Assembly: GCA_964445695.1 (NCBI GenBank)
Contig: CAYULF010000007.1
Coordinates: forward strand, 23,638-87,637
Source of the DNA: an uncultured Hyphomicrobiales bacterium
GTDB lineage: Bacteria; Bacteroidota; Ignavibacteria; Kapaibacteriales; UBA7675
DNA: 64,000 bases
Direction: 5' to 3'
This document shows, piece after piece, positions 1-64,000 of the stretch. The translations under genes were made by a program, and so were the position numbers. The notes under the pieces were generated by a model. It was not told where the DNA came from. It made no database searches and saw only the letters and a list, made by a program, of their open reading frames with translations. Numbering within the stretch: position 1 is the first letter of the stretch; each line of letters starts with the position of its first letter.

Positions 1-987
1 CGCGGCCAGCTTGTAGGCGTCGATCAACGTGTCTTTGCCGGCAAACGCAGCACTCAACAGCATGAGCGTTGATTTGGGCGGATGGAAACCCGTGATCAGG
101 CGGCTGACGATTTTAAACTCGTAGGGCGGATACACAAACTTGTCGGTCCAGCCTTTGTTCTGTTTGACCGTGCCGCTCGTCAAAACACTCGATTCCAGAG
201 CGCGCGTCACGCTGGCGCCGCAGGCAAACACGTTGCCTTTCGCTTTGAGCGTGCGATTGATCAGCTCTACGGATTCCTTGGGAATCTCAAAATACTCGGA
301 GTGCATTTTGTGTTTGGTCAGGTCTTCCACGTCGACCGGCTGGAACGCACCGTAGCCGATGTGCAGCGTGACATACGCGATGCGCACGCCCTTTTTCTGC
401 AGCTTCTTGATGATGTTTTTGGTGAAGTGCAGGCCGGCCGAAGGCGCGGCGATTGAACCGGTTTCCTGGGCGTAGACGGTCTGGTAGGTGTCCTTGTCCA
501 GCTCGCTCGGCTCGCGCTTGATGTACTCAGGCAGCGGCATCTGGCCGATGCGCTCGATGATTTTGTAGATGTCGTCTTCGTAGTTGAAGCGGACGGTCCG
601 ACCGCGCGAAGTCGTGTTGTCGATGATCTCGCAGTAGAACTTGTAGTCGTCAAAGTAAATTTTGTTGCCGATGCGCACTTTGCGTGCAGGATCGACTATC
701 ACGTCCCAGATTTTGTCTTCGGCTTTAAGTTCACGCAGCAGCATCACTTCGATGTTCGCGTTGGTTTTTTCTTTTTTGCCGTGGAGCCGCGCGGGGAAAA
801 CGCGCGTGTTGTTCAGGACCAGGCAGTCTCCCTTGCGGAAATAGGAAACGATGTCGCCGAAAGCCTTGTTTTCCGCTTCGCCCGTTTCGCGGTCCAGCAC
901 CATAAGTTTGGAGGAGTCCCGGGGATCGGCTGGATAATTTGCGACAAGATTTTTAGGGACGGTATAGCGAAATTCAGATAATTTCAT
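1..987 (-). CDS. queA: S-adenosylmethionine:tRNA ribosyltransferase-isomerase, partial (C-terminus runs off the window start)
   Basis: Manual translation of the minus strand from ATG at 987: MKLSEFRYTVPKNLVANYPADPRDSSKLMVL...ARLHGKKEKTNANIEVMLL...HIGYGAFQPV, typical QueA. Absent from the ORF track because no stop falls in the window. Confidence 0.85.
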   Translation of the reverse strand, partial: MKLSEFRYTVPKNLVANYPADPRDSSKLMVLDRETGEAENKAFGDIVSYFRKGDCLVLNNTRVFPARLHGKKEKTNANIEVMLLRELKAEDKIWDVIVDPARKVRIGNKIYFDDYKFYCEIIDNTTSRGRTVRFNYEDDIYKIIERIGQMPLPEYIKREPSELDKDTYQTVYAQETGSIAAPSAGLHFTKNIIKKLQKKGVRIAYVTLHIGYGAFQPVDVEDLTKHKMHSEYFEIPKESVELINRTLKAKGNVFACGASVTRALESSVLTSGTVKQNKGWTDKFVYPPYEFKIVSRLITGFHPPKSTLMLLSAAFAGKDTLIDAYKLAA

Positions 988-1151
988 GGAGAAAACCCCG
1001 ATCCAATATTACGTGAGATGTTGTGTCCCGGATCCCGGTCTACAGATCAATCAAGGACGAAGCTGCTGCTTTAGTACAGTCTTACCCGGGAACCTGATGT
1101 ACTACGACAAATTGCCTTATAGAGGAACCATGCACGGCTTTATTGTCAAAA

Positions 1152-1170
1152 ATTGCATGCACGATGCAAT
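1152..1170. promoter_or_regulatory. 7-5-7 inverted repeat ATTGCAT-N5-ATGCAAT about 95 bp upstream of the COG0523 GTPase gene; candidate operator
   Basis: Perfect palindrome arms read directly from the sequence (attgcatgcacgatgcaat) in the divergent queA/cobW-like intergenic region. Confidence 0.35.
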
Positions 1171-1262
1171 GAAAGGACTTTAATGCGCGCAGATCACCGC
1201 TCTTCCGTCATTCCCGCAAATTTTGGTTCGGACTTTTCGCACAGCGATACTTTCATACCGCG

Positions 1263-2261
1263 ATGATTCCTGTTTATCTCGTTACCGGTGCCCTTGGAAG
1301 CGGTAAAACAACTTTTCTGCGAAATGTTCTTTCGCGCCCACTGCTCGACGGAGACAGCGCCGTCATAGTCAATGACTTCGGCGATCTGATGTTCGACGGC
1401 CTTTTGCTCGGCGATCAGGGTAAGGACATTGTTGAACTTCCTGGTGGATGCATCTGTTGTTCGGCGGCGGATGAATTCCGCGAGGTGGTTCGCCGCGTGC
1501 TCGAACGCCGACCGGCACGGCTGTTTGTCGAAGCTTCCGGCATAGCCGAAACGACCCCTTTCCGCGACGACCTCTACCTGATAGGCCTGCCGGCACAAGC
1601 CACGATCTGTGTTGTCGACTGCGCCAACTTCGACGCCATGCAGGCCGCTCTGCCAAGTGTTGATGAACAGATTTCCGCCGCCGATGTTTTCTTGCTGTCG
1701 AAAACGGATCTGGCCGACGCGGGCGCAATTGCATCGCTGGAATCGCACGTGAGACATCGCCGACCAAATGCATTTCTGGCCCGACTAAATCATGGCTATT
1801 TACCTGCCGCTGCGCTGCAAATACTGTTCGCTACACACAGCGACTTTGTACCGGCAGAAACGGGTAATCCTCGTTTGTTTGACCACGGCGTTTTCTCCTG
1901 TATTGTCAGCGTGCCGGAAGCGGTCGGTGCGCAGGCTGTTGCGCACTTTCTTGACAACCTCCCGGCGCACGTCGTGCGGTGCAAAGGCGTGCTCACGGTG
2001 CGCGGCGAACATCCCGCCTTCGTGGCCGACAAAGATTCCGCGACCAGCAAGTTCTTCGTCAACGCCGTCTGCGGCCGTTGGGAGTCCGTGGCCCTGGACG
2101 CCGAAGAAAGTCCGGTCGCGCAATCCGGCGAGCTGCTGCTGATTTACACCCGCGACATCTACAGCGAACTGGAGTCGCACACAGCGCTCCTGCCGCGGGC
2201 ATCTCTACAGCGCGGTCAACTGCAGCGCGAACACAGAAGGTCCGATGACGACGACATCTGA
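1263..2261 (+). CDS. CobW/HypB/UreG-type G3E P-loop GTPase (COG0523, putative metallochaperone)
   Basis: Walker A motif GALGSGKTT, GCICC metal-binding motif, CobW-like C-terminal region; 332 aa. Confidence 0.8.
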   Translation: MIPVYLVTGALGSGKTTFLRNVLSRPLLDGDSAVIVNDFGDLMFDGLLLGDQGKDIVELPGGCICCSAADEFREVVRRVLERRPARLFVEASGIAETTPFRDDLYLIGLPAQATICVVDCANFDAMQAALPSVDEQISAADVFLLSKTDLADAGAIASLESHVRHRRPNAFLARLNHGYLPAAALQILFATHSDFVPAETGNPRLFDHGVFSCIVSVPEAVGAQAVAHFLDNLPAHVVRCKGVLTVRGEHPAFVADKDSATSKFFVNAVCGRWESVALDAEESPVAQSGELLLIYTRDIYSELESHTALLPRASLQRGQLQREHRRSDDDDI

Positions 2262-2390
2262 TATGTCACCCATTTTTGCACTTTCGGGGAATCCTCCGGT
2301 TGTATATTTGTTGCTGCGGCCATGCGCCTCGGTCGCGAGTCCCTTGTCGAACGACTACTCCCGGTCATTCCAGATCGGAGTCAATGAGCA

Positions 2391-4151
2391 TTGTTTATGA
2401 AAGTCTTACTGCGACGCAGCGCCGCTTCCATCCAGCTTTTACTTACCTGCGCACTCACAGCACTGGTGACGGGAGTTTCCACCGGCGAGCTACGGATGCC
2501 GGATTCACAGATTGCAACGGACTGCGCCTGCGGCGCCGATCACGGAGCGGAAGCCGATGGTCAGGTCCTTCCTCCGCCTTTCCGCAAGTGCGGTTTTACC
2601 AGTTTTACCGTCAAACGCATGCAGGATATTCTGGCGGGCGGGCAGCAGGTGCAGATGCGGCGCATCACGCAGTTTTCAACGCCCTCACCTTCCGGTCGTT
2701 TTCTGATTCACTACGATGTGGACGGCGTCGACGGCGTGGCGGACATTGATGAAAACAACAACAACGTGCCGGACTATGTCGACTCAGTCGCGTTTTACTT
2801 TGACCACGCCTGGCGCGTGGAAGTGGATGAGATCGGATTCGGCGCTCCGCCGGCCGACGGCAACAACGGCGGCAGCGCCGCCTATGACATTTATCTCGAA
2901 GATTTAGGACCGCGCGGCATCTACGGCCTGACGGTGCCGGAGAGCTCCGCGGGATCGGGCGGGCGTTTTGGCCGTTTCACGACCTTTATCATTATCGACA
3001 ACAATTTCAGCCCGCTCGACAAAACGGGCGACGGCGTCCTGCAGCGGCAATCGTATTTTGAGAAGGGCATCCGCGCGCTACGGGTAACGGCTGCGCACGA
3101 GTTTCACCACGCTATTCAACTGGGCGCATACGGCAGCGTGCAAAGCGAGTGCTCCATTCACGAGTTCAGCAGCACCTGGGCCGAGTTCCGGCTGCACCCC
3201 GACGTGTATGATCTGGAGCAATTCATCCCCAGCCTCTTCCGCAATCTGGACAAATTCAATTTCGGCAATAACGACTGCGACGTGGGCTATCACTACGGCG
3301 TTTTTGCGCAGATGCTGCAGTCGCGCCTGGGCGACGCGGCGATGCTCAACACATGGGCTGCGGTGACGAACTCCAACAACGGCTATGACGCATTGGACGA
3401 AGGACTGCGCATTCTCAACTCCAGCCTGGCCGACGAATACTGCGCGTTCTCCGACTGGTTGTATCACACCGACTATCGCGATCGCGGCGAAGAACTCGTG
3501 CGCGGATCGACATATCCCCTCGTAACTTTTCACACCGTCGAACGCTTCAGCGAGCCTTCGATCAATCTGAGCGGCGGTCTGAAACCTTTTGAGCAGCGTT
3601 TTATTCGCCTGCTGTTTCCGCAGAGCGAAGCCGAGACGCCGGACACGGTCGACCTGGCGCTGGTCAATCTGGATCTGCTCAACGCCGGCGAAACCGACGA
3701 TGCCACTGTCGCCTACTCCGTGATATGCACTTCCACGCCGCGCGAAGGCGCCGAACCGATCGGCAACACGGGTTACTACCTCTCCGTCAGCTCCGACCGC
3801 GAAAACCTCTTTTGTTATTCGAAGTATCTCAACACCGGCGTGTTAACAAATGCGCCGCCGGCCGTCTTCCCGAATCCATTTGTCGTCGAACGCGACGAAC
3901 AACTGTTTTTCCCGCTGCAGCCAAATATCGACGTCGATGTACAGAGCGCCGTCCTGACGGTTTACGATGCCGCCATGGCAATCGTTTATTCCGACGAGGC
4001 GCCCCTGTCCGTGGAAAACAACCTGCGCGTCGTCGCATGGAACGGCCGCACGGCACTGGGCGATCAGCTTTCCAGCGGCGTCTACATCTACACGCTGGAA
4101 TACAAGGACAGTCAGAGCGCCGGCAAATTCCTCGTTAAACGCACTGAGTAG
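2391..4151 (+). CDS. Secreted zinc metalloprotease (HExxH) with T9SS C-terminal sorting domain
   Basis: HEFHH motif (AAHEFHHAIQLG). N-terminal hydrophobic signal. C-terminus ...FPNPF...SGVYIYTLEYKDSQSAGKFLVKRTE is Por_Secre_tail-like. Confidence 0.7.
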   Translation: MFMKVLLRRSAASIQLLLTCALTALVTGVSTGELRMPDSQIATDCACGADHGAEADGQVLPPPFRKCGFTSFTVKRMQDILAGGQQVQMRRITQFSTPSPSGRFLIHYDVDGVDGVADIDENNNNVPDYVDSVAFYFDHAWRVEVDEIGFGAPPADGNNGGSAAYDIYLEDLGPRGIYGLTVPESSAGSGGRFGRFTTFIIIDNNFSPLDKTGDGVLQRQSYFEKGIRALRVTAAHEFHHAIQLGAYGSVQSECSIHEFSSTWAEFRLHPDVYDLEQFIPSLFRNLDKFNFGNNDCDVGYHYGVFAQMLQSRLGDAAMLNTWAAVTNSNNGYDALDEGLRILNSSLADEYCAFSDWLYHTDYRDRGEELVRGSTYPLVTFHTVERFSEPSINLSGGLKPFEQRFIRLLFPQSEAETPDTVDLALVNLDLLNAGETDDATVAYSVICTSTPREGAEPIGNTGYYLSVSSDRENLFCYSKYLNTGVLTNAPPAVFPNPFVVERDEQLFFPLQPNIDVDVQSAVLTVYDAAMAIVYSDEAPLSVENNLRVVAWNGRTALGDQLSSGVYIYTLEYKDSQSAGKFLVKRTE

Positions 4152-4301
4152 ACCTGAATTCCCGAGACTTCGATCCCTCTGACAAACAAGAGAAAGCCGC
4201 CATCCAGAGGATGAGCGGGTAAGCTGTACCGGTTCGGTTTGGGCGATGTGACGTATATTTGTGCGGAGACAATCTGCGTGGAGACAGCGGCCCGAGATAC
4301 T

Positions 4302-4958
4302 ATGCCCGACAACGACGGTACCCGACCTGCAATTGAGTTAAACGCACTGAACCTGGCGCGACAATTCCGGCGGCGACGAATTTTCAGCGGTATTAACCTT
4401 GCGCTGCGCGCCGGGGAGTCGCTGGCGATAGTCGGTGCAAACGGTTCGGGTAAGTCGACGCTGCTCAAAATTCTTGCGTTGGTGCTCTCGCCCACGGAGG
4501 GAACAGTTGAGTATCGGCTGGGCGGCGCGCCGTTATCCGCGGACAAAGTCCACGCACACGTGGGGTTTGCCGCGCCCTACCTGCGACTGTACGAAGAATT
4601 TTCGGCCGGCGAGCACCTCGAATTGACGGCTTCTCTGCGCGGCGACCATTGCAGCAAATCCGACGCCGAAGCGCTGCTTCACCACTGCGGTCTGGATCCT
4701 CTGCGGCGCGAAGCGGTGTCCGCTTTTTCCTCCGGCATGCAACAGCGACTTAAACTGGCGACGGCAATTCAACACAAACCGGCCGTATTGTTTCTGGACG
4801 AACCGAGCGCCACGCTGGACGAAGCGGGCGTGGGCGTGGTACAGAAGATCGTGATGGAACAGACGGCACGAGGCGGCAGCGTAGTAATAGCCACCAACGA
4901 CACGCGCGACAAGGCGATGTGCGAGCGGGTGTTGAAGTTGGAAGAGTTTACGAGTTAA
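4302..4958 (+). CDS. ABC transporter ATP-binding protein (CcmA-like small ATPase); ORF also open from TTG 4239
   Basis: Walker A GANGSGKST, ABC signature SSGMQQR, Walker B LFLDEP. No adjacent permease. Confidence 0.75.
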   Translation: MPDNDGTRPAIELNALNLARQFRRRRIFSGINLALRAGESLAIVGANGSGKSTLLKILALVLSPTEGTVEYRLGGAPLSADKVHAHVGFAAPYLRLYEEFSAGEHLELTASLRGDHCSKSDAEALLHHCGLDPLRREAVSAFSSGMQQRLKLATAIQHKPAVLFLDEPSATLDEAGVGVVQKIVMEQTARGGSVVIATNDTRDKAMCERVLKLEEFTS

Positions 4959-5030
4959 CAAAGGACACATCGCGGAAACATTAATCACCTTCATCAATCC
5001 TGCCGACTCAAATTGTTCAGTCGGCCGACA

Positions 5031-6341
5031 TCAGTCCACTACAACAAGCACTCTGTTAAACAACTTTACACCGACTCTCAACCGCAGCACATACACTCCT
5101 GCCTTGACAAAATCCATCTTGTTCGTCACGCGGTTCAAACCCTGTGGGAATTCGTGCTGAAAGACTTGTTTAACCAACGCGCCGCGCATGTCGAACAGCT
5201 CAGCTGTCACAAGTCCCTGAGTCTCAAGTGTGAAGTTTAGTGTTAAGTCGCCGGTCGTCGGGTTTGGAGACAGTGAGAAGTTAAACTCAGGTTTGTCTGG
5301 TTCGGAAGTGTTGATTCCTGTCGCGGTGTAAATCGATTCTTTGGTGCGGTATATATCGCCTTTGTTGGTTCCGCCGTAGAGGTATCCCAGCGAGTCGACA
5401 CATAGCGAATAGAAGCCGAAGTCGGGATTGTTGGGATAAAGATTTGTCCAGGAATCGCCTTCGTCGCTGGAATACCAGATTGTTCCGGCTGCTGAGCAGA
5501 TGAAGTTGTCATAGCGGTCGACGATCATTGCGAGGATATTCCCGCGCGGATAGTTCGCCGGCCAGCCATTAAAAAATTCCCAGTTTTTCCCGGCATCTCG
5601 GGAGCGAAATACAGAAGTTTCCGTTTCATTCGTTCCTACCAAGATTGTTCCCCCGGAATTAATTGCCATCGAAAGCGGGTCCCAGTTAAACTCGCCCAGC
5701 CCACCCGGCGCGTAGATATTGTGACACTCGTCGTCTCCGTTGCGCAGGACAAAGAGACCTTTCCAGCGCCACGAACCCCAGAACACATCGCCATTGGGAT
5801 GCAGTGCAATGCACATGCTTTCCGCACCATTGCTGATGAAGTCACAGACTAACTCCCAGCTTGCTCCACGGTCGTTTGAAACCCACGTTCCATCAGCTAC
5901 AAACTGACCTTTATAGCGTCGTTGCATGGCAACATACAAAGTGCCGTCATCCTTTTCGACGAAGTGATAATACTCGATTCTGGGAATGTCATGTTGATCG
6001 TGCGTGTAGGTGGCCCAAGATTCCCCATTATCAGCAGAAAGAAACACTGAATCACGTCCGCCGACCAAGATGGCACCGTCACGAAGAATGGTGACGCCCG
6101 GTACAATGCCGAAGTCGGAAATCGGGACATGTTTCCACGAAGTTCCGGCATCGTCGCTGCGCCATAGTCCCGATCCGGTGGCCGCAAAGATCGTTCCGTC
6201 ATTCGCCGCGATGTTTGCGACATAACGAAGATCGCGTTCTATATTTTCCGTCGTATTGATCCAGAAATCTTCATCGAATGCATGAAGCGTACCGAGCGAC
6301 AGTATGAAATTCGCTGCGAATATTGCGGCAAACATTTTCAT
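5031..6341 (-). CDS. BNR/Asp-box repeat (sialidase / Ycf48-like beta-propeller) protein with T9SS C-terminal domain
   Basis: Repeated SxDxGxSW-type Asp-box motifs (SDDAGTSW, SADNGESW, SNDRGASW, SRDAGKNW, SSDEGDSW). Signal peptide starts at internal Met (MKMFAAIFAANFIL). C-terminal SPNPTTG...GVYVLRL tail. Confidence 0.7.
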   Translation of the reverse strand: MKMFAAIFAANFILSLGTLHAFDEDFWINTTENIERDLRYVANIAANDGTIFAATGSGLWRSDDAGTSWKHVPISDFGIVPGVTILRDGAILVGGRDSVFLSADNGESWATYTHDQHDIPRIEYYHFVEKDDGTLYVAMQRRYKGQFVADGTWVSNDRGASWELVCDFISNGAESMCIALHPNGDVFWGSWRWKGLFVLRNGDDECHNIYAPGGLGEFNWDPLSMAINSGGTILVGTNETETSVFRSRDAGKNWEFFNGWPANYPRGNILAMIVDRYDNFICSAAGTIWYSSDEGDSWTNLYPNNPDFGFYSLCVDSLGYLYGGTNKGDIYRTKESIYTATGINTSEPDKPEFNFSLSPNPTTGDLTLNFTLETQGLVTAELFDMRGALVKQVFQHEFPQGLNRVTNKMDFVKAGVYVLRLRVGVKLFNRVLVVVD

Positions 6342-6408
6342 GGCAACGTTTCCACGGTTAGAATCAACCGGGGCACATGCCCCGGTTGCTCCAATGTACA
6401 ACATACAA

Positions 6409-9400
6409 TTACTCGATAAACATCAATTCGGACTGGCTGTGACCGCCGGCTGTCTGCATGCGGCAGAGATAAACACCCGGCGCATACGCTTCGTTGCGAA
6501 ACACCAGTTCATGACTTCCGCTTTCCAACCGGCGGTCTGCAATGACGGCCACAATACGACCCTGCATGTCGGCAATTTCAATGCGCAGATGCTGCGGCGA
6601 ACCGACTTCGACCCGGATTGTCGTTTTGTCGCCGAAAGGATTGGGCGAAATACCACTCAGGCGGCAATCACTCCGATCAACGACCGGCCCGGTTTCTCCT
6701 GCGCGTTTGGCTTGCTGCAGCGGCGGCGTGCGATAACGTTCCAGGTCCTGATTGATCTGTCCGTTCCATGCCGCCATTTTACTGTCATATGCCGCCCCGT
6801 GCGTCTGGCCGCACTCCAGCAGATCGAGTTTCTTGAGCCGCCAGCCTGCCAGCATCGAGTCGGGTGAAGACGGCACGGACTGGCAGACAAGTTCAAAGGC
6901 AATGCGCGCATCGGGATAACGGCGTAGGTGCTCAAGGATCACGCCGTCGAGCAGCATCAGGCCGCCGCGCAGCAGTGTGTCGTTCGCCACTGTCGTGTCG
7001 GCCGCCAGGATCGTGCCGATCCAGCCGCGCAAGGTATCCAGTCGCTGTTCCGTTGAGTCGCCCTTCAGCGCTGCGCGGAATGTATCTTTCGCGCGCGTGC
7101 GCCGCACCGTCGGCAGCAGCGTCGGGTCGGCCAGGTCGTCCAGCGCGCGGACAAAGATCGAATCGGGTGTATTGTCCATCACCGGCCCGAAGGGATTCAG
7201 ACTGCCCAGTTGCTGCAGTTCGGGCGGCGACGGACAGGACTGAAAGTCTTCGTCCGTAGCGCAGCCCATCGTCGATTCACTCTGATCGAGCTGGTCGCCG
7301 AGCACCTGTACCAGCGGGCCACGGCGCACATTGAACGTACCATCGGGATTGTTCCAGCGATTTGATGTGACCAGGACCATTGCGAAATAGTTGGCATCGA
7401 TGTGCAGATCGGTTTCGGCTGCAAAGTTGTTCAAGCCGCAAGGCGGAATCACACTGCCGTAACTCTGCATGTGAGCATCTCTTCTCATAAGATCAGAATC
7501 AAAGAACTCACTCTGTGGTTGGTTTCGTGGCTGTACAACAAACACATTGCGGCCAAACTCATCAACTTGCCCAGGGTTTTCGTTCGGCCGCAGATAGATC
7601 GTTCCACCATCGGCGTTGACGCCCTCCATGAAGAAGTCAAGGTGGCTGCCGCGCATCCAGACGCGGTCGGCCGAGGTGCCGATGATGCCCGAGTGAATGT
7701 TGGCATAGGCCGCGTCGTAGACGCGCGATTGCGCCGTGGCGGTGTAGGTGCCGCAGCGCCAGACGCTTTGCGCGGTATTGCCGCATTCAAAACTCTCCGA
7801 GCGCGGCCCGTTGATGTGTATGAAGTTGTCGACGATGTCGGCCCTGTTGCCGGTCAGGTCGACGGAGCCGGCGTCGATCGTTCGAATTCCAGCTTCGACG
7901 GCGCGAAAATTCGAGTTGTGCAGTGCCAATGATTCAAGATTCATCGAAAACAATCCGTGGAATTTGTACTCCTGAAGCATGCGGTTGCTGGAGTTGTCGT
8001 CCTCTCCGTCCTCATCGGCAAACTCACAATCTTCAAATCTTGCGTTAAGCGCAGGCGGCGGCGTGATCGGATCGCCGTCGCCGGGCCAGTAGTTGACCTC
8101 CACCAGGTTCTGCCAGGGCATGTTCAGCGATCTGGCGGCTGTGAAGCTGCAATTGCTGACGGTGTTGATGCGAATATTGATCGCCTGGACGGCCACATTG
8201 GAAAAAGCGGCGTTCTCAAGGCGCAGCCCGGACGCGGCGATGTCGTCAATGTCGCCTTTGGCGATGAGACGCGCGTGGTCTACGACGCCGTCACAGAGCA
8301 CGTAGGGATTGGCAAGTTCAACTTCGGGAAAACGACCGGTCACGCGGGCGAGATTCCCGGCCTGACCAGCCACCGTCATGTGCCCCTGACACTCATTGAA
8401 GTAGTCCGGATCGCGTAGAGCAAGGTGCGCGCCCGCACCGACCACAAACTCACCGTCGGCCTCCACGCGGAAATGGTCCAGACTGACGACGGCGTTTTCA
8501 CCAATCTCTACGCGGCCGCCGGGAAGGACGTAGATATGTGTAAAGAGGTCGACGTGCGCGCCGGGCTGCACAAGCAAGGTCGCACCCGCATCGATCACGA
8601 CCATGCGATCAAAGTGCGTGCCCGGATCGCGCTCGATCCGCGAGCCGTACATCATCTCCAGCGTGCCGCCGGGTTTGACAAAGACATCGCGGCCGCCGCT
8701 CATCGTGATCTGCCCGCCGGGGCGCATGCGCATCCAGCCGCGCACAAAGACCGCACCGCTGTCCTGCATCCGCACATTGCCGAAAACCTCACAGACGTTG
8801 GCCTGAGCAGGACCGGCCATCAGGCAGCCGTTTGTTCCTTCGTCGCCGCGCACGATCAGATCGCCGACAAATGTATCGCCGCTCAGCTCGACATTGTCGA
8901 GCATGCCTTCGGCCACGATCTCGCCGTCGCCCGTGGTCGTTATTCCGTTGCCGCCGGTCGGCGTGCCCGACGTAACGATGCCGTCGATGGCCAAGGTGGC
9001 GTCGCCCGGCACGGTCAGCGTGACGCCGCTGCCGTTGAGTTCGGTCACGCCCTGATTATTGTGGTTCTCACCCGGCAGACTCGCGCCGCCCGCCTCGTAG
9101 AGGTCGAGCACTTCACCACTCAGGCCGTTGCCGTTGACGTCCTCGTTCGCGCCTTCCCGAAACCACGCGCCCATATGCATGATGCGTTGTCCGAGCGGCC
9201 CTCGTTCGTCGTTGTCAAATGGCAGCGTTACTGAAGCGGTGTAACGTTGGTCGGCCTTGAGCGAAATGGTGTGTGCCACGGCACGGTAAGCATTGACCTT
9301 GCCGAAGCCCATGCGCTGCGCCCAGCTACGTCGCCGCGGATCGTTCGCCTGCTCCAAGTAGTCGAACTGAATCAGCTCATCGTTGCCGTCGACGCCGGAG

Positions 9401-10845
9401 AAATAGTCCCCCTCGACATTCGGATCGCCGTCGCTGCCGTCGCAGCGCGGCCATTGCGGTCCGATGTTGCAATAGTCCGGCAGTTTGTCGGCTGTCATCG
9501 TCAGCACGTCGTGGACGCGGCGCTGCACGTCGGCTCCATTGAGCAGATCGCCGTTTTGATCATGCTCAAGATCAACTCCCGCCCAGCGATCGACCGCCAG
9601 CATGAGACCCACAACGCCGGAGACGACGGGAGCGGATTGTGAAGTTCCTGAGGAAAATATTGCACCGCCGTCGTTGGCGGCAGGCGTCGTAATGTACTGC
9701 CCAGGTGCAGCCAGATCAAGAAAGGCCCGGCGTTTAGCCTCCAGTCGCTCCGTGGGATCACTGCTCAGATTAAACTTGTCTTTTCCCGGCGAAAAATTCC
9801 AGTTGTCGATGAAAGTCTGCGAGCCACGAAACAACCAGCCATTGTTGTAGTCACAGGCGGCGGCGCTCAATCCGGGATTACAGAGCGGGTCCTGGCACGG
9901 CGAGGGGCCGCCGTCATTCAGCGCTCCGACGGCGATAATTCGTACGTCGCGCGACGGATCGTTCTGCGCGTCGGGATCGGCATATACGTGTGCCGCCGGC
10001 CTGGACACTCCCGGATACCAGGTGCGTCTCTGTTCACCGTTGACCTGGAAGTTGCGCGGTATGCCACACTGGCCGTTCTCATAGTCGCGTGCATTGCACG
10101 CGCCGGACACCACGACGATGCCGGCGTTGATGGCCGGAAGAAAATTCTCGGCGGTCACGCTGAAGAGGGGAGGTAACTCAACCGAACCGATGCTGGCGTT
10201 CAGGACGGCCACAGGCTGCAGTTCGTTATTCTGTTCGAGATCGGTATCAAGTTCCAGGATCTTCGGACCCAGTGTGCCGATGGCATGCAGCGCCACGCCG
10301 CGACAGGAATGCGCCACACCGAGCATGCCTGTACCCGGCGTTCCGTCGTCGTTGTTACCGGCGGCGACGGCCAGCGGCAGCGTCGTCAGGCCGTGGCCGC
10401 CGCGGCGGTCCACACTGGTCTCCGACCCGTCGCCCCTGTGTGCGGCGTCGACCACAATAAATTGGCCGGACTGTTGCGGCGTCGTACGTAGCGGGAGGTC
10501 CGGATGATCAAAATCGTCTGCTCCCCAATAATCGTAGGCTGCAATCACGACATCTGGCGCGCCGGTCGAGAACTTCCACGCCAACGGCGCTTTTATGTCG
10601 TACAAATGCCACATCCACCCGCGTGAATGAGCATGATCGGAATGCTCCCGATTCTCCGGCGTTAACTGAATTTCACTGAAAGGTATGCCGGGCGTCAATC
10701 CGCGGTCGTTCGGCAACCACTCCTCCGGCGGCGTCTGAGAACTGACTGAAAAAGTACCACACATTGACAAACAAAAAGTCAAGAAAGCGAGCCGTGGCAA
10801 AGCAGTGCCGCGGCGCTGCAATAAGAGCGTCGAGTTTTGTGACAT
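6409..10845 (-). CDS. Subtilisin-like S8 serine peptidase with beta-helix repeats and T9SS C-terminal domain (about 1478 aa). ORF extends to 10953, but the signal peptide begins at Met 10845.
   Basis: S8 Ser motif SGTSQSAPVVSGVVGLMLA with upstream Asp (VVIAAYD) and His (GGHGLTT) regions. Long right-handed beta-helix-like repeat region. C-terminus ISPNPF...GVYLCRMQ...MFIE. Confidence 0.8.
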   Translation of the reverse strand: MSQNSTLLLQRRGTALPRLAFLTFCLSMCGTFSVSSQTPPEEWLPNDRGLTPGIPFSEIQLTPENREHSDHAHSRGWMWHLYDIKAPLAWKFSTGAPDVVIAAYDYWGADDFDHPDLPLRTTPQQSGQFIVVDAAHRGDGSETSVDRRGGHGLTTLPLAVAAGNNDDGTPGTGMLGVAHSCRGVALHAIGTLGPKILELDTDLEQNNELQPVAVLNASIGSVELPPLFSVTAENFLPAINAGIVVVSGACNARDYENGQCGIPRNFQVNGEQRRTWYPGVSRPAAHVYADPDAQNDPSRDVRIIAVGALNDGGPSPCQDPLCNPGLSAAACDYNNGWLFRGSQTFIDNWNFSPGKDKFNLSSDPTERLEAKRRAFLDLAAPGQYITTPAANDGGAIFSSGTSQSAPVVSGVVGLMLAVDRWAGVDLEHDQNGDLLNGADVQRRVHDVLTMTADKLPDYCNIGPQWPRCDGSDGDPNVEGDYFSGVDGNDELIQFDYLEQANDPRRRSWAQRMGFGKVNAYRAVAHTISLKADQRYTASVTLPFDNDERGPLGQRIMHMGAWFREGANEDVNGNGLSGEVLDLYEAGGASLPGENHNNQGVTELNGSGVTLTVPGDATLAIDGIVTSGTPTGGNGITTTGDGEIVAEGMLDNVELSGDTFVGDLIVRGDEGTNGCLMAGPAQANVCEVFGNVRMQDSGAVFVRGWMRMRPGGQITMSGGRDVFVKPGGTLEMMYGSRIERDPGTHFDRMVVIDAGATLLVQPGAHVDLFTHIYVLPGGRVEIGENAVVSLDHFRVEADGEFVVGAGAHLALRDPDYFNECQGHMTVAGQAGNLARVTGRFPEVELANPYVLCDGVVDHARLIAKGDIDDIAASGLRLENAAFSNVAVQAINIRINTVSNCSFTAARSLNMPWQNLVEVNYWPGDGDPITPPPALNARFEDCEFADEDGEDDNSSNRMLQEYKFHGLFSMNLESLALHNSNFRAVEAGIRTIDAGSVDLTGNRADIVDNFIHINGPRSESFECGNTAQSVWRCGTYTATAQSRVYDAAYANIHSGIIGTSADRVWMRGSHLDFFMEGVNADGGTIYLRPNENPGQVDEFGRNVFVVQPRNQPQSEFFDSDLMRRDAHMQSYGSVIPPCGLNNFAAETDLHIDANYFAMVLVTSNRWNNPDGTFNVRRGPLVQVLGDQLDQSESTMGCATDEDFQSCPSPPELQQLGSLNPFGPVMDNTPDSIFVRALDDLADPTLLPTVRRTRAKDTFRAALKGDSTEQRLDTLRGWIGTILAADTTVANDTLLRGGLMLLDGVILEHLRRYPDARIAFELVCQSVPSSPDSMLAGWRLKKLDLLECGQTHGAAYDSKMAAWNGQINQDLERYRTPPLQQAKRAGETGPVVDRSDCRLSGISPNPFGDKTTIRVEVGSPQHLRIEIADMQGRIVAVIADRRLESGSHELVFRNEAYAPGVYLCRMQTAGGHSQSELMFIE

Positions 10846-11227
10846 GATATGTTTAAGTTTAGGTAGTTGTTGAAATTTCGATGACTCGATTGAACAGGAA
10901 GTCGATCGTGAGCGTGCGCGTGGATGACGATCGGTCGTGTAATGAAACGACAAGTCATCGTGTAATTAAGGCGAAAGGCCTTATCCCCTTTGTTTAATGC
11001 AACATGTTAATTGGTGGAACGGGGTCGGCAGAAGTTCATCGACGAGGTGATGGACAACATACCACCCGGATCAGTTAAAACCGGGTTGAATGCTGAAGGT
11101 TACTTAACCAGAGAATATCGCCAGACAATCTTCGCAATTCCGAGCGGTAATTGTACACTGCGGTCGTCCAGGCGCTCTATTGCTTTTTGATCCTTTAACA
11201 TGCCGCAGGTAAATGCACCTTAAACGC

Positions 11228-11262
11228 AAAAGCGGACGCCACCAGTAGGTGACGCCCGCTTC
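11228..11262 (-). terminator. Imperfect GC-rich hairpin followed by a U-run on the minus strand, downstream of the DUF1573 gene
   Basis: gcggacgccacc / ggtgacgcccgc arms (2 mismatches); on the minus strand followed by UUUUGCGUUU. Confidence 0.4.
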
Positions 11263-11309
11263 TGCAATTCCACACCGGTTGTTAATGCCGGCCGCTACAA
11301 ACTATAATT

Positions 11310-12029
11310 TTAGTCTACAAACGCTTTCGATTTCGTCGGCTCTTTAACATTGCCGTAGCCTTTGATTTCCAGCGTTTCGTATTCCGGGTGGCTCGTTTTC
11401 ATGCTGACCGAAGCCGAGAAATACCCGTCTTTGGCCGGAACCACTTTGGCCGCAACTTCAATTGTCTCACCCGCTTTAACAACTACTTTGCTGCCGATGT
11501 CCAGTTTAACGCCGTTGTCGGCTTTGATGTCGCTCAGCGTGACGTCCTGATTGCTGGAGTTGCGGATTTTCACCGTGGCGACCGCTTCCGTGCCCGCTTC
11601 CATGTCGTTGAAATACAGGTAGCGCGGCGTGACGGAGATCGGACGATCCACATTGGCTTTGATGTACAGCACCGTCGTCGGCGATCCGGCATCATTGCTC
11701 GTAATCGTAATCGACTTCTGCACCTGGCCCGTGCTCGTGGCTACTTTGAGCGAAACGTTCATCATCGTTTCTTCACCCGGCATCAGACGATCTTTTTCGA
11801 GCGGAGCGGTCGTACAGCCGCAGCTCGGTTTCACCTTGGCAATAATCAGCTCGGCGTCGCCCGTGTTCTTGATCTTGATATCGGCCGTCAGCGGCGACTC
11901 TTTCGGGCTGACCGTGCCCCAATCGTAGGTATTGTTCTTAATACCAAGGAGCTCCATTTTCGGTTGTGCGATCGCCATGGCAGTAGTAGCGATAAATGCG
12001 GCGACAAGGACCGTGAAAATGCGTTTCAT
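11310..12029 (-). CDS. DUF1573 domain-containing secreted protein (two tandem DUF1573-like Ig-fold domains)
   Basis: Signal peptide MKRIFTVLVAAFIATTAMA. Hallmark KPSCGCTTAP motif of DUF1573. 239 aa. Confidence 0.8.
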   Translation of the reverse strand: MKRIFTVLVAAFIATTAMAIAQPKMELLGIKNNTYDWGTVSPKESPLTADIKIKNTGDAELIIAKVKPSCGCTTAPLEKDRLMPGEETMMNVSLKVATSTGQVQKSITITSNDAGSPTTVLYIKANVDRPISVTPRYLYFNDMEAGTEAVATVKIRNSSNQDVTLSDIKADNGVKLDIGSKVVVKAGETIEVAAKVVPAKDGYFSASVSMKTSHPEYETLEIKGYGNVKEPTKSKAFVD

Positions 12030-12239
12030 ATCAAATACCTCTGAAAAACATGTGTGAATTGAAATAGCAGGTAGTTTCGTCCATTGTTGGTTCGGCCTTT
12101 CCCGGCCTGTACCTGGCTCGTGCGCGGAATGCGCCGCCGGGTATTTTTTTGAACGGACCTGAGACGCTGGCAGCCGCGTAAAGGTTTACGCCTTTTTCAA
12201 AACTTTTTTAAAACCCCTCTTGTTTGCCCCGCTGGTCGC

Positions 12240-13088
12240 TCAGGGTTGGCCGTAGAGAAGCGATACATTCAGTCGCAGGCCGTAGCCGCGCCAGGACTGA
12301 TCGGCTGTAGCGGAGTGAAGCGGAATCGAGACCACAAGCCCGCTGACGGCGTAGAGCCCGCGCGCCAGGGGCGCGTCGTAGAACACCCCCAGGTCGGCGC
12401 TGAAGAGCAGATCGGCCGCCGCGCTGAGTTCGCCTTCAACAATGCGCGAACTGCTGGTGACGCCGTCAATCTCAAAATGAGCTTCCGCCGGCGCAGTAAT
12501 CTGCTGTCGCTGCTCAACCGTTTCAGAGAGAAGAAAACCCGCGCTGAGCGCCCCGCCCACGCTGATTCGGTCCACGATACGCCGCCGCAGGCCGACGTCG
12601 AATGCAAGACGACGGCGCGTCGACTCAAACTGCAGTTCGCTGCTGATCAGCCCGTATTCCAGCGATGGCAGGTCCGGCAGGTCGCGCTGCGCTTCGATGT
12701 CCGCACTGACATATCCTACGCCGGCGCGCAGCGTCCAGAATGCATCCAGCCAATATTCGCCGCGCAGACCGAAGCGCATGTAGCTGTCGCTCCCGCTGTC
12801 AAATACTCCGCATTCGCGGCAGACCAGACCGCCGTCGAAAGGATCGTCAATTTTTTCGGTGTGCTGCAGTTGCCCCGAATAACTCGACGCGCCGCCCGCA
12901 ACATCAAGTCCCAAAAACAGATCGGGATAATCGCTCGGCATGCGCGCATTGTATTGCCAGTCAAACCCCTGAGCCCGCAGCAGCGGCGCACAAAACCAAA
13001 TGATCGCAAGCGCGCACAGCCGCGCGGACACAGACCTCAAGCGAACGCAAAACCCGCCGCGCGATATGTGTTGAGCGGAATCTGTCAT
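12240..13088 (-). CDS. Putative outer-membrane beta-barrel protein, translationally coupled (ATGA overlap) to the upstream giant T9SS cargo gene
   Basis: Alternating amphipathic beta-strand pattern and N-terminal signal (LCALAIIWFCAPLLRAQ). 4-bp overlap with the stop of the 13085..16768 gene. The plus-strand alternative ORF is Arg-rich antisense noise. Confidence 0.55.
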   Translation of the reverse strand: MTDSAQHISRGGFCVRLRSVSARLCALAIIWFCAPLLRAQGFDWQYNARMPSDYPDLFLGLDVAGGASSYSGQLQHTEKIDDPFDGGLVCRECGVFDSGSDSYMRFGLRGEYWLDAFWTLRAGVGYVSADIEAQRDLPDLPSLEYGLISSELQFESTRRRLAFDVGLRRRIVDRISVGGALSAGFLLSETVEQRQQITAPAEAHFEIDGVTSSSRIVEGELSAAADLLFSADLGVFYDAPLARGLYAVSGLVVSIPLHSATADQSWRGYGLRLNVSLLYGQP

Positions 13089-16000
13089 CGGGTTTTCACC
13101 AGGGTATGGGTAGCCGTATAAATCCCGGCGCGCATCACGCAGTAATACGTCCCGGCCGCCAGCGTGCTTCCGTCCAGTTGAGCCAGAAAGACGCCCGGCG
13201 GGTGTTTGCCCGCGGCAACCTGACGCACCAGCGTACCCATCGAGTTAAACAACTGAATGTCGACCACTGTGGGATACGCCACTTCGTACTCAATCGCTAT
13301 GTCGCCTTCCAGCGGATTCGGCGAGGGCGAGCGCAGACCGAAGGTTCGTCCCGCACTGCCGCCGATCGTAAGCACGTGCACGCCGCAGACCGAATCGGCA
13401 ACGAACACGCCGCCGGAACCGACCGTGTCGACCGAGACAATTTCATCGCAGTCCGAATTGCCGAGCCTGATCGAGGCAATGTTGATCGGCGTCACCGCCG
13501 CATTGCCGACGTAGGTATTAAAGCGCAGACGCAGCAGCGTGTCGGACGGCTGCAGTGCCGCCGAACTGCGAAGTTCCAGCTGAAGCACGCCATCCGTTTC
13601 GGCGCTGGAGATATCGTCGCTGCTCAGGTTGCGCGCCGCCGTTCCGGCGGTCAGAAAGTCTTCAAACTGCAATGTCGTGCGATTGTATTCCAGTTCAATG
13701 TTAACCGTTTCGATGTTCGAAATTTGCTGTTGCCCGGCCAGGTCCGGCAGCAGCAGCGGAATCTCCACAAGCTTGCCGGGTTGTGCGCGCGTCACGTCGG
13801 GAATGTCGACGCGCAGGGCCGGCGGCGTCACGCCCACGCCGACAACAGGCAGGGCATAACTGGAATCCGGACAGCCGCCGTTGTGGCTGAAGCGCAAGGT
13901 ATCCCGTATGCGCCCAACGGCGTTCGGCTGAAAATGGATGTAGATCGTGTCGTCCTGATTGGGACCCATGCGGCGCTCCGCCGTTCCCCGGAAGCCGAAT
14001 GCCGTCGGCTGTACCAGACTAATATTGCTGAGCTGCAGGTCCTGATTGCCGCCATTGATCACACGCAGCGCCAGAACGCGCTCGTTGACGCAGTCGGGCA
14101 GCACCGCCAACGTGTCAAAGTCCAACGTGCCGTCCTCCAGCACCGGGCCGAGGGGTTCAACGGCCAGCACGGCCGCTACCGGCCGCGCTCTGAAAATCAG
14201 CACCAGCTGACGCACCGATTCGGGCGAGCGGAAGACGCGCTCGTCGATGTCGCTCTCAATGATGCGTTCCACTTCCTGCACCACGCCGACGCCGGCCACC
14301 CGCTGCGGCGTGAATATCACGCGAACCTGATCGCTCAGCTCGCCCGGCTCCAGCCCCGCCCCGTTGACGGGCAGATTGCTGATCGTAAAGTCGTTGTCGA
14401 CGCTGTTGGTGCGTTGTATTACGCGCCGCACACCGTAGCGGAAATTGCCGTCGTTGCGCAGACGGAAAGTAAACGACCGCGAGTCGTTGCAAACGTTGAC
14501 CTCGCCCAGGTCGATGATGACCGTGTCTCCGCGGTCGTCCACCGTCGGCACAATGCCGCTGGAATTCAGTGACGTAAAGGTCAGTTTCTGTTCGACGCCC
14601 CTGCCGCGAAGTTTGATGCGCGTCGTGTCCTGGCGCGCCTCGCCGGTCGTGTTATAAGCCACAAAAAACTCTGCTTCGTCCAGTCCCAGATCCGACGGCT
14701 CAAAAATAAAGGGCAGGGAGAGCACCTGTTTCTCGTCGATAAACCCCGGGATGTTAAACGCCCCGGAGCGCAGGTCGAATGATCCGCCGGACGCGCCTTT
14801 GTTTAACAAACGCGAGTCGAATGGCTCAACCGCGCGTCCGCAGTTTTCCAACTCCATCTCCAGCGTGCGCGAAGCATTCAGGTAGACCATGCCGAAGTCC
14901 AGAATCGGAGGCTTGCCGACGAGCAGCGCGTCCGTCTTGATCGTGCGCACCACAAATTCCTTGCGGTACATACGCGATGTGTCAACCGTATCCCGCATCG
15001 TAAAAGTGAAGTCGACGCGTTTAAGTCCGTAAAACTCGGGCTCGCGGAAATCGGATTCGCCGCCCAGGAATATCAGTTTGAATTCGCGTTCCGTGTACGA
15101 TCCGGCAACGTCGAGCGGACGACGCGCCACATACCTGTTTTCGATCACGTCAATCAGATCGTCGTTGTAGTGAATCGTGGAGGAAATCAGATCGTTGGAA
15201 ATCGGGTCGTTGTAGTTGGCAATGACGTAGTCGGGCGCGGTCTGGTTCTGCTGCATGAACCCGATTTCCATGTTGCCGTAGTTGCGCACAAAAAATGACA
15301 CGGTATCGTTCTTGCCTTCCGGCTGATAGCCGAAATCAATCGTATCCGTCGCCGCTTCGCGCCGCTCCCAGTCAAAGTAAATAAAGACCGAGTCGAAGTA
15401 GGAATAGGCCTGCAGCACCAGTTGTTGCGGCGAAAAGTTTTCACCCGTGACCTCAAGCGTGTCACGGAATAGTCCATGTGTCGTCGGGTTAAATCCGATG
15501 TCGATCGTCCGCGTTTCACTCGGATTCAGGTCCGTCGCACCCGCGCCCCACTGCGCCACGGCGCTGAAAGGCGCACTCAGGCCGCGGAGTTCAACGGCGT
15601 CGGCGCGGCTGCTCCCGGTCGATTCGACTACTATCTGACGTCCGGTGTTTGCATCGCGATGCACGTTGCCGAAATCGAAGTCGGCCAGCACATCGGGCGA
15701 ACCCGCCTGCGGGCGCAATTTGACCGCCGCCAGCGTGCCCTCTCCGCGCAGCAGCAGACTGAACCAGGGATTTGCACCGCCGTTGAGATTGGGATCGTTG
15801 CAGAAAACGCGCAGTTCCACGCTGAAAGGCCCAACGCCCTGCGGCTCAAAACTGCAGGCCAGGCCGAGGCTGTTGATGTCGCGTTGCAGATCGGCGGGAT
15901 CGTTCAGTGCGTTTCCATCGGAACGCCGCACCGCAAAGTGCGCAAGGTCCGCCGCGCTGCCGACCAGTTCCAGCCGACTGATCTGCAGGTCCTCAAGGGC

Positions 16001-16768
16001 GCCGTTCAGCAGCACGCGTTCAATTGTGCGTCCCTCCTGCCCCACGCTCAGCTTGCCGAAATCGATCTGAGCGGACTTCAGAATTCGGTCCGGCGGCGTA
16101 ATCAACAGTTCTTTTTCAGTGTCGCGCACCAGCAACTGCGGCGATTCGCGCTGAATGATGACGCGGAACTGCGTTGTGTCCTCACCGGTAAAATTGTCGT
16201 TGTAAAACTCCTGTACAGCCGGCCCCAGCTCGCGATCGTAGCGGTCCACAAACATGAACTGGCCGGGTCCGCCGTTGCCGGTTACGCTGATTACATAGCG
16301 GTGGTCGGGATTGTACACGTCTTCACGTGGAACAAAACGGAAGCGTTTAAGTTCGGCGGCGTTGACCGGCTCCAGTCGTTCAAGAAGGTAGTTGTTGTCG
16401 GCCGGTGCGTTGACCGCCAGGAAAATATTACAGGCGCCCGCCACGCGATCGCAATACCCTTCAAATCCATTTTGTTTGTCACTGAGCGGCAGGCGTGGAT
16501 TCGAGCGGTTGTTGATGGATCCCAGGGCAAAACGGGCGTCGGCGATAATGTTCAGGTCCGTGCCCGCATCGCCGAAGTTGCCCGACCCCTCGATCGTCCA
16601 GCGGTACGCCGTTCCCGCAAAGTGCGGCCACTTTGAGTTGAACACGACCGGCAGGTTGGTGTGCACAATGACGGTGTCGTTCGGCTGCGCACTCAGACGC
16701 GGCGCACCCAATGACGAGCAAAAAAAGGCCAGAACAAGGCAGAGTAATATCACGCGACATTGCATCAT
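13085..16768 (-). CDS. Large (about 1227 aa) secreted protein of unknown function with T9SS type-A C-terminal domain. ORF extends to 16882; signal peptide begins at MMQCRVILLCLVLAFF, Met 16768.
   Basis: Signal peptide plus C-terminal SPNPLEGD...AGTYYCVMRAGIYTATHTLVKTR. Repetitive Ig-like (beta-sandwich) segments are suggested by recurring FGxV/NxG patterns. Confidence 0.75.
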   Translation of the reverse strand: MMQCRVILLCLVLAFFCSSLGAPRLSAQPNDTVIVHTNLPVVFNSKWPHFAGTAYRWTIEGSGNFGDAGTDLNIIADARFALGSINNRSNPRLPLSDKQNGFEGYCDRVAGACNIFLAVNAPADNNYLLERLEPVNAAELKRFRFVPREDVYNPDHRYVISVTGNGGPGQFMFVDRYDRELGPAVQEFYNDNFTGEDTTQFRVIIQRESPQLLVRDTEKELLITPPDRILKSAQIDFGKLSVGQEGRTIERVLLNGALEDLQISRLELVGSAADLAHFAVRRSDGNALNDPADLQRDINSLGLACSFEPQGVGPFSVELRVFCNDPNLNGGANPWFSLLLRGEGTLAAVKLRPQAGSPDVLADFDFGNVHRDANTGRQIVVESTGSSRADAVELRGLSAPFSAVAQWGAGATDLNPSETRTIDIGFNPTTHGLFRDTLEVTGENFSPQQLVLQAYSYFDSVFIYFDWERREAATDTIDFGYQPEGKNDTVSFFVRNYGNMEIGFMQQNQTAPDYVIANYNDPISNDLISSTIHYNDDLIDVIENRYVARRPLDVAGSYTEREFKLIFLGGESDFREPEFYGLKRVDFTFTMRDTVDTSRMYRKEFVVRTIKTDALLVGKPPILDFGMVYLNASRTLEMELENCGRAVEPFDSRLLNKGASGGSFDLRSGAFNIPGFIDEKQVLSLPFIFEPSDLGLDEAEFFVAYNTTGEARQDTTRIKLRGRGVEQKLTFTSLNSSGIVPTVDDRGDTVIIDLGEVNVCNDSRSFTFRLRNDGNFRYGVRRVIQRTNSVDNDFTISNLPVNGAGLEPGELSDQVRVIFTPQRVAGVGVVQEVERIIESDIDERVFRSPESVRQLVLIFRARPVAAVLAVEPLGPVLEDGTLDFDTLAVLPDCVNERVLALRVINGGNQDLQLSNISLVQPTAFGFRGTAERRMGPNQDDTIYIHFQPNAVGRIRDTLRFSHNGGCPDSSYALPVVGVGVTPPALRVDIPDVTRAQPGKLVEIPLLLPDLAGQQQISNIETVNIELEYNRTTLQFEDFLTAGTAARNLSSDDISSAETDGVLQLELRSSAALQPSDTLLRLRFNTYVGNAAVTPINIASIRLGNSDCDEIVSVDTVGSGGVFVADSVCGVHVLTIGGSAGRTFGLRSPSPNPLEGDIAIEYEVAYPTVVDIQLFNSMGTLVRQVAAGKHPPGVFLAQLDGSTLAAGTYYCVMRAGIYTATHTLVKTR

Positions 16769-16876
16769 AGCGTGAATACCGTATTTCCGTATAAAGTTGC
16801 CGCAGCTCAGGGGAAAGTGCGGATAATGATCCCGGCTTCCTGCCAACGAGAAGAAAGATTCGTAATTTAGAAGCTT

Positions 16877-17701
16877 ATGCATGAAGAGGCAAACGCAATC
16901 GGTGTATTTGATTCAGGGGTCGGGGGACTGACGGTTCTGCGCGAACTGGTTTCGGTCTTTCCGCGGCGCTCCCTTATCTACCTGGGGGACACGGCGCGCG
17001 TGCCCTACGGTACCAAATCGCCGGAAACCATTCGCCGCTATGCCGTGCAGTGCACGCGTTTCCTGATGCAACACCGCGTCGGCATGGTCATTATTGCATG
17101 CAACACGGCTTCGGCTCTGGCGCTGGACGCCGTGCAGGACATCGCGGGCGTGCCGGTCGTGGGGACAATCGAACCGGCGGTCGACGCAGCGCTGAAACTG
17201 ACGCGCAACGGACGTATCGGCGTCATTGGCACGGCGGCCACGATTGCCAGCAACGCCTTCCAGCACCTGCTGGCGCAGCGACGCGATTCCAAAAGCGCCT
17301 TTGTGCCGGCGCAGGCCTGCCGCCTTTTTGTACCGCTGGCCGAGGAAGGCTGGCATCGCCACCCCGTGGCCGAACAGATCGCCGGCAAATACCTGGCGCC
17401 CATGCGCACGTCCGGCATTGACACATTAATCCTGGGATGTACTCACTATCCCCTTCTGATCGACGTGATCCAGGCGCAGCTGCCAGACGTGGCGCTGGTC
17501 AACTCTGGAGCGGAGGCGGCGCGCATGGCGCTGCAGACGCTGCAACTGCCGCCGGACGCCGCAGCATCGATCCCCGGCGACGCAGCGGACCGCATCCGCT
17601 GTTTTGTCAGCGATAAAACGGAAGGTTTTTCACGAACGGCGGCGCGCTTCCTCGGTTTTGCGCCTCTCTCCGTCGACGTGGTAAATCTGGAAGATTATTA
17701 G
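16877..17701 (+). CDS. murI: Glutamate racemase
   Basis: IGVFDSGVGGLTV, CNTAS and GCTHYP motifs; 274 aa. Confidence 0.9.
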   Translation: MHEEANAIGVFDSGVGGLTVLRELVSVFPRRSLIYLGDTARVPYGTKSPETIRRYAVQCTRFLMQHRVGMVIIACNTASALALDAVQDIAGVPVVGTIEPAVDAALKLTRNGRIGVIGTAATIASNAFQHLLAQRRDSKSAFVPAQACRLFVPLAEEGWHRHPVAEQIAGKYLAPMRTSGIDTLILGCTHYPLLIDVIQAQLPDVALVNSGAEAARMALQTLQLPPDAAASIPGDAADRIRCFVSDKTEGFSRTAARFLGFAPLSVDVVNLEDY

Positions 17702-17771
17702 GCGCAGTTCTTTTATTTGCGTAAATACGCAGCACGGTTAAACACCCCGAAGTCCGACCCGGCACGCGGAG

Positions 17772-18713
17772 ATGCTCCGCGCCGCCCGACTTTCATTCAA
17801 CGCGATTCGACCCGCAGTGTTTATGAGTGCGAATTCTACCGACGGCCAGCCCGCGGACCAGCTCGACCGACTGCACAACCGGCTGGCGGAAGATTTCCTG
17901 GGAACCATCGATGTTCTGGCGTCGATGGTCGGCGCCTTTGAGCGATACCACGAAGGCAGCCACAGTCACTTTGTCGGCTACAAATCCGCTGAAACGGCGC
18001 GCCAGCTGGGCCTGAGCCCCACGGAAGTCTTTGCCGTACAGACGGCCGGACGCCTGCACGACATCGGTAAAATCGGCCTGCCGGAACGCATCCTGACGCG
18101 TTTTCCGGCCGATCTGAGCGAAGCCGACTTTGCCGAGTACGCTCGGCACGCCGAGCTGGGCGCGGTTATGCTGCGGCATCACTCCTCGCTCGCTTCGGTG
18201 GCGGACATCGTACACGCGCATCACGAGCGCCTTGACGGCTCGGGATTTCCGCGGCACCTCAAAGACACGGCCATTCCGCCCGGCGCCATGATTATCGCCG
18301 TGACGGATACCTTTCACAACATGATGTACCGCAAGGGCATCGCCCGCAACGAGGCGTCGGGCGTGCCGAACGCCATCCGTTCCGCCGGCTCTTTTCTTGA
18401 GGCCAGCAGCCGGCGCTACACGCAGATCATGAATTATCTTGAAAAAAAAGCCGGTGTGTTGTTCCATCGCAAAGTCGTCGATGCCTTCACGCTGATTATG
18501 GAAACGGAGCGCCGCCAGCTGGGAGACAAACTGGTTAAACGCGTCGCGCCGAACTACCTGCGGCCCGGCATGAGCCTGGCTGAAGATTATTACACGAGTT
18601 TTGGATTGCTGGTGGCGGCGCGCGGCGAGGCGCTGACGGAGCGCTCAATCCGCGCCCTGCTGCGGTTTGCGGAAGACGGAGAACTGCCCGCCAAGGTTCT
18701 GGTGGTGGATTAG
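17772..18713 (+). CDS. HD-GYP domain phosphohydrolase (c-di-GMP phosphodiesterase-like)
   Basis: HDIGK metal-binding motif and HHERLDGSGFP (GYP variant GFP) motif. Confidence 0.75.
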   Translation: MLRAARLSFNAIRPAVFMSANSTDGQPADQLDRLHNRLAEDFLGTIDVLASMVGAFERYHEGSHSHFVGYKSAETARQLGLSPTEVFAVQTAGRLHDIGKIGLPERILTRFPADLSEADFAEYARHAELGAVMLRHHSSLASVADIVHAHHERLDGSGFPRHLKDTAIPPGAMIIAVTDTFHNMMYRKGIARNEASGVPNAIRSAGSFLEASSRRYTQIMNYLEKKAGVLFHRKVVDAFTLIMETERRQLGDKLVKRVAPNYLRPGMSLAEDYYTSFGLLVAARGEALTERSIRALLRFAEDGELPAKVLVVD

Positions 18714-18722
18714 GCCTGCTGT

Positions 18723-19655
18723 ATGATCGGATATATTCTGCGCAAAATATTCTACGCCCTCGTGGTCCTGTGGGGCGTGATCACCGTCAGTTTTGTGATC
18801 ACGACCTTCATGCTGCCGGGCGACCCCGCGCGTCTGCAGATGGCGCAGCGAGCCGACGCCGAGTCGATAGCCGCCATCCGCGCCAAAATGGGCCTGGACC
18901 GCCCCTGGTACGAGCGCTACGCCGGTTTTGTCGGCAATATCGTGCTGCGCCAGGATCTGGGTCGCAGCTTCGCCACCAACCGCGACGTCGTGGAATCCAT
19001 CGGCGAACGCATTCCGGCGACGGCTCTGCTGGCGGGATCGGCGATGTTGTTCGCCACGATCGTCGGCATCTGCATCGGCGTCATTTCCTCCGTGCGGGCG
19101 CACACCTGGATTGACGGCGGCTCGATGAGTCTGGCCCTCCTCGGCATTTCCCTGCCCAGTTACGTCACCGGCCCTTTGCTTGCTCTTTTGTTTGTCACCG
19201 CGTGGGGATTATTGCCGCCCTCGGGCTACGTCTCGCGCGGTTGGGAGCACCTGATTCTGCCGGCTCTGACGCTGGGGATTCGCCCGCTTTCCATTATTGC
19301 GCGGGTGACGCGCGGCGCGATGCTCGAAACGCTGGACACGGACTTCATACGCACGGCGCGCAGCAAAGGCCTGGGCGAGAGCGCCGTGGTGCTCAAACAC
19401 GCGCTGCGCAATGCGCTCAACCCGGTGATCACGACCATCAGCGGCTGGGTGGCCGCAGTTCTGGCCGGCACCTTTTTCATCGAATACATTTTTTACTGGC
19501 CCGGCATCGGCCTGCTCACGATCAACGCGATCAATCAACTCGATTATCCGATGATCCAGGGCACCGTGCTGTTCACGGCCGTCATTTTTGTGCTGATCAA
19601 CCTGCTGGTCGACGTGGCATACGCCTGGCTTGACCCGCGCGTCCGCATGCGCTGA
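18723..19655 (+). CDS. ABC transporter permease, DppB/OppB family
   Basis: Six predicted TM segments. EAA-like region IRTARSKGLGESAVVLKHALRNAL. Overall DppB-like architecture. Confidence 0.9.
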   Translation: MIGYILRKIFYALVVLWGVITVSFVITTFMLPGDPARLQMAQRADAESIAAIRAKMGLDRPWYERYAGFVGNIVLRQDLGRSFATNRDVVESIGERIPATALLAGSAMLFATIVGICIGVISSVRAHTWIDGGSMSLALLGISLPSYVTGPLLALLFVTAWGLLPPSGYVSRGWEHLILPALTLGIRPLSIIARVTRGAMLETLDTDFIRTARSKGLGESAVVLKHALRNALNPVITTISGWVAAVLAGTFFIEYIFYWPGIGLLTINAINQLDYPMIQGTVLFTAVIFVLINLLVDVAYAWLDPRVRMR

Positions 19656-19670
19656 CGCGCCGCAACTACA

Positions 19671-20780
19671 ATGGACAACTCTGCCGCAGATATAGAAGGC
19701 GCAAAGCCGCAGGATTCACAGCGCGGGCCGGGACGGCGCGCGGAAAGCCTCTGGGCCGTTTCGTGGCGCAAACTGCGCCGCAACAAACCGGCGCTGATCG
19801 GCATGTACACCATCGTGCTGTTTGTGCTGATTGCGCTGTTTGCTCCGCTGATCAGCCCGCATCATCCCAATCAACAGATTCTGGAATATGCGATCAAACC
19901 GATGATGTTCCGCGGTGCGATTCTGCTGCGCGTGAACCCGGCCAACCCGGACGAACCGCTGGCGCTGCCCATCGCGGGATACAAGGTGCAAGGCGACTCC
20001 GTCCACTATTTCACCGGCGGCGCAAGCGAGCCCGAAGAGTCGGTTGTCGCCGCGGCGGAGCTGGCAGGCGACGGCCCGGACGACTGGTACAAAGAGCCGC
20101 TTTTTATCTTCGGAACGGACCGATTCGGCCGCGACATCTTCAGCCGCATTCTCGCCGGCGCGCGCATCAGCATCAGCGTCGGAATTTTTTCGCAATTTAT
20201 AGCTCTGACGATCGGCATGCTCCTGGGGGCGCTTGCGGGTTACTTCCGCGGCAGGACTGACGATGTCATACTGTGGCTGATCAACGTGGTCTGGTCATTC
20301 CCGTTCATTCTTTTGGTCATTGTTTTTTCGGTCATTCTGGGCGAAGGCTGGTGGCAGACCTTCACGGCCATCGGACTCGTGGCCTGGGTGGAAATTGCGC
20401 GAATCGTGCGCGGGCAGATTTTTTCCCTGCGCGAAACTGAATTCGTCGGCGCGGCGCGAGCGCTGGGATTCGGCGATGCGCGCATCATTTTGCGCCACAT
20501 CCTGCCGAATACCATCGGACCGGTCATGGTGCTGGTTACCGCCGGTTTTGCCAATGCAATTATCGCGGAGGCCGGGCTGAGTTTCCTGGGACTCGGGGTT
20601 CAGCCGCCGGACGCTTCGTGGGGGCAGATGATCAACGACGGGCGCGGCTACATCAGCGCCGGCGTGGGCTGGGAGCTGATTGTCTTCCCCAGCCTGGCCA
20701 TCGCTACGGCCGTCTTTGCGTTCAACGTTTTCGGCGACGGCCTGCGCGACGCCCTGGACCCGCGCCTGATCGAGAAGTGA
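19671..20780 (+). CDS. ABC transporter permease, DppC/OppC family, with extended periplasmic loop after TM1
   Basis: N-terminal OppC_N-like region. Conserved core FGTDRFGRDIFSRIL and VGAARALG...ILRHILPN. Confidence 0.9.
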   Translation: MDNSAADIEGAKPQDSQRGPGRRAESLWAVSWRKLRRNKPALIGMYTIVLFVLIALFAPLISPHHPNQQILEYAIKPMMFRGAILLRVNPANPDEPLALPIAGYKVQGDSVHYFTGGASEPEESVVAAAELAGDGPDDWYKEPLFIFGTDRFGRDIFSRILAGARISISVGIFSQFIALTIGMLLGALAGYFRGRTDDVILWLINVVWSFPFILLVIVFSVILGEGWWQTFTAIGLVAWVEIARIVRGQIFSLRETEFVGAARALGFGDARIILRHILPNTIGPVMVLVTAGFANAIIAEAGLSFLGLGVQPPDASWGQMINDGRGYISAGVGWELIVFPSLAIATAVFAFNVFGDGLRDALDPRLIEK

Positions 20781-20900
20781 CGGACATTCGGCGCAACAGC
20801 CCGTGAACACAAGGACAAAAAAGCCCCTCATTCACACAACCGACTCCGGCAACCCGGAGGTTAACCAAAGAAGGCTGTTTAAGGCAGTTCAGGTAATTCA

Positions 20901-21314
20901 ATGGAAAAACCAAACAACATATATGAAAACCTCACGGTCATGATCGTCGAGGACGATAAAACCCACCGCTGGGCGCTGCGCCAATGCCTGCAGGCCGGGC
21001 TGGGCGTCAAAATTATTGAGTGCGGCACGGGGCGCGATGCCGTGGATTCGCTCAAGAAATACGAACCCAACCTGATTATTCTGGACCTGCGCCTGCCCGA
21101 TTTTGACGGCGATGCGCTGCTGAATCGCATTCGCAAGGACGAACGCACGCGCGACATTCCCGTGCTGGTCTGTACGGCGCATTCCGAGCGGGAGATAATT
21201 ATGCGGCTGGTGGACCTGAAAATCAGCGGATGCATCGTCAAACCGTTTACGCACGACACCGTGCACGAAAAAGTCCGCGCCGCCTTTGATCAGCACCTCC
21301 ATATCGGGCACTGA
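20901..21314 (+). CDS. Single-domain response regulator (CheY-like receiver)
   Basis: VMIVEDD, phospho-acceptor Asp context ILDLRLPDFDG, conserved Thr/Lys region (CTAHSE...VKP). 137 aa. Confidence 0.8.
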   Translation: MEKPNNIYENLTVMIVEDDKTHRWALRQCLQAGLGVKIIECGTGRDAVDSLKKYEPNLIILDLRLPDFDGDALLNRIRKDERTRDIPVLVCTAHSEREIIMRLVDLKISGCIVKPFTHDTVHEKVRAAFDQHLHIGH

Positions 21315-21364
21315 AGCAGGCGGATGGACGTCGGCAGATTCCGGCGATCACTTTTCGGGAACAG

Positions 21365-21784
21365 GTGGAGAAGGTCATGAGTATCGACAGCGCTGATCCC
21401 TATCGCAATTTTGCCGTGCTGGTGGTGGACGACGACAGCGTGCATCGGCTGATCGTCAGGCGCACACTGCAACGCGAACTGAACCTGACGGTGCACGAAG
21501 CCAACGACGGACGCTCCGCTCTGCAGATGATGAAAACCATGATCCCCGACCTGCTCCTGCTGGACCTCAGCATGAAGGATATCGACGGTGACGCGGTGCT
21601 CAACCGCCTGCGCTACGACCAGGCTACGCGCGACATCCCGGTCATCATGTGCACGGCTGAAAACCAGCCCGCGACCATTAAACGGCTCATGGCGATGCGC
21701 ATCGACGGCTACATCGTAAAACCCTACACGACCGAACTGCTGGTGGAAAAAGTCAAAGCCGTTTTTGACAGGCATCTCAAGTAA
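21365..21784 (+). CDS. Single-domain response regulator (CheY-like receiver), paralog of the preceding gene
   Basis: VLVVDDD, LLLDLSMKDIDG, CTAEN...VKP. 139 aa. Confidence 0.8.
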   Translation: MEKVMSIDSADPYRNFAVLVVDDDSVHRLIVRRTLQRELNLTVHEANDGRSALQMMKTMIPDLLLLDLSMKDIDGDAVLNRLRYDQATRDIPVIMCTAENQPATIKRLMAMRIDGYIVKPYTTELLVEKVKAVFDRHLK

Positions 21785-21809
21785 TTCGCAAGGTCCGGGC
21801 ACAGGCAGC

Positions 21810-22892
21810 ATGTTAAAATCCGTCAGCGGCATCGAGTCTTTCGACAAAGCGCCCAACGTCCTCCTGATGTTCGGCGAAGAGGATTTCCTGCGCGAGGAAG
21901 CCTACGACCAGCTCATCAACAAACTGATTACGCCGGAAATAGCGGCATTTGACTTTGAGGTGCTGGACGGCAACGAGATCAGCGCGGAGGAGCTGGTGGA
22001 ACGCGCCGGAGCCTTCCCGATGATGGCCGAGCGCCGCACCGTCAGCGTGCGCCACTTCGACAAGATTGCGGGCGGCCGCGGCGGTAAAAAAAGCGACAAA
22101 AACAATCCCCTTTCCAAATTTCTTGCTCGTCCGCCTCAGTCGCTGTTCCTCATTCTGCAGGCCGCCGTGCCATCATTGAACGGCGTCAGCGCGGAGTTGC
22201 GCAATGCCAAACAAAAGGCGAAGGGCCAGAAAAAACTCAAGAACGCGCGTTTTCCCTGGAATCTCATCATCGAAAACGGCGAGTGGATTGAATTCCGCAA
22301 ACCCTACGACCGCGAGCTTCCGTCGTGGGTCGCCAAACGCGTCAAGTCCTTCGGCGCCAAAATCGAGCCCGAAGCCTGCGAACTGCTGCTCACCCAGACC
22401 GGCGCCTCGCTGCGCGCCCTGGCGGCGGAAGTCGACAAAGTGCTGACTTACATCGGCGAGAAACGCGAGATCACGCGCGACGACATCGCCGCAATCACCG
22501 GCGCGTCCAAAACCTGGAACGTGTTTGAACTTCAAAAGGCGATCGGCCGCGGCGACGCCGTGGCAGCGCTGCGCATCATGGAACGCATGGTAACCATGGC
22601 TCGGCAGGAGCTGATGATCATCACGATGCTGGCGCGCTACTTTACGATCCTGTGGAAACTGGGCGACGCACAACGACTGAGCCGCGACAAGTACCAGCTG
22701 GCGGGCACGGTGGGGATCAGTCCCTTTTTTGTGCCGGACTATCTGGACGCGCTGAACGTCTTTCCGCCGGCGAGCGTGGAGAACGCGCTGCGCGCACTGG
22801 CGGAGGCGGAGATGCGCCTGAAATCGACGCCGGAAGACCCGCTGATCGTCCTGCAAAACGCACTGGTGCGCATCCTGGAAAACCGCATCTGA
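21810..22892 (+). CDS. holA: DNA polymerase III subunit delta. ORF track start 21765 overlaps the upstream gene; Met 21810 preferred.
   Basis: N-terminal LLMFGEEDFLREEAY pattern, overall length about 360 aa, helical C-terminal domain typical of HolA. Confidence 0.75.
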   Translation: MLKSVSGIESFDKAPNVLLMFGEEDFLREEAYDQLINKLITPEIAAFDFEVLDGNEISAEELVERAGAFPMMAERRTVSVRHFDKIAGGRGGKKSDKNNPLSKFLARPPQSLFLILQAAVPSLNGVSAELRNAKQKAKGQKKLKNARFPWNLIIENGEWIEFRKPYDRELPSWVAKRVKSFGAKIEPEACELLLTQTGASLRALAAEVDKVLTYIGEKREITRDDIAAITGASKTWNVFELQKAIGRGDAVAALRIMERMVTMARQELMIITMLARYFTILWKLGDAQRLSRDKYQLAGTVGISPFFVPDYLDALNVFPPASVENALRALAEAEMRLKSTPEDPLIVLQNALVRILENRI

Positions 22893-23010
22893 GCGCGCTC
22901 CGCCGCCGCGCGACGCGTCGCTCCCCACTCTGTGCCGAAAAAAAGCCTTATCTTGCGGACTTGCAGTCAGCGATTTCAGCTCACTTTATACAGTCCGTTA
23001 TACATCGGCC

Positions 23011-24723
23011 ATGCGTTATTCAACGACCTTTATCCCCACCTTGAAGGAAGTACCTTCCGAGGCTCAGATTCCCTCACATCAACTGATGATCCGTGCCGGG
23101 ATGGCGCGCTCGCTGGCTTCCGGCGTGTACTCCTTCCTGCCGCTCGGTTATATCGTCGTTAAAAAAGTCATGCAGATCCTGCGCGAGGAAATGGACGCCA
23201 TCGGCGGCCAGGAATTCCACCTGCCGGCGCTCAACCCGATTGAAATCTGGGAGCAGACCGGCCGCGTAGCGGAAATGGACGACGTGCTCTTTCACATCAA
23301 AAACCGCGACGGCCTGGTGCTTGCGCCGACGCACGAGGAGATCATCGCCTACCACGCGCGCCAGCACATCAAATCCTACAAGGATCTGCCGCAGATCTGG
23401 TACCAGATCCAGACAAAGTTCCGCAACGAGCCGCGTCCGCGCTCGGGCGTACTGCGCGGCCGCCAGTTCGTGATGAAAGATTCCTACACGCTGGACGCCA
23501 CGACGGACGGACTGGACGCAGGGTATGAAAAACATCGACAGGCCTACGAGCGCATCTTCACGCGCTGCGGCCTGAACTTTTTCTCCGTCGGCGCATCGTC
23601 CGGTGCGATGGGCGGCAGCGGTTCGCAGGAGTTCATGGTCGAGTCCGACCACGGCGAGGACACCTGTGCGCTGGCCGAGGACAACTCCTATGCCGCGAAT
23701 ATCGAAGTGGCGACGTCGTGGATGCCGCCGATCGAACGCGTGCCGGGCGACGACGCCATCGAAAAATTTGACACGCCCGCAGCCAAAACGATCAACGACC
23801 TGATCAACAAACACGGCATCCCCGAAGAGCGCTGTGCCAAGTCCGTCGTGTACATCGCCGACGGCGAGCCGCTGCTGATCCTGATGTGCGGCAACGACGA
23901 ACTCAACGAGGAAAAACTGGCGCGCGCGCTGGACACGACGCAGTTCCGCCCCGCAGAAGAAAACGAGCTTGTGGCCAACACCGGCGCGCACGGCGGCTCG
24001 ATCGGGCCTGTCGGCCTCAAAAACCCGAAAATGCGCATCATCGCCGACCTGCGCCTGAAAGGCGTCAACGGCCTGGTGAGCGGCGCAAACGAGGACGGGC
24101 AGCACTATCGCAACATCGATCTGGAGCGCGACGCGACGATCGAGTCCTGGCACGACCTGCGCGTCGTCCAGGAAGGCGAGCGCGTCGGCGGCCCGGACGG
24201 TCCGAAACTGCGCGTGGTGCGCGCCATCGAGATCGGCCACATCTTCAAACTGGGCACCAAATACTCCAAAGCGCTCAATGCGGTCTTTCTGGATGAAAAC
24301 GGTCGTGAACACCCGATCATCATGGGCAGCTACGGCATCGGCGTCGAGCGAATCGTGGCCTGTTACATCGAGCAGAACCACGACGAGTTGGGCATCCGCT
24401 GGAATGCGGCGCTGACGCCCTACGACGTGCAGATCGTCGGCATGAATACCAAAAAGTCGGAGACCGTGCGCGCCGCGTGCGAAGAGCTGGAAGCCGAGCT
24501 GCAAGCCGCCGGTCTGACAGTGCTCTACGACGATCGTCCGGTCTCGCCCGGCGTCAAGTTCAAAGACGCCGACCTGCTCGGTTTCCCCGTGCAGCTCGTG
24601 GTGGGCGACAAAAATCTGGACAACGGCCAGGTGGAAGTCAAAAGCCGCAAAACCGGCGAGCGCGAGCTTACAGCCCGCGAGAACGCGCTGGAAGCCGTCC
24701 TCAAAGTGCTCGCCGCGTCATAA
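23011..24723 (+). CDS. proS: Proline--tRNA ligase
   Basis: Class II aaRS motifs (FRNEPRPRSGVLRGRQFVMKDSY...), ProRS anticodon-binding C-terminal region. 570 aa. Confidence 0.92.
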   Translation: MRYSTTFIPTLKEVPSEAQIPSHQLMIRAGMARSLASGVYSFLPLGYIVVKKVMQILREEMDAIGGQEFHLPALNPIEIWEQTGRVAEMDDVLFHIKNRDGLVLAPTHEEIIAYHARQHIKSYKDLPQIWYQIQTKFRNEPRPRSGVLRGRQFVMKDSYTLDATTDGLDAGYEKHRQAYERIFTRCGLNFFSVGASSGAMGGSGSQEFMVESDHGEDTCALAEDNSYAANIEVATSWMPPIERVPGDDAIEKFDTPAAKTINDLINKHGIPEERCAKSVVYIADGEPLLILMCGNDELNEEKLARALDTTQFRPAEENELVANTGAHGGSIGPVGLKNPKMRIIADLRLKGVNGLVSGANEDGQHYRNIDLERDATIESWHDLRVVQEGERVGGPDGPKLRVVRAIEIGHIFKLGTKYSKALNAVFLDENGREHPIIMGSYGIGVERIVACYIEQNHDELGIRWNAALTPYDVQIVGMNTKKSETVRAACEELEAELQAAGLTVLYDDRPVSPGVKFKDADLLGFPVQLVVGDKNLDNGQVEVKSRKTGERELTARENALEAVLKVLAAS

Positions 24724-24741
24724 GCGACGCAGCCGCGCGCT

Positions 24742-25653
24742 GTGCGCCTGAAACACGGCGACAATCAAAAAGTCATCAATAGTCAAGGAAACAACAGGCC
24801 GGTGATCAATCCCCTGCTGGAAGGCGAAGAACGCGCAGATCTGCACATGCATACCACCGTGTCGGACGGCATGCTGAGTCCGACCGAACTGGTGTACAAG
24901 GCGGCCGAGCGCGGCCTGAAAGCTATTGCTATCACCGATCACGATACGGTCGGCGGCGTAGCCGAGGCGCAGGCGGCGGCGCGCGACGTCGGCATCGAAT
25001 GCATCAGCGGCATCGAGTTTTCAAGTGTTCAACCGCAGGGCGAGACACATATCCTGGCGTATTTTGTCGATCCGGACTCAGCCACGCTGCAGGCGCACAT
25101 TAAACGCTGCGACGAAGCGCGCGAACAACGCATCCGCGATATCGCCGTCAAACTCAACGCTCTGGGCCTGGCGATCAAACAGGACGATATTTTCGATCGG
25201 GCCGGCGGCAGTGCGGGGCGCGTACACGTGGCGCAGGAAATGGTGGCACGCGGTTACGTTACGACGGTGCGGCGCGCCTTTGTGGAATACCTGGCGGAGC
25301 GGCGTCCGGCCTACGTGCCCAAGTGGAGTTTTTCGGCGCAGGAAGCCTGCGATCTGGCGCGTAAAAGCGGCGGAGTGGCGGTGCTGGCGCACCCCGGCAA
25401 AACCCTGCGCAACAAGTTTTTCTACGAGATGATCCAGAGCGGGCTGGACGGCGTGGAGATTGTGCATCCTAGCCACAGCCGACGCCTGCAACAGAAGTAC
25501 GCCGGGCTGGCGCACGCCTACAAATTACTGATGTCGGGCGGCAGCGACTACCACGGATCGCGGCCCTTTGACGAGCGCAATCTGGGGACCTTTACGGTGC
25601 CGCTGAAAATGCTGGAGCGCCTGCGCGAGCGCGCCGCAGGACGCAGCAACTGA
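24742..25653 (+). CDS. PHP-domain metal-dependent phosphoesterase (TrpH/YciV-like); start uncertain
   Basis: DLHMHTTVSDG and ITDHDTVGG PHP motifs. Confidence 0.75.
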   Translation: MRLKHGDNQKVINSQGNNRPVINPLLEGEERADLHMHTTVSDGMLSPTELVYKAAERGLKAIAITDHDTVGGVAEAQAAARDVGIECISGIEFSSVQPQGETHILAYFVDPDSATLQAHIKRCDEAREQRIRDIAVKLNALGLAIKQDDIFDRAGGSAGRVHVAQEMVARGYVTTVRRAFVEYLAERRPAYVPKWSFSAQEACDLARKSGGVAVLAHPGKTLRNKFFYEMIQSGLDGVEIVHPSHSRRLQQKYAGLAHAYKLLMSGGSDYHGSRPFDERNLGTFTVPLKMLERLRERAAGRSN

Positions 25654-25750
25654 AATTTTGCCTTGCGGAAATGACTGTTTCCGCCAATTTTTGCAGACTA
25701 ATTTTCCAGAAACGACCAAGGGCCTGCCGGCCAACCCATCGGAGCGGACC

Positions 25751-26260
25751 ATGCCTCTATCGCATCATACCCACGGACTTCCCCGCGTTATCGAAGGCGA
25801 TTTCAACGCCGCGGGCAAACGATTCGCGCTGGCCGTGGCGCGCTGGAATGAGTTTATCGTGGACCGCCTGGTGGAAGGCGCGCTGGATGCGCTCTACCGT
25901 CACGGCGCCAAACGCGAGGACGTGACGATCGTTTACTGTCCGGGCAGTTTTGAGCTGCCGATGCTGACCGATCGCCTGGCGCAAAGCGGCGATTTCGACG
26001 CGGTCATCGTCCTGGGCGCTGTCATCCGCGGCGCCACACCGCACTTCGACTACGTAGCGGGTACGGCGGCCAGCGGCGTGGCGGCGGCGGCAACGGAGAG
26101 CGGAACGCCGTGTTTATTGGGCATATTAACGACGGACACGATCGAGCAGGCGATCGAACGCGCCGGAACCAAGGCCGGCAACAAAGGATTTGAAGCGGCG
26201 ATGGCGGCGATAGAAATGGCTTCGCTCTTCGAGAAACTGCCGCCGGCGAGCGACGACTAA
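25751..26260 (+). CDS. ribH: 6,7-dimethyl-8-ribityllumazine synthase. ORF track start 25658 is an upstream extension; Met 25751 is preceded by GGAGCGG.
   Basis: RFALAVARWNEFIVDRLVEGA...VIVLGAVIRGATPHFDYV typical RibH. Confidence 0.88.
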   Translation: MPLSHHTHGLPRVIEGDFNAAGKRFALAVARWNEFIVDRLVEGALDALYRHGAKREDVTIVYCPGSFELPMLTDRLAQSGDFDAVIVLGAVIRGATPHFDYVAGTAASGVAAAATESGTPCLLGILTTDTIEQAIERAGTKAGNKGFEAAMAAIEMASLFEKLPPASDD

Positions 26261-26386
26261 AAATGTTAACGCGCCGATACAAAGCGCGCTTTGGAATGTT
26301 TTACGCGGAGAACGGCCTATTCACTTTGTTCCGATTGTTTAATCGTTTGCGGCGTCGGCGCACGACGCTGAATACTATGTTAAAGG

Positions 26387-28705
26387 TTGGACAGTATGAC
26401 CGCCTCCTCTTGCAAGTTTGTTAAGCGGCGCAGGTGCGCCGAATTTCCGCGTTTGTTCAGAACGTATTTCCCTTTTGTTTGCCTGATTCTTTTGTTTGTC
26501 ACCGCGTCTCGCGTTGCAGCGCAGGTGCGCCTCGATGAGTGGATAACGTATTCGTCGATGGTGGACGTGCGCGCCGCGGATACCGACGCCGACGGCCTGA
26601 TCTGGTGCGGAACCTCCGGCGGCGTTTTCAGCTACGACGCACAGAACGAAGAATACGGAGAATACCGCAACATCGACGCGCTCAGCGAACTTAACATCAC
26701 AGCGCTGAAAGTCGATCCGGTTGAGAACTTCGTCTACGCCGGCAGTGTAAATGGATTCGTCGACATCTGGGACGGCGAACAGTGGATTAACATTCGCGAC
26801 ATCAACGACAACTCGGACGACTTCCCTTCCGTCACGGTCAACGACTTTTTGTTTACACCCGAAGTTGTGATCGTGGCGACGGACTTCGGCATGGTATTGT
26901 TCGACCGCGCGACACGGACTTTTCCCTCGACGATTACAAACTTTGCCGGCCAGCGCGAAATCTCGGTGCGGCAGATTCTGATTGTCGACAACGTGATCTG
27001 GGGCGCGACGTCCGTCGGCGTCATTCGCGCCGAGCTGACGCCGCAGTTTTTTGCCTTCCCGTCCAATCCCGCCAACTGGGAACTGTTTGTGGTAGGTTTT
27101 GACGACCCGCTCGTCACGGACGTAACGGTGTTGAACGGCGTCATTCACGTCTCAAACGCCAATCGCATCCTGCGCTTTGAGGACAGTACGTTTGTTGAAG
27201 TCAAGGAGATTGAGCTGGAAGTCAACAGCATGACCGTCATCAACGGCCAGCTGTTTGCCCTGACGCCTTTTGACATTCGCAACATTGAAGGCGGCGTGTA
27301 CTACGGCAACAACGACCTGGCGCGCGCTTTTACGGCGGTGGATACCTTGCGTCGCAACGGCGTCGACGAACTGCACATATTAACGAGCACAATCGGCGCA
27401 TTCACGCTGGACGCGCAGGCGCAGGCCAATCCGGCCGTGGCGCCCAACACTCCCGCGGGCAATCGCTTCCGCGACCTGACGGTGGACGAAAGCGGCGTGT
27501 TGTGGTGCGCCAGCGCACATCCGGCCGGCTCGGGCGTGTATCGTCTGATCGACGGCGCCTGGGAGAACTTTACGCGCACGACGCGCGAGGAAATCGAGGG
27601 CAACGACATCTACCGCATTCAGGCGATGAACGACGGATCGGTCTGGGCCGGTTCCTGGGGCAACGGCGCATATCGCTTTGGTCCGCAGGCCCCGCCGGAG
27701 ATAGATCTGTTCGACGAGCAAAACTCGCCGCTGCAAGGCTTCGACAGCAACAATCCCAGCTTTGTGCTGCTGGGCGATATTAAACGCGACGAATTCCGCG
27801 GCTACACCTGGCTGCTCAACAAAGACGGCGACCGCCTGGTCTCCTGGTCGGAAACGGCCGGTTTTGAGACGTTTAACATCAACCGCGAGATCGACATGCT
27901 CTTTCTGTCGATCGACGCTTCCGGCACCAAGTGGATCGGCGGCGACGCGGACCGCGGCCTGTGGTACTTCAACGAGCGCTTTGACCGCGCGGCGAGTTCG
28001 GACGACGTCTTCGGCACGCTTAACACAAGCAACTCGCCGCTGCAGGAAAACTCTCAGACGACGGTGGAAGTCGACCTGAGCGATCAGGTCTGGGTCGGCA
28101 GCGCGCGCAATCTCTACGTCATCGCCAATCCCTTTGCCGTGCTGACGGGCGACCGAATCTTCCTGCGTGCGATCACTGACCTCGCCGGACAGTTTGTCAA
28201 CGACATCATGGTGGACCCGGTCAACAACAAGTGGGTGGCCACGAACAACGGCGTCTGGGTCATCAACGACGATGGCACGGAGGTCCTGGCGCAGATCACG
28301 ACGCGCAACTCCCCGCTGGTTAGCAACGAGGTTTTGTCGCTGGCCAACGATCCCAACAGCGGCCGGGTGTACATGGGCACGGACGACGGCCTTTCCTGCG
28401 TGCAGACGCTGGCTGTGCGCGCCAATCCCGACTTCAGCGATCTGCGCTGTTATCCGCAGCCTTACATCCCCACCGAGGACGACGAGCTGGTGATCGACGG
28501 CCTGGCGGAGCAAAGCACGGTCAAGGTGAGCACGGTTGACGGTATTCTGGTGCGTTCGCTGAGCGCTTTGAACTCGCGCACGGTTATCTGGGACGGTCTG
28601 GACGAACGCGGACAGGAGGCTCCGAGCGGCGTGTATATCATTTCGAGCTTCTCGGAGACGCTGTCTGAGGCGGGCCAGACAAAGGCGGTATTGATCCGTC
28701 GCTAG
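26387..28705 (+). CDS. Two-component-regulator-propeller (Reg_prop) double beta-propeller protein with T9SS C-terminal domain; PorZ-like candidate
   Basis: 772 aa. Many Reg_prop-like blades (W.G...G). C-terminal CYPQPY...GVYIISSF...AVLIRR tail. Architecture and size match PorZ of the T9SS attachment complex (established knowledge). Confidence 0.6.
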   Translation: MDSMTASSCKFVKRRRCAEFPRLFRTYFPFVCLILLFVTASRVAAQVRLDEWITYSSMVDVRAADTDADGLIWCGTSGGVFSYDAQNEEYGEYRNIDALSELNITALKVDPVENFVYAGSVNGFVDIWDGEQWINIRDINDNSDDFPSVTVNDFLFTPEVVIVATDFGMVLFDRATRTFPSTITNFAGQREISVRQILIVDNVIWGATSVGVIRAELTPQFFAFPSNPANWELFVVGFDDPLVTDVTVLNGVIHVSNANRILRFEDSTFVEVKEIELEVNSMTVINGQLFALTPFDIRNIEGGVYYGNNDLARAFTAVDTLRRNGVDELHILTSTIGAFTLDAQAQANPAVAPNTPAGNRFRDLTVDESGVLWCASAHPAGSGVYRLIDGAWENFTRTTREEIEGNDIYRIQAMNDGSVWAGSWGNGAYRFGPQAPPEIDLFDEQNSPLQGFDSNNPSFVLLGDIKRDEFRGYTWLLNKDGDRLVSWSETAGFETFNINREIDMLFLSIDASGTKWIGGDADRGLWYFNERFDRAASSDDVFGTLNTSNSPLQENSQTTVEVDLSDQVWVGSARNLYVIANPFAVLTGDRIFLRAITDLAGQFVNDIMVDPVNNKWVATNNGVWVINDDGTEVLAQITTRNSPLVSNEVLSLANDPNSGRVYMGTDDGLSCVQTLAVRANPDFSDLRCYPQPYIPTEDDELVIDGLAEQSTVKVSTVDGILVRSLSALNSRTVIWDGLDERGQEAPSGVYIISSFSETLSEAGQTKAVLIRR

Positions 28706-28771
28706 AAAAAAAACTTATCCACACGTATTGCCGGAAAATAAAAATACCGTAATTTTAAGGCTATCCACTTT

Positions 28772-28854
28772 GCGGAAGTGGCGGAATGGCAGACGCGCCA
28801 TCTTGAGGGGGTGGTGTCTTAATTGACGTGCGGGTTCAAGTCCCGCCTTCCGCA
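28772..28854 (+). tRNA. tRNA-Leu (anticodon GAG), CCA not encoded
   Basis: Hand-folded cloverleaf: acceptor GCGGAAG/CTTCCGC; anticodon stem CCATC/GGTGG with loop TTGAGGG (anticodon GAG at 34-36); long variable arm; T-arm GCGGG-TTCAAGT-CCCGC; discriminator A. Confidence 0.85.
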
Positions 28855-28871
28855 CGCAACTCAATCTCAAA

Positions 28872-28909
28872 GCCTTGCAGACTCCGGTTTGCAGGGCTTT
28901 TTTTATTTG
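28872..28909 (+). terminator. Rho-independent terminator immediately after tRNA-Leu
   Basis: 9-bp stem GCCUUGCAG/UUGCAGGGC (two G-U pairs), 8-nt loop, followed by UUUUUUUAUUU. Confidence 0.7.
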
Positions 28910-29812
28910 GGACACCTCGCTTGCCAACCCGATTGGTACTCACCGGACTTCACACTTCACTTGATTGCAGCGCCGCGTGCGGCTCGCTTGTTGAGCGCTT
29001 CGCCTGCGGACAGGCTTGCTTGTTGCTTGTTAGTTGTTGCATTCGAGATTGACAGTGTTCCTGATTGTATCCGCGTGTCCAAGCAAATGTGAATATTCCC
29101 TTTCACGATTGAATATCCAATTGCAATTGCAAGGTTCAAATTCCGGCGTTGGATCAACAACATCTTCGTGAGCCGATGATCACCACTGTGTAACTCATCC
29201 TTGTTAACTCACCCACGGGCAATACGCTCGCTATGTTTTACTGCGAACTTGTCCCTGAGGTTATCGAGTGTCTGATTTGAGCGCTGGATACATACAAGCT
29301 GACATCCCCCCTCCAATTCAGCAAACCAGATGCAACGTTATTCACAACCTGCAACAGCTGCTCAGTGTTAATACCGCGTCAGAAAGCCGATCAGAACGAG
29401 TTAAAAACTGACCGGTTAAATACGTGGATCATGAGAGTTGCAGCAGCCGGGTGTTGCTCATCTCGGAGTCCCGACCTTCATGAATGTTCTTACCCCTGGA
29501 CATACCAGACTGTCTTAAGTTTTAATGCGCTCAATTGATAGTTCAGCAGAGGGTTCACTCTGCCTTTCATCCGGCTTGCCCCGAAACTCCGACCTATAAA
29601 TTAAGCCTTGTTACTTGTTTAACCGAACTCGTATCGCTATCCACTGGCTGAAATCCATATCCGAATCTTACCGATAAATTACGACATGTTTTATCACACT
29701 ATACACCATTGACCAAGCACTTGAATCGCACCATTTCCACCTGCCTCAATTTGATGATTTTTTGTAGCTTGTTATTCCACTTCTTCTTTTACCAACCAAT
29801 CTGTTGAGAACT

Positions 29813-31654
29813 ATGATCAACTTTCAAGATCCTGAAGAATCAGGACAAAACTCATCGCCAGAATCCGGATCCGGAACACTTACCAGGTACAATGTCAAGA
29901 CATGGAATACCGAGGCGGCAGACTTCCGGTTTCCGGAAGTAGCCGGCGATGATGCCTATTTCGACGCGGATTCCAAACGTCCCGAGCGCGGCATCTGTTT
30001 TTCGGGCGGCGGCACCGTGAGCATCGCCTTGATTGCAGGTTACCTGAATGCCCTCGAAGAACTTGGCTTGATTCCGGAAATCGGATACATCTCCGGCGTA
30101 TCCGGCGGCACCTGGGGCACGGCGGCGTATATGTACAATCCGCAAAATGATCCAAACAGTTTGCTGGGTAGTCACTATGCGAACCCCGCAGAGATTCCCG
30201 CATCTGTCTTGGAAACCACGGCCGATGGAACGTTGGCGCATGCGACCTGCAATTGCCCGATTGTTACCGAGATACTGGCCTATGAAAGTCTCCATTTAAA
30301 CAAAACATGGTTCCTCTCGGTCCCTCAACGTCAGATCTACACAATGGCAATCGGCGCGATGTTCCTGCGGCCATTTGGAGTAGATTCGCCGGTATTTGAC
30401 GCCGACAATCCGCAAATAAAATGGCGAAAGTTCTTTACTACCACAGAGCAGCAGGCAAAGAAAATCGCCGGGCGCAACAAAATGGGAGTCGAGGCTTTCA
30501 TGACGATGAATACCGACCGACCGTATTACATCATGAATACAACGCTGCTGGCAAAACCACAAAAGAAAGGTTCGCTCACGAATGTTTATCCATTCGAGTT
30601 CACGCCGCTCTATGCCGGCCGTATCTCCGCCGAGTTAACGGATGTGGTCGAAAGCGGCCAAAAGATCGGCGGCGCTTTTGTGGAACCTTTTGGTTTTAAC
30701 TCCGAAGCAGATAGCAACACCGATAGTGAGGGATTTGTTAACGCCTCTAATTTGTATCGCTTTGAACTGCAGCAACCGGTCGGAACCAGTGGATCTGCAC
30801 TGGGCAAAGAGGCCCAGTCGGGTAGTGCTCGCATACTCGACGTCTTTTTTCCGCACTTCAACTATTGGAATCCGACGGATTCCAGGCTCGATTCCAAAGG
30901 CAATCTGGTGACAAAAGGCTATGACTTCGGTGATGGCGGCATTATCGAAAATTCCGGAGTAACTCCGCTGCTTGCACGACAGGTTAAGTACATTGCCGTT
31001 TTCCTGAGTGAAATGTCTTTTTATCCTCCCATTAACGGCGGCGACTTCCATATCGATACATCAGAATTCGGATGGAAACAGAAGGTTTTCGGCTACAATC
31101 AGATTGCCCTTCTCTTCGGCGGACAACTGATCGATGCCGATGCAATGGATCCAAAGAACCAGGATCACGGAGATACGGAAAACTTTGTCAATGTCATTTG
31201 GATGAAGGACACAGTCAATCGTCAGGTCTTCGACAATACGATTCAAAACAGCGACGAACTCGGCGAATCGACGGCGACCACGATGCTTGACGAAGTGATT
31301 GCCCGGCTTAAACAAGTCGACGACGGACCGACAAGCGTCGACCTGATTCTGGATGTAATCGACAATCCCCTCTTTGGCATCAAGGCCTATTCCAATGTCC
31401 AGATAAAACTGACGATTATCGGTTCTTCGACAAACTGGACCGACAATCTGACCGGAGATGTCAAAACGGCGTTTGACAATAGTACACATGGTCTTGGCGG
31501 CTTTCCGAACGTTCAGGTATTTCACCAGAACAAGGGAAAACTGATTGAGCTGAATGCAGCCCAGGCCAATCTGCTTGGCAATCTGGCGTACTGGAATGTC
31601 AAGCAACAAGCAGAGGTCTATCAGAATCTGCTTACAGGCAATCCATTCAAATAG
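29813..31654 (+). CDS. Patatin-like phospholipase family protein (about 613 aa). ORF opens at 29804; Met 29813 used.
   Basis: Oxyanion-hole motif FSGGGTVSIA, GxSxG nucleophile motif GVSGG, catalytic Asp motif FGDGGII (DGG). Large C-terminal extension of unknown function. Lower GC than flanks. Confidence 0.8.
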   Translation: MINFQDPEESGQNSSPESGSGTLTRYNVKTWNTEAADFRFPEVAGDDAYFDADSKRPERGICFSGGGTVSIALIAGYLNALEELGLIPEIGYISGVSGGTWGTAAYMYNPQNDPNSLLGSHYANPAEIPASVLETTADGTLAHATCNCPIVTEILAYESLHLNKTWFLSVPQRQIYTMAIGAMFLRPFGVDSPVFDADNPQIKWRKFFTTTEQQAKKIAGRNKMGVEAFMTMNTDRPYYIMNTTLLAKPQKKGSLTNVYPFEFTPLYAGRISAELTDVVESGQKIGGAFVEPFGFNSEADSNTDSEGFVNASNLYRFELQQPVGTSGSALGKEAQSGSARILDVFFPHFNYWNPTDSRLDSKGNLVTKGYDFGDGGIIENSGVTPLLARQVKYIAVFLSEMSFYPPINGGDFHIDTSEFGWKQKVFGYNQIALLFGGQLIDADAMDPKNQDHGDTENFVNVIWMKDTVNRQVFDNTIQNSDELGESTATTMLDEVIARLKQVDDGPTSVDLILDVIDNPLFGIKAYSNVQIKLTIIGSSTNWTDNLTGDVKTAFDNSTHGLGGFPNVQVFHQNKGKLIELNAAQANLLGNLAYWNVKQQAEVYQNLLTGNPFK

Positions 31655-31868
31655 TCGTCCGCCCTAATGGTCAGTCTGTTTGCAAAGCCGTCCGGGCAAT
31701 AGTTCGGACGGCTGTTTTTGCCGAATGAGAGGGATAAACACGACATGATAACAAGTTGCAGACCAGTAAGATCACAGTATTCAGTGAACGGCGATCACGG
31801 ATAGAATTCAGGATTCATGAGACTCATCCCTGGATGATGTATTCAACCCAGAACAGGCAGTTTGTTTC

Positions 31869-32423
31869 TCACCCAAAAACTCCCGGATACCCAAATCCTG
31901 CACGCACCAATCCAATCTGCCCGCAGTGATACGCTTCATGCGTTAACAGGAAAACAAGCAGGTCCTGTAGAGTTTCAGCACCGGAGCTGCTGTGTGCTCT
32001 CTGCAGCTCTTCATCACTAAAATTATCCAGAGAATATTGCCATGCCTTGTCGACAAGCCGGAATGCTTCCATCAGTCGCTCCAGTGCCGGGTAAACTTCC
32101 GGATCTCGCGGAGGTCTGCCGCCACGGTCAAACAACATTCGTTCACTCTCCGTTAGAAATTTCTCTCGCTGCCGGTCCGAGTTCCAGCTTTCGAGCAAGT
32201 ATATTCTGGTCAGGATAATGTGACCGATCTGCCACTTGATATTGTTGACCCGATCATTGATAAACAGGCCGGCCTGTTCGTCCGTGAGGTCTGCCGTGAG
32301 TTTTTCGAGTGTCCGGCTTGAATCGTGAAAATATTTTGAGAAGATCATATGTTCGCTTCGGCAAAGATACAAGTGCGCAGTTAGTTTCTGTTGGTTAATG
32401 GCTTGTTTCATTTGTGCGAGCAA
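31869..32423 (-). CDS. DinB/YfiT-like (DinB_2 family) putative metal-dependent hydrolase; true start may be the internal Met at 32348
   Basis: C-terminal THEAYHCGQIGLVRAGFGYP and upstream WQIGHII motif, characteristic of the DinB_2 four-helix-bundle His triad. Confidence 0.7.
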   Translation of the reverse strand: MLAQMKQAINQQKLTAHLYLCRSEHMIFSKYFHDSSRTLEKLTADLTDEQAGLFINDRVNNIKWQIGHIILTRIYLLESWNSDRQREKFLTESERMLFDRGGRPPRDPEVYPALERLMEAFRLVDKAWQYSLDNFSDEELQRAHSSSGAETLQDLLVFLLTHEAYHCGQIGLVRAGFGYPGVFG

Positions 32424-32599
32424 ATTGTTAACTCAATAGCAAGATGCCGGAATCTGCGCAAACCTGTATCAATTCACAACAGCAATTCATGAAAACCATG
32501 ACGACAGTCATAGGTCCGGCCCAAAGCTCCACCTAATTTGCAGTCATAAATTAACTGGTTCAATTCTGGAACAAGAAACACACAATTCCGGATCCCCTC

Positions 32600-33598
32600 A
32601 TGCGCACAGCCGTCTACAGCACCCACAAATTCGAACGCGACTACCTGATCCGCGCCAACGACAACAAACACGATCTGCTGTTTCTTGAAACACGCCTGAC
32701 CGAATCGTCAACTGTACTGGCGCAGGGATGCGGCGCGGTTAGTTTGTTTGCCGGTGACGACGCCAATGGCGACGTTCTGGAGCAATTGCACGCCCTCGGA
32801 GTTCGATATCTGGCACTGCGCTCGGCAGGTTTTAACCACGTGGACATCGGCCGGGCGCAGGATTTGGGCATTACCGTCGCACGCGTGCCTGCCTACTCAC
32901 CTTACGCCGTGGCCGAACACACCGTGGCGCTGATGCTGGCATTAAACCGCAAGTTAATCCGCGCCCACAACCGTGTCATGGAGTTAAACTTCTCGCTCGA
33001 TGGCCTGGTGGGTTTTGATATGAACGGCAAAACAGTTGGAATTGTCGGTACGGGAAAAATAGGTGAAGTCGTCGCCAAAATCATGCACGGTTTTGGATGT
33101 CGACTGCTCGCATTTGACCTGGAGGCAAATCAACTACTGGTGGAAAATTACGGCGTACAATTCGTCGACATGCAAAAATTGTGCGCTGAGTCGGATATCA
33201 TCACGCTGCACGTCCCGCTCTCGGAGGCGACGCGTTATATTATCGGTGAAAGTGCCATTGCGCAGATGAAACCAGGCGTGATGTTAATCAATACAAGCCG
33301 CGGCGGCCTTGTGCATACCAAAGCCGTCATAAACGCACTCAAGTCGCGGCGCATCGGCTCCTTCGGCATGGACGTGTATGAAGAAGAAGAAGGCTTGTTT
33401 TTTGAGGATCACTCGGACGACATCCTGCAGGACGACACCATTGCGCGACTCATGACTTTCAAAAATGTGTTGATCACCAGCCATCAGGCATTCCTGACAA
33501 ATACGGCCTTAACCAACATCGCGGATACGACTGTTTTTAATCTTGAGTGTTTTGACAAAAACATTTCAAGCGGGAATGAAATTACGTTTAAACAATAA
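32600..33598 (+). CDS. ldhA: D-lactate dehydrogenase (NAD-dependent 2-hydroxyacid dehydrogenase)
   Basis: Collinear strong similarity to E. coli LdhA by eye (MK.AVYST..., GKTVGIVGTGKIG, SRGGLV...MDVYEEE..LFFED). 332 aa. Confidence 0.9.
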   Translation: MRTAVYSTHKFERDYLIRANDNKHDLLFLETRLTESSTVLAQGCGAVSLFAGDDANGDVLEQLHALGVRYLALRSAGFNHVDIGRAQDLGITVARVPAYSPYAVAEHTVALMLALNRKLIRAHNRVMELNFSLDGLVGFDMNGKTVGIVGTGKIGEVVAKIMHGFGCRLLAFDLEANQLLVENYGVQFVDMQKLCAESDIITLHVPLSEATRYIIGESAIAQMKPGVMLINTSRGGLVHTKAVINALKSRRIGSFGMDVYEEEEGLFFEDHSDDILQDDTIARLMTFKNVLITSHQAFLTNTALTNIADTTVFNLECFDKNISSGNEITFKQ

Positions 33599-33792
33599 CA
33601 TTCCAGCGCCTCGATTCAACAACTCGCCGAATAACACCACTCCGCTCCCCATTCCTCAGGCTTGTCGGTGTTTCCGCGCAGTTTGCGGCAGGACAGCCGG
33701 AACGCAGTGCAGACAATGGATGTCGGCATTTGTAGTGACGAATTTTCGACACCTACTGCCTGTAATCACAGGCAAATAAATTTAGGCTCGAC

Positions 33793-33848
33793 AATTATTT
33801 TACTTGTCAGGCTGACATCGATACACTATATTCACCCTCGAATTTCAG
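33793..33848 (+). promoter_or_regulatory. Conserved upstream element (copy 1) about 580 bp upstream of Cys-rich paralog A
   Basis: CAATTATTTTACTTGtCaggctgacatcgatACACTATATTCACCcTCGA is shared (uppercase) with 37308..37363 upstream of paralog B. Confidence 0.4.
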
Positions 33849-34376
33849 AATCCCGCTTTGAGAACTGTTCAACGTCAATTAACAGGAGGTTGATCTACCA
33901 GCTACCACTTTACACGGATATTCACGCCGACCACCAGTAGTTCACGTCTGGGTCGAGCCCCCCTCGATTCGTGATCGCCAACTCTTGCGAGTACCATTAC
34001 AGCCATGCAGCCCGATTACAGCGCCGTTTGATCCGGTGTACTGCCACTATGTTCTATAGAACCGCGGTCAGACACAGCACGCGCCTGTTTCATCGGGAAT
34101 CACATGAAATAGCCTGCGAACCATGGTCCGGTGCACTTGTGCAACGGACGCGACAGCACTTTGTCTGAAGAACGGAAACAACAAGCCGGGAACAACTCGG
34201 CTATTGGTCCGTCCTCAGGCTGTGCCGTGGTTCGAACAACTGTGTCTCAGTACCATCATTCATGCCCGCGACGCGATGCGTCGTTAAAGCAATTCATCAT
34301 TTAACATATCAGTTTGCTGTTTAACAGCAGACCAGGGATTCTTTAATCTCTGTTTTACCAGAACTTTGGAGTCAGT

Positions 34377-37154
34377 ATGAACTTCTCAGATTTTGTTAAC
34401 AACCATTATGATATTCACAGAGCCGCACGGACTCGATTATTGTTTCCGCTGGCATTTGTCCTGATGTTAACACCACTTCTATTCGGCAACTTGTATGCAA
34501 GCGCCGACGACGGCGACTGCTGCGAAAACATCGAGTTTCGGTACGAAAACTCGGATCTGGGCGACTGCTGCTTCGACATCTACATTGCCTTCGACAATGA
34601 GTTCGATTGCAATGTCGATAAAGCGCGCATCACTATCCAGGGAGAAGCCGTAATGATGACGGTGGACAATGCCGACTGGACGCCTGAGATAAACGGCAAT
34701 GAAGTCACCTGGACCGGCGTACCCAACGCCGGTGAAGAAGTATTCCTTGGCACCCTGTGCATTGACGGCCCCACGGCTTGTTACACGGCCGTCTTTGCTT
34801 ACTGCGACGCCGACAGAATGGAGTGGATCGAATGCAAAGATGATATTAAACTCTATTGCAGCATCAGCGATGCTTCACTGTGCGGCACAAAATTCCTCGA
34901 CGCCAACTGCAACGGCATTCGCGACGAAGGCGAACCCGGCATCCCGGATTGGACTATTAAGATATACAACCAGGAGAACGGTACGCTGCTCTCAACCACG
35001 ACGGATGAAAACGGCAACTACAAGTTCTCGGCACTTGACCTGGCTCCCTGGTTTGTCTACGAAGTGCAAATGGACGGATGGGCCCAGACCGCGCCGACAG
35101 CGGGTCGCTACTTTGTTGAATTGAGCGAAGGAGAGATAATCGAAAATCTCGATTTCGGCAACATTCCGACCTGCACGGCCGAGGAGCGCACGGTTGCGAC
35201 ATACCTGGCAGGCGAAAAGGACGACTTTGCCCCAGGCGCTGACGTGCCGCCCGCATCGCTCAGTCCCGAGCTGGCCGAGTTCCTTAAAGGACGCACACTG
35301 GCCGGTTTTGACGACAGCAATAACAACCGCTTTTTTGCACACAGTTTTACCGACTTCGGTATGGACAATTGTTGCCTGGTGGCCGCTTGTTTAACAATCC
35401 ACATGAAAACGAACAGTTCGAGCCTGAGCCACAACGACGGCATCGGCTTTGTTCAGGACGGCGAGGTGATTTACTACAACAGTCTGTCCAACCTCCTCGG
35501 CGGAACCAACTGGCAGAACCAGCCTGCAACTACGCTTAAACTCGATCTGGGCGATCTGCTTGAACACCGCGGAACCAGCATCCTCCCCTCACTGCACGAC
35601 GGCACACTCGATTTCTACATTCAGGACGACACGCAGATCGACTGGGTAGAACTGCGCGTGGAACACTGCTGTGAGCCGGATTGCTGTGAATACCTGAGTC
35701 CTCGCTACGACAATGCCGGCGCCGAAGGTCCTTGCTGCTTTCAGTTTTTTGTCGACGTGGCCGACGGCTGGCCCTGCAATTACGAGCAGGTACGCATGAC
35801 CGTGCTGACCGATGAAGATGTTACAATTACATACAGCGGCGACGGCAGTCACACGTACACGATTAACGGCAAGCAGATTACCGTCGAACACACACTTGGT
35901 GAAGGTGGAAACAATCTGGGTATTTACTGTATCGACGGCACCAGCCAGAGTTTCAACATTATGTTTGAGTACTTCGACGCCGAAACTCAGACCTGGGTAA
36001 GCTGCGGCGAATATCTGGAAGTCTTCTGTTTAATCGAGAGCGGCTCGCTCTGCGGTACAAAATTCGAAGACACCGATTGTGACGGTGTGCGTGATCCGGG
36101 CGAACCCGGTATTGCCGACTGGGAGATTGTGATTGTCAACCGCACGACCGGTGAAACGATGACGACCACGACGGACGGCAACGGCGACTACAAATTCAGC
36201 GATCTGGAATATGCAACCTGGATTGTGTATGAAACACAGCAAACGGGTTGGGCGCAGACCTTCCCGGCTTCGGGTCGCTACGTCGTTGAAGTCTCTTCCA
36301 ACACGGCGGTTGAAAACCTCGACTTCGGCAATGTGCCTATCTGCGCCGATGTAATGGAAACGAGCGAACTCGCCGGTGAAATGGATGATTTCGACACTGC
36401 TACTGTCGATAATCCGCCGGCCAATCCCAGCGACGAGTTGCGCGACTTCCTGGCCGGACGTTCGCCGATCGTTGGTTTTGACAACTCAAACAACGACCGC
36501 CACTTTGCGCATACCTTTACGGATGTGTTAACCGAATTGCGTGAGGCCGGTTGCTGTATTGTCGGCGCACAACTTGACATTCGCGTTCGCACAAACAGCT
36601 CAGGGTTAAGTTGGAACGACGGCATCGTGTTTGTGCAGGACGGCGTGGCCATTTGGGGTTCGCGCATCGGGACTCTGGCAGGTGTCAACTGGGTAAGCCA
36701 GCCGGGAACGATCATTTCGATCGATCTGGGCAATCTTCCCGGCGGCAACGCCACCAGTATCCTGCCCATGCTGCTGGACGGCACGCTCGACTTCTACATT
36801 CAGGACGACACCAGCGTCGACTGGGCCGAGTTGACAGTCCAGTATTGCTGTGAAGAACCCGGCCAGACTGTTCCGGTCAAAGAAGACGGTGAAACGAGCG
36901 CGTTCCTGCTGAAACCGAATCCGGCCGCCAGTACGATCTCGCTTGATTTCAACGTCGCCGACGCGGGCGTCTGGAACTTCGATGTGGTTAACAATCGCGG
37001 CGAAGTAGTTTATTCGCATGGCGCAGTGAACTTCAGCGCCGGCGAGCAGTCGCTGAACTTCGATGTACGTTCGCTGGTTAACGGCGCGTACTTCCTGCGC
37101 ATTCGCACGGCCGACGGCAGTGTTCAGTCGCTGCCGTTCTCGGTGGTTCGATGA
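34377..37154 (+). CDS. Cysteine-rich modular secreted protein with two internal repeats (Cys-rich module + SdrD-B-like domain + CC-bounded module) and T9SS C-terminal domain; paralog A
   Basis: 925 aa. Signal peptide. Vicinal-Cys motifs DCCEN, DCCFD, DNCCLVAACL, HCCEPDCCEY, GPCCFQFF, AGCCIVGAQ, QYCCEE. Two copies of LCGTKF.D..C.G.RD.GEPGI.DW.I...N...G....TTTD.NG.YKF (SdrD B-like). KPNPAASTISL...GAYFLRI...FSVVR C-terminal tail. Confidence 0.8.
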   Translation: MNFSDFVNNHYDIHRAARTRLLFPLAFVLMLTPLLFGNLYASADDGDCCENIEFRYENSDLGDCCFDIYIAFDNEFDCNVDKARITIQGEAVMMTVDNADWTPEINGNEVTWTGVPNAGEEVFLGTLCIDGPTACYTAVFAYCDADRMEWIECKDDIKLYCSISDASLCGTKFLDANCNGIRDEGEPGIPDWTIKIYNQENGTLLSTTTDENGNYKFSALDLAPWFVYEVQMDGWAQTAPTAGRYFVELSEGEIIENLDFGNIPTCTAEERTVATYLAGEKDDFAPGADVPPASLSPELAEFLKGRTLAGFDDSNNNRFFAHSFTDFGMDNCCLVAACLTIHMKTNSSSLSHNDGIGFVQDGEVIYYNSLSNLLGGTNWQNQPATTLKLDLGDLLEHRGTSILPSLHDGTLDFYIQDDTQIDWVELRVEHCCEPDCCEYLSPRYDNAGAEGPCCFQFFVDVADGWPCNYEQVRMTVLTDEDVTITYSGDGSHTYTINGKQITVEHTLGEGGNNLGIYCIDGTSQSFNIMFEYFDAETQTWVSCGEYLEVFCLIESGSLCGTKFEDTDCDGVRDPGEPGIADWEIVIVNRTTGETMTTTTDGNGDYKFSDLEYATWIVYETQQTGWAQTFPASGRYVVEVSSNTAVENLDFGNVPICADVMETSELAGEMDDFDTATVDNPPANPSDELRDFLAGRSPIVGFDNSNNDRHFAHTFTDVLTELREAGCCIVGAQLDIRVRTNSSGLSWNDGIVFVQDGVAIWGSRIGTLAGVNWVSQPGTIISIDLGNLPGGNATSILPMLLDGTLDFYIQDDTSVDWAELTVQYCCEEPGQTVPVKEDGETSAFLLKPNPAASTISLDFNVADAGVWNFDVVNNRGEVVYSHGAVNFSAGEQSLNFDVRSLVNGAYFLRIRTADGSVQSLPFSVVR

Positions 37155-37199
37155 CGCGGTATTGAGCTGAATGCTCAATTCTGCTGGAGGTGTTAACAG

Positions 37200-37250
37200 C
37201 ATGCCCCGACCGAAGAATGATCCTTCGGATCGGGGCATGTCATTTCAGGA
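37200..37250 (+). terminator. Long imperfect hairpin (about 16 bp with one bulge) downstream of paralog A; weak U-tail
   Basis: catgccccgaccgaag-aatga-tccttcggatcggggcatg followed by tcatttc. Confidence 0.45.
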
Positions 37251-37307
37251 CCGGTCAACAAGCTGCCACCTTCCGCTATGTGCAGGCTTTTGCCGGTTTC
37301 CCGGAGA

Positions 37308-37363
37308 AATATTTACCACTGCCAATTATTTTACTTGCCGGTATGAACTCATTCCACTATATT
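37308..37363 (+). promoter_or_regulatory. Conserved upstream element (copy 2) about 600 bp upstream of Cys-rich paralog B
   Basis: See copy 1; shared blocks CAATTATTTTACTTG and CACTATATTCACC.TCGA. Confidence 0.4.
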
Positions 37364-37914
37364 CACCATCGACTTACTTGTACCCCACCTTACAATCCAT
37401 TTCAAACAGTACAATTGTATTACTGCAGGAGGACTGCTTCCCGCACAGCGGGATTCTCGGCATCTTTTTAAGCCATCCATTCGCTCACAGTACGATGTTG
37501 ATTCATCGTCTCCGGATCGCTTTACAACGCGGATTTTCTTGTAGTTGCCCCAGAGTCTGTTCTACCGGTTCTGATTGACTTGCTGCGTATCAGCATACCC
37601 CAGTTCTACCATAGTCAATCATCGCCAGACTTCATACAACAGGTTAATGTTAACGCGTCCCGGCGGCAATTCCGTCGGGTCACACCTGCCTACGCGTCAA
37701 TTTCTCGACGGCCTCACGGCGCCTCCTTTGGATGCCCGGAGCCGGCGGACGCGTTCTGCATTGAAGTTTGACACTATTGACCTGCATGTAAGCTCTACAG
37801 CCGGCGATGCACTGCATCGTTTGTTTAATCACTTTTTTACACACTGAAGCCTGCTGCCATTCAGCAGGCCGGGGATACCTCTATCCCCGAACTCAATGAC
37901 AAACAGGAGTTTGT

Positions 37915-40689
37915 ATGCAGAGATCAGATTGTTTATACACTTTTTTTAACAGTCGCCGCTCAGGACCGACGAGTTGGCCGTTCCTGACAGCGCTTGTGCT
38001 GCTGTTCTCACCCGTTTTTTTTACAGCTTTACAGGCCGCTCCCGATGACGGCGACTGCTGTGAGAGCATAACCTTGCGCTACGTTAACTCGGAGATCGGC
38101 GATTGCTGTTTTGACCTGTACATTGCATTTGACGAAGACTTTGATTGCAACGTCGATAAAGCGCGGATTACCATCCAGGGCGATCCCGTTACGCTGACTG
38201 TTGAAAACTCAGAATGGCAGCCCGTAATCAGCGGGAATGAGGCGACCTTCACCGGCGTGCCCACTGCAGGAGACGAAGTGTACCTGGGAACCGCTTGCAT
38301 CACCGGAGCAGAAGCCTGCTACTCGCTCACATTTGAGTACTGTGATGCCGACAGCCAGCAATGGGTCGTATGCAAAGACTCGTTTAAACTTTACTGCAGT
38401 ATTGCAGATGCTTCTTTGTGCGGCACAAAGTACGAAGACCGCAACTGCAACGGCATCCGCGACGAAGGTGAACCGGGAATTCCGGACTGGACGATTGAAA
38501 TTCACAACCTTGAAAACAATCAGACACTTTCGACGACAACCGACGCGGACGGCAATTACAAGTTCGAAGATCTCGACCTGGCGCCTTGGTATGTCTACGA
38601 AGAGCAAATGGACGGATGGGCCCAGACCGCGCCTGTCCACGGTCGATATTTTGTTGAACTGACGGAAGGTCAGACAATCGAAAATCTCGATTTCGGCAAC
38701 ATCAGCGTTTGCCCGGCGGATGACCGGACTGTGTTAACATTTCTGGCGGGCGAAAAAGACAACTTCGATCCCGACGCCGACACTCCAGCCGCATCGCTCA
38801 GTCCGAGTTTTGCCGAATACCTGTCGGGGCGCGCCGTGACCGGATTTGACGATTCGGACATCGACCATTTCTTTGCACACAGTTTTACGGATTTTGGAAT
38901 GGACAACTGCTGCCTTGTTGCGGCCTGCCTGACAATTCATATGCGCACAAACAACTCCAATCTGAGCCGCAATGACGGCATTGGCTTCCTGCAGGACGGA
39001 GTTGGCCTGTATTACAATACCATTTCCAACCTGCTCGGAGGAATCACCTGGCAGAATCAACCGGGAACAACACTTAAACTCGACCTGGGCAATCTGCTGA
39101 CGAACAACGGTACAAGCATTCTACCATCCCTGCGCGACGGAACACTGGACTTTTTTGTCCAGGATGACACGCAAGTCGACTGGGTTGAATTGACCGTGGA
39201 GTATTGTTGTCAATCGGATTGCTGTGAACACCTGACGCCGAGCTATACCAACGTCGGCGATGAAGGCCCCTGCTGCTTTGAGTTTAATGTCTCCGTGGCG
39301 GAAGACCTGGGCTGTGAGTTCGATGCCGTGCGTATGTCCGTGCTGTCCGAAGAAGCGGTGACCATAACTTACAACGGAGACGGCAGCCACGATTACACAA
39401 TCGACCCCAACCAGATTACCGTCAATCAGACACTGGAAGAAGGTGAAAACGGGCTCGGCATTTACTGTATTGAAGGGCTCTCGACCGTCTACCATATCGC
39501 CTTTGAGTACTTCGACGTTGAAACCCAGACCTGGATAAGTTGCGGCGAATACCTGCGTGTCTATTGTTTAATAGAGAGCGGATCGATTTGCGGCAACAAA
39601 TTCGAGGACACGGACTGCGACGGCTTGCGCGACATCGGTGAACCAGGAATTGAAAACTGGGAGATTGTGATTGTCGATCCGGTCTCGGGTACGGTAGAAA
39701 CGACGACGACCGACAGCAATGGCGACTACAAGTTCGAAGACCTGGAATACGCAACCTGGATCGTGTATGAAACACAACAGTCGGGTTGGGTCCAAACATC
39801 ACCGGCTGCCGGACGATACGTTGTCGTTGTTTCATCAAATTCAGCAGTTGAAAACCTGGACTTCGGCAATTCGCCCATTTGTGAAGACCCGCTTGAAACC
39901 AGCGTTCTGGTGGGAGAAATGGACGACTTCAATCCGGATCCGGATGTGCCCGCCGCATCGCCCAGTGACGAACTTGTCGAATTTCTGGCGGGACGTTCGC
40001 CAATCGTAGGTTTTGACAATGGAACCATTAACCGTCATTTTGCTCATTCCTTTACCGACCTCCTTGAAGAACTGCATCTGGGCGGCTGTTGCATTGTCGG
40101 CGCACAGCTCAGACTGCGCGTACGCACCAACAACTCGTTCTTCAGCTGGAACGACGCCATTTACTTTGTGCAGGACGGGCAGGTCATCTGGAGCTCCAGC
40201 ATCGGCGTTCTGACCGGCGTCAGGTGGACCAACCAGCCGGGAACGATCATCACGATCGATCTGGGCAACCTGCCCGGCGGCAACGCAACCAGCATTATGC
40301 CTATGTTAATCGATGGTTCACTGGACTTCTACCTACAGGATGACACAAGTGTCGACTGGGTCGAGTTGGTGGTTCAGTACTGCTGCGGCGATCACGAACA
40401 GACTGTTCCGGTCAAAGAAGATGGTGAAACGAGCGCGTTCCTGCTGAAGCCGAATCCGGCCGCCAATACGATCTCGCTTGATTTCAACGTCGCCGACGCA
40501 GGCGTCTGGAACTTCGATGTGGTTAACAACCGCGGCGAAGTAGTTTATTCGCATGGCGCAGTGAACTTCAGCGCCGGCGAACAATCGCTGAACTTCGATG
40601 TACGTTCGCTGGTTAACGGCGCGTACTTCCTGCGCATTCGCACGGCCGACGGCAGTGTTCAGTCGCTGCCGTTCTCGGTGGTTCGATGA
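37915..40689 (+). CDS. Cysteine-rich modular T9SS-sorted protein, paralog B (same architecture as paralog A; about 70% identical in the body, about 98% nt identity over the last about 290 bp)
   Basis: 924 aa. Same CC motifs and two SdrD-B-like domains. C-terminal 95 aa essentially identical to paralog A. Confidence 0.8.
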   Translation: MQRSDCLYTFFNSRRSGPTSWPFLTALVLLFSPVFFTALQAAPDDGDCCESITLRYVNSEIGDCCFDLYIAFDEDFDCNVDKARITIQGDPVTLTVENSEWQPVISGNEATFTGVPTAGDEVYLGTACITGAEACYSLTFEYCDADSQQWVVCKDSFKLYCSIADASLCGTKYEDRNCNGIRDEGEPGIPDWTIEIHNLENNQTLSTTTDADGNYKFEDLDLAPWYVYEEQMDGWAQTAPVHGRYFVELTEGQTIENLDFGNISVCPADDRTVLTFLAGEKDNFDPDADTPAASLSPSFAEYLSGRAVTGFDDSDIDHFFAHSFTDFGMDNCCLVAACLTIHMRTNNSNLSRNDGIGFLQDGVGLYYNTISNLLGGITWQNQPGTTLKLDLGNLLTNNGTSILPSLRDGTLDFFVQDDTQVDWVELTVEYCCQSDCCEHLTPSYTNVGDEGPCCFEFNVSVAEDLGCEFDAVRMSVLSEEAVTITYNGDGSHDYTIDPNQITVNQTLEEGENGLGIYCIEGLSTVYHIAFEYFDVETQTWISCGEYLRVYCLIESGSICGNKFEDTDCDGLRDIGEPGIENWEIVIVDPVSGTVETTTTDSNGDYKFEDLEYATWIVYETQQSGWVQTSPAAGRYVVVVSSNSAVENLDFGNSPICEDPLETSVLVGEMDDFNPDPDVPAASPSDELVEFLAGRSPIVGFDNGTINRHFAHSFTDLLEELHLGGCCIVGAQLRLRVRTNNSFFSWNDAIYFVQDGQVIWSSSIGVLTGVRWTNQPGTIITIDLGNLPGGNATSIMPMLIDGSLDFYLQDDTSVDWVELVVQYCCGDHEQTVPVKEDGETSAFLLKPNPAANTISLDFNVADAGVWNFDVVNNRGEVVYSHGAVNFSAGEQSLNFDVRSLVNGAYFLRIRTADGSVQSLPFSVVR

Positions 40690-40736
40690 CTTCTGCCCTG
40701 AGTTAACAACTCACAGCGCAGATTGATGTTCAAATG

Positions 40737-40780
40737 CGCACCGCTTCGGTTATTACCGCCGGAGCGGTGCGTTGTGTTTT
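40737..40780 (+). terminator. Rho-independent terminator after paralog B
   Basis: Stem cgcaccgcuucgg/ccggagcggugcg (one G-U) extendable by cgg/ccg, loop uuauua, followed by UUGUGUUUU. Confidence 0.7.
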
Positions 40781-40894
40781 ACGACTGCACTCATTGAATA
40801 TTCACTTCTCACCCTTTTACAAACAAGAAAATCAAGCCGCGCACAGCAGGAGCAATGCACTCAAGCCTCAGAAATCAGCCTCAGAAATTCATGT

Positions 40895-41971
40895 TCAATC
40901 GCTCTCTTCCCTGACGTGATCAATACCGCGCGCCACAATATCGACCATCTCCTCGCGCTCCTCGGCGTCGGGCGGCGCAATTTCCTCCGCCTCATCTGAA
41001 GCCGGCAGGCATTGCAGTTTAATGAATATGGGAAAGTGATCAGACCCGAAGTGTTCAAGCCGGCGCAAGTCCGCAACCACAAAGTCCGAAGTGTGAAACA
41101 CGTGGTCGAGCGGCCAGCGCAGCCACCAGCGCCGTGCGTTGAATGTGTTGAACGCGCCGCGGCCCTTGCGCGGATCGAGCAGCCCGCTGATCTTTTGAAA
41201 AAGATTGTTTGAATGCGACCAGGCCACGTCGTTGAGATCTCCGGCGACAACTGTGGCTTCGCCCCGCGCGCGAATGCGATCGGCACAGATTAACAGTTCG
41301 GCGTCGCGAGGAGCGGAACTGTCGGCCTCGCCCGGCGCCGGCGGCTCCGGGTGTAAACAATAGAGCCTGAATTTGCGTCCACTCTGCAATTTAACATGAC
41401 AATGAATCGAGGGGATATCCTTTTTAAGCAGGTATTCCACGCGAGGTTCAATCAACTCCAGGCGTGAATACAGCGCCATGCCGTAGAGATTGTCGCGCAG
41501 ATCGGCAACATACCACTTAAACATTTTCCGCAGCTCGGTCAGTTGTTTATCCCACCACTCATCCGGTTCGAGCAAAAGGAGCATGTCCGGCTGCTCGCGC
41601 TTAACAATCTCCAACAGACCGTCCGTATTGCGATTGCTCATCAGGACGTTGGCAACCAGAATGGACAGTGTATCTGCATTCCTGTTGTTCGCGGAGGCCG
41701 ACTGCGCTTCCAACGCCGCCAGGCGCGAATAGGGAAACAAGGTAAATACCTGATACAGCGCCGCCGCAACGGCCGTTAACAAAACCACAACATTGACAAG
41801 GAAGTCCGACGGCCCGCAACTGACAAACAACACGGTGCAGGTAAGCAAAAACAGCAGAAGCAGATATCGCGGAAAATCAAAAGCGCGAATCCACCACTCG
41901 TCGCGGCGAACAAGCGGCATGACGTTTGCAATTACTGCCAGCAACAACAGAATCGTCGTGAAGATGTTCAT
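40895..41971 (-). CDS. Endonuclease/exonuclease/phosphatase (EEP) family protein with N-terminal multi-TM region. ORF track extends it antisense through fbaB to 42985; trimmed to Met 41971.
   Basis: MNIFTTILLLLAVIANV... four hydrophobic helices, then EEP-like C-terminal domain ending ...GSDHFPIFIKL (catalytic SDH motif). Confidence 0.7.
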   Translation of the reverse strand: MNIFTTILLLLAVIANVMPLVRRDEWWIRAFDFPRYLLLLFLLTCTVLFVSCGPSDFLVNVVVLLTAVAAALYQVFTLFPYSRLAALEAQSASANNRNADTLSILVANVLMSNRNTDGLLEIVKREQPDMLLLLEPDEWWDKQLTELRKMFKWYVADLRDNLYGMALYSRLELIEPRVEYLLKKDIPSIHCHVKLQSGRKFRLYCLHPEPPAPGEADSSAPRDAELLICADRIRARGEATVVAGDLNDVAWSHSNNLFQKISGLLDPRKGRGAFNTFNARRWWLRWPLDHVFHTSDFVVADLRRLEHFGSDHFPIFIKLQCLPASDEAEEIAPPDAEEREEMVDIVARGIDHVREESD

Positions 41972-42184
41972 ACAGATTTGCTGCGGAATTGAACTAAAAT
42001 CGACCTGACACAAATCTAGTGAAAGCGGGCTATAATCCCGCTGTGGGCGTCCGTCGCATTCGCCTGCGCGACTTTGGCTCCGTCCGATTGCACGCCATCC
42101 GCGCCACTTTTCGTAAATTGCGGCCGGAAAACGAACAAAATTACAAATCGACTTTTGAATCCAGGATTTTTCCGAGGCCGTATC

Positions 42185-43234
42185 ATGATCGATCGCATCA
42201 CGGAACTGCTTGGCGACCGCGCCGAGAACCTGCTCGGGCACACGTGCCGGACCATTGACAAATCCAGTCTGCATCTGCCTTCGGCCGACAGCGTCGACAA
42301 GGTGTTCACGTACTCGGATCGCAACAACCGCGTGCTGGGCAATCTGCAGCGCATCATGGACACCGGCCGTCTGGGCGGCTCGGGCTACGTTTCCATCCTG
42401 CCGGTGGACCAGGGCATCGAGCACACGGCAGGCGCCAGTTTTGCGCCGAATCCGGCCTATTTTGACCCCGAAAACATTGTTAAACTGGCGATTGAAGGCG
42501 GCTGCAACGCCGTGGCTTCCACCTTTGGCGTACTGGGCATCACAGCGCGCAAATACGCCCACAAAATTCCCTTTGTCGTTAAAATCAATCACAACGAACT
42601 GCTGACCTATCCGAACAAATACGATCAGCAACTCTTCGGCACGGTGGAACAGGCTTACGACATGGGCGCGGCGGCTATCGGCGCCACGATCTATTTCGGT
42701 TCGGAAGAAAGCAGCCGCCAGATTGTGGACATCGCCCACGCCTTCGCCCATGCGCACGAACTCGGCATGGCTACGATTCTGTGGTGTTACACGCGCAACA
42801 ATGCGTTTAAGGCCGACAAAGACTACCACACCGCTGCGGACCTGACCGGTCAGGCAAACCACCTGGGCGTCACTATCCACGCCGATATTATTAAACAAAA
42901 GCTGCCCGAAACCAACGGCGGTTTTTCGGCGCTCAAATTCGGCAAAACACATCCGGCCATGTACGACCAACTCTGCAGCGACCACCCGATCGACATGTGC
43001 CGCTATCAGGTGGCCAACTGCTACATGGGTCGCGTCGGTTTAATTAACAGCGGCGGCGCTTCCGGCAGCAACGACTTCCAGGACGCGGCGGCAACGGCGG
43101 TGATTAACAAACGCGCCGGCGGCATGGGCCTCATTTCCGGCCGCAAGGCATTCCAACGCCCGATGGACGAAGGCGTCCAGCTGCTCAACCTCATCCAGGA
43201 CGTATATCTTTCCGACGACGTCACGATCGCCTGA
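42185..43234 (+). CDS. fbaB: Class I fructose-bisphosphate aldolase (FbaB/DhnA type). ORF open from 42074; Met 42185 matches the FbaB N-terminus.
   Basis: Near-collinear similarity to E. coli FbaB recalled from memory: [76 protein letters not shown]. Confidence 0.9.
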
Positions 43235-43272
43235 CCTGGTGCGGCGACGTGTGTTTAAGTTCTGACAAGATC

Positions 43273-43299
43273 GGCTCACCCATGCGGGTGGGCCTTTTT
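43273..43299 (+). terminator. Rho-independent terminator after fbaB
   Basis: Stem ggcucaccc/gggugggcc (one G-U), loop augc, then UUUUUC. Confidence 0.7.
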
Positions 43300-43595
43300 C
43301 ATGAGCTTTTTGTTCGTCGCGCAGACCAAAGTCTTCGAGTCCCTGGTTCGCCTGAAACACTTCCACATTCTGTCTCTCAGCCCGCGGCAAAACCACAGGT
43401 CCCGCGCGCAGGACGCTCGTCCCGCAACCGTGCGCCATGAAATCCGGCTGCCGCAGCTGCAAACGCCAATCCCGGTCGAAGTGTCCGCAGGCGGACGAAA
43501 TTGCGTCACACTTCACTAATCCGCCGCACCGCTCGTCAACAATGCCGTCCGCGCGCAAAACATCGCGCGGCGCATTTTCCAGCCCGGACGCTGCT

Positions 43596-45353
43596 ATGCA
43601 AGAATTACGCCGCCTGAAACCTTACCTCAAACGCCATTCAAAGATCATCTTCTTTGGATTTGTGTTTGTCACGCTGTCCAATGTTGCCGCCATCCTCGGC
43701 CCGCGCATCATCGGCGATACCATCGATCTGATTGAGCGCGAAGGTTTCAATGCGGCCATGTATTCGGACGTATTGTGGCATGTGGCGGCATTCCTTGGCA
43801 CGGCGGCATTCTCGGGCGTTTTTATGTACTACACGCGGCGCACGATCATCGTCGCCTCGCGGCGTATCGAGTACGAACTGCGGCGCGACCTGCTCGGCAA
43901 GCTGGAAACGCTGCCGATGCGCGCGATCCAGCAGACATCCACCGGCGAATTGATGGCGCTGGGGACCAACGACATCTCCGCCACGCGCGAATTTCTGGGC
44001 CCGGCGATCATGTATTCCGCCAACACATTGACGCGCGGACTCTTCGCGATCGTCATGATGATCATCGCCAGCCCGCTCCTGACGCTCTATACGCTCATTC
44101 CCCTGCCGCTGGTCTCGCTCGTGACCTACTGGATCGGCAAGAAAGTCCACGTGCTCTTCCGCAGTGTGCAGGAACAGTACGGAGCTCTGACGACGACCAC
44201 GCAGGAGAATCTCTCCGGCGTGCGCGTTGTGCGCTCCTTCACGCGCGAAGAACACGAAAAAGACGAATTCGGCAACCAGAGCCGCAAATACCTCGATCGC
44301 AACATTTCGCTCGTAAAAATCCAGGGATTGATGATGCCGCTCATGGTCGTGCTGATCGGCGCGGCGCACGTCATCATTCTCTTTGCCGGCGGAAATATGG
44401 CTATCAGCGGCGAAGCCACCATCGGCGAGCTGACGCAGTTTTTCATGTACGTCACCTTCCTGATTTGGCCGGTGATTTCAATCGGCTGGGTCATCAATAT
44501 CATACAGCGTGCCTCCGCCTCAATGGGCCGTCTCGGCCGCATTTTTGATCTGGACGTCGACATTCAGGACGGCCGCGATCTCGAGGCGAAACTCGACGCC
44601 GAGGCCGGTTCGATTGAGTTCCGCAACGTCAGTTTTGCCTATCAGGAAGACAGTGAGCAGGTGCTCAAAGACGTGAGTTTCACGCTGGAGGCGGGCCAAA
44701 CGCTCGGTATCGTCGGCGCTACGGGCAGCGGCAAAACGACGCTCATCCGCCTGCTGACGCGCCTCTACGACGTCAACGACGGCCAGGTGCTCGTCGGCGG
44801 CCGCGACGTGCGCGACTACCCATTGGAAGTGCTGCGCTCAAGCATTGCCGTTGTGCCGCAGGAATCATTCCTCTTTTCCACCACCATCGCCGAAAACATT
44901 CGTTTTGGACGCCCCGACGCGACAATGGAAGAGGTGATGGAAGCCGCCGGCATTGCCCAACTGAGCGACGAAGTCGACAATTTTGAAAAGGGCTGGGACA
45001 CGCTCGTCGGCGAACGCGGCATCACACTCTCCGGCGGACAGAAACAACGCACATCGATTGCGCGCGCCATCGTGCGCAAACCGGTCATCCTGGCGTTTGA
45101 CGACGCCCTCTCCGCCGTCGACACGGACACGGAGGAGCGCATCCTGCGCGGATTGGACACAGTCGTGCAGCAGCGCACGGGAATTATTATTGCCCACCGA
45201 ATTTCATCGGTTAAAAACGCCGATAAAATTATTGTTCTTCACGATGGCCGCGTGGCCGAAAGCGGCACACATGCCGAGTTGCTGGAACACGACGGCCTCT
45301 ACGCCGACATGTACCAGAAACAGTTGCTGCAGGAAGAAATCTCGCGGATGTAG
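43596..45353 (+). CDS. ABC transporter ATP-binding/permease protein (MsbA-like exporter). ORF open from 43437; Met 43596 preferred.
   Basis: Six-TM exporter domain followed by NBD with Walker [10 protein letters not shown], signature LSGGQKQR, Walker [14 protein letters not shown]-loop IAHR. Confidence 0.88.
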
Positions 45354-45388
45354 ATCGCCCGCATGTTTAACACATTTCCGGACAGGAT

Positions 45389-45955
45389 ATGCTTGCTTCC
45401 CCGCCAGAGCATGAATTTGCATTGCGTAAAACGACATACTCCCTGCTTTTTACGCTTGTTGCGATACAGGTTTTGATAGTCTTGCCCGTTACGTTTACCG
45501 TGGTTCTGTTGAAGGGTGGCTCAAAGTTGTTAATGATTGTGCCGACGGTCCTCACGGCTATCATAATTGCTGTCATTTACCTTAAAGCACGCATCTTCAT
45601 CACGCCGGAGTCAGTCCGTCTGGACCTCCCCAGGAACAGGATAAATATTGATTTTGCAGCCATCAAAATTTTAACACTCTCTAACCATGGCTTGCTTGTA
45701 GCCCAGAGTAAGTACAAGATTATTTACATCAGCGCCGCCTGGGCCGATGCGGGCGCAGCCGCTGATTACGTCATACATAGACTGAACGACCTCGGACTGC
45801 TCGATTCTATTGAACTGCATGGCGACACTGAGAAAATTGCGGCGGTGGCCGATCGGAAAGAGCGACTTCATTTTCAGACACACCTGCAGCACAGATTCCT
45901 CAGCAAGTACTTCGGGCAATCCGGCGACAACGGGGGCAGACAGCAGAATCATTGA
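45389..45955 (+). CDS. Small membrane protein, paralog 1 of 3 (2 TM + conserved cytoplasmic domain); possibly bacterial PH (bPH_2/DUF304)-like
   Basis: Two hydrophobic helices, then conserved block AADYVIHRLNDLGLLDSIELHGDTEKIAAVA shared with the next two genes. AGGA-like RBS upstream. Confidence 0.55.
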   Translation: MLASPPEHEFALRKTTYSLLFTLVAIQVLIVLPVTFTVVLLKGGSKLLMIVPTVLTAIIIAVIYLKARIFITPESVRLDLPRNRINIDFAAIKILTLSNHGLLVAQSKYKIIYISAAWADAGAAADYVIHRLNDLGLLDSIELHGDTEKIAAVADRKERLHFQTHLQHRFLSKYFGQSGDNGGRQQNH

Positions 45956-45983
45956 CAGCAGCGACTTTCGCAGGTGAAACTTC

Positions 45984-46547
45984 ATGGCAGCTCAAAGTTT
46001 AAACACCGACTTAAACACAGAGCCGACGGTGCGTTTTGGCCCGAGCCGTTTAGTCAGAGTTCTCCTCTGCCTGGGAACCGTTGTGTTCGCTGCCGGTGCG
46101 CTGTTCATGTTTGCCGCGGATGTCAGCCAGGGCGCTCTGATTTTTTTACTCTTTGTGCTCGGTTTTATCGTGCTTGCCATCTTTTCCTTCCGCTCTTTTC
46201 TGGAGATCAACAAACAGTGTGTTTGCATGCGCATGTTCCGCACGACGGCGATAGAGTTCAACGCCATCACGTATTTGAAATATCACCGCCAGGGCGTGAC
46301 TATCAGAACAAAGGATAAAAAAATCATCAGTTTTGACCGCAGTTTCCGCGATGCCGGCGCAGCGGCCGAGTACATTATTAGGCGCCTGAAACACTTAAAC
46401 AGACTCGACGAGATCGAATTGGATGGCGACCTCAAACGCATCAACAAAATTGCTACTCTGGAGGCGGATGCCGATCTGGAACACCCGGTGACTTCAGCCA
46501 TGACGCGCGCGCTGCTGGACGGGCTCTTTGACGCACTGAGCAGCTGA
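45984..46547 (+). CDS. Small membrane protein, paralog 2 of 3
   Basis: Two TM helices; AAEYIIRRLKHLNRLDEIELDGDLKRINKIA block; AGGTGA RBS-like sequence upstream. Confidence 0.6.
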   Translation: MAAQSLNTDLNTEPTVRFGPSRLVRVLLCLGTVVFAAGALFMFAADVSQGALIFLLFVLGFIVLAIFSFRSFLEINKQCVCMRMFRTTAIEFNAITYLKYHRQGVTIRTKDKKIISFDRSFRDAGAAAEYIIRRLKHLNRLDEIELDGDLKRINKIATLEADADLEHPVTSAMTRALLDGLFDALSS

Positions 46548-46684
46548 CGGACTTGAGCGCTTCGCCCGAACTCGGGCTTGCTTTTTCTTTTTGTTTATTA
46601 TTGTGAGAGAGTTCCGCGGGTTTGCAGCTTGTGAGGAGACCTGAACAAAATTCAGAACAAATCGCTAAATCAATCGAGAATTCC

Positions 46685-47254
46685 ATGACAAACAGCGACA
46701 AACAAGCTTTCCAGAACAATACCCCGCCGGCGCCAAAACTAAGAGTCAAAGTTGGCTGGATACTGCTGTCCTGTTTGTTTGTTTTGCTGTTTCCACTGGC
46801 GGTACTTCTGTCATTGTTTGCATTCAACATATTCGCCGCTTTAACAGTCGGACTCATGGCTCTTGCAATGCTTGTGTTTACGGTTGTGGTGTTCCGAACC
46901 TACCTTCAAGTCAGCGAATCATTTATCAGAAGCCGGATAGTGTTCACCAGAACAATAGCCTTCAAGGACATTAACAAGCTGAAAATGGACGACGACTCGT
47001 TGAAAATCTCCTCCAGTACAAACACCAACATCGTCATTTATTCCAGTTATCAAAGCTCCACTGTCGCTGTTGAATACATTATTCGCCGCCTCAAATCAAT
47101 GAACAGACTGGAGGAAATCGAATTGTGCGGCGACACGGCAAAAATCAAAAAAATTGCCGAGTCCAAATTGAAATTGCGCTTCAAAAAATCGTTCGCCGGC
47201 TCGGCTGCGGGAGAGATTCTATTGGGTCTGCTGGAGGGCTTGGGCAACAACTGA
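46685..47254 (+). CDS. Small membrane protein, paralog 3 of 3 (ORF open from 46622; Met 46685 used)
   Basis: Two TM helices; VEYIIRRLKSMNRLEEIELCGDTAKIKKIA block. Confidence 0.6.
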   Translation: MTNSDKQAFQNNTPPAPKLRVKVGWILLSCLFVLLFPLAVLLSLFAFNIFAALTVGLMALAMLVFTVVVFRTYLQVSESFIRSRIVFTRTIAFKDINKLKMDDDSLKISSSTNTNIVIYSSYQSSTVAVEYIIRRLKSMNRLEEIELCGDTAKIKKIAESKLKLRFKKSFAGSAAGEILLGLLEGLGNN

Positions 47255-47542
47255 GCAATTTGTCTGTTGGGGATTTGATGTAACCTGTTGATTGCCGTTG
47301 GGAGCGAGGTTTTCGGCTTTGCTGCCTGTGGTGCGGCGACGAGCCTTGAACGCTGGTACGGCGCGGTTTGGCGCGGACTCGGAGACTCGGGGTTTCTAGC
47401 CGGATGACGAGCAAAATTGCAAGGAAGCCTGCCGCCGAAGATAAAAGAAGGCGGCAAAGCGCTCAGGCAAACATGGTAAGACGGTGAGGTTAATTTTGGC
47501 GGGCTAACGGCAATAGTGGAAAACAGATGTTTAAAATACAAA

Positions 47543-47599
47543 AGACCTGTTAAGTCGGGATAAGCATTCTCCAAGGTAATTCCCGGGCTTAACAGGTCT
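47543..47599 (-). terminator. Inverted repeat (12-bp arms, 33-nt loop) followed by a U-rich tract on the minus strand, immediately downstream of porV
   Basis: agacctgttaag ... cttaacaggtct; minus-strand continuation UUUGUAUUUUAA. Confidence 0.4.
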
Positions 47600-47629
47600 C
47601 TGTAATTTTCAAGGACGGGCTGCGGGCGT

Positions 47630-48709
47630 TTACTGCTCGCGACCCCAGTCCACCAACAGCGTAAAACGCATCGTATTGGCAAGCGGGTGGTTTTCCTCAA
47701 CCGGGCTGATAAAGCTGAAGTCCAGCTGGAACAGCTCAAAACGCACGCCCGCGCCAAAAGTCAGGTATTGACGATCACCAATGCGCGAAGGCTCTGTAAA
47801 ATAGCCGGCACGCAGAGCAAAGACCTGCTCATACCAGTATTCCGCTCCGAGCGAAAGCTCCACGCCGCCGGTTTCCCAGGCAGTGATGAAGGATTTCGGA
47901 ATACGGTCGGCGCCGAATTCATCACGACGCACGAGCAGTTTGGCAACGTCCACCGCCAGGATCAGGTCGTTGAATTCATCGCGCACAACGTTAAGTCCAA
48001 GACCAAGCCGCAGCATTGTGGGGAGCGGATCCGACTCTTCGTTGTAGGTAACGCTGGGACCGACGTTTTGCAGGTTAAAACCAAGCGACAGTTTGTCGTC
48101 GAGGTCGACGCCGAACAGGTCGAGTTTTTCAGGCGCCCAGAGGATACCGAGGTCAAAGCCGACGGAGATACCGGTACCGGATCCCGTGCCCTGCGCATTG
48201 GCGCCTTCGGCCAGATTGGACTGTATGTAGCGGAACTGCGTTCCGAAACCAAAGTCGTTGCCGAGTTGGGTTGCGTAGGTAAGCCCGAGAGAGAACTCGT
48301 TGGAACGGAAGGTTCCGAGGATGCGACCATCGACCGAGGTCCGCGTAAACTGCCCCAGGTTCATGAGGATGAAGTTGGCGGCGACGTATCCTTCCAGCTC
48401 CTCCACGTATTGGCCGTAGGCCGCATAGCTGTAGAAGAGGTCCGCATTAAACTGCGGCAGCCATTTGGAGAAGGACAGTGAGACTTGCCGATCGTACTGA
48501 AAAGCGAGACCGCCCGGGTTCCAGAAAATGGCATTCAAATCGTCGGCGATTCCCGTCCCGGCATCGCCCATGGCGCTCGAACGAGAGTTGGGTGCGATGA
48601 GCAAGAAGGGAACGGCGGCGCCGCCGGCTTGTGCCAATGCTTCTTTTGCACCGAATCCCAGCATGAGCATCACCACGATGGCTTTTGGGATGAGATTTTT
48701 TCGCAGCAT
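47630..48709 (-). CDS. porV: T9SS outer-membrane shuttle/channel protein PorV (PorV/PorQ family beta-barrel)
   Basis: Signal peptide, then family-typical N-terminal block AVPFLLIAPNSRSSAMGDAGTGIADDLNAIFWNPGGLA. 359 aa. Immediately downstream of the porU candidate, as in the conserved porU-porV operon. Confidence 0.75.
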   Translation of the reverse strand: MLRKNLIPKAIVVMLMLGFGAKEALAQAGGAAVPFLLIAPNSRSSAMGDAGTGIADDLNAIFWNPGGLAFQYDRQVSLSFSKWLPQFNADLFYSYAAYGQYVEELEGYVAANFILMNLGQFTRTSVDGRILGTFRSNEFSLGLTYATQLGNDFGFGTQFRYIQSNLAEGANAQGTGSGTGISVGFDLGILWAPEKLDLFGVDLDDKLSLGFNLQNVGPSVTYNEESDPLPTMLRLGLGLNVVRDEFNDLILAVDVAKLLVRRDEFGADRIPKSFITAWETGGVELSLGAEYWYEQVFALRAGYFTEPSRIGDRQYLTFGAGVRFELFQLDFSFISPVEENHPLANTMRFTLLVDWGREQ

Positions 48710-48763
48710 TCACTTAACTCCTGAAAATGAAAACAAACTGCAATCTTGAAGTCTATCGGGGTC

Positions 48764-51700
48764 CTAGCGAATAATCAACACCTGGCCGGTGTAATCTCCA
48801 CTGCTGCCGTCCGCAGCCTGAACCTGCAACCTGAACCAGTAAGGACCCGTCGGCAAGAGGTTGCCCTCGTCATCGCGACCGTCCCACGAAAGTTCGTCCG
48901 TTCTGGAAGCGCTCGCAACTTCAAGTTGACGCACGCGCATTCCATCTGTTGTATATATCTGAACTGAAGTAGCCACAACTTCCGGCGCGCTGTGCCGGAA
49001 AACAAACTTCGTTTCCTGCTGGAATGGATTTGGGAAAGCGCCGACTTCATCGAGACGGATGCCATCACCACACGGAATCCGGAAAAAGGTCTCGCTTTCC
49101 GAGAAATTATTGAAGACGTCCCAGGCGCGCACGCGCACGCTGTGGTCGCCGCATTCCAGATCAAACAGCTCCTGCTCGGCCGTACCGGTGCGGAAGTTGT
49201 CGAGCGACACGGTATAAGCGCCGGTCAGGTTGATCGTCTCGGGCGAACCGTCGATCCAGGCCTGAATATCGTGCCCGATGCCCAGTCCTGTGGCATTGAT
49301 GCCCGTGGCATCAGCCAGGTCGACAATCAAGAGCGGGACGGGCTGGACGTAGTCGCCAGGCACAAAGGTACGGTTATCCAGATAAATGTCGATCTGCGGG
49401 CCGTCGTTGTCGTCGCCGACATCGGTCGTGATGCCACCGACAGTAAACTGCTGAGTAGAACCTTTGGCGAAACGCGTAGCCGATTCGTTGAAGGCATAGC
49501 CGTAGAGGCGGCCGTTTTCATCTGAAAAACTGATGTCTTTGGGTACGACGATCGAGGCTTTGAAGCGCCCGTTGAGCACTTCCGCTCCGCTGACGTTCAG
49601 GATGCCGCCGACCAGACTGAAATCGTGTTTGGTGCGCTCCTGATCGGTGTCCGTCACTTCCTTTTCGATGTCGCTGTCATGCAAATTCAGCACGATCGAA
49701 CCGTTAAAGGTGTTGTCGACATCTTCGCTGCCGGGAATGGCGACATAACCTTCGATCTCGACGGTAGAAAGCGCCTGCAAACGCGGCGACGTACCTTCGG
49801 ACAGATCAATCCCGTTGATTTTGCTGATATAGACACGTGCCTGCGGAATGAGGATGTTCATCGCCGGATCGCCCAGCAGATAAAACTTGCGGTCGTTGGT
49901 GCCGGTCCGTTCCTGTTTGACGTGAAACAGAACCTCGCCGCTCGTAAACTGGCGTCCCGATGTGTCGTCGAACATCAACCCGTAAAAAGTCTCGTTAATA
50001 CGCGCATTTTGATTGGCGTACACCGTCCGGACCGACGAGAAAATACCGATTGCACCGCCATTCTCCTTGAACAGTAGATCTTCAGCGCCGCTCTGGCGTG
50101 AGGGATCGTCAAAACGACCAAAGTCGCAGGTCGCCGCCGTCAGGAAAAAGGGCTTGTCATTATTCTGAAAGAGAGCAATCGTCTCATCTTTTTCGAAAAT
50201 CTGCTCGTGCGCCCAGACACGCGGATTGCCGTGGCCGATCCAGTTGAGCAGAAGCGTGCCGCTGTTGACGGAGGAAACTATATCCTGCGTCACTTTCGGC
50301 TTGCGGCGGCCGCCGGGGATATTCTCGGTCGGGTAATCCGGCAGGTAGATTTTGCGCAGCTTCATCGACGAGGGAATCAAACCGGCGAGTCGCTCTGACT
50401 GCGTCGTGTGCAGTGAACCGTCGCCGGGGCGCGTCACTTCGGCCTGAGAATCATCTGCAATCAGCGTAATTGTCGTACGCCAGTTTGAGATAGACGATTC
50501 GCGTTCGTAGTGCGCGAGTTTTTCCGTGTAGATGGAACCCTGAGAGTTGGAAGTCACCGGGATGCGGCCGAGCGCGATGTCCACCAGCACATCGTCGCCT
50601 ACGACCATCACAAAGTAATCTTCAGTCAGGAACGTGGTATTGACGGCGTGCAGGACATCATCCAGATCGAGCGACTGATATGTCGGCACGAGGTTTTGCT
50701 GCGTGGTATTGATGCTGCGGTAGTCGTAGTGCCCGTCGCCCCACATGAGCGCGTAGCGCGGTTTTACGCTCCAATCCGCCATGGCATGCGCCAGGAAGTC
50801 GCGCACGGCGGTCGGATCGGGCATGCCGCTTGCATATTCGTTGTACAGCTGATCGGTCGTTACGATCGCGATTTTGAGTGAACTGCGGGCCTCGCGATAA
50901 GCTTTGAACTCGCGGGCGCTCTCCAGCAGGTCGCGGTGCGTAATAATCACGTAATCGGCGGCCAGGTCCGACTCGCGAAGGTCGGCCCACTCGATGCGAT
51001 CCAGGGAGGCCACGTTACGCGTCTGACCGCTGACAAAGTAGCGCGCCGGTTCAACCGGATTTGAATTGGCATTGAACACCATGGCGCCACCGGTGCTGGA
51101 CTGGTTGAGCAGCAGTTGCGGGCGGGCGCGGTCCGTGACGTCAAAACCAATGATATTGCCGGAAAACCCGGAAATGTTGTAGTGCGTTAAGCCCGGCTTT
51201 TGCTGGTCGGAGAAAAACTCGATTGAATTGTCAATCGCGCGGAAAGGCCGCGGATAGTGAATCTCAAACCAGTCCACATAGCCGAATGCGGCCTGATTCT
51301 GCGTGTTGTTGGAATAGTCGAATTGCATTTCGGCCGCGCCGGTCAATGAAGACGCGGGAACGGAAACCTGGCGTTCGACAAGGCGCGCAACCTGATACGA
51401 TGTCGTCGCAATGGACTCAAGCGGCATCGTGCCGATTTCCTGCTGCCCGAAGCGAATGTCAAAGCGTCCGTTGGACGAAGATTTGTGCCCCAGCATATAG
51501 CGGAACAGCACGTCGCCCTGGTTCAGCAGGTTTTCAATGCGCGGGAAATAGGTCGCGGGGATATTCTGGTCGACGGTGCGGCCCAGCCAGCGGCGGCCGG
51601 AACCGGGGGTGTACGGATTGTTCAGTTCCTGCTCGTCATACATCCGATGTACGTAGAAGTCGGGAGTATGCACCGGTTGTCCGGAGGGCGGCGTGACGCT

Positions 51701-52765
51701 TTCGGCCCGCAGGCCGGCGCTGCCGCCGATACCGAGGATGTAGTAATTGCGATTGGAGTAGTGATTGATGAAGTGGCGGAATTCCTGGCCGTCGTATTCA
51801 AAGCCGTAGGCGGACGCGCCGTAGAAGACGATAGACTCCAGTTCTCCGCTGCCGTTCGTTTTGACGATGAGCGGCTGCTCGATCAATTCATTTGACAGCG
51901 CGTCACTGACGGCTTCCGGCAGCTCTTTGCCGCCGTGGCCATAGAGTTTGATCGTGGGCACTTCGCCCGGCGCAACGACTATTCCGGCTTCACTCAGGCG
52001 CTGAGCGCTGATGGAATAGATGCCTTGTTCATCGACGCCGACGCGGAGAAACGTGCCGGCATCGGCTGCGAGACGATCGGTGCCGCCTTTCTGCAGACTC
52101 TCCGGCAGTTTTACCGGCTGGACGCGCCAAGACGCGGCCGCATCTGCATTCACGACGCGGAACATCGAACGCGGTGACTGCGACGTCGCTGCTGCCACAT
52201 TGCCGGCCATGAAGTCGACTTCAACCTGAATCGACGTGGGAATTTCGGTTGTACCTGTCGCGTCATTGTAGCGAGCAGCTACAAAGCGCAGCCCGGCGAC
52301 GTGCAGGTCGCGTGCAACCCCAAGGTACTTGATGTCCGCCCAGGAGTTGGAAGAAAGAACCTCATCTGTGCCTGTCTTGGCCGCCACTACGTCGGCAGAC
52401 TCTTGCGGCCAGGCGGCAAGCCCGGCGTTGCAGGAACGCACCGAGACGGCGTTGATCGTACGAATTGCAAACATGCCGTCATCGGGCACTGCAATCGGCA
52501 GTTGGAAGACATAGGCGGTCTGTCCGCCGGCAGTTTGATTGACATCCGTACCAATAATATTCGGTCGGACCTTCATCGAGTTGCCGATGTACAGAGTGTC
52601 CCAGGAGACAATTTTGGGCGTGTATTGCAACACGAGGCGGTGCTGATTCGATTCAACGATCGAGACGCCCTGGTTAGACCAGGCGTTGTCAGCAGCAGAA
52701 ACGGTGTGTACGAAGCAAGGAAGGAAGGCCGAAGCCATCGCAACCGCAACCAATAATGTCCGCAT
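48764..52765 (-). CDS. porU: T9SS C-terminal signal peptidase/sortase PorU candidate (gingipain-like C25 peptidase family, about 1333 aa) with its own C-terminal domain
   Basis: Signal peptide. C25-like His/Cys regions (NWIGHGNPRVWAHE; LTAATCDFGRFDD). C-terminal ...GPYWFRLQVQA...GQVLIIR tail. Synteny with porV. Confidence 0.7.
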   Translation of the reverse strand: MRTLLVAVAMASAFLPCFVHTVSAADNAWSNQGVSIVESNQHRLVLQYTPKIVSWDTLYIGNSMKVRPNIIGTDVNQTAGGQTAYVFQLPIAVPDDGMFAIRTINAVSVRSCNAGLAAWPQESADVVAAKTGTDEVLSSNSWADIKYLGVARDLHVAGLRFVAARYNDATGTTEIPTSIQVEVDFMAGNVAAATSQSPRSMFRVVNADAAASWRVQPVKLPESLQKGGTDRLAADAGTFLRVGVDEQGIYSISAQRLSEAGIVVAPGEVPTIKLYGHGGKELPEAVSDALSNELIEQPLIVKTNGSGELESIVFYGASAYGFEYDGQEFRHFINHYSNRNYYILGIGGSAGLRAESVTPPSGQPVHTPDFYVHRMYDEQELNNPYTPGSGRRWLGRTVDQNIPATYFPRIENLLNQGDVLFRYMLGHKSSSNGRFDIRFGQQEIGTMPLESIATTSYQVARLVERQVSVPASSLTGAAEMQFDYSNNTQNQAAFGYVDWFEIHYPRPFRAIDNSIEFFSDQQKPGLTHYNISGFSGNIIGFDVTDRARPQLLLNQSSTGGAMVFNANSNPVEPARYFVSGQTRNVASLDRIEWADLRESDLAADYVIITHRDLLESAREFKAYREARSSLKIAIVTTDQLYNEYASGMPDPTAVRDFLAHAMADWSVKPRYALMWGDGHYDYRSINTTQQNLVPTYQSLDLDDVLHAVNTTFLTEDYFVMVVGDDVLVDIALGRIPVTSNSQGSIYTEKLAHYERESSISNWRTTITLIADDSQAEVTRPGDGSLHTTQSERLAGLIPSSMKLRKIYLPDYPTENIPGGRRKPKVTQDIVSSVNSGTLLLNWIGHGNPRVWAHEQIFEKDETIALFQNNDKPFFLTAATCDFGRFDDPSRQSGAEDLLFKENGGAIGIFSSVRTVYANQNARINETFYGLMFDDTSGRQFTSGEVLFHVKQERTGTNDRKFYLLGDPAMNILIPQARVYISKINGIDLSEGTSPRLQALSTVEIEGYVAIPGSEDVDNTFNGSIVLNLHDSDIEKEVTDTDQERTKHDFSLVGGILNVSGAEVLNGRFKASIVVPKDISFSDENGRLYGYAFNESATRFAKGSTQQFTVGGITTDVGDDNDGPQIDIYLDNRTFVPGDYVQPVPLLIVDLADATGINATGLGIGHDIQAWIDGSPETINLTGAYTVSLDNFRTGTAEQELFDLECGDHSVRVRAWDVFNNFSESETFFRIPCGDGIRLDEVGAFPNPFQQETKFVFRHSAPEVVATSVQIYTTDGMRVRQLEVASASRTDELSWDGRDDEGNLLPTGPYWFRLQVQAADGSSGDYTGQVLIIR

Positions 52766-53364
52766 ACTCGTCCTTTATCGACTTAAATGAGGTCGTGCGC
52801 GATATCTACGGTAAGGCGATCTGCTCGTCGCAGACGTGTATTACCGATAGCTGTCAAACTTTGCGGATATTAACAGGGTAGCAGTATGTGCGATAGACGG
52901 GCCCGTTTTGTTGGTAAATTTCGTCCAATTTACGCGTTGTCGGCACAATGAGTCAAGGGAAAACTGACTGACCTGCCTTGAGCGAAACTGGCCGGCAAAC
53001 TTGAAGCACTTTGTGCACCGGCAGTAAAGACTGCTTTTATCATTGATTCGGGGTCCCTTGCACCGACTGTTTACAGCCGCAATCAGGTAGTGTCAACCGA
53101 ATCTGCGATGCACAAGTTCCACGCTGGTCGTGCGAGTGCTTGCCCCTAGTAAACCGGATTTGCGGCTTTGCGTTACAGCGCCGCACTCCTTTGTTTGTCT
53201 TTTGTTTGCCACTGAATTTCGAACTACATGAAGACGCGACGGAGCAACAAAACACGACACATTGAGGCTTCAACCGTCCAAGGACTCAAAGCTCATATGA
53301 TTGTCACATCCGTGCCGTTATAGCGCCCATACTTCGCAGTCGAACGCCACAATCCAACAAACAA

Positions 53365-53395
53365 CAAGGCCGGACCCAATACAGGTCCGGCCTTG
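53365..53395 (-). terminator. Perfect 12-bp palindrome hairpin between the Omp28-like/T9SS gene and porU; acts as terminator on the minus strand
   Basis: caaggccggacc-caataca-ggtccggccttg; minus-strand continuation UUGUUUGUUGG. Confidence 0.6.
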
Positions 53396-53442
53396 TGAAT
53401 ATCTGACTCAGCAGGCATCAGGATTACTGATGCACCGACTGA

Positions 53443-55947
53443 TTACTTCGTGTTGACGGCGGGAACAGTGATCGACTGTTCGCCGGATTCCATCACGATG
53501 AAGTAGGTACCGCCCGGCAGATCCGTAGCGTCGAACTGCGTCGAGTACGAACCCGGAGCCAGGATGCCGTTCGCAAGTTGAGCAACTTCCTGACCAGCCA
53601 GGTTGAAGACGGAGATCGAGACGTTCTGAGCGGCCGGCGAGGTCAGAGAGTACTCTACCATCGTGCTGCCATAGAACGGATTCTGCACCGTACGCAACGT
53701 GAGCATGTCGTTTTGCGCTTCGTTGTTCGCAACGCCGGAGACCGTGAGGTCGGTCGTAGCGGTCAGGTCAACGAACCAGGATTCGCTGTTGGAAGCGTTC
53801 GACGAGATGAACATGAAGGCGGCGTATTCTTTTTCAACACCGGCTTCACCCGTGAAGCTGACATCGATCATAGCGGACGAGTTCGGCTCGATGTTCATCG
53901 GCAGAGAAACGTTGTTCACGCTGAAGAAGTCGTCTTCGATCGAGATGTCGGAGATAACCAGCGTTTCCGAACCCGTGTTGCGAATCTCGTAGGATTCAAC
54001 TTTGGTTTGACCCGGGTAGACGTTGCCGAAGTCGAGCTCGATTTCAGCGTCGATAACCGGACCTTGAGCAGCGTCGGTCGACAGCCAGTCCAGAACGCGC
54101 GTCATGATGTTCACGCGGTCGTTAACGTTGGCCAGCGCTTCCATACCGAAACCGCCATAGTAAATTTTACCTTGAGCCTGACCGATCACAGCTTTGACGG
54201 CGGCAACGTTGGCCATCGCATTGTCCGTGTAGAAACAGGCTTCAGCCGGACCGGAACCGATCGACATCTGATCCGTGAACGGATCAAAGGTCGGCCACGA
54301 TTGCTGGTTGTACTGGTTGGCCTGAGCAATAGTGATGCCGTTACCGATTTCGTCATTGGCAACACCATTGATCGCAAAACCACTGATCGACGCGCCGCCG
54401 CCCTGATTGAGCTGATAGCGCTGCAGCGGAGCCGTATTGAAGTTCACACCAAGCGTCGTGGCAAAGAATGCGCGCGTCGGCTCGAGACCATCAGGCGTCG
54501 GCGTGCTCAGAGACGCGCCGGCCGAGAAGTGCGAGAAGACGGCAATGCGTTTGCCCTGAACCAGCCAGCGCTGAACATTCGACAGCCAGTAGTTGTTGAG
54601 AACGCGCTGTTCGCCGGTAATGACCTGCGGGTCAAAGCGCAGCGGCAGGATGTGCTTCTCAATGTCGTCGCCAAAGGCCGTCATGTTTTCCGAGGTAGCC
54701 AGAACAGCAATGCTCTTGCCGGCGTATTTCGGGCTCTGCTCAAGCGTTGCATTGCGATAGATCGAAGCGGCATAGGCGTTCAGACCCGTCCAGACAACCA
54801 CTTCCGGCGTACCGGCGAAGATTTGCGGCTCAAGGATTTCGAGGTCGGCAACTTCACCCGGAGCGTAATCTTCGGGCAGTACGGCGCGAACTTCGATCAG
54901 CGAACCTTCCAGGAAAGCTTCCGAACCCGTATAGGTATAGACAGCTTCTACAACCTGCGTAGCGCCGGCTTCCATCGTGAAGGTCTCAGGCGACATCTGG
55001 ACAGTTACACCGTCCGGCAGATTGACCGAGCGAACTTCAGCCATGACAGCGTGGTCGTCGTCGTTGATCACGTTGAACGTGCGCGTAACCTGCGGCGTCT
55101 CGGAGGTCAGACGAATCATCGGATTGCCAACCCACTCAGCGTTGAGTTCGTGGCCCTGGATGTTCGAAGCAGCCTGGAAGATTTCGTGCGTGAAGTCGCT
55201 TTGAACAAAAGCAACCACGTAGATTTCGTCCTGCGGAGCCAGCTCATCGTAGGTCAGCGAGTAGCTGAAATCGTAGGTATTCGAGGAACCCGGATCAATC
55301 GTGATTTCCGTGCCGGCAGGCGACGGAAGCATGTCGAGAGCGACGTCCGTGTGCAGGAGTTCACCGTTGTGACCAGGCAGCGTTTCAGCCAGGTTCGGCA
55401 GCAGAACTTTGCGGGCCACTACAACGACGTGCAGTTTGACGGTACCGAGGTTGGCGCCTGCTTCGGAGTCAACCTGAACCGAAACTTTGATGTTCTCCAT
55501 GTCGCTGCGATCTTCCGTCACAGACATGGTAACCGGCGTGGCTTTGGCTTTGATCGTATTGATAGCCGTTTCGGTAGCGTCCATCAACTGCATGTTGGGG
55601 TTCTGCTGACCGCCAACCCAGCCGTAGGGAATGCCGTACTGACCATCGGTGTCATAATAAGCGATACGCGTGCGACCCATGTCGCCGCGAGCCGCGTCGC
55701 GATCCTGCCAGGGATCATTGGGCCGCGGCCACCACATGTGCATGCGGACCGACAAGACACCCTCGCGATAATCGACGAGCTCATTTAATACTTCCGTTGC
55801 GGGCACGCAAGGAGGGCAGGTGGCGCTGTTGAATTCTTCAACCAGTGCAACGCGATCGGCTGCAACTGCTGAAGTGCTCCATGCCATGAAGCCGGCAGCA
55901 ACCACTAACAAAAAGGTAGAAATTCTGCGCATTGTCAGAAACTCCAT
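53443..55947 (-). CDS. Large Omp28-related/thioredoxin-like-motif protein with T9SS C-terminal domain (834 aa)
   Basis: Signal peptide. N-terminal LVEEFNSATCPPCVPATE (EEF..CxxC) motif shared with the adjacent Omp28-like lipoprotein. C-terminal QNPFYGSTMVEY...GGTYFIVME...AVNTK tail. Confidence 0.6.
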   Translation of the reverse strand: MEFLTMRRISTFLLVVAAGFMAWSTSAVAADRVALVEEFNSATCPPCVPATEVLNELVDYREGVLSVRMHMWWPRPNDPWQDRDAARGDMGRTRIAYYDTDGQYGIPYGWVGGQQNPNMQLMDATETAINTIKAKATPVTMSVTEDRSDMENIKVSVQVDSEAGANLGTVKLHVVVVARKVLLPNLAETLPGHNGELLHTDVALDMLPSPAGTEITIDPGSSNTYDFSYSLTYDELAPQDEIYVVAFVQSDFTHEIFQAASNIQGHELNAEWVGNPMIRLTSETPQVTRTFNVINDDDHAVMAEVRSVNLPDGVTVQMSPETFTMEAGATQVVEAVYTYTGSEAFLEGSLIEVRAVLPEDYAPGEVADLEILEPQIFAGTPEVVVWTGLNAYAASIYRNATLEQSPKYAGKSIAVLATSENMTAFGDDIEKHILPLRFDPQVITGEQRVLNNYWLSNVQRWLVQGKRIAVFSHFSAGASLSTPTPDGLEPTRAFFATTLGVNFNTAPLQRYQLNQGGGASISGFAINGVANDEIGNGITIAQANQYNQQSWPTFDPFTDQMSIGSGPAEACFYTDNAMANVAAVKAVIGQAQGKIYYGGFGMEALANVNDRVNIMTRVLDWLSTDAAQGPVIDAEIELDFGNVYPGQTKVESYEIRNTGSETLVISDISIEDDFFSVNNVSLPMNIEPNSSAMIDVSFTGEAGVEKEYAAFMFISSNASNSESWFVDLTATTDLTVSGVANNEAQNDMLTLRTVQNPFYGSTMVEYSLTSPAAQNVSISVFNLAGQEVAQLANGILAPGSYSTQFDATDLPGGTYFIVMESGEQSITVPAVNTK

Positions 55948-56213
55948 TTTTAGATAAAGAAATAGTACATGTCAAAGACGTGTTCGAAGGTTGTAGTTCG
56001 CTTCCGAATTTTTCAGTGTGTGTATGGAAGCGTTGCTCCGATTTATGCAGTGACGATAAGGTCAGAAATCAAGTTAAATCGGAAAATTGAAGCAGCCCCA
56101 CTTGCTCCAAGCAGAAAAATAAGGATAAATGTTGCACACTTGCAAGTAGTGTACAATGTTTCCCCTTTTTGTCCTACCGCGCTGATAACAAATAGCGGGA
56201 GCACCAAACAGCT

Positions 56214-57080
56214 TTATTCTCCCACGTGAGCCGCTTCGACCTGCAGGATGCGATCTGTCCCCTGAAAATCGTGCACCATGACGACAACTTCCAGCTCGTC
56301 CGGGTTCCATTCTTCAGGATCAATTGTCAAAGTCCAGGACTTCTCGATTTCGTCGCCCACCGAAGCAGCCGAAGCCGCAACCGGTTCGCCCCAGGTTCCA
56401 TTAAAGGAGGCGCGCAGAACGTGCTGGTGCACGTAGTCTTGCACGATATTCGGGGTTTTGCGCTCGTCCACCTGAACCTGCACAAAGTTATTCTCGATCA
56501 GGTACACGGCGACATAGTCGTTTTCGCCGCCATCTTCAAAATACGTAATCGTAGCATCGACGCTTACGGTGTTGGTCGCTTCGTTGTAATCGCTCGTGAC
56601 TTCAATCATCATCGGCGCGTCCTGCTCCAGCAGTGAGTTTACCGACGAGCGCCAATCTCCCGGACCGACGACTTTGGAGTTGTTGAAGTCGGAACGATTA
56701 ATCAAAGCGTTCGGTGTACCGGGTGCGTTGACGTCAAACTTGTCGTCGAGTTGATCACCAACCGGCGTACGGAAATCGTAGGTAAAGGGTGAGCTGCCGC
56801 TGCCGGTTTCCGCAAAGAAGCCGGAGTGCACGGAAATGAGAATTACCTGATCCTCGTTGCGTGCTTTGATATCAGCCGCGATTTCAGTTGCCGCCGGACA
56901 GGTACGGCAGCGGAATCCGGTAAATTCCTCCAACAAGATCTTTTGCACGCGATCGCCGACCGGGCCGCCGGAATTGCCGTAGCTGTCCGGATCGCGATAG
57001 GGACCGTTTACTTCATCACAAGCACCCAACAGAAACACGGTTGCGATAAGACCAACGATGAGTTTTTGTTGTTTCAACAT
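56214..57080 (-). CDS. Omp28-related outer-membrane lipoprotein with CxxC motif (ORF open to 57158; lipoprotein signal starts at Met 57080)
   Basis: Lipobox VFLLGAC. ILLEEFTGFRCRTCPAATE motif. About 288 aa. Confidence 0.6.
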   Translation of the reverse strand: MLKQQKLIVGLIATVFLLGACDEVNGPYRDPDSYGNSGGPVGDRVQKILLEEFTGFRCRTCPAATEIAADIKARNEDQVILISVHSGFFAETGSGSSPFTYDFRTPVGDQLDDKFDVNAPGTPNALINRSDFNNSKVVGPGDWRSSVNSLLEQDAPMMIEVTSDYNEATNTVSVDATITYFEDGGENDYVAVYLIENNFVQVQVDERKTPNIVQDYVHQHVLRASFNGTWGEPVAASAASVGDEIEKSWTLTIDPEEWNPDELEVVVMVHDFQGTDRILQVEAAHVGE

Positions 57081-57178
57081 ATCAGCCTGACCATGTGTTA
57101 GATTCGTCGAATTCAAGAGTATTAGCGGCAGCTCAACTTGGAACGCTATGACAAACAAAAATGGGTTGCAGTCAGGAA

Positions 57179-58876
57179 TCAGAAGCTGCTGGCCAGCGTC
57201 AACAGCAAACCCGTGGCTGCGGGAACGTTACGGCAAACACCACCGACGCAAACAATCCCCTCGCGCTGACGAGCGAAGTTTAATTGAAGTCGATGCGGCC
57301 CCTGTACATAGGTTGCGTTGAACCCCAGGTAGTGAATGCGTTTTTTCTTGTCTTCGTGTCCCAGATTGTACTCGTCGGAAATCGAAAAGAACCAGTTGGG
57401 CGCCAGCGCGAGTTCGACCAGCGCAAAGGCCCAGTCCCCCGATTCGGGCTCGCCGTCAAATTCCTGACTGGAAATTGCGTATTGCAATTCGGTGCGCAGT
57501 GAATTGACCGGCGTAATTTTATATGTGATTTCCGACGTGATAATATTGCTTGTAATTACACCATAGCTGCCATTGGGCTTGCCTTCGATAATATCCTTGT
57601 TGTACGCGATGCGGAAGTACCCGAGGTTAACTTTCAAGTCTTTATCGAAGCGGCGGCTGAACTTGATGTTGAAATCGTCGAACAACCTGCGGCCGGCGTC
57701 AAAAAAGCCGGTTTCGTAGGTAAATGTATCGATCGGCGTGCGCTCCAGCGGATGCAAGCGTGCGTATTCGAGAGAAATATCGGTACCATAGCGACCACCG
57801 ATGCCGTCGCCGCGCGGAATGTTAAAGACTACACTCCCCTGCACGCCGATTTCACCATTGGCCTGAGTTGCATAGGGAAACAGCGTCACGAGGCGCTCCG
57901 TGTGCGTCTGACTCTGCGGCGGAAGGAAGTTTAGATTCAGATTGTTGGCCGTCGCCGCGCGATCTCCGCGCGAATCCATTTTGTCGACGCGTTTGGCGCT
58001 CAGCGAGATCCCCAGCCCACGTTCGGAGTAACTGGTCGACACATACAGGCCATTGCCTTCATTATAGGCGTAGTTGGACGGGTTTGACAGCGGCGAAGCC
58101 GTATCGCCCGGAAAAAAGTACACATCGGTCGCTGAAGGATCGTTGGACTTGAACGCATACTCAGTATAAAGGTTGAAGCCGCCGATGCCCAATGTAGCGC
58201 GCCCGGCAAAGGAGGCCACATTTTCCGGCAAAATGTACAGCGGATCGTCATCGGCCTGAAAACGACTGACCATACTACCACCGAGCAAAAGAACAACGTC
58301 GCCGTCATCGCCGAAGATACTACTGGCATCAACGTCGAGGTCAAGCCCGCGGATGATGCCCTCGCTCTTATTCCAGAAGCTGCGCTGCCTTCCGATCAGG
58401 CCGGTAATCGTGATATTGTCATCGGGCCGCACCTTGACGCGCAAACCGTCAATGGCGTTGTCGAAACCGAGCAGACGCTCCTCATATGCGCGCAGAATGA
58501 GTCCACTGCCAAATTGCTCGTAGAAGTCGCCCGCGGTGACATCGATAAAATCCGAGTTGTAGGTGGCATAGCGGTACGCAAACCCCTGCCCGTCGGCATA
58601 GCGATCATCAAAGCCCAGGATTGGGTTGAGATACGCTTCGTAGCGTGCCCCGGCGCTGAAGCTACCGAGCGTGTAAATCAGGTTGACGTATCCATTGAGG
58701 CGCATTTCTTCGTCGACCTGTTCCGCACCGGTCTCAGTATCATTGATGTAATACTGCGCATCGCTTTGCAGATCGCCGTGAACGGCACCGAGGTTGACGG
58801 GAAGGTCCTGGGAGGGAGCAACAGCCGGAAAAACGATCGCCGCCCCGAAAAGAGCGGCGATAGCGAACTTGTACAT
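57179..58876 (-). CDS. Outer-membrane beta-barrel protein (DUF6029-like porin candidate)
   Basis: Signal peptide MYKFAIAALFGAAIVFPAVA. Amphipathic beta-strand periodicity throughout. C-terminal Phe (…LTLASSF). 565 aa. Confidence 0.55.
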   Translation of the reverse strand: MYKFAIAALFGAAIVFPAVAPSQDLPVNLGAVHGDLQSDAQYYINDTETGAEQVDEEMRLNGYVNLIYTLGSFSAGARYEAYLNPILGFDDRYADGQGFAYRYATYNSDFIDVTAGDFYEQFGSGLILRAYEERLLGFDNAIDGLRVKVRPDDNITITGLIGRQRSFWNKSEGIIRGLDLDVDASSIFGDDGDVVLLLGGSMVSRFQADDDPLYILPENVASFAGRATLGIGGFNLYTEYAFKSNDPSATDVYFFPGDTASPLSNPSNYAYNEGNGLYVSTSYSERGLGISLSAKRVDKMDSRGDRAATANNLNLNFLPPQSQTHTERLVTLFPYATQANGEIGVQGSVVFNIPRGDGIGGRYGTDISLEYARLHPLERTPIDTFTYETGFFDAGRRLFDDFNIKFSRRFDKDLKVNLGYFRIAYNKDIIEGKPNGSYGVITSNIITSEITYKITPVNSLRTELQYAISSQEFDGEPESGDWAFALVELALAPNWFFSISDEYNLGHEDKKKRIHYLGFNATYVQGPHRLQLNFARQREGIVCVGGVCRNVPAATGLLLTLASSF

Positions 58877-59016
58877 TTGCCTGCCTGCACACGGTTAAAC
58901 AACAACTGTCAAACTGATGAAGATTTACGAGCGGCGCAGAGACGCGCCGCCCGTATGATCACGCCGGTGGGCCGACAACGGCCCGTAGACCGATGGTGTT
59001 CAGCCTGCCGTACAAA

Positions 59017-59553
59017 TTACAATTCGCCCGCTTTGACTTTGCGGACGACTTCGAGAAGTTTCAATTCGTCGCCGGGAGCATAGGACGTGTGTTCGTACAC
59101 GACCTCGCGATTGGCATTCAGCACAAAGGTGTGCGGTACTGCATTGACGTGCATTGCGCGTTTCAGGTCGGCATTTTCGTCGATGTAGACATCGTATTCC
59201 CACCCGCGGCCGTTGATAAAGGGTTTGACCTTGCGGCTGGTTCGCGCATCATCCACCGAGATGGCCACCAGCTTGACGCCGGTTTCTTCCTGCCAGTCGG
59301 GGAATTCATCGTGAATCGTGGAAAGCTCGAGAATGCAGGGTTTGCACCAGGTGGCCCAAAAGCTGACGATAATCGGCTTGCCGTCGTTCTTGATGTTTTC
59401 CGTGTTGAAATTCTTGCCGCTCAGGTCTTTTACGACAACTTTCGGCATGGACTTGGTGGCCTGATTATCCGCGTCGTCGGCATAGCCCGCAGTTACTATC
59501 AGAGCCAGCGCAATGCAACAGCTCAGCGCAATCAAACGCTTCAGGTGCATCAT
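59017..59553 (-). CDS. TlpA-like thiol:disulfide oxidoreductase (thioredoxin fold, periplasmic)
   Basis: Signal peptide. WATWCKPC active-site CxxC. AhpC/TSA-like length (about 177 aa). Confidence 0.85.
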   Translation of the reverse strand: MMHLKRLIALSCCIALALIVTAGYADDADNQATKSMPKVVVKDLSGKNFNTENIKNDGKPIIVSFWATWCKPCILELSTIHDEFPDWQEETGVKLVAISVDDARTSRKVKPFINGRGWEYDVYIDENADLKRAMHVNAVPHTFVLNANREVVYEHTSYAPGDELKLLEVVRKVKAGEL

Positions 59554-59967
59554 GTCAATCCTCCAGATACAAATATTGTATTGTGTTTCAAGTCAAAATC
59601 AATGTCGCACGAATGCTGGTTGACAGACCGGCGATCGAGAGTACGACGGCGCTTTGATTCCTTCATCCAGCATAGCTCGGATCACAATACGTGAAAAACT
59701 GTCCAGCCGGGAACAAAATCGGCAGCTGCCGTGTATATGGCCAGAAGCCAAAATGGTAGCGGAAATTAGCATTATTTGTTCCGTACTACAAATTTGGAAA
59801 CTCATACGCAATAGGTCCGTAACTAGTTCCCAATCTTTGACTTTGGGCTCTTGTATAAGCAAGAGTTTTTCCGTATCTTTCGCGCAATCGTACCAAAAAT
59901 GTACGGTAGTGATTATCCAAAGCTTTGAACAATATTTGCATACAAATACATCCGAACGGGTAGAACG

Positions 59968-60690
59968 ATGAAGTTAGCGCGACTCTTTTTAGCGGCCATG
60001 CTAGTTGTTTCGGTGGGAACCGTGACCGCCCAGGCACAAAGCATATTCCTGTTTGCCGGTCCGCACACGATTCAAAGCGATGCAGAAGAATTTGACGTCG
60101 AAGGTAAACTTCCAGTCAGGAACTCCGGCGACACGCAACTGGACATTAAAGTCCGCATGTTTGTCGAGGAAAAAATGGACGGCCAGGACATCTACTTCTG
60201 CTGGGATCAGTGTTTTCCGCCCACTATCGTTGAATCGGGCACGGTTCGCCTGATGCCCGGCGAGTCCTCTGACCTCTTCTCGGCGCACATCAACCCCAAT
60301 GGCGTATCCGGCAAAGCGGTTGTTCGCTTTGAATTCTTCCCGGTCGACGAACCCGAAAAGATTGTCACGACGCGCTTCATCTTTGAAATCGGCGAAACGG
60401 CAACGGATGTGGACGAATTCGGCGGCGCCATTGTGGCACCTCAATTGACGTCCTTCCCGTCGCCGGCAATCGAATCCGTCGAACTCAGCTTTGAGATTCC
60501 CGGTTCGTTCAACAATGCTCAGCTGACGGTGCACAACCTGTTCGGCAATGAAATCGCGACGATTCCGGTAACGGCGGTTCGCGGTTCGACGCTGCTCGAT
60601 GTCACGGGGTACAATCCCGGCGTGTACTTCTACACGTTGACAGTCGACAACCAGCGCTTGCTGAGCAAAAAATTCGTCGTAAAACGTTAA
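59968..60690 (+). CDS. Small secreted protein of unknown function with T9SS C-terminal domain
   Basis: Signal peptide MKLARLFLAAMLVVSVGTVTAQA. C-terminal ...NPGVYFYTLTVDNQRLLSKKFVVKR tail. Confidence 0.65.
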   Translation: MKLARLFLAAMLVVSVGTVTAQAQSIFLFAGPHTIQSDAEEFDVEGKLPVRNSGDTQLDIKVRMFVEEKMDGQDIYFCWDQCFPPTIVESGTVRLMPGESSDLFSAHINPNGVSGKAVVRFEFFPVDEPEKIVTTRFIFEIGETATDVDEFGGAIVAPQLTSFPSPAIESVELSFEIPGSFNNAQLTVHNLFGNEIATIPVTAVRGSTLLDVTGYNPGVYFYTLTVDNQRLLSKKFVVKR

Positions 60691-60726
60691 AATTTCGTGG
60701 TCGACTTTCAGACCACACAACTAAAG

Positions 60727-60767
60727 AGAACCGGCAAGAGAACTGACTCTTGCCGGTTCTTTTTTTG
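60727..60767 (+). terminator. Strong rho-independent terminator (perfect 14-bp stem + U7)
   Basis: agaaccggcaagag-aactga-ctcttgccggttct followed by ttttttt. Confidence 0.8.
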
Positions 60768-60931
60768 TTTCGCGCCACATTGACGGACAGCGTCCGGCTG
60801 TTCCGCCGCAATTTTGATTGAATACCTTATTGCAAGGAATTCGGCGTAGTGCGATATTTGTAGATTCAACCCTAAAATTTGGGTTGAGTCCTATTTTTCA
60901 CTGATTTGCTCATTAACGAAACGGGACATCT

Positions 60932-61603
60932 TTGGGAAGACCGCGCAGCAGAGGCCCGCGAGGCCGTCGTCAACCAATTCGCCAGGAACCGCGCGTACGC
61001 ATTAACGAGCGTATCCGCGTACCACAAATTCGCGTTATCGATGTCGATGGAGAAATGGTCGGCATCATGTCGCCGCAGGCGGCGCTGAAAATTGCCCGCG
61101 AACGCGGACTCGATCTTGTTGAAATTGCTCCGCAGGCCAGCCCGCCCGTGTGCAAGATCATTGATTTCGGCAAGTACCGCTACGAACAGCAGAAACGCGA
61201 AAAAGCGCAGAAGAAAAGCCAGCACCAGCAGCAGTTGAAGGAAATTCGCTTCAAACTCGGCGTAGACACGCACGACTTTGACTTTAAAACGCGTCATGCC
61301 CGCGAGTTTCTGGAAGAAGGCAACAAGGTCAAAGCCACGGTATTTTTCCGCGGCCGCGAAATTGTACACAAAGATTTGGGTAAAGCCGTCATTGAGCGCT
61401 TTATCGCTGCCCTGGCCGACATTTCCAAGGTGGATCAACCCATCAAGATGGAAGGTCCGAACTGCTCGGTAATCGTCGCGCCCGACAAAACGAAAATCAA
61501 GAAAAAACCGAAGCCCGAAAAAGAAGCGGGCAGCGGAAATACAAAGCAGGCCCCGGCGCCTGCTGATTCAAACGACGATGTTGAAGTAGATGACGTCGAA
61601 TAA
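60932..61603 (+). CDS. infC: Translation initiation factor IF-3. First in-frame start is TTG 60932; an in-frame ATT at 60977 is an alternative non-canonical start.
   Basis: RINERIRVPQIRVIDVDGEMVGIM...KEIRFKLGVDTHDFDFK...ATVFFRGREI typical IF3 N- and C-domains. Followed by rpmI-rplT. Confidence 0.85.
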   Translation: MGRPRSRGPRGRRQPIRQEPRVRINERIRVPQIRVIDVDGEMVGIMSPQAALKIARERGLDLVEIAPQASPPVCKIIDFGKYRYEQQKREKAQKKSQHQQQLKEIRFKLGVDTHDFDFKTRHAREFLEEGNKVKATVFFRGREIVHKDLGKAVIERFIAALADISKVDQPIKMEGPNCSVIVAPDKTKIKKKPKPEKEAGSGNTKQAPAPADSNDDVEVDDVE

Positions 61604-61655
61604 TCGGCGCCGCTCCCCTTCGCAACGTTTTACCCTCTAATTAACTGGTGCTGTT

Positions 61656-61853
61656 ATGCCTAAAATGAGAACAAACAGCTCGGCCAAGAAGCGGTTCAAA
61701 AAAACCGCCACGGGCAAGCTGAAACGCCAGAAGGCTTTTCGCAGCCACATTCTGACCAAAAAAACGCGTAAACGCAAACGCGACCTGCGTCAGGATACGG
61801 TGCTGCACCCGGCCGACGAGCCACGCGTCAAGCGCCTGCTCTGCATGGCCTGA
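61656..61853 (+). CDS. rpmI: 50S ribosomal protein L35
   Basis: [28 protein letters not shown]... 65 aa, basic. Confidence 0.9.
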
Positions 61854-61979
61854 TCGTTAGTTGCGGTAGCCGGCGCGCATGAGCCTTCGTGTTCATGCGG
61901 CGACGCCAGTGCGTCGTACAGATGCGTCGGAACCCACGACAGTTCACAAAATCTGTAAACACATTCTCAGGGATTACTT

Positions 61980-62327
61980 ATGCCTCGTTCAAAGAACAAA
62001 GTAGCTTCAAGGGCGCGCCGCAAAAAGATGCTCAAACTGGCGCGCGGCTACTGGGGTCTGCGTAAAAACGTCTGGACCGTCGCCAAGAACCACATCGAAA
62101 AAGCGCTGCAGTACCAGTACCGCGACCGCCGCGCGCGCAAACGCGAGTTTCGCCGCTTGTGGATCATTCGTATCAACGCCGCTGCGCGTCTGAACGGTAC
62201 GACTTACTCGCGTTTGATCAACGATCTGAAGAACAACAACATCCTGATCAACCGCAAGATTCTGGCCGACCTGGCTGCCAATCAGCCGCAGGCCTTCAGC
62301 CAACTGGTTGCAGCCGTCAAAAGCTGA
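61980..62327 (+). CDS. rplT: 50S ribosomal protein L20
   Basis: [26 protein letters not shown]...[13 protein letters not shown]. 115 aa. Confidence 0.92.
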
Positions 62328-62428
62328 TCCCCGGCTGCACGGTGAATTTCACGACGGCGCGACTGTCCCACGGGATTGATCGCGCCGTTTTTTCTTAAGG
62401 ACTCCACCCACTCGACGGAGCAAAACGG

Positions 62429-63427
62429 ATGCTCGAGAATATTGCCGCCCTGCGGCAGGCTATTGAGGCCGACCTGGCGACGATCAAGGACCTTGACAGC
62501 GCCGAGGCATTTCGACTGAAACACCTCGTCAAAAAAGGCAGCCTGAATTCCCTGACACAGGACTTCAAAGCCGTGCCGCGCGAGGAAAAAGCGGCTGTGG
62601 GCAAATCGCTGAACGAACTGAAGAACTGGGTGACCGAGTCGTTTGACGCGGCGATGCAGGCCTTCAAACGCGAGGCCGACGACGCGCAGACTGTCGACGT
62701 GACGCTGCCCGGCCGACGCCCGTTCATCGGCGCACAGCACCCCACCAATGCGATGATCCGCGAGATTACGCGCATTTTCAGTGCACTTGGCTTCGACGCA
62801 GCTGAAGGCCCGGAAATCGAAGACGAAAAGCACAATTTTGACGATCTGAATTTTCCGCCCAACCACCCGGCGCGGGATATGCAGGACACATTTTTTGTCA
62901 AGGATGACAATCAGAATCTGGTGCTGCGCACTCATACCTCGCCTGTCCAGATTCGTCTCATGCAGTCGCGCAAACCGCCTATTCGCTGCATCGTGCCGGG
63001 TCGTGTATACCGCAATGAGGCGACCGACGCCACGCACCTGGCCGAATTCCATCAGGTCGAAGGTTTGTACGTGGACCGCAAGGTCTCCATGGCCGACCTG
63101 AAGGGCACGCTCTACACTTTCTTCAGCGAGCTGTTTCAGGATCCGTCGTTGAAATTTCGGCTGCGTCCCTCCTTCTTCCCTTTCACGGAGCCAAGCGCCG
63201 AGGTTGATGTATTTGTCGACGACGCGCGCGGTGCACGCTGGATCGAACTTGCGGGCTGCGGTATGGTTCACCCGAACGTGCTGCGCAACTGCGACATTGA
63301 TCCCGAGGAATATTCCGGTTTTGCCTTTGGTTTCGGCATTGAACGACTGATCATGCCGCGCCGCAAAATCACTGACATCCGCATGCTCTACGAAAACGAC
63401 ATTCGCGTTTTGCATCAATTGACCTGA
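62429..63427 (+). CDS. pheS: Phenylalanine--tRNA ligase alpha subunit
   Basis: Class II motifs: FPPNHPARDMQDTFF; RTHTSPVQIR; FRNEATDATHLAEFHQVEG; GFAFGFGIERL. Confidence 0.92.
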   Translation: MLENIAALRQAIEADLATIKDLDSAEAFRLKHLVKKGSLNSLTQDFKAVPREEKAAVGKSLNELKNWVTESFDAAMQAFKREADDAQTVDVTLPGRRPFIGAQHPTNAMIREITRIFSALGFDAAEGPEIEDEKHNFDDLNFPPNHPARDMQDTFFVKDDNQNLVLRTHTSPVQIRLMQSRKPPIRCIVPGRVYRNEATDATHLAEFHQVEGLYVDRKVSMADLKGTLYTFFSELFQDPSLKFRLRPSFFPFTEPSAEVDVFVDDARGARWIELAGCGMVHPNVLRNCDIDPEEYSGFAFGFGIERLIMPRRKITDIRMLYENDIRVLHQLT

Positions 63428-63446
63428 CGAGGCGGATTCCTGTCCA

Positions 63447-64000
63447 ATGAGTAAAGCTGTTTTACAGGCCCGTGGTCTGACAAAGACGTTCAGTACAGCC
63501 GCCGGGCAGGGTATAACCGTTTTGAAGGATGTTTCGCTGGAGCTGGGCGAAGGCGAAATGGTGGCGGTCGTCGGTCCTTCCGGCGCCGGCAAGAGCACGC
63601 TGCTGCACATACTGGGCGGCCTGGACAGCCCGGATGCGGGCGACGTGTTTTTGCGCGACAGTTCAAATTCGATGCAGAATCTGGCCAAACTGAGCGACGA
63701 AAAATTGGCCGCTGCACGCAACCGGCACATTGGTTATATCTTTCAATTTCACCACCTTCTGCCCGAGTTTTCGGCCATTGAGAATGTCATGATGCCGGCT
63801 TTAATTTCGGGTATGTCCCGTCGCGAGGCGCAGGCCGGAGCGCTCGCGCTGCTGGACGAAGTTGGATTGGCGGATCGCAAGGATCAACGGCCCGTTTTAC
63901 TTTCCGGCGGCGAGCAACAACGCGTTTCGGTGGCGCGCGCCCTGATCAACAAACCAAGCGTTGTATTCGCGGACGAACCTACCGGCAATCTCGATGCCGC
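63447..64000 (+). CDS. ABC transporter ATP-binding protein, LolD/MacB-type (partial; runs off the window end)
   Basis: Manual translation from ATG 63447: [15 protein letters not shown]...[18 protein letters not shown]...[15 protein letters not shown]...[11 protein letters not shown]. No stop in the window. Confidence 0.8.

Follow-up and report, generated by a model that had tools for sequence, protein, structure and literature searches.

Paralogous cysteine-rich proteins as candidate T9SS surface cargo: a twice-repeated module architecture and a widespread, unnamed jelly-roll family

Two adjacent plus-strand genes, located in a window of 64,000 nucleotides (the whole stretch of DNA analysed here), encode paralogous proteins which we propose, with moderate confidence, to be independently transcribed, non-enzymatic T9SS surface cargo, namely binding proteins stapled by disulfides and stiffened by calcium. 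The repeat unit consists of a module A, an SdrD_B domain and a module C and is present twice per protein, resulting in six modules with the following positions.

34377..37154, plus strand: gene 1, 925 aa; signal peptide, (A, SdrD_B, C) x2, linker and T9SS C-terminal sorting domain (CTD); from the ORF, Pfam and NCBIfam
37915..40689, plus strand: gene 2, 924 aa; paralog of gene 1 with the same architecture; from the ORF
34506..34871, plus strand: module A, copy 1 of gene 1 (aa 44-165)
35673-36041, 38044-38409 and 39211-39579, plus strand: further copies of module A
34872..35165, plus strand: SdrD_B, copy 1 of gene 1 (aa 166-263; PF17210)
36042-36335, 38410-38703 and 39580-39873, plus strand: further copies of SdrD_B
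35166..35672, plus strand: module C, copy 1 of gene 1 (aa 264-432)
36336-36854, 38704-39210 and 39874-40389, plus strand: further copies of module C

Both paralogous reading frames were found exactly where the initial annotation had placed them, and a comparison of the proteins gave 72% identity across the full length. The internal duplication which it had also proposed was borne out, as the first and the second half of each protein share 48% identity (E 5e-118). An ortholog of gene 1 with 95% protein identity was detected in the related MAG Co_bin.359. When gene 1, gene 2 and this ortholog were compared, dN/dS ranged from 0.06 to 0.3 (about 0.1–0.3 per module for gene 2), i.e., all modules are under strong purifying selection, and all 33 cysteines of the mature protein are conserved among the three. 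A pseudogene or an artefact was ruled out, since the frames are intact, ribosome binding sites are present (GGAG, 7 nt 5′ of the ATG of gene 1; AGGAG, 6 nt 5′ of the ATG of gene 2), dN/dS is well below 1 and the ortholog is conserved. The neighboring genes (a 2-hydroxyacid dehydrogenase, an EEP-family nuclease/phosphatase, an aldolase and an ABC transporter) give no functional hint for the pair.

Signals for secretion were found at both ends of the proteins, and components of the T9SS are encoded in the same window.

34377..34505, plus strand: signal peptide of gene 1 (aa 1-43), by reading RAARTR, then LLFPLAFVLMLTPLLFGNL, then YASA/DD
37915-38040, plus strand: equivalent signal peptide of gene 2
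36912..37151, plus strand: T9SS type-A CTD of gene 1 (aa 846-925; PF18962, TIGR04183)
40447-40686, plus strand: equivalent CTD of gene 2
26387..28705, plus strand: PorZ (NF052228, 285 bits, cut-off 260)
47630-48709, minus strand: PorV (NF033710, 260 bits, cut-off 250)
48764-52765, minus strand: PorU sortase (NF033707, 871 bits, cut-off 420)

The predicted signal peptide was recognized by eye: gene 1 starts with an Arg-rich n-region of positive charge, continues with a hydrophobic core of 19 residues and shows an A-S-A site before D44, and reading of the sequence revealed no lipobox. A signal of the Sec type is thus visible, as the initial annotation had assumed. Its second assumption, a Por_Secre_tail domain at the C-terminus, agrees with two models that both score above their curated cut-offs, PF18962 (31.1 bits, GA 27, at the extreme C-terminus) and TIGR04183 (34.1 and 31.7 bits, cut-off 23). 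The genes of PorU, PorV and PorZ are situated within 10–12 kb of the pair and exceed the equivalog cut-offs. Taken together, the CTD scores, the signal peptide and the genes of PorZ, PorV and PorU in the window support, at the sequence level, the assignment of both products as T9SS cargo already made in the initial annotation. The proteins have in common with the type-A CTD cargo of Bacteroidota, which is processed by PorU/PorV/PorZ, an 80-aa CTD matching both models, the Sec signal and the nearby machinery. They differ from it in their passenger, which consists of two unannotated module types and has no enzyme domain, and in that searches returned no close full-length relatives of the pair outside the lineage. 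No catalytic domain was detected in either protein using Pfam and NCBIfam.

The only module already covered by a named family is SdrD_B. The presence of an SdrD_B-like domain twice per protein was confirmed by PF17210, which matches two stretches with 92.4 and 92.5 bits (GA 29.7). By reading, the domain shows an EF-hand-like loop D-x-N-x-N-G-x-x-D-x-x-E (here D-A-N-C-N-G-I-R-D-E-G-E) and the motif TTTDxNGxYKF (here TTTDENGNYKF). The longer motif quoted for it in the initial annotation is exact in the first copy, whereas the second copy reads DTDCDG(V/L)RD.GEPGI. The EF-hand-like calcium loop and TTTDxNGxYKF are shared with the staphylococcal MSCRAMM proteins SdrC/SdrD, and by analogy a role as stalk or spacer, as in surface adhesins, is plausible. 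In contrast to these proteins, neither an LPXTG motif nor an SD-repeat region nor an N2–N3 ligand-binding region is present, the host is Gram-negative with T9SS anchoring, and the domain contains an extra putative, lineage-specific disulfide (C169-C178, assigned by position). Membership in the MSCRAMM family (NF000535, NF012181) was rejected: the proteins reach 40–56 bits compared to cut-offs of 1700 and 2500, only the B-domain region is matched, and the C-terminus is a T9SS CTD.

Module A, which contains 8–10 cysteines including two CC pairs, was modeled as an Ig/cohesin-like beta-sandwich. Outside this lineage it is almost absent. For both module A and module C, searches of Pfam, NCBIfam and PDB gave no sequence match (for module C, E <=1 in Pfam), in line with the earlier impression that both resemble no family that can be named. 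A profile of module A found nothing in a word-indexed protein database and nothing in JGI metagenome contigs; the sole hint elsewhere is a weak 13-bit match to the N-terminus of protein P0075. Cohesin and Ig-like sandwiches (DEv-IgG, MG) show no sequence similarity to module A. Moreover, module A differs from them in its 8–10 cysteines with two CC pairs, and the window reveals no dockerin partner. Membership in the cohesin sequence family was rejected.

Module C (approximately 170 aa) was delimited differently than before. The module does not start at NCC as had been assumed; its first residues lie some 68 positions before that motif, at C266/C656, so that NCC is internal. Homologs were detected with E-values down to 1e-171 for multi-copy proteins, and the family comprises 1,715 cluster representatives (clusters counted at 50% identity) from many phyla, often with 2–4 copies per protein. 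Module C often alternates with SdrD_B, and the anchors vary between GC-dockerin, T9SS CTD and SLH. The closest members consist of SdrD_B and module C repeated three to four times, followed by dockerin-like or T9SS tails. The metagenome proteins of this type (P0061-P0066) share with the pair the homologous module C, the alternation with SdrD_B, the terminal YCC/HCC and varied anchors including a T9SS CTD, but they lack module A and have 3–4 repeats instead of two. Further, the internal CC and the putative SdrD_B disulfide of the pair are both missing in most members of the family.

A restriction to this lineage, for which the initial annotation had proposed a check, does not hold for module C, given 1,715 representatives and SdrD_B-module C repeats in other phyla. 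As for the complete proteins, a full-length search of an index of 5.8 billion proteins returned only the two proteins of the window and SdrD_B-only matches, as the common domain swamps such a search, and no match was found in JGI metagenome contigs. The full (A, SdrD_B, C) x2 architecture is, judging from these sequence searches, confined to the lineage, where it occurs in the window, in a related MAG and on a single ENA contig. The claim of a novel family is valid only for this architecture; A and C are indeed unnamed in Pfam and NCBIfam, but the family of module C is large and widespread.

Structure modeling confidently predicts a CBM-like jelly roll for module C. Its best fold matches are non-catalytic CBMs (Z <=9, TM <=0.44, identity of 8–16% in the structural alignments). 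The beta-jelly-roll fold is shared with CBM8, CBM6, CBM15, CBM22 and the carbohydrate-binding domains of BcsB, and the predicted likeness to CBMs is only generic, on the level of the fold. In contrast to a member of the sequence families CBM8, CBM6, CBM15 or CBM22, module C has no Pfam match (E <=1) and no sequence-profile match in PDB, and its H/ND/QDDT motif is unlike that of any named CBM family among those compared. The polar motifs of the module (H, ND, QDDT.VD; in module C numbering H59, N90-D91 and Q153-D154-D155-T156) are conserved across phyla. If His, Asn-Asp and Asp-Asp-Thr formed an active site, module C would be a new catalytic domain, e.g., a jelly-roll glycoside hydrolase, lyase or peptidase. 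We consider this highly unlikely, since small modules (~170 aa) which are repeated 2–4 times in tandem between spacers and followed by anchors are typically binding modules and not enzymes, the closest folds are those of non-catalytic CBMs, and no enzyme family was matched by sequence. The domains accompanying module C in its family are surface and anchor domains (DUF7901, Laminin_G_3, SdrD_B, FlgD_ig, SLH, GC-dockerin and T9SS CTD), and enzymes beside it are almost absent (a subtilase in 1/57 members).

A binding function is probable, and the proteins would act as adhesins or bind glycans. A wider reading is put forward only tentatively and with rather low confidence. Here, module C would represent a large, unnamed ‘choice-of-anchor’ jelly-roll family of at least 1,700 clusters in Planctomycetota, Verrucomicrobiota, Acidobacteriota, Bacillota, Saccharibacteria and T9SS-bearing lineages, in which His/Asn-Asp/Gln-Asp-Asp-Thr-x-Val-Asp may form a new calcium-dependent ligand site and thus a new CBM family, while module A would be a lineage-restricted, disulfide-knotted Ig-like domain with a binding role of its own. 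Independent of this, module C merits a family definition, having a confident fold and more than 1,700 representatives without coverage in Pfam, NCBIfam or PDB; with it, hypothetical surface proteins could be annotated by the thousands.

The proteins are indeed rich in cysteine (33 or 34 residues in total). Vicinal CC pairs had been estimated at about 14 per protein; the actual count is 8, which is still far above chance (mean 1.2 and maximum 6 in 5,000 shuffles). Since the cysteine count of the mature protein (33) is odd, at least one must be unpaired or bonded between chains. The initial annotation had suggested vicinal disulfides, metal sites or redox sites. According to this idea, the CC pairs would be redox switches or would bind metals (e.g., Cu, Zn), and the proteins would be secreted for redox or metal handling. 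The CC enrichment, the conservation of all cysteines in gene 1, gene 2 and the ortholog, the odd count leaving at least one free thiol, and the extra internal cysteine of module C (column 66, C333/C727), which has no co-varying partner, are in favor of it. However, the terminal cysteines of module C vary independently. They occupy columns 164 (Cys in 89% of the instances) and 165 (65%); counted column-wise over 197 instances of the family, irrespective of the relatedness among them, the internal cysteine co-occurs with the second terminal one (OR 7.6) and is exclusive with an alternative N-terminal cysteine (OR 0.28). Because the second cysteine tracks its internal or N-terminal partner independently, the two terminal cysteines probably bond to different partners, which renders a vicinal disulfide or metal site improbable here and suggests ordinary structural disulfides. 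Further, many members of the module C family have no CC altogether, although the terminal CC is a hallmark of the family, the folds are plain beta-sandwiches, and no metal-binding or thioredoxin-like match was found in Pfam and NCBIfam. A redox or metal function thus appears very improbable.

Gene structure, domain content, the CTD, the nearby T9SS machinery, the folds, the family distribution and purifying selection were accessible directly, and the life of a secreted binding protein may be pictured from them as follows. The Sec signal peptide would direct export across the inner membrane, the cysteines would be oxidized in the periplasm, and the 80-aa type-A CTD would be recognized for passage through the T9SS. 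The PorU/PorV/PorZ complex, whose genes lie nearby, would then probably cut off the CTD and fix the protein to the cell surface. Six beta-sandwich modules in a row, (A, SdrD_B, C) x2, would make up a mature protein devoid of enzymatic function, in which module A forms a disulfide-rich Ig/cohesin-like sandwich, SdrD_B a rigid, presumably calcium-binding spacer, and the jelly roll of module C probably carries the ligand site with the conserved H, ND and QDDT.VD. The CC pairs would be structural, the terminal cysteines of module C each reaching a different partner and tying the domain ends together. The proteins are likely to bind, or adhere to, a polymer or a surface, possibly a glycan. As far as the models can tell, they are ordinary in kind, being modular, non-enzymatic T9SS surface cargo, and every module is predicted to have a common beta-sandwich fold.

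The CTD-coding ends of the genes deviate from the remaining sequence.

36864..37154, common with 40399-40689, plus strand: gene-conversion tract, from nucleotide identity and dS

Gene 1 and gene 2 are 97–100% identical in this tract on the nucleotide level, compared to ~72% elsewhere, and dS is 0.09 compared to >0.8 elsewhere; the ortholog is only ~88% identical here. Judged from these values, the ends have been homogenized by gene conversion, and the locus is a tidy case in which a secretion tag is held identical between diverged paralogs. Diverged paralogs with a homogenized CTD would also suit purely structural coat or spacer proteins without a specific ligand, the pair providing surface variation, as would the bead-like arrangement of beta-sandwiches with rigid SdrD_B spacers; one of the two paralogs is missing at the locus in the related MAG Co_bin.359, which suggests dispensability. 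Nevertheless, this explanation is rather unlikely: purifying selection is strong in all modules (dN/dS 0.06–0.3), and the polar motifs of module C, kept across phyla, argue for a specific site over bulk.

Regarding expression of the proposed binding proteins, each gene has its own set of signals.

33798..33836, plus strand: promoter-like island of gene 1, TTTTACTTG-N17-CACTATATTCACC
37329-37367, plus strand: twin island of gene 2, same motif
34254..34376, plus strand: three-hairpin leader of gene 1, just 5′ of the RBS
37790-37914, plus strand: twin leader of gene 2
37199..37240, plus strand: terminator-like hairpin after gene 1, −31.1 kcal/mol, z −4.95, weak U-tail
40736..40772, plus strand: terminator-like hairpin after gene 2, 15-bp stem followed by U-rich UUGUGUUUU, −30.2 kcal/mol, z −4.6

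A search of the region 33000-41500 in Rfam gave no match, the leader included, and a covariance model of the leader recovered only the three loci from which it had been built. RNAalifold applied to three leader sequences predicted 28 pairs, 7 of them with compensatory changes. The motif TTTTACTTG-N17-CACTATATTCACC occurs exactly twice (0 expected from shuffles), approximately 540–550 nt upstream of each ATG, and the island is also kept in L001. Transcription is accordingly predicted to start near 33845 and 37378, which would give leaders of roughly 530 nt. Both terminator-like hairpins described in the initial annotation are real. With a promoter-like island and a hairpin terminator for each gene, the arrangement fits independent transcription of gene 1 and gene 2, as had been suspected.

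The two plus-strand ORFs claimed in the initial annotation were recovered at exactly the coordinates given there, each with a GGAG-type ribosome-binding site 6–7 nt ahead of its ATG:

34377-37154, plus strand: gene 1, ORF of 925 aa
37915-40689, plus strand: gene 2, ORF of 924 aa

At full length, the two products share 72% identity. Comparing the halves of each protein with each other gave 48% identity (E 5e-118), thus the suspected internal duplication is real. A Sec-type signal peptide, likewise claimed from the start, is evident on reading by eye (Arg-rich n-region, 19-residue hydrophobic core, A-S-A ahead of D44). Both known domain types named at that stage, SdrD_B-like domains and a Por_Secre_tail, exceed their cut-offs in Pfam/NCBIfam: each protein contains two SdrD_B domains (92 bits; gathering score 29.7) and a C-terminal T9SS type-A sorting domain (CTD), detected by PF18962 with 31.1 bits (cut-off 27) and by TIGR04183 with 34.1 and 31.7 bits (cut-off 23).

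The window also encodes components of the T9SS attachment complex, assigned as NCBIfam equivalogs, and further ORFs bearing a CTD:

26387-28705, plus strand: PorZ, 285 bits (cut-off 260)
47630-48709, minus strand: PorV, 260 bits (cut-off 250)
48764-52765, minus strand: PorU sortase, 871 bits (cut-off 420)
5031-6404, minus strand: CTD-bearing ORF
53443-55947, minus strand: CTD-bearing ORF

PorZ, PorV and PorU flank the gene pair at approx. 6–12 kb within the same 64 kb and, together with the additional CTD-bearing ORFs, indicate that the organism possesses CTD-recognising machinery. Combined with the CTD scores, this makes the assignment of both products as predicted T9SS cargo well supported. 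The immediate neighbours encode a 2-hydroxyacid dehydrogenase, an EEP-family nuclease/phosphatase, a DeoC/LacD-type aldolase and an ABC exporter, and none of them provides a hint of function.

We consider it very probable that these are genuine, selected, T9SS-secreted proteins built wholly of beta-sandwich modules and carrying no catalytic domain; for binding as their function, we see an even chance. Most likely, they are surface binding or adhesin proteins which would be stapled by disulfides and stiffened by calcium, with a putative ligand site in module C. As such, the gene pair would be a further example of an already known kind of protein. The most interesting outcome of the analysis is module C itself, which stands for a large domain family, widely distributed and so far without a name. 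Two module types occur besides SdrD_B and the CTD:

aa 44-165 and aa 433-555: module A
aa 264-432 and aa 654-826: module C

That module C, the third module, resembles no nameable family was borne out in Pfam, NCBIfam and PDB sequences, none of which gave a match. The module is nonetheless part of a large family. With a profile built from the four copies in the window, 13 small secreted proteins were retrieved that share the motifs F.H(S/T)F, ND and (F/V)Y(I/V)QDDT.VD, and an exhaustive HMMER search with a profile of 16 sequences returned 1,715 cluster representatives at E ≤ 1e-3 (1,105 at E ≤ 1e-10), many of them with 2–4 copies. The best matches, the metagenome proteins P0061-P0066, consist of three to four SdrD_B-module C units, end in dockerin-like repeats or T9SS/FlgD_ig-type tails, and lack module A. 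Among 57 members scanned, the Pfam partners were DUF7901 (7), Laminin_G_3 (6), SdrD_B (5), FlgD_ig (4), SLH (1) and dockerin (1), and the NCBIfam partners GC-type dockerin (11), T9SS CTD (5) and a PorU-like C-terminus (5); only one of the 57 carries an enzyme domain, a subtilase. Genomes encoding module C belong to Phycisphaerae and other Planctomycetota, Verrucomicrobiota, Acidobacteriota, Bacillota, Saccharibacteria and Brocadiaceae. Given these varied anchors and the broad spread, module C seems to behave like a “choice-of-anchor” extracellular binding module. The family could represent a new carbohydrate-binding module family.

Module A, the first module, also proved to be without a match in Pfam or PDB, as had been proposed, and no relatives were found in the word-indexed database or in JGI metagenome contigs. 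Of the 207 proteins fetched, the only ones to contain it were those of the window and orthologs more than 90% identical to them. The sole candidate distant relative is P0075, a metagenome protein whose aa 50-143 (‘GDGCCWQFTL...ITWT...ACF...’) gave a borderline match (13 bits, E 1e-3 in the set of 207) and immediately precede two copies of module C, without an SdrD_B domain in between. This match suggests that module A is highly divergent, not strictly unique.

Instead of the approx. 14 vicinal CC pairs per protein claimed initially, 8 were counted (33 or 34 Cys in total), which is still far above chance (shuffle mean 1.2, maximum 6; 5,000 shuffles). Every one of the mature protein's 33 cysteines is shared by both paralogs and the gene 1 ortholog. 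The NCC pair had been taken as a boundary of the third module, but sits approx. 68 residues inside the domain, which starts at C266/C656. Across 197 full-length module C instances, which are phylogenetically related to one another, Cys occupies N-terminal columns 1 and 3 in 66% and 45%, internal columns 65 and 66 in 34% and 19%, and terminal columns 164 and 165 in 89% and 65%; these last frequencies mark the terminal CC as a family hallmark. Most often, the pattern is CxC...CC or C...C...CC. In these related instances, the column 65 Cys (C332) tends to be present together with the second terminal Cys (odds ratio 7.6, p ~1e-7) and absent where the alternative N-terminal Cys in column 3 occurs (odds ratio 0.28). 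On the simplest reading, the two terminal cysteines would each bond a different partner, tying the domain termini together; this would speak against a vicinal disulfide or metal/redox site, as suggested earlier for the CC motifs in general, in the terminal pair. No partner co-varies with C333/C727 (column 66, the extra Cys of the NCC/GCC pair) among family members and the Cys total is odd, so at least one Cys is unaccounted for; one thiol or more would be left free or be engaged in a bond to another domain or chain. C135 and C143 of module A are jointly missing from the second copy, which suggests that they pair.

Substitution rates between the paralogs (dS saturated, ~1.2 overall; 1.16; dN/dS 0.09–0.33 per module) and between gene 1 and its ortholog at locus L001 of the related MAG Co_bin.359 (dS 0.46, dN/dS 0.06) point to selection maintaining both genes. 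Co_bin.359 is approx. 89% identical to the window locus in nucleotides, and gene 2 is absent at L001 (7990-9802 versus window 37155-40802), the position being occupied by two unrelated ORFs, 122 and 316 aa long. The duplication predates the split of the two genomes (dS 1.16 versus 0.46), so the gene 2 copy was lost or moved in the L001 lineage. The CTD-coding 3′ ends (36864-37154 versus 40399-40689, approx. 290 nt) are 97–100% identical (dS 0.09), and the genes are approx. 72% identical outside this tract (dS >0.8). Within it, the ortholog differs more from gene 1 than gene 2 does; taken together, this indicates recent gene conversion that homogenised the secretion-tag ends.

Upstream of both genes, the following elements were found:

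33798-33836 and 37329-37367: promoter-like island TTTTACTTG-N17-CACTATATTCACC, exact shared copy
34254-34376, 37790-37914 and L001 5090-5211: three-hairpin leader directly ahead of the ribosome-binding site

The island lies approx. 540–550 nt upstream of each ATG, is expected in 0 copies by chance and is also kept in L001; its position implies unusually long leaders of approx. 530 nt. Although the sequences have diverged, both paralogs and the gene 1 ortholog retain the hairpins, and in these three sequences 7 of 28 pairs are compensatorily changed. Rfam gave no match, and a covariance model found no further copy in the window or seven loci. Judged from the three sequences, the leader may be a gene-specific regulatory element. 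Terminator-like hairpins had been proposed after each gene: both are strong (−31.1 kcal/mol for gene 1, −30.2 kcal/mol for gene 2), but a good U-tract follows only the second. As each gene has its own island, leader and hairpin, the independent expression proposed for them is plausible, transcription itself being deduced from these signals.

A 616-aa ORF (29804-31654, plus strand) has no Pfam/NCBIfam match at E ≤ 1e-5; its GGG and G-V-S-G-G (GxSxG) motifs are reminiscent of serine hydrolases of the patatin or lipase type. Five minus-strand ORFs (5031-6404, 6409-10953, 13085-16882, 53443-55947, 56214-57158) probably encode further proteins destined for secretion or the cell surface. One of these is small, bears a CTD and gives a weak glycosylhydrolase-like match (5031-6404); the others are a subtilase of 1514 aa, a protein of 1265 aa carrying HYDIN/ASH Ig-like repeats, and two paralogs of the Omp28 family, of which one has both a choice-of-anchor D domain and a T9SS CTD.

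Follow-up and report, generated by a model that had tools for sequence, protein, structure and literature searches.

Three tandem paralogous membrane proteins with a predicted PH-like domain beside an MsbA-like ABC exporter gene in an uncultured bacterium

Three small genes between an exporter gene and porV

The window, by which we mean the whole 64,000-nucleotide stretch of DNA that was analysed, carries three consecutive plus-strand genes, here called A, B, and C, each of which is present as an open reading frame where the original prediction had placed it. A (45389-45955) codes for a protein of 188 amino acids with a membrane hairpin at about residues 17-67, a predicted PH-like domain at about residues 68-150, and a basic His-rich C-terminal tail. 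B (45984-46547 in the ORF list) codes for 187 amino acids, and C (46685-47254) codes for 189 amino acids when read from the ATG at 46685; it has the same architecture as B and ends in a basic C-terminal helix. The ORF list starts C at an alternative TTG, from which it spans 46622-47254 and codes for 210 amino acids; the ATG at 46685 is the start preferred by the gene callers of the public data and by the alignment. When the proteins were compared pairwise by BLASTP, A and B matched with an E value of 3e-16 (36% identity over 101 amino acids), B and C with 2e-21 (35% over 152), and A and C with 2e-13 (31% over 108). Judged from these alignments the paralogy is far above chance, and the old divergence of the copies that had been predicted holds. 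The motif that they had been said to share was found in all three with minor deviations. Together A, B, and C form one small family that has had no name until now.

The flanking genes also proved to be those predicted, namely, an exporter with ABC_membrane and ABC_tran domains upstream and, convergent with the array, porV and a gene for a C25/PorU-type peptidase downstream. The upstream gene (43542-45353, plus strand) codes for a half-size ABC exporter, with one TMD and one NBD, of 603 amino acids from the ATG at 43542, the start in the ORF list being at 43437. It matched the Pfam models ABC_membrane (1.7e-46) and ABC_tran (1.1e-31), and its best NCBIfam matches were SmdA, MsbA_rel, and MsbA, all under their equivalog cut-offs. 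Thus, the exporter is SmdA/MsbA-like, and it lacks a C39 peptidase domain. On the same strand, 35 nt separate the exporter stop codon from A and 28 nt separate A from B, and no terminator-like site is found in the exporter-A-B stretch until after B. There, at 46564-46595 on the plus strand, lies a terminator-like hairpin (GCCCGAACTCGGGC followed by a T-run) that is kept in the three related genomes L001, L002, and L006. The order exporter-A-B is kept in all four genomes, where it weighs little as these genomes are very close to one another (neighbouring genes 83-99% identical). Because of the short gaps, the position of the hairpin, and the kept gene order, it is rather likely that A and B are co-transcribed with the SmdA/MsbA-like exporter, whose gene probably opens the unit. 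The hairpin is probably the end of this transcription unit and C is apparently transcribed as a unit of its own. A separate ribosome binding site had been predicted for each copy, and this is clear for B (AGGTGA) but weaker for A (GGACAGGA) and C (GAGAA). No Rfam family was found in the intergenic regions.

In their DNA, C and its surroundings resemble B and its surroundings. A 63-nt repeat within the motif (46368-46430 and 47072-47134) is 76% identical between the two genes, the spacing of the repeats in B and C is 704 nt, which gives a duplication unit of about 704 nt, and a degenerate copy of the region of the post-B terminator can be aligned 3' of C (47252-47340, plus strand). Since the flanks are homologous and the membrane regions can be aligned, C and its flank read as an old tandem duplicate of B together with its 3' flank. 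In a neighbour-joining tree A and B grouped with 61% support, and the tree left unsettled whether C branches with B. A and B are present in all four genomes whereas C is carried by two of them, the window genome and L006, and is absent from L001 and L002. Thus, of the old triplication that had been proposed, the old divergence stands, but C is a duplicate of B and its 3' flank that is carried by two genomes of the four.

A predicted PH-like domain behind a membrane hairpin

By hydropathy each copy has a pair of hydrophobic helices within about residues 17-70, followed by a soluble domain of about 90 amino acids, and AlphaFold2 (AF2) models placed the membrane helices at residues 22-44 and 48-70 in B and at 23-45 and 49-70 in C. 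The two N-terminal transmembrane helices and the soluble domain that had been predicted are therefore seen by hydropathy in all three proteins and in the AF2 models of B and C. Lysine and arginine residues number 2-4 in the N-terminus, 0-2 in the loop of 4-5 residues between the helices, and 2-3 just past the second helix. The topology check that had been suggested thus gave, from these counts, hydropathy, and AF2, a two-helix hairpin. The tight hairpin anchors each protein and its periplasmic loop is 4-5 residues long; by the positive-inside reading of the counts both termini are probably cytoplasmic.

The AF2 model of B (pLDDT 75.1) has an N-terminal strand (residues 16-18), the two membrane helices, and six strands between residues 72 and 117, after which come a helix (124-137), an extra strand (145-148), a further helix (150-158), and an acidic C-terminal helix. 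The model of C is more confident (pLDDT 80.6, with 86-96 in the soluble domain) and also has a short strand (19-21) ahead of the hairpin. The order of strands and helices is identical in the two models: a first strand precedes the hairpin, and six more strands and a helix follow it. Both predictions agree with the PH-like superfold, which is characterised by an antiparallel beta-sandwich of seven strands that a C-terminal alpha-helix closes. When the two models were compared with the PDB by Foldseek, every interpretable match was a domain of the PH superfold. The leading matches of B and C were SSRP1/Pob3, talin F3, kindlin, the PH domains of CARMIL and Avo1, and PTB domains, with probabilities of 0.9-1.0 and modest E values of about 7e-3 to 0.2. 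A solved bacterial PHb structure was absent from the top 50 Foldseek matches, and a profile search of PDB sequences gave a single chance match (E 1.1). From the models we consider it very probable that the cytoplasmic part of A, B, and C has a PH-like fold, and the guess of a bacterial PH-like domain in the original prediction holds at the level of fold.

The most conserved motif of the family lies at residues 127-149 of B (AEYIIRRLKHLNRLDEIELDGD; 46362-46430, plus strand), and the invariant columns of the alignment place its equivalents at 45761-45826 in A and 47066-47134 in C, also on the plus strand. It spans the C-terminal helix of the PH fold, the next strand, and a G-D turn. The family extends the PH fold by this conserved strand-turn-helix (I-E-L-x-G-D...) and, in this clade, by a charged C-terminal helix, the tail being acidic in B and basic in A and C. 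The models further suggest that strand beta1 of the PH fold comes from the N-terminal side of the hairpin, the pairing of this strand being a candidate. If beta1 is supplied in this way, the membrane hairpin would take the place of the membrane-facing beta1-beta2 loop in a canonical PH domain, which in eukaryotic PH domains is the lipid-binding loop, and it would hold the domain flat under the membrane.

Family assignment, relatives, and rates of evolution

None of the three proteins reached a Pfam or NCBIfam cut-off. Membership in bPH_2/DUF304 (PF03703), which had been put forward with reservation, was not borne out as A, B, and C gave no match to this model in Pfam even at E <= 10. As no copy could be assigned with confidence to any well-characterised family, the prediction of an uncharacterised family survives. 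The nearest profile models were EbsA-like (PF17255), with 24.8 bits for B and 14.0 for C against a gathering score of 25.9 and no match for A, so that the trio fails and B is borderline; DUF6560 (PF20197; best score 18.1 bits, cut-off 27.8); DUF6585 (PF20226; 13.4 bits, cut-off 27.7); and the STM3941 family (NF041635; 11.9 bits, cut-off 40). These weak matches span the second membrane helix and the first strands, and distant relatives of the family match the same models. The B ortholog P0002 has a precomputed PF17255 match that is labelled weak. When 1.84 billion representative proteins were searched exhaustively with a profile, the matches ranking below the family itself were proteins with two transmembrane helices that pass the Pfam cut-offs of bPH_6 or DUF6560 or come near that of EbsA-like, and these distant relatives also speak for the PH-like fold. 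With a profile of just the soluble domain, certified bPH_6 and DUF6560 proteins scored only 22-25 bits, too little to be significant alone. A literature search on DUF6585, DUF6560, STM3941, and PF17255 returned only unrelated papers on rice 'Bph'. The kind of bacterial protein to which A, B, and C belong is known already, and within it they form a rare, very divergent branch that has so far had no name. One profile match, P0010 (6841 amino acids, E 7e-6), was rejected as spurious because it is a giant protein with 25 ribonuclease-inhibitor-type leucine-rich-like repeats, each of which weakly fits the L-x-x-L-x-x-I-D-L-S-G-N-like part of the motif.

Close members of the family were found in four closely related uncultured genomes, namely, that of the window, L001, L002, and L006. 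A word-indexed homology search gave three proteins with B alone and seven with the alignment of the three paralogs, all from this small clade, and a scan of GTDB genomes added one locus identical to that in L001. Scans of JGI metagenomes gave no family member, and collections of plasmids and phages gave no relatives of A, B, or C. More distant is a Balneolales-type family of 142-181 amino acids, in one or two copies, examples of which are Fodinibius sp. MDZ7682837.1 and F. salinus LX73_1364, the latter named 'PH domain-containing protein' in UniRef. These proteins have the same architecture end to end and share with A, B, and C an N-terminal E-F/Y strand motif and the C-terminal L-x-x-I/V-x-L-x-G motif, so that the conserved motif is kept there also; their identity to C is only 14-21% (profile E 1e-6 to 1e-3) and the last helix, about 30 amino acids long, is missing from them. 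Their genes adjoin kptA and a peptidase S9 gene, with no MsbA-like exporter ahead and no T9SS gene nearby. Whether such genes always occur with ABC exporters or T9SS genes had been raised as a check, and neither an exporter of this type nor a T9SS gene adjoins any of the five distant-relative loci examined.

These results bear on a rather unlikely reading in which A, B, and C would be membrane-tethered PH-like adaptors that are independent of the exporter, on the model of EbsA and PilB, or auxiliary to the T9SS genes porV and porU. EbsA is described in the literature as a cyanobacterial partner of PilB and Hfq and it binds PilB directly (PMC8092324, PMC11407516). EbsA-like is the nearest Pfam model, and the occurrence of distant relatives without such an exporter would fit independence from it, but the scores given above are below the cut-off in B, weak in C, and nil in A, and the gaps of 28-35 nt suggest co-transcription with the exporter. 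The genes that were examined, from 34 to 58 kb, include neither pilB nor hfq. As for the T9SS, the array adjoins porV and porU in all four genomes, but porV (47630-48709, minus strand; Pfam PorV 4.8e-29) and porU are convergent with the array and beyond a terminator, so that co-expression is not implied, and this adjacency was seen only in four near-identical loci and in none of the five distant ones. A functional link to the T9SS was therefore rejected, convergent adjacency being its only evidence.

In the same four genomes A and B are outliers in rate, with 50-87% identity against 83-99% for the neighbouring genes; the exporter, for instance, is 96-99% identical with dN/dS (omega) of 0.03-0.06. 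A is only 49-60% identical between genomes, with 22-30% identity in its hairpin (omega 0.76-1.39) and 79-86% in its motif region (omega 0.11-0.21). B orthologs are 73-87% identical (omega 0.13-0.25). In most comparisons the soluble parts of A and B have omega values of 0.04-0.25, the exceptions being in A, with values up to 0.72 in the beta region and 0.47 in the C-terminal tail, and the conserved motif region has omega of 0.08-0.21. Thus, the membrane hairpin of A evolves almost neutrally, and its contrast with the strongly conserved helix-strand motif points to the site of a functional interface.

It could be argued from the low identity of A between such close genomes, and from C being absent in two genomes, having the lowest GC, and being followed by a degenerate terminator copy, that at least one copy, C or the fast-evolving A above all, is a duplicate that has lost its function and is decaying. 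This is very improbable because every copy is intact wherever it is carried, and we rejected the pseudogene reading on this ground together with the low omega of the motif region and the model of C, which is the more confident of the two. In the second strain, L006, all three genes are uninterrupted, and C differs between the two strains by four synonymous and three nonsynonymous changes with its frame unbroken. Since the copies are intact in L006, the soluble parts have low omega, and the model of C is confident, A, B, and C are almost certainly true paralogs and real inner-membrane proteins, and the outcome that only one of them would be a real gene did not materialise.

The rates also bear on the suggestion of a sensing or immunity-type family, which fast evolution and variation in copy number fit. 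One form of it would be a polymorphic immunity-type locus whose copies guard against membrane-active toxins of the cell itself or of competitors, with the variable hairpin setting the specificity and the exporter taking no direct part. Such a locus would account for A and B as rate outliers, for the hairpin omega of A, for the presence or absence of C among close genomes, for the GC content of A, B, and C (0.46-0.52 against a local average of 0.56, with C at 0.46), and for the conflict of the A gene tree with the flanking genes, and links of bPH membrane proteins with immunity to bacteriocins and with the response to antimicrobial peptides have been described. Yet a membrane anchor that is constrained by nothing but hydrophobicity would also be expected to have omega near 1, and selection on A and B was judged from three or four sequences, too few to show positive selection. 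Moreover, the neighbourhood contains no toxin or bacteriocin gene and no small conserved ORF, and a search by eye of ORFs of at least 20 amino acids gave no plausible core peptide gene in 43235-43541, in 47255-47629, or between the genes. PADLOC gave nothing for A and B and for C one chance-level match to a restriction enzyme model (E 0.0044), and relatives are absent from the plasmid and phage collections. We therefore think an immunity locus of this kind unlikely.

A possible role beside the exporter

Overall, the best explanation, to which we give a probability of about 0.45, is that the exporter has A, B, and C as accessory proteins, with their PH-like domains facing the cytoplasm. The precedents are YdbS/YdbT of Bacillus subtilis and DdE/DdF of Enterococcus faecalis, which are bPH_2/PHb2 membrane proteins (COG3402/COG3428). 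In these as in A, B, and C, a cytoplasmic PH-like domain of about 75-90 amino acids comes after a two-helix hairpin, and at least two such genes lie in tandem on one strand, as has been described for ydbS and ydbT (PMC8657885); sharing this architecture is no proof of membership in bPH_2. DdE (two transmembrane helices and one PHb domain) and DdF are needed for the export of enterocin DD14, a membrane-active peptide, and the ABC transporter DdHIJ is encoded in the same gene cluster (PMC8657885). At A and B also, an ABC transporter gene lies in the same putative unit as the PH-like membrane genes, the match between the SmdA/MsbA-like half-transporter and the DdE/DdF cluster being in the presence of an ABC transporter alone. 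For YdbS/YdbT there are ties to envelope stress, ydbST being part of the sigma-W envelope-stress regulon (PMC3498285), and to antimicrobial peptides, as mutations in ydbT and ydbS are selected by membrane-active peptides (bioRxiv 10.64898/2026.07.05.736553). Unlike these systems, A, B, and C are all single-domain proteins with no three-domain partner like YdbT or DdF, they add the conserved strand-G-D-helix extension and the charged C-terminal helix, and their host is a diderm bacterium with a T9SS. The PHb domains of known structure (PF08000/DUF1696; Xu et al. 2010, PMC2817789) share with A, B, and C the PH-like beta-sandwich capped by a C-terminal helix, but the PF08000 proteins are soluble whereas A, B, and C are membrane-anchored. 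PHb domains assemble as oligomeric rings, families with two transmembrane helices and a PHb domain were proposed to be transporter-associated, and the membrane relatives DUF304, DUF1200, and DUF2244 were predicted to have a cytoplasmic PHb domain and to oligomerise (PMC2817789). The latter three were described as being without strand beta1, for which the short strand ahead of the hairpin in our models is a candidate.

By this analogy the PH-like domains of A, B, and C may oligomerise under the membrane, possibly as A/B or A/B/C hetero-oligomers, the tail of B being acidic and those of A and C basic. The oligomer would be an accessory or adaptor of the ABC exporter and with it would export, or guard against, a membrane-active or lipid-like compound. 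Such a role in export or protection is tentative and in our view somewhat doubtful, being drawn by analogy from YdbS/YdbT and DdE/DdF, which are Gram-positive bPH_2 proteins that A, B, and C do not match by sequence. More speculative, and improbable at present, is that the array is a hypervariable specificity module of varying copy number, in which the proteins would form hetero-oligomeric rings under the membrane and their fast-evolving hairpins would pick out different compounds, membrane-active or lipidic, inside the bilayer, either passing them on to the exporter or keeping the membrane safe from them. If this is true, the part that bPH proteins are known to play in Firmicutes, in the export of bacteriocins and in immunity, would reach to a new sequence family and into Gram-negative bacteria, and the wider '2TM + bPH' DUF families would gain a testable mechanism.

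On its own the result is an incremental annotation of a tiny family in an uncultured organism. Membrane-anchored bacterial PH domains are widespread, a function is known for almost none of them, and experimental information comes mainly from YdbS/YdbT and DdE/DdF. The locus offers clean genetics, with one exporter and two or three small genes, and natural variation in copy number. Tandem divergent paralogs also recur in the distant family, where one locus (L009) carries a pair that is 25% identical, and this recurrence fits either hetero-oligomers or diversification.

Genes of the array, their transcription and the origin of C

The original prediction had placed three tandem paralogous genes for small membrane proteins between an MsbA-like exporter and porV, and this is what the window contains. 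A (45389-45955, + strand) codes for 188 aa, B (45984-46547, +) codes for 187 aa, and C (+), which ends at 47254, codes for 210 aa from a TTG at 46622 or 189 aa from an ATG at 46685, the start chosen in public gene calls. Pairwise BLASTP gave 36% identity for A/B (E 3e-16), 35% for B/C (E 2e-21), and 31% for A/C (E 2e-13). The A/B/C alignment has 27 invariant columns, mostly in the motif A-x-x-Y-x-I-x-R-L...L-x-x-I-E-L-x-G-D-x-x-x-I-x-x-x-A, which is close to the motif predicted earlier, and hydropathy bears out the predicted helix pair, with neighboring hydrophobic helices that together span about residues 17-70 of each protein. No fourth copy was found within the 64-kb window. Upstream of A is an ABC_membrane and ABC_tran half-transporter, to which the array is tightly linked; it most resembles SmdA, MsbA_rel, and MsbA, though not at equivalog level for any of them, and lacks a C39 peptidase domain. 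Downstream and convergent are porV and a gene for a C25/PorU-type peptidase.

A and B have orthologs in two further assemblies, L001 (GCA_030430495.1, "MAG: bacterium isolate Co_bin.359") and L002 (ENA ERZ27271384), and a close strain, L006 (Logan ERR13847729), has A, B, and C; the copies are intact in every case. Over the whole gene, omega (dN/dS, Nei-Gojobori) is 0.13-0.25 in B and 0.34-0.50 in A, dropping in both to 0.08-0.21 within the conserved helix-strand motif; the two strains that have C differ in it by 4 synonymous and 3 nonsynonymous substitutions. Because of the orthologs, the intact copies, the omega values, and the substitutions in C, we conclude that A, B, and C are real genes. 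That they are decaying duplicates is an explanation to which we give third place among the alternatives; these data speak against it and the variable copy number of the array for it.

The start of A is 35 nt from the stop of the ABC gene and that of B is 28 nt from the stop of A. B is followed by a terminator-like hairpin, GCCCGAACTCGGGC with a T-run (46564-46595), the only well-formed one in the stretch and kept in all four genomes, and C starts 137 nt past the B stop codon, beyond this hairpin. Based on the short gaps, the hairpin, and the position of C, we infer that the ABC gene, A, and B form one operon and that C is transcribed apart.

The DNA 3' of C (47252-47340) can be aligned to the DNA 3' of B, and retains the terminator hairpin in degenerate form, the spacing from the conserved motif of B to that of C is 704 nt, and the B/C alignment in BLASTP extends through the membrane region. 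Thus, as judged from these alignments, C is a tandem duplicate of B and its 3' flank, and since B and C are just 35% identical the duplication is old. Of the old triplication proposed earlier the age therefore stands but not the equality of the copies. In a neighbor-joining tree A, B, and C are monophyletic with respect to the distant family described below (100% support), and the placement of C relative to A and B is not clear (61%). C is absent from L001 and L002 and has left no remnant there; a single gain would explain this as well as one or two losses would. Its GC content of 0.457 is the lowest of the three (window, 0.557), and no match was found in plasmid or phage collections.

Relatives and predicted structure

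In searches that covered representative proteins, GTDB genomes, and JGI metagenomes, the close family came up at four near-identical loci only, each with the gene order DeoC-type aldolase, ABC exporter, A, B, (C), then convergent porV and porU. By its sequences this is a new and very narrowly distributed family. A distant family (142-181 aa) has the whole architecture in common with A/B/C, including the terminal L-x-x-I-x-L-x-G motif; its named members are from Fodinibius (Balneolales), and UniRef labels one "PH domain-containing protein". Its genes adjoin kptA in five loci, followed by a peptidase S9 gene in three of the five (L004, L005, and L009) and by a pair with ABC_tran and UPF0014 domains in L007 and L008. 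The original prediction had asked whether homologs always co-occur with ABC exporters or T9SS genes. At these five loci the gene is never 3' of an MsbA-like exporter and never close to T9SS genes. The simplest explanation of the T9SS adjacency of the array is chance placement within a single small clade. L009, a Balneolales-type metagenome contig, has a tandem pair of 155-aa distant-family genes (6001-6468 and 6564-7031; E 3e-12), and as these are just 25% identical, tandem duplication with deep divergence recurs in this lineage.

A bacterial PH domain of the bPH_2/DUF304 type had been suggested for the soluble part. AlphaFold2 models of B (7-sequence alignment, pLDDT 75.1) and C (15-sequence alignment, pLDDT 80.6; soluble domain 86-96) have the same order of elements: a short N-terminal strand, the two long helices of the membrane hairpin, six strands, a 14-residue helix, an extra strand (I-E-L), a short helix, and a terminal helix of low confidence in B (46-49) and moderate confidence in C (59-73). 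In these models the count of one plus six strands and a helix is that of a PH domain. The top Foldseek matches in the PDB are essentially PH-superfold domains only (SSRP1/Pob3 double-PH, talin F3, kindlin, CARMIL PH, Avo1 PH, and X11, Dok1, and SNT PTB domains), with probability 0.9-1.0, E about 7e-3 to 0.2, and 72-110 aligned columns. Sequence comparison provides weaker evidence. A, B, and C stayed below the cut-off of every Pfam and NCBIfam model, and bPH_2 in Pfam gave no match; the best score was EbsA-like (B, 24.8 bits against a cut-off of 25.9), and those for DUF6560, DUF6585, and STM3941, next in order, ranged from chance level to weak. When 1.84 billion representative proteins were searched exhaustively with a profile, just three clusters scored strongly, all of them the family itself, and 14 matches were weak (E 1e-6 to 1e-3), among them proteins above Pfam cut-offs for bPH_6 (P0013) and DUF6560 (P0017), but a profile of the soluble domain only scored just 22-25 bits against such certified proteins. 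On this evidence we regard a PH-like fold as well supported by modeling and do not place A/B/C in any named bPH family, bPH_2/DUF304 included. Another match, P0010 (6841 aa, E 7e-6), is a false positive, a giant protein with ribonuclease-inhibitor-type leucine-rich-like repeats, 25 of which each show weak similarity to the L-x-x-L-x-x-I-E-L-x-G-D portion of the motif; it is a risk in any search with this profile.

In eukaryotic PH domains the beta1-beta2 loop faces the membrane and binds lipids. Should the N-terminal strand be paired with the sheet, the hairpin of A/B/C would lie inside this loop. The N-terminal segment has 2-4 K/R, the 4-5-residue inter-helix loop 0-2, and the first 15 residues past TM2 2-3. 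From these counts and the positive-inside rule both termini are predicted to be cytoplasmic, clearly for B and C and less clearly for A, in which the loop is KGGSK. Periplasmic exposure would be almost nil, and therefore recognition of outside compounds, if any, would be confined to the bilayer.

Uneven divergence and a possible role beside the exporter

The helix-strand surface is conserved whereas the membrane hairpin is variable. Between the window and L001 the neighboring genes are 83-99% identical, A 50%, and B 87%; against L002 the values are 90-97%, 59%, and 73%. The dN of A (0.29-0.41) is more than 10-fold that of the ABC exporter (0.011-0.026). Within A, the hairpin has 22-30% identity and an omega of 0.76-1.39 versus 79-86% and 0.11-0.21 for the helix-strand motif. 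These hairpin rates fit diversifying selection and also an anchor kept merely hydrophobic, two readings that three to four sequences cannot separate. In the gene tree of A the window (45389-45955) joins L002 (2287-2850) with 100% bootstrap, L001 (9410-9970) being compared, whereas for B and PorV the window is nearer L001; either lineage-specific acceleration or allele exchange is possible. At synonymous sites, A and B are more diverged (0.56-0.94) than the genes on either side (0.27-0.52).

We propose that A, B, and C, small paralogous membrane proteins predicted to have a PH-like domain in the cytoplasm, may be accessory or adaptor subunits of the ABC exporter for export or tolerance of a membrane-active or lipid-like compound. 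Their PH-like domains may oligomerize beneath the membrane; solved PHb domains form rings (PMC2817789), and transporter association has been proposed for 2TM+PHb families (PMC2817789). Precedents for such a role are DdE/DdF, needed for export of enterocin DD14 and encoded in one cluster with the ABC transporter DdHIJ (PMC8657885), and YdbS/YdbT, which are in the sigma-W regulon (PMC3498285) and are mutated under antimicrobial-peptide selection (bioRxiv 10.64898/2026.07.05.736553). The alternative with the most weight is an EbsA-type adaptor independent of the exporter, or a T9SS-linked factor; the EbsA-like score and the nearby porV speak for it, and the operon predicted with the exporter and the lack of T9SS genes at the distant loci against it. 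Second in weight is an array purely for immunity. As a speculative hint, the C-terminal tails, by hand count about -5 in B, +3 in A, and +2 in C with opposite signs kept in orthologs, might allow A/B hetero-association. Proteins that join a two-helix anchor to a bacterial PH domain in the cytoplasm, with tandem genes beside an ABC transporter, are a known type; what is unusual here is only the rapid evolution of the hairpin and that C is present in some genomes and absent from others.

Other features of the region

About 6 kb from the array is a second spot of variable copy number, two tandem paralogous T9SS cargo genes (34377-37154 and 37915-40689; 924-925 aa) with SdrD_B, CarboxypepD_reg, and SpaA domains and a Por_Secre_tail. 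L001 has just the first (95% identical), then two unrelated hypothetical genes (122 and 316 aa) with no counterpart in the window. In the mechanical ORF list an Exo_endo_phos ORF (696 aa; 40895-42985, -) overlaps the DeoC-type aldolase ORF (386 aa; 42074-43234, +); judging by how the two genes are called in relatives, the real proteins are 358 aa (40895-41971) and 349 aa (42185-43234) long.

In the spacer that separates C from the porV stop, some 90 nt (47525-47615) form a block that is almost 100% identical in L001, L002, and L006 despite a synonymous-site divergence of 0.3-0.5 among the same genomes. Within the block is a 17-bp inverted repeat, AGACCTGTTAAG.C.GG / CCCGGGCTTAACAGGTCT, then TTTTGTATTTT on the - strand, which is probably the porV terminator and might be a small RNA. 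A further conserved hairpin, TGCCGCC...GGCGGCA, is upstream of the block at about 47420-47465. The 353-nt region has a fold z-score of -2.5 and no match in Rfam; the sole Rfam gathering-level match in the 64-kb window is a tRNA gene at 28772-28854.

Follow-up and report, generated by a model that had tools for sequence, protein, structure and literature searches.

A conserved tlpA–DUF6029–omp28 gene cluster of the FCB group as a candidate thiol-redox module at the outer membrane

Results

Genes at the locus

The window is the whole stretch of DNA that was analysed, 64,000 nucleotides long. Open reading frames and Pfam matches confirmed four minus-strand genes in it, encoding a TlpA-like thioredoxin, a DUF6029 barrel, an Omp28 lipoprotein and a large Omp28-domain T9SS protein. 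Chance was ruled out by family E-values of 1e-9 to 1e-168 and by the recurrence of the same gene order in dozens of genomes. The original prediction named these four and overlooked a fifth linked gene on the plus strand (59968-60690), divergent from tlpA, which encodes a 240-aa protein with a T9SS type-A CTD.

The tlpA product (59017-59553, minus strand) is a secreted thiol:disulfide oxidoreductase of 178 aa. It carries the expected WCKPC motif at residues 69-73 (59335-59349) and matched Pfam AhpC-TSA (67 bits) and Redoxin (60 bits), with Thioredoxin_8 also above cut-off. Its NCBIfam scores were 89 bits for ResA (cut-off 170) and 37.5 bits for the TlpA equivalog (cut-off 230). Because these lie below the cut-offs, the protein is best classed as TlpA-like and as orthologous to neither ResA nor TlpA. 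Cluster-linked orthologs formed a tight group (164-219 bits) with signal-peptidase-I type signal peptides and a common FWAtWCkPC motif.

The second gene (57179-58876, minus strand) encodes the predicted Phe-terminated outer-membrane β-barrel of 565 aa, ending in LASSF, which matched Pfam DUF6029 over its full length (561 bits, E = 2.9e-168). DUF6029 barrels were 44-47% identical across phyla, with 70 invariant columns. The only two cysteines of the window barrel lie in CVGGVC (57233-57250), 17 residues from the C-terminal end, where they bracket a Gly-Gly turn immediately before the final strand. The full motif was present in 85/85 loci and in 118 of 121 database proteins, and the three exceptions retained both cysteines. 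We infer that the pair sits at the outer end of the last hairpin, where it could simply form a structural disulfide. A profile search of PDB chains with the barrel family gave no significant sequence match, Wzi included.

The Omp28 lipoprotein lies on the minus strand at 56214-57080. Its mechanical open reading frame is longer (56214-57158, 314 aa), but the database gene call and homologs begin at MLKQQ (57080), giving 288 aa. Its anticipated lipobox, LLGAC (57018-57032), was borne out, and it scored 103 bits against Pfam Omp28 and 142.8 bits against NCBIfam NF033782 (cut-off 150). The protein consists of a thioredoxin-fold domain, with the active-site segment EEFTGFRCRTCP at residues 51-62 (56895-56930), and a β-sandwich.

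The large gene is an 834-aa open reading frame (53443-55947) with EEFNSATCPPC at 55807-55839 and a Por_Secre_tail, as originally described. The database gene call and a Shine-Dalgarno-like GGAG motif point to a start at Met6 (55932), so that the gene would span 53443-55932 on the minus strand and its product would have 829 aa. It scored 36.4 bits against Pfam Omp28 and 28.6 bits against DUF1223, and its CTD scored 25.4 bits against Por_Secre_tail and 25.6 bits against TIGR04183 (cut-off 23). Counted in the 834-aa numbering, an HBP35/Omp28-type thioredoxin domain plus β-sandwich (about 30-262) is followed by an Ig-like domain (264-378), an alpha/beta domain without an assigned family (380-625), a HYDIN-type Ig domain (632-732) and the type-A CTD (743-832). 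For the alpha/beta domain we found no Pfam or PDB sequence match.

In the 240-aa protein, Por_Secre_tail scored 30.9 bits (Pfam) and TIGR04183 30 bits, and the N-terminal domain of about 140 aa gave no family match. It contains CWDQC (60199-60213), and its family conserves FCWxxC(Y).

The Omp28-type proteins have a thioredoxin-like fold

The EEF..CxxC segments shared by the lipoprotein and the large protein are thioredoxin-fold active sites. Both AF2 models (pLDDT 92.6 and 88.4, respectively) have the strand-CxxC-helix arrangement and the conserved proline loop. In the lipoprotein, C58/C61 lie between strand 1 (48-54) and helix 1 (61-74), and in the large protein C44/C47 lie between strand 34-40 and helix 47-57; an invariant proline (P123 and P107) precedes the next sheet strand. 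Foldseek searches of the PDB with the lipoprotein model returned HBP35 (5Y1A, E = 1.4e-10) and next DUF1223 (2AXO, E = 8.5e-10), while the large-protein model matched 5Y1A at E = 4.5e-12. The lipoprotein-family profile also found HBP35 (E = 2.5e-9), with the HBP35 CGYC aligned to CxNC, and the two family profiles matched one another in hhalign (probability 99.7%, E = 2.7e-26).

The lipoprotein CxxC was retained in 120/120 homologs. Among relatives of the large protein of 640-1100 aa it was kept in 91 of 112, chiefly as CGPC or CPPC. About nine of the roughly 100 relatives inspected at the N-terminal motif had lost the cysteines, so the redox site of the large protein appears to be dispensable. 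The lipoprotein family further conserves His85, Asp102, Arg129, Glu196, Gln203, Tyr216-x-His218 and Arg223, a pattern as compatible with a pocket for a ligand as with simple disulfide reduction. NCBIfam includes an 'Omp28-related selenoprotein' model, and selenocysteine is typical of redox active sites (PMC1794560).

A T9SS-sorted protein with a thioredoxin-like domain had been considered unusual. It has a precedent in P. gingivalis HBP35, a cargo of the T9SS whose thioredoxin activity has been demonstrated: the protein reduces insulin, and its C48S/C51S mutant does not (PMC2907840).

The cluster is conserved and separate from porU-porV

We surveyed gene order in 80 species-level genomes or loci from Bacteroidota, Ignavibacteria and Kapabacteria, and conservation of the block in relatives was upheld. 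Omp28 immediately followed the barrel in 68/74 loci, the tightest link in the cluster; tlpA immediately preceded the barrel in 64/75, and the full trio was present in 57/70. In some Ignavibacteria-type loci (L003, L006, L072) a TPR protein replaces tlpA. A large Omp28-domain partner was adjacent to the trio in 20-21 of 63 loci, depending on the distance criterion (about one third), and all ten large partners sampled had a T9SS CTD. Full-length homologs of the 240-aa protein adjoined the cluster in 25 of the 63 loci with enough upstream DNA, and all five genes occurred together in 16/63. No further gene was consistently linked among the 80 loci. Alignments showed near or full invariance of one cysteine pair in each component. 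By these comparisons the block is part of an envelope gene cluster, widely conserved but unstudied, that occurs in the FCB group (Bacteroidota, Ignavibacteria, Kapabacteria, Chlorobiota).

The block had been placed directly upstream of porU-porV. This did not hold, as a 677-nt gap separates the large gene from porU (48764-52765), which lies downstream of the block and is followed by porV (47630-48709). The gap contains, on the minus strand, a strong intrinsic-terminator-like hairpin 3' of the large gene (53364-53396; 15-bp stem, nine G-C pairs, T-rich tail) and a promoter-like site upstream of porU (TTGACT-N18-TAAATT, 52927-52956). One diverged relative, L087, has the same six-gene order, including the 240-aa homolog, with the large protein 38% and the barrel 54% identical. 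It has an equivalent 14-bp hairpin 3' of its large-protein ortholog, and when the gaps were aligned the two hexamers and their spacing formed the main conserved block. The promoter-like site marks porU-porV as a separate transcription unit. Among the other loci, porU lay within 10 kb in just 2/80; the tie is thus lineage-specific, and the adjacency is a local gene-order feature outside the module. Co-transcription of all four genes, unlike their conservation, is doubtful, because the large gene probably has its own promoter.

Discussion

A proposed thiol-redox module and its alternatives

On balance we lean towards reading the block as this lineage's version of a conserved cluster that would form a thiol-redox module at the outer membrane. 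The core of the cluster is the secreted TlpA-like thioredoxin, the DUF6029 barrel and the Omp28 lipoprotein, with two T9SS-exported proteins as frequent additions, one multidomain with an Omp28/HBP35-type thioredoxin domain (829 aa here) and one of about 240 aa. Periplasmic TlpA would hold the CxxC sites of the Omp28-type proteins in the redox state they need, and might do so for the barrel cysteine pair as well; its own recharging would presumably fall to a CcdA/DsbD-type protein of the inner membrane that is encoded elsewhere. The lipoprotein would act with its dedicated barrel. At the outer membrane or the cell surface, the HBP35-type domains would exchange thiols and disulfides or handle ligands through their cysteines, and the two T9SS cargos would carry this activity out to the cell surface. 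A disulfide relay across the outer membrane is conceivable but rather unlikely; the invariant barrel cysteine pair and the fifth linked protein with its own conserved pair lend it some circumstantial support.

An unlikely alternative is a ligand-acquisition complex, in which the barrel would be a channel, the Omp28-type proteins would be haem or metal receptors or chaperones binding through cysteines and conserved histidines, and TlpA would serve solely to maintain the cysteines in reduced form, the role that it has for the copper chaperone ScoI. The C-terminal part of HBP35 binds hemin, and growth of an hbp35 mutant suffers under hemin limitation (PMC2907840). The YLHQH of HBP35 aligns with the conserved YvHxHVLR of the lipoprotein family, and both the lipoprotein and the large-protein family conserve a histidine directly following strand 2 (His85, His70). 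A dedicated, highly conserved barrel beside a lipoprotein recalls uptake systems, and one unlinked large-protein homolog adjoins an imelysin-like Peptidase_M75 gene. Yet hemin binding by HBP35 is independent of its cysteines (PMC2907840). The YxHxH motif is not retained in the large-protein family, whose predominant CGPC and CPPC are reductase-typical, and the selenoprotein subfamily favours catalysis over binding. The module also occurs in many free-living aerobes capable of haem biosynthesis. That the cluster instead encodes a structural barrel-lipoprotein complex like LptD-LptE, with structural disulfides and TlpA as a dedicated folding or isomerisation catalyst, its real job not being redox, we regard as improbable. 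The C-x4-C around a Gly-Gly turn looks like a typical stapled hairpin, no other link in the cluster is as tight as that of barrel and lipoprotein, some lineages lack tlpA in the operon, and Bacteroidota outer-membrane barrels can be linked covalently to lipoproteins by conserved cysteines, as in SprF-GldK (PMC12635249). However, the lipoprotein CxxC lies at the catalytic position that is canonical for a thioredoxin fold and is accompanied by the conserved proline loop; it is also homologous to the HBP35 active site, and there is a selenoprotein subfamily.

It is very unlikely that the module is a T9SS accessory acting on cysteine-rich T9SS cargos in general by reducing or oxidising their disulfides, even though this would account for the adjacency to porU-porV, which L087 retains, and fits the presence of two T9SS cargos among the accessory members and the restriction of the module to genomes of T9SS-bearing phyla. 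The rarity of nearby porU and the terminator and separate promoter-like site speak against it, and the core trio often occurs without a linked T9SS cargo. Nor did we find any connection between the block and the CC-rich paralogs within the window, so the suggested action on such cargos was not supported. From a reported HHpred similarity between DUF6029 and Wzi-barrel-only homologs encoded close to OPX polysaccharide-export genes (PMC9603273), a Wzi-like porin that exports or anchors a surface polymer could be envisaged, the redox genes being incidental. We give this scarcely any weight, as the recurrent neighbours in the 80 loci include no polysaccharide gene, the only consistent partners being tlpA and omp28, and the barrel profile gave no significant sequence match to Wzi.

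Comparison with known systems

TlpA, ResA and CcmG enzymes reduce one or a few specific partners (apocytochrome c, ScoI, CoxB). The window protein has their fold, WCxPC motif and secreted location, but it scores far under the TlpA, ResA and DsbE equivalog cut-offs and belongs with its orthologs to a separate group, which is defined by being linked to DUF6029 and Omp28. For a relay, DsbD/CcdA offers a conceptual parallel, in which the cysteine pair of a membrane protein passes reducing power between thioredoxin-fold proteins on both sides. DsbD, however, is alpha-helical and in the inner membrane, whereas the membrane component here is an outer-membrane β-barrel, and the relay is a speculative reading.

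SprF-GldK and PorG-GldK (PMC12635249) are comparable to DUF6029 in that these Bacteroidota outer-membrane barrels have invariant twin cysteines near the C-terminus, forming functional disulfides with lipoproteins. The families and partners are distinct, and the SprF CxC lies in a periplasmic tail beyond the barrel, whereas the DUF6029 C-x4-C precedes the last strand.

By domain, size and lipobox the window lipoprotein is a clear member of the family of P. gingivalis Omp28 (PG2173; PF11551/NF033782; PDB 2R2C), which its family profile found at E = 1.3e-33, although identity between the two proteins is low. The thioredoxin nature of this family is easily overlooked, because the crystallised 2R2C fragment and the Pfam model span just the part after the CxxC region.

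The best structural match to both window models is HBP35 (PG0616/PGN_0659; PDB 5Y1A), a surface-anchored protein with a thioredoxin-like domain and active CxxC, a β-sandwich and a T9SS CTD, whose CxxC was aligned in the profile searches. In the literature searched, HBP35 was not seen to be linked to tlpA or DUF6029. HBP35 has 344 aa, whereas the large window protein has two additional Ig-like domains and an alpha/beta domain of about 250 aa, has CPPC in place of CGYC and lacks the YxHxH motif. Its lipoprotein paralog in the window has a lipid anchor in place of the HBP35 CTD.

Four minus-strand genes and their families

All four minus-strand reading frames of the original prediction were present as described. 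The tlpA-like gene (59017-59553, minus strand) scored above the Pfam thresholds for AhpC-TSA, Redoxin and Thioredoxin_8. It reached none of the NCBIfam equivalog cut-offs (ResA, 89 v a cut-off of 170; TlpA, 37.5 v 230; DsbE, 41.6 v 123), but the redoxin fold and a WCxPC motif (here WCKPC) are present, so the protein is TlpA-like and not an ortholog of ResA, TlpA or DsbE. The cluster-linked TlpA carries a signal peptide of the signal-peptidase-I type, and its surface is tightly conserved. The neighbouring DUF6029 barrel (57179-58876, minus strand) matched PF19494 with 561 bits over residues 1-565 and ends in SSF, an aromatic beta-signal. Its closest named relatives, from Kapabacteria, are 46-47% identical.

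The Omp28-family lipoprotein (minus strand, 288 aa, lipobox LLGAC) starts with MLKQQ at 57080, as judged from homologs and the database gene call. It passed the Pfam Omp28 model PF11551 (103.1, cut-off 34.9) and fell just below the NCBIfam model NF033782 (142.8, cut-off 150). The lipobox cysteine was invariant in 40/40 aligned homologs, and the mature N-terminus of the family, C-D-[KRE]-[IV]-[ED]-G-P-[YF], is conserved and acidic, which would suit either a docking motif or a signal for export to the surface.

The large protein (minus strand, 829 aa) most likely starts at Met6 (55932), to judge by the database gene call and a GGAG located 9 nt 5' of that codon. Behind an ordinary signal peptide that has no lipobox cysteine, Pfam and NCBIfam models matched an Omp28/DUF1223 region, an Ig domain of the HYDIN type and a T9SS sorting domain of type A. 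Its Omp28 match was marginal in Pfam (36.4, cut-off 34.9) and did not reach NF033782 (33.6, cut-off 150). The C-terminal sorting domain (CTD), modelled as a beta-sandwich over residues 743-832, passed TIGR04183 (25.6, cut-off 23) and lay just below the Pfam cut-off (25.4, cut-off 27). Shine-Dalgarno-like GGAGG/GGAG motifs, which are rarely used in classical Bacteroidia, stand 5' of both tlpA (59554-59580) and the large gene (55933-55950) on the minus strand.

Thioredoxin-like domains of the Omp28 proteins

AlphaFold models, Foldseek searches and profile matches agreed that the EEF..CxxC segments, which had been proposed from their motif, are thioredoxin-fold sites. The AF2 model of the lipoprotein (pLDDT 92.6) has a strand at 48-54, Cys58 and Cys61, a helix at 61-74 and then a beta-sandwich; that of the large protein (pLDDT 88.4) has a strand at 34-40, Cys44 and Cys47, and a helix at 47-57. 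In both, the CxxC thus comes right after strand 1, where helix 1 begins. A proline that is invariant in each family, P123 before strand 124-127 in the lipoprotein and P107 before strand 108-111 in the large protein, is placed by sequence and model where the cis-proline loop of thioredoxin lies.

The best PDB match to the lipoprotein model was HBP35 (5Y1A, E 1.4e-10), a T9SS cargo with a thioredoxin domain at the surface of P. gingivalis, followed by the DUF1223 protein 2AXO (8.5e-10). The large-protein model also matched 5Y1A (E 4.5e-12, TM-score 0.58 normalised to target). A profile of the lipoprotein family recovered the Omp28 fragment 2R2C (1.3e-33), HBP35 (2.5e-9) and small archaeal thioredoxins, and aligned the CGYC of HBP35 with the CxNC of the family. 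Profile-profile comparison aligned 244 columns between the lipoprotein and the large protein's N-domain (probability 99.7%, E 2.7e-26), which shows the two to be homologous. On the models, both N-domains have a thioredoxin-like fold and are predicted oxidoreductases. Omp28 lipoproteins thus appear to be HBP35-type thioredoxins, a recognition that seems new to the searchable literature.

Conservation of the cysteine pairs

The CxxC proved to be conserved in homologs. EEFTGxxCxNCP was kept in 120/120 lipoprotein homologs. For the large protein, a word-index search gave two proteins, so an exhaustive representative search was used instead; it returned about 100 full-length relatives of 800-930 aa as well as HBP35-sized proteins of about 350 aa. 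A CxxC motif was present in 91/112 hits of 640-1100 aa, mainly as CGPC (42) or CPPC (33). Nine individually examined family members have lost the cysteines. In a minority of the family (P0135, P0182, P0202, P0207, P0239, P0240, P0258 and others), one or both are replaced, as in NASSASCA or NAFSESAA, and the architecture is otherwise kept, so the redox site of this family is dispensable in some lineages. NCBIfam includes an 'Omp28-related selenoprotein' model (NF045500), a sign that at least part of the wider family has a catalytic redox site. No in-frame TGA was found at the CxxC in any fetched locus.

The barrel has just two cysteines, both in a CVGGVC motif that lies 17 residues from the C-terminus. 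This motif was complete in 118/121 database proteins and in 85/85 loci; the other three proteins retain both cysteines. The last strand of an outer-membrane barrel terminates in the periplasm, so the hairpin before it should face outward; we infer that the CVGGVC hairpin does so here.

A gene cluster conserved across genomes

We fetched 80 loci from different GTDB species using the barrel as anchor, and scored their neighbours with in-house profiles. DUF6029 shows unusual conservation for a barrel of the outer membrane: the window protein is 44-47% identical to Bacteroidota and Kapabacteria proteins, and 70 columns are invariant. The proposed block is conserved in relatives. The omp28 lipoprotein gene immediately followed the barrel in 68/74 loci with room, an orthologous tlpA immediately preceded it in 64/75, and the trio was fully adjacent in 57/70. 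A larger Omp28-domain protein lay beside the trio, mostly upstream of tlpA, in 20-21 of 63 loci, depending on the distance criterion. All ten sampled large partners had a T9SS CTD and nine passed the Pfam Omp28 threshold; in L009 and L015 the match to the window's large protein also took in its Ig and alpha/beta domains. The same arrangement was seen in Pfam-annotated contigs. A diverged relative, L087, in which the large protein is 38% and the barrel 54% identical, retains the exact order tlpA, DUF6029, omp28, large protein, porU, porV. Because gene order recurs across loci, chance adjacency of the four genes was rejected.

A further protein, missed in the original prediction, is encoded divergently from tlpA (59968-60690, plus strand, 240 aa). 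It has a type-A CTD (Pfam 30.9, cut-off 27; TIGR04183 30, cut-off 23). Full-length homologs adjoined the module in 25/63 loci (E 1e-7 to 3e-27), including 16/21 loci having a large partner, and one is present in L087. The family conserves an FCWxxC(Y) pair in an N-domain of about 140 aa that matched no family. This protein is probably the fifth in the cluster and might be a substrate or a partner. With its FCWxxC pair and the CVGGVC of the barrel, every cluster component carries a conserved cysteine pair.

Clustering of all neighbours revealed no other consistently linked gene family, lineage-specific housekeeping genes alone recurring, and CcdA, DsbD, cytochrome and Sco genes were absent from the clustered neighbours of the fetched loci. 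Several local variants were seen. A secreted TPR-repeat protein of about 210 aa replaces tlpA upstream of DUF6029 in some Ignavibacteria-type genomes (L003 5713-6339, L006 8028-8720, L072 9297-9944). In 16/80 loci a small outer-membrane beta-barrel-like protein of about 200 aa comes right after omp28, often with UbiX next (L016 6726-7343, L017 12587-13294, L018 12490-13155, L024 12537-13199 and 12 others); it could be a lineage-specific addition or a mere neighbour. The L032 locus has two copies of the trio (9374-12543 and 15385-18554), separated by about 6 kb and scoring identically against the profiles, either through recent tandem duplication or as an assembly artefact in a metagenome-assembled genome. 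In a single case (L086 7846-11703), a large-protein homolog unlinked to the trio has yidC on one side and, on the other, a gene for an imelysin-like Peptidase_M75 protein; that family is associated with iron uptake.

Transcription units and porU-porV

Downstream of the large gene lie porU and then porV, to which the original prediction had tied the block. A terminator with a 15-bp stem (53364-53396, minus strand) follows the large gene, and an equivalent hairpin follows its L087 ortholog. A promoter-like site, TTGACT-N18-TAAATT (52927-52956, minus strand), stands 5' of porU, with a counterpart at about 10985-11020 in L087. It is the main conserved block in an otherwise diverged gap (677 nt in the window, 545-677 nt across the two genomes), and so is a candidate porU-porV promoter. 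The terminator and this conserved site make porU-porV a separate transcription unit, and porU lay within 10 kb in just 2/80 loci. A functional operon with porU-porV was rejected, and the proposed link should be dropped. Upstream of the large gene there is a further gap, of 281 nt (in L087, 570 nt), with a promoter-like site and a weak hairpin in it, so the core operon is probably tlpA-DUF6029-omp28, as read from these sequence features. An Rfam scan of 52000-60200 gave sub-threshold noise only, and the 677-nt gap held no convincing ORF.

A possible redox module at the outer membrane

The most likely reading of the homology, fold, gene order and cysteine pairs described here is a thiol-redox module at the outer membrane. 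In such a module, the dedicated periplasmic TlpA would control whether the Omp28-type CxxC sites, and perhaps also the cysteine pair of the barrel, are reduced or oxidised; the lipoprotein would work with its barrel, and the two T9SS cargos would carry the system out to the cell surface. A bolder version, which we consider unlikely, makes the cluster a thiol-disulfide relay that spans the outer membrane. Reducing equivalents from TlpA would then pass through the DUF6029 barrel, via CVGGVC and/or the lipoprotein threaded through the barrel, to surface-exposed HBP35/Omp28-type thioredoxins and the small T9SS partner. This would be DsbD-like in function, an analogy based here on the invariant barrel cysteine pair and its putative position before the last strand; we know of no outer-membrane electron conduit for thiols. 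If true, it would give FCB-group bacteria an enzymatically maintained cell-surface redox system.

Two rival readings seem less likely. The cluster may serve to acquire haem or metal, with TlpA in the part of a maintenance reductase of the Sco type, in favour of which are the hemin binding of HBP35, a YxHxH motif conserved in the lipoprotein family and a conserved histidine near the CxxC. It may also be a structural barrel-lipoprotein complex with structural disulfides. The earlier proposal that the block acts on cysteine-rich T9SS cargos in general is poorly supported. Cargos with a T9SS CTD are numerous in the window (5034-6422, 6412-10965, 13088-16912, 34347-37151 and 37900-40686); among them are the two CC-rich paralogs and a protein of 1275 aa that has five Ig repeats of the HYDIN type. 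An Omp28 or thioredoxin domain was found in none of these. A Wzi-like role of the barrel in polysaccharide export, the subject of the only two papers in the searchable literature that mention DUF6029, is also poorly supported; the barrel-family profile found no PDB sequence relative.

We found no report of an association of these families in the searchable literature, nor any functional study there of PG2173/PG2174 or of Omp28 with thioredoxin, selenoprotein or T9SS. The conserved three-to-five-gene association thus appears to be undescribed in that literature, as does the pairing of Omp28 with a cysteine-bearing barrel. All parts fall in named families and HBP35 offers a biochemical precedent, so the window genes are not a new kind of protein, and we regard the finding as a sound, moderately interesting lead. 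It bears on the function of Omp28 and on the physiological role of the HBP35 thioredoxin domain. The new handles are the identity of Omp28 proteins as HBP35-type thioredoxins, their cross-phylum tie to one highly conserved barrel with an invariant cysteine pair, and their further link with two T9SS cargos and a dedicated TlpA. The result is a set of three to five genes, compact enough for genetic work in tractable organisms (Flavobacterium johnsoniae or P. gingivalis, for example), with which to ask how and why Bacteroidota maintain cysteines that are redox-active at the cell surface or outer membrane.

Comparison with HBP35

A T9SS-sorted protein with a thioredoxin CxxC had been judged unusual. 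HBP35 is a direct, characterised precedent, being a T9SS cargo whose insulin reduction is abolished in a C48S/C51S mutant (PMC2907840). Its YLHQH, the proposed hemin cluster (H204-H206) in the beta-sandwich, aligns with the YxHxH kept in the lipoprotein family and not kept in the large-protein family. In overall layout it is the large protein that resembles HBP35, with a thioredoxin-like domain and a beta-sandwich followed by a T9SS CTD.
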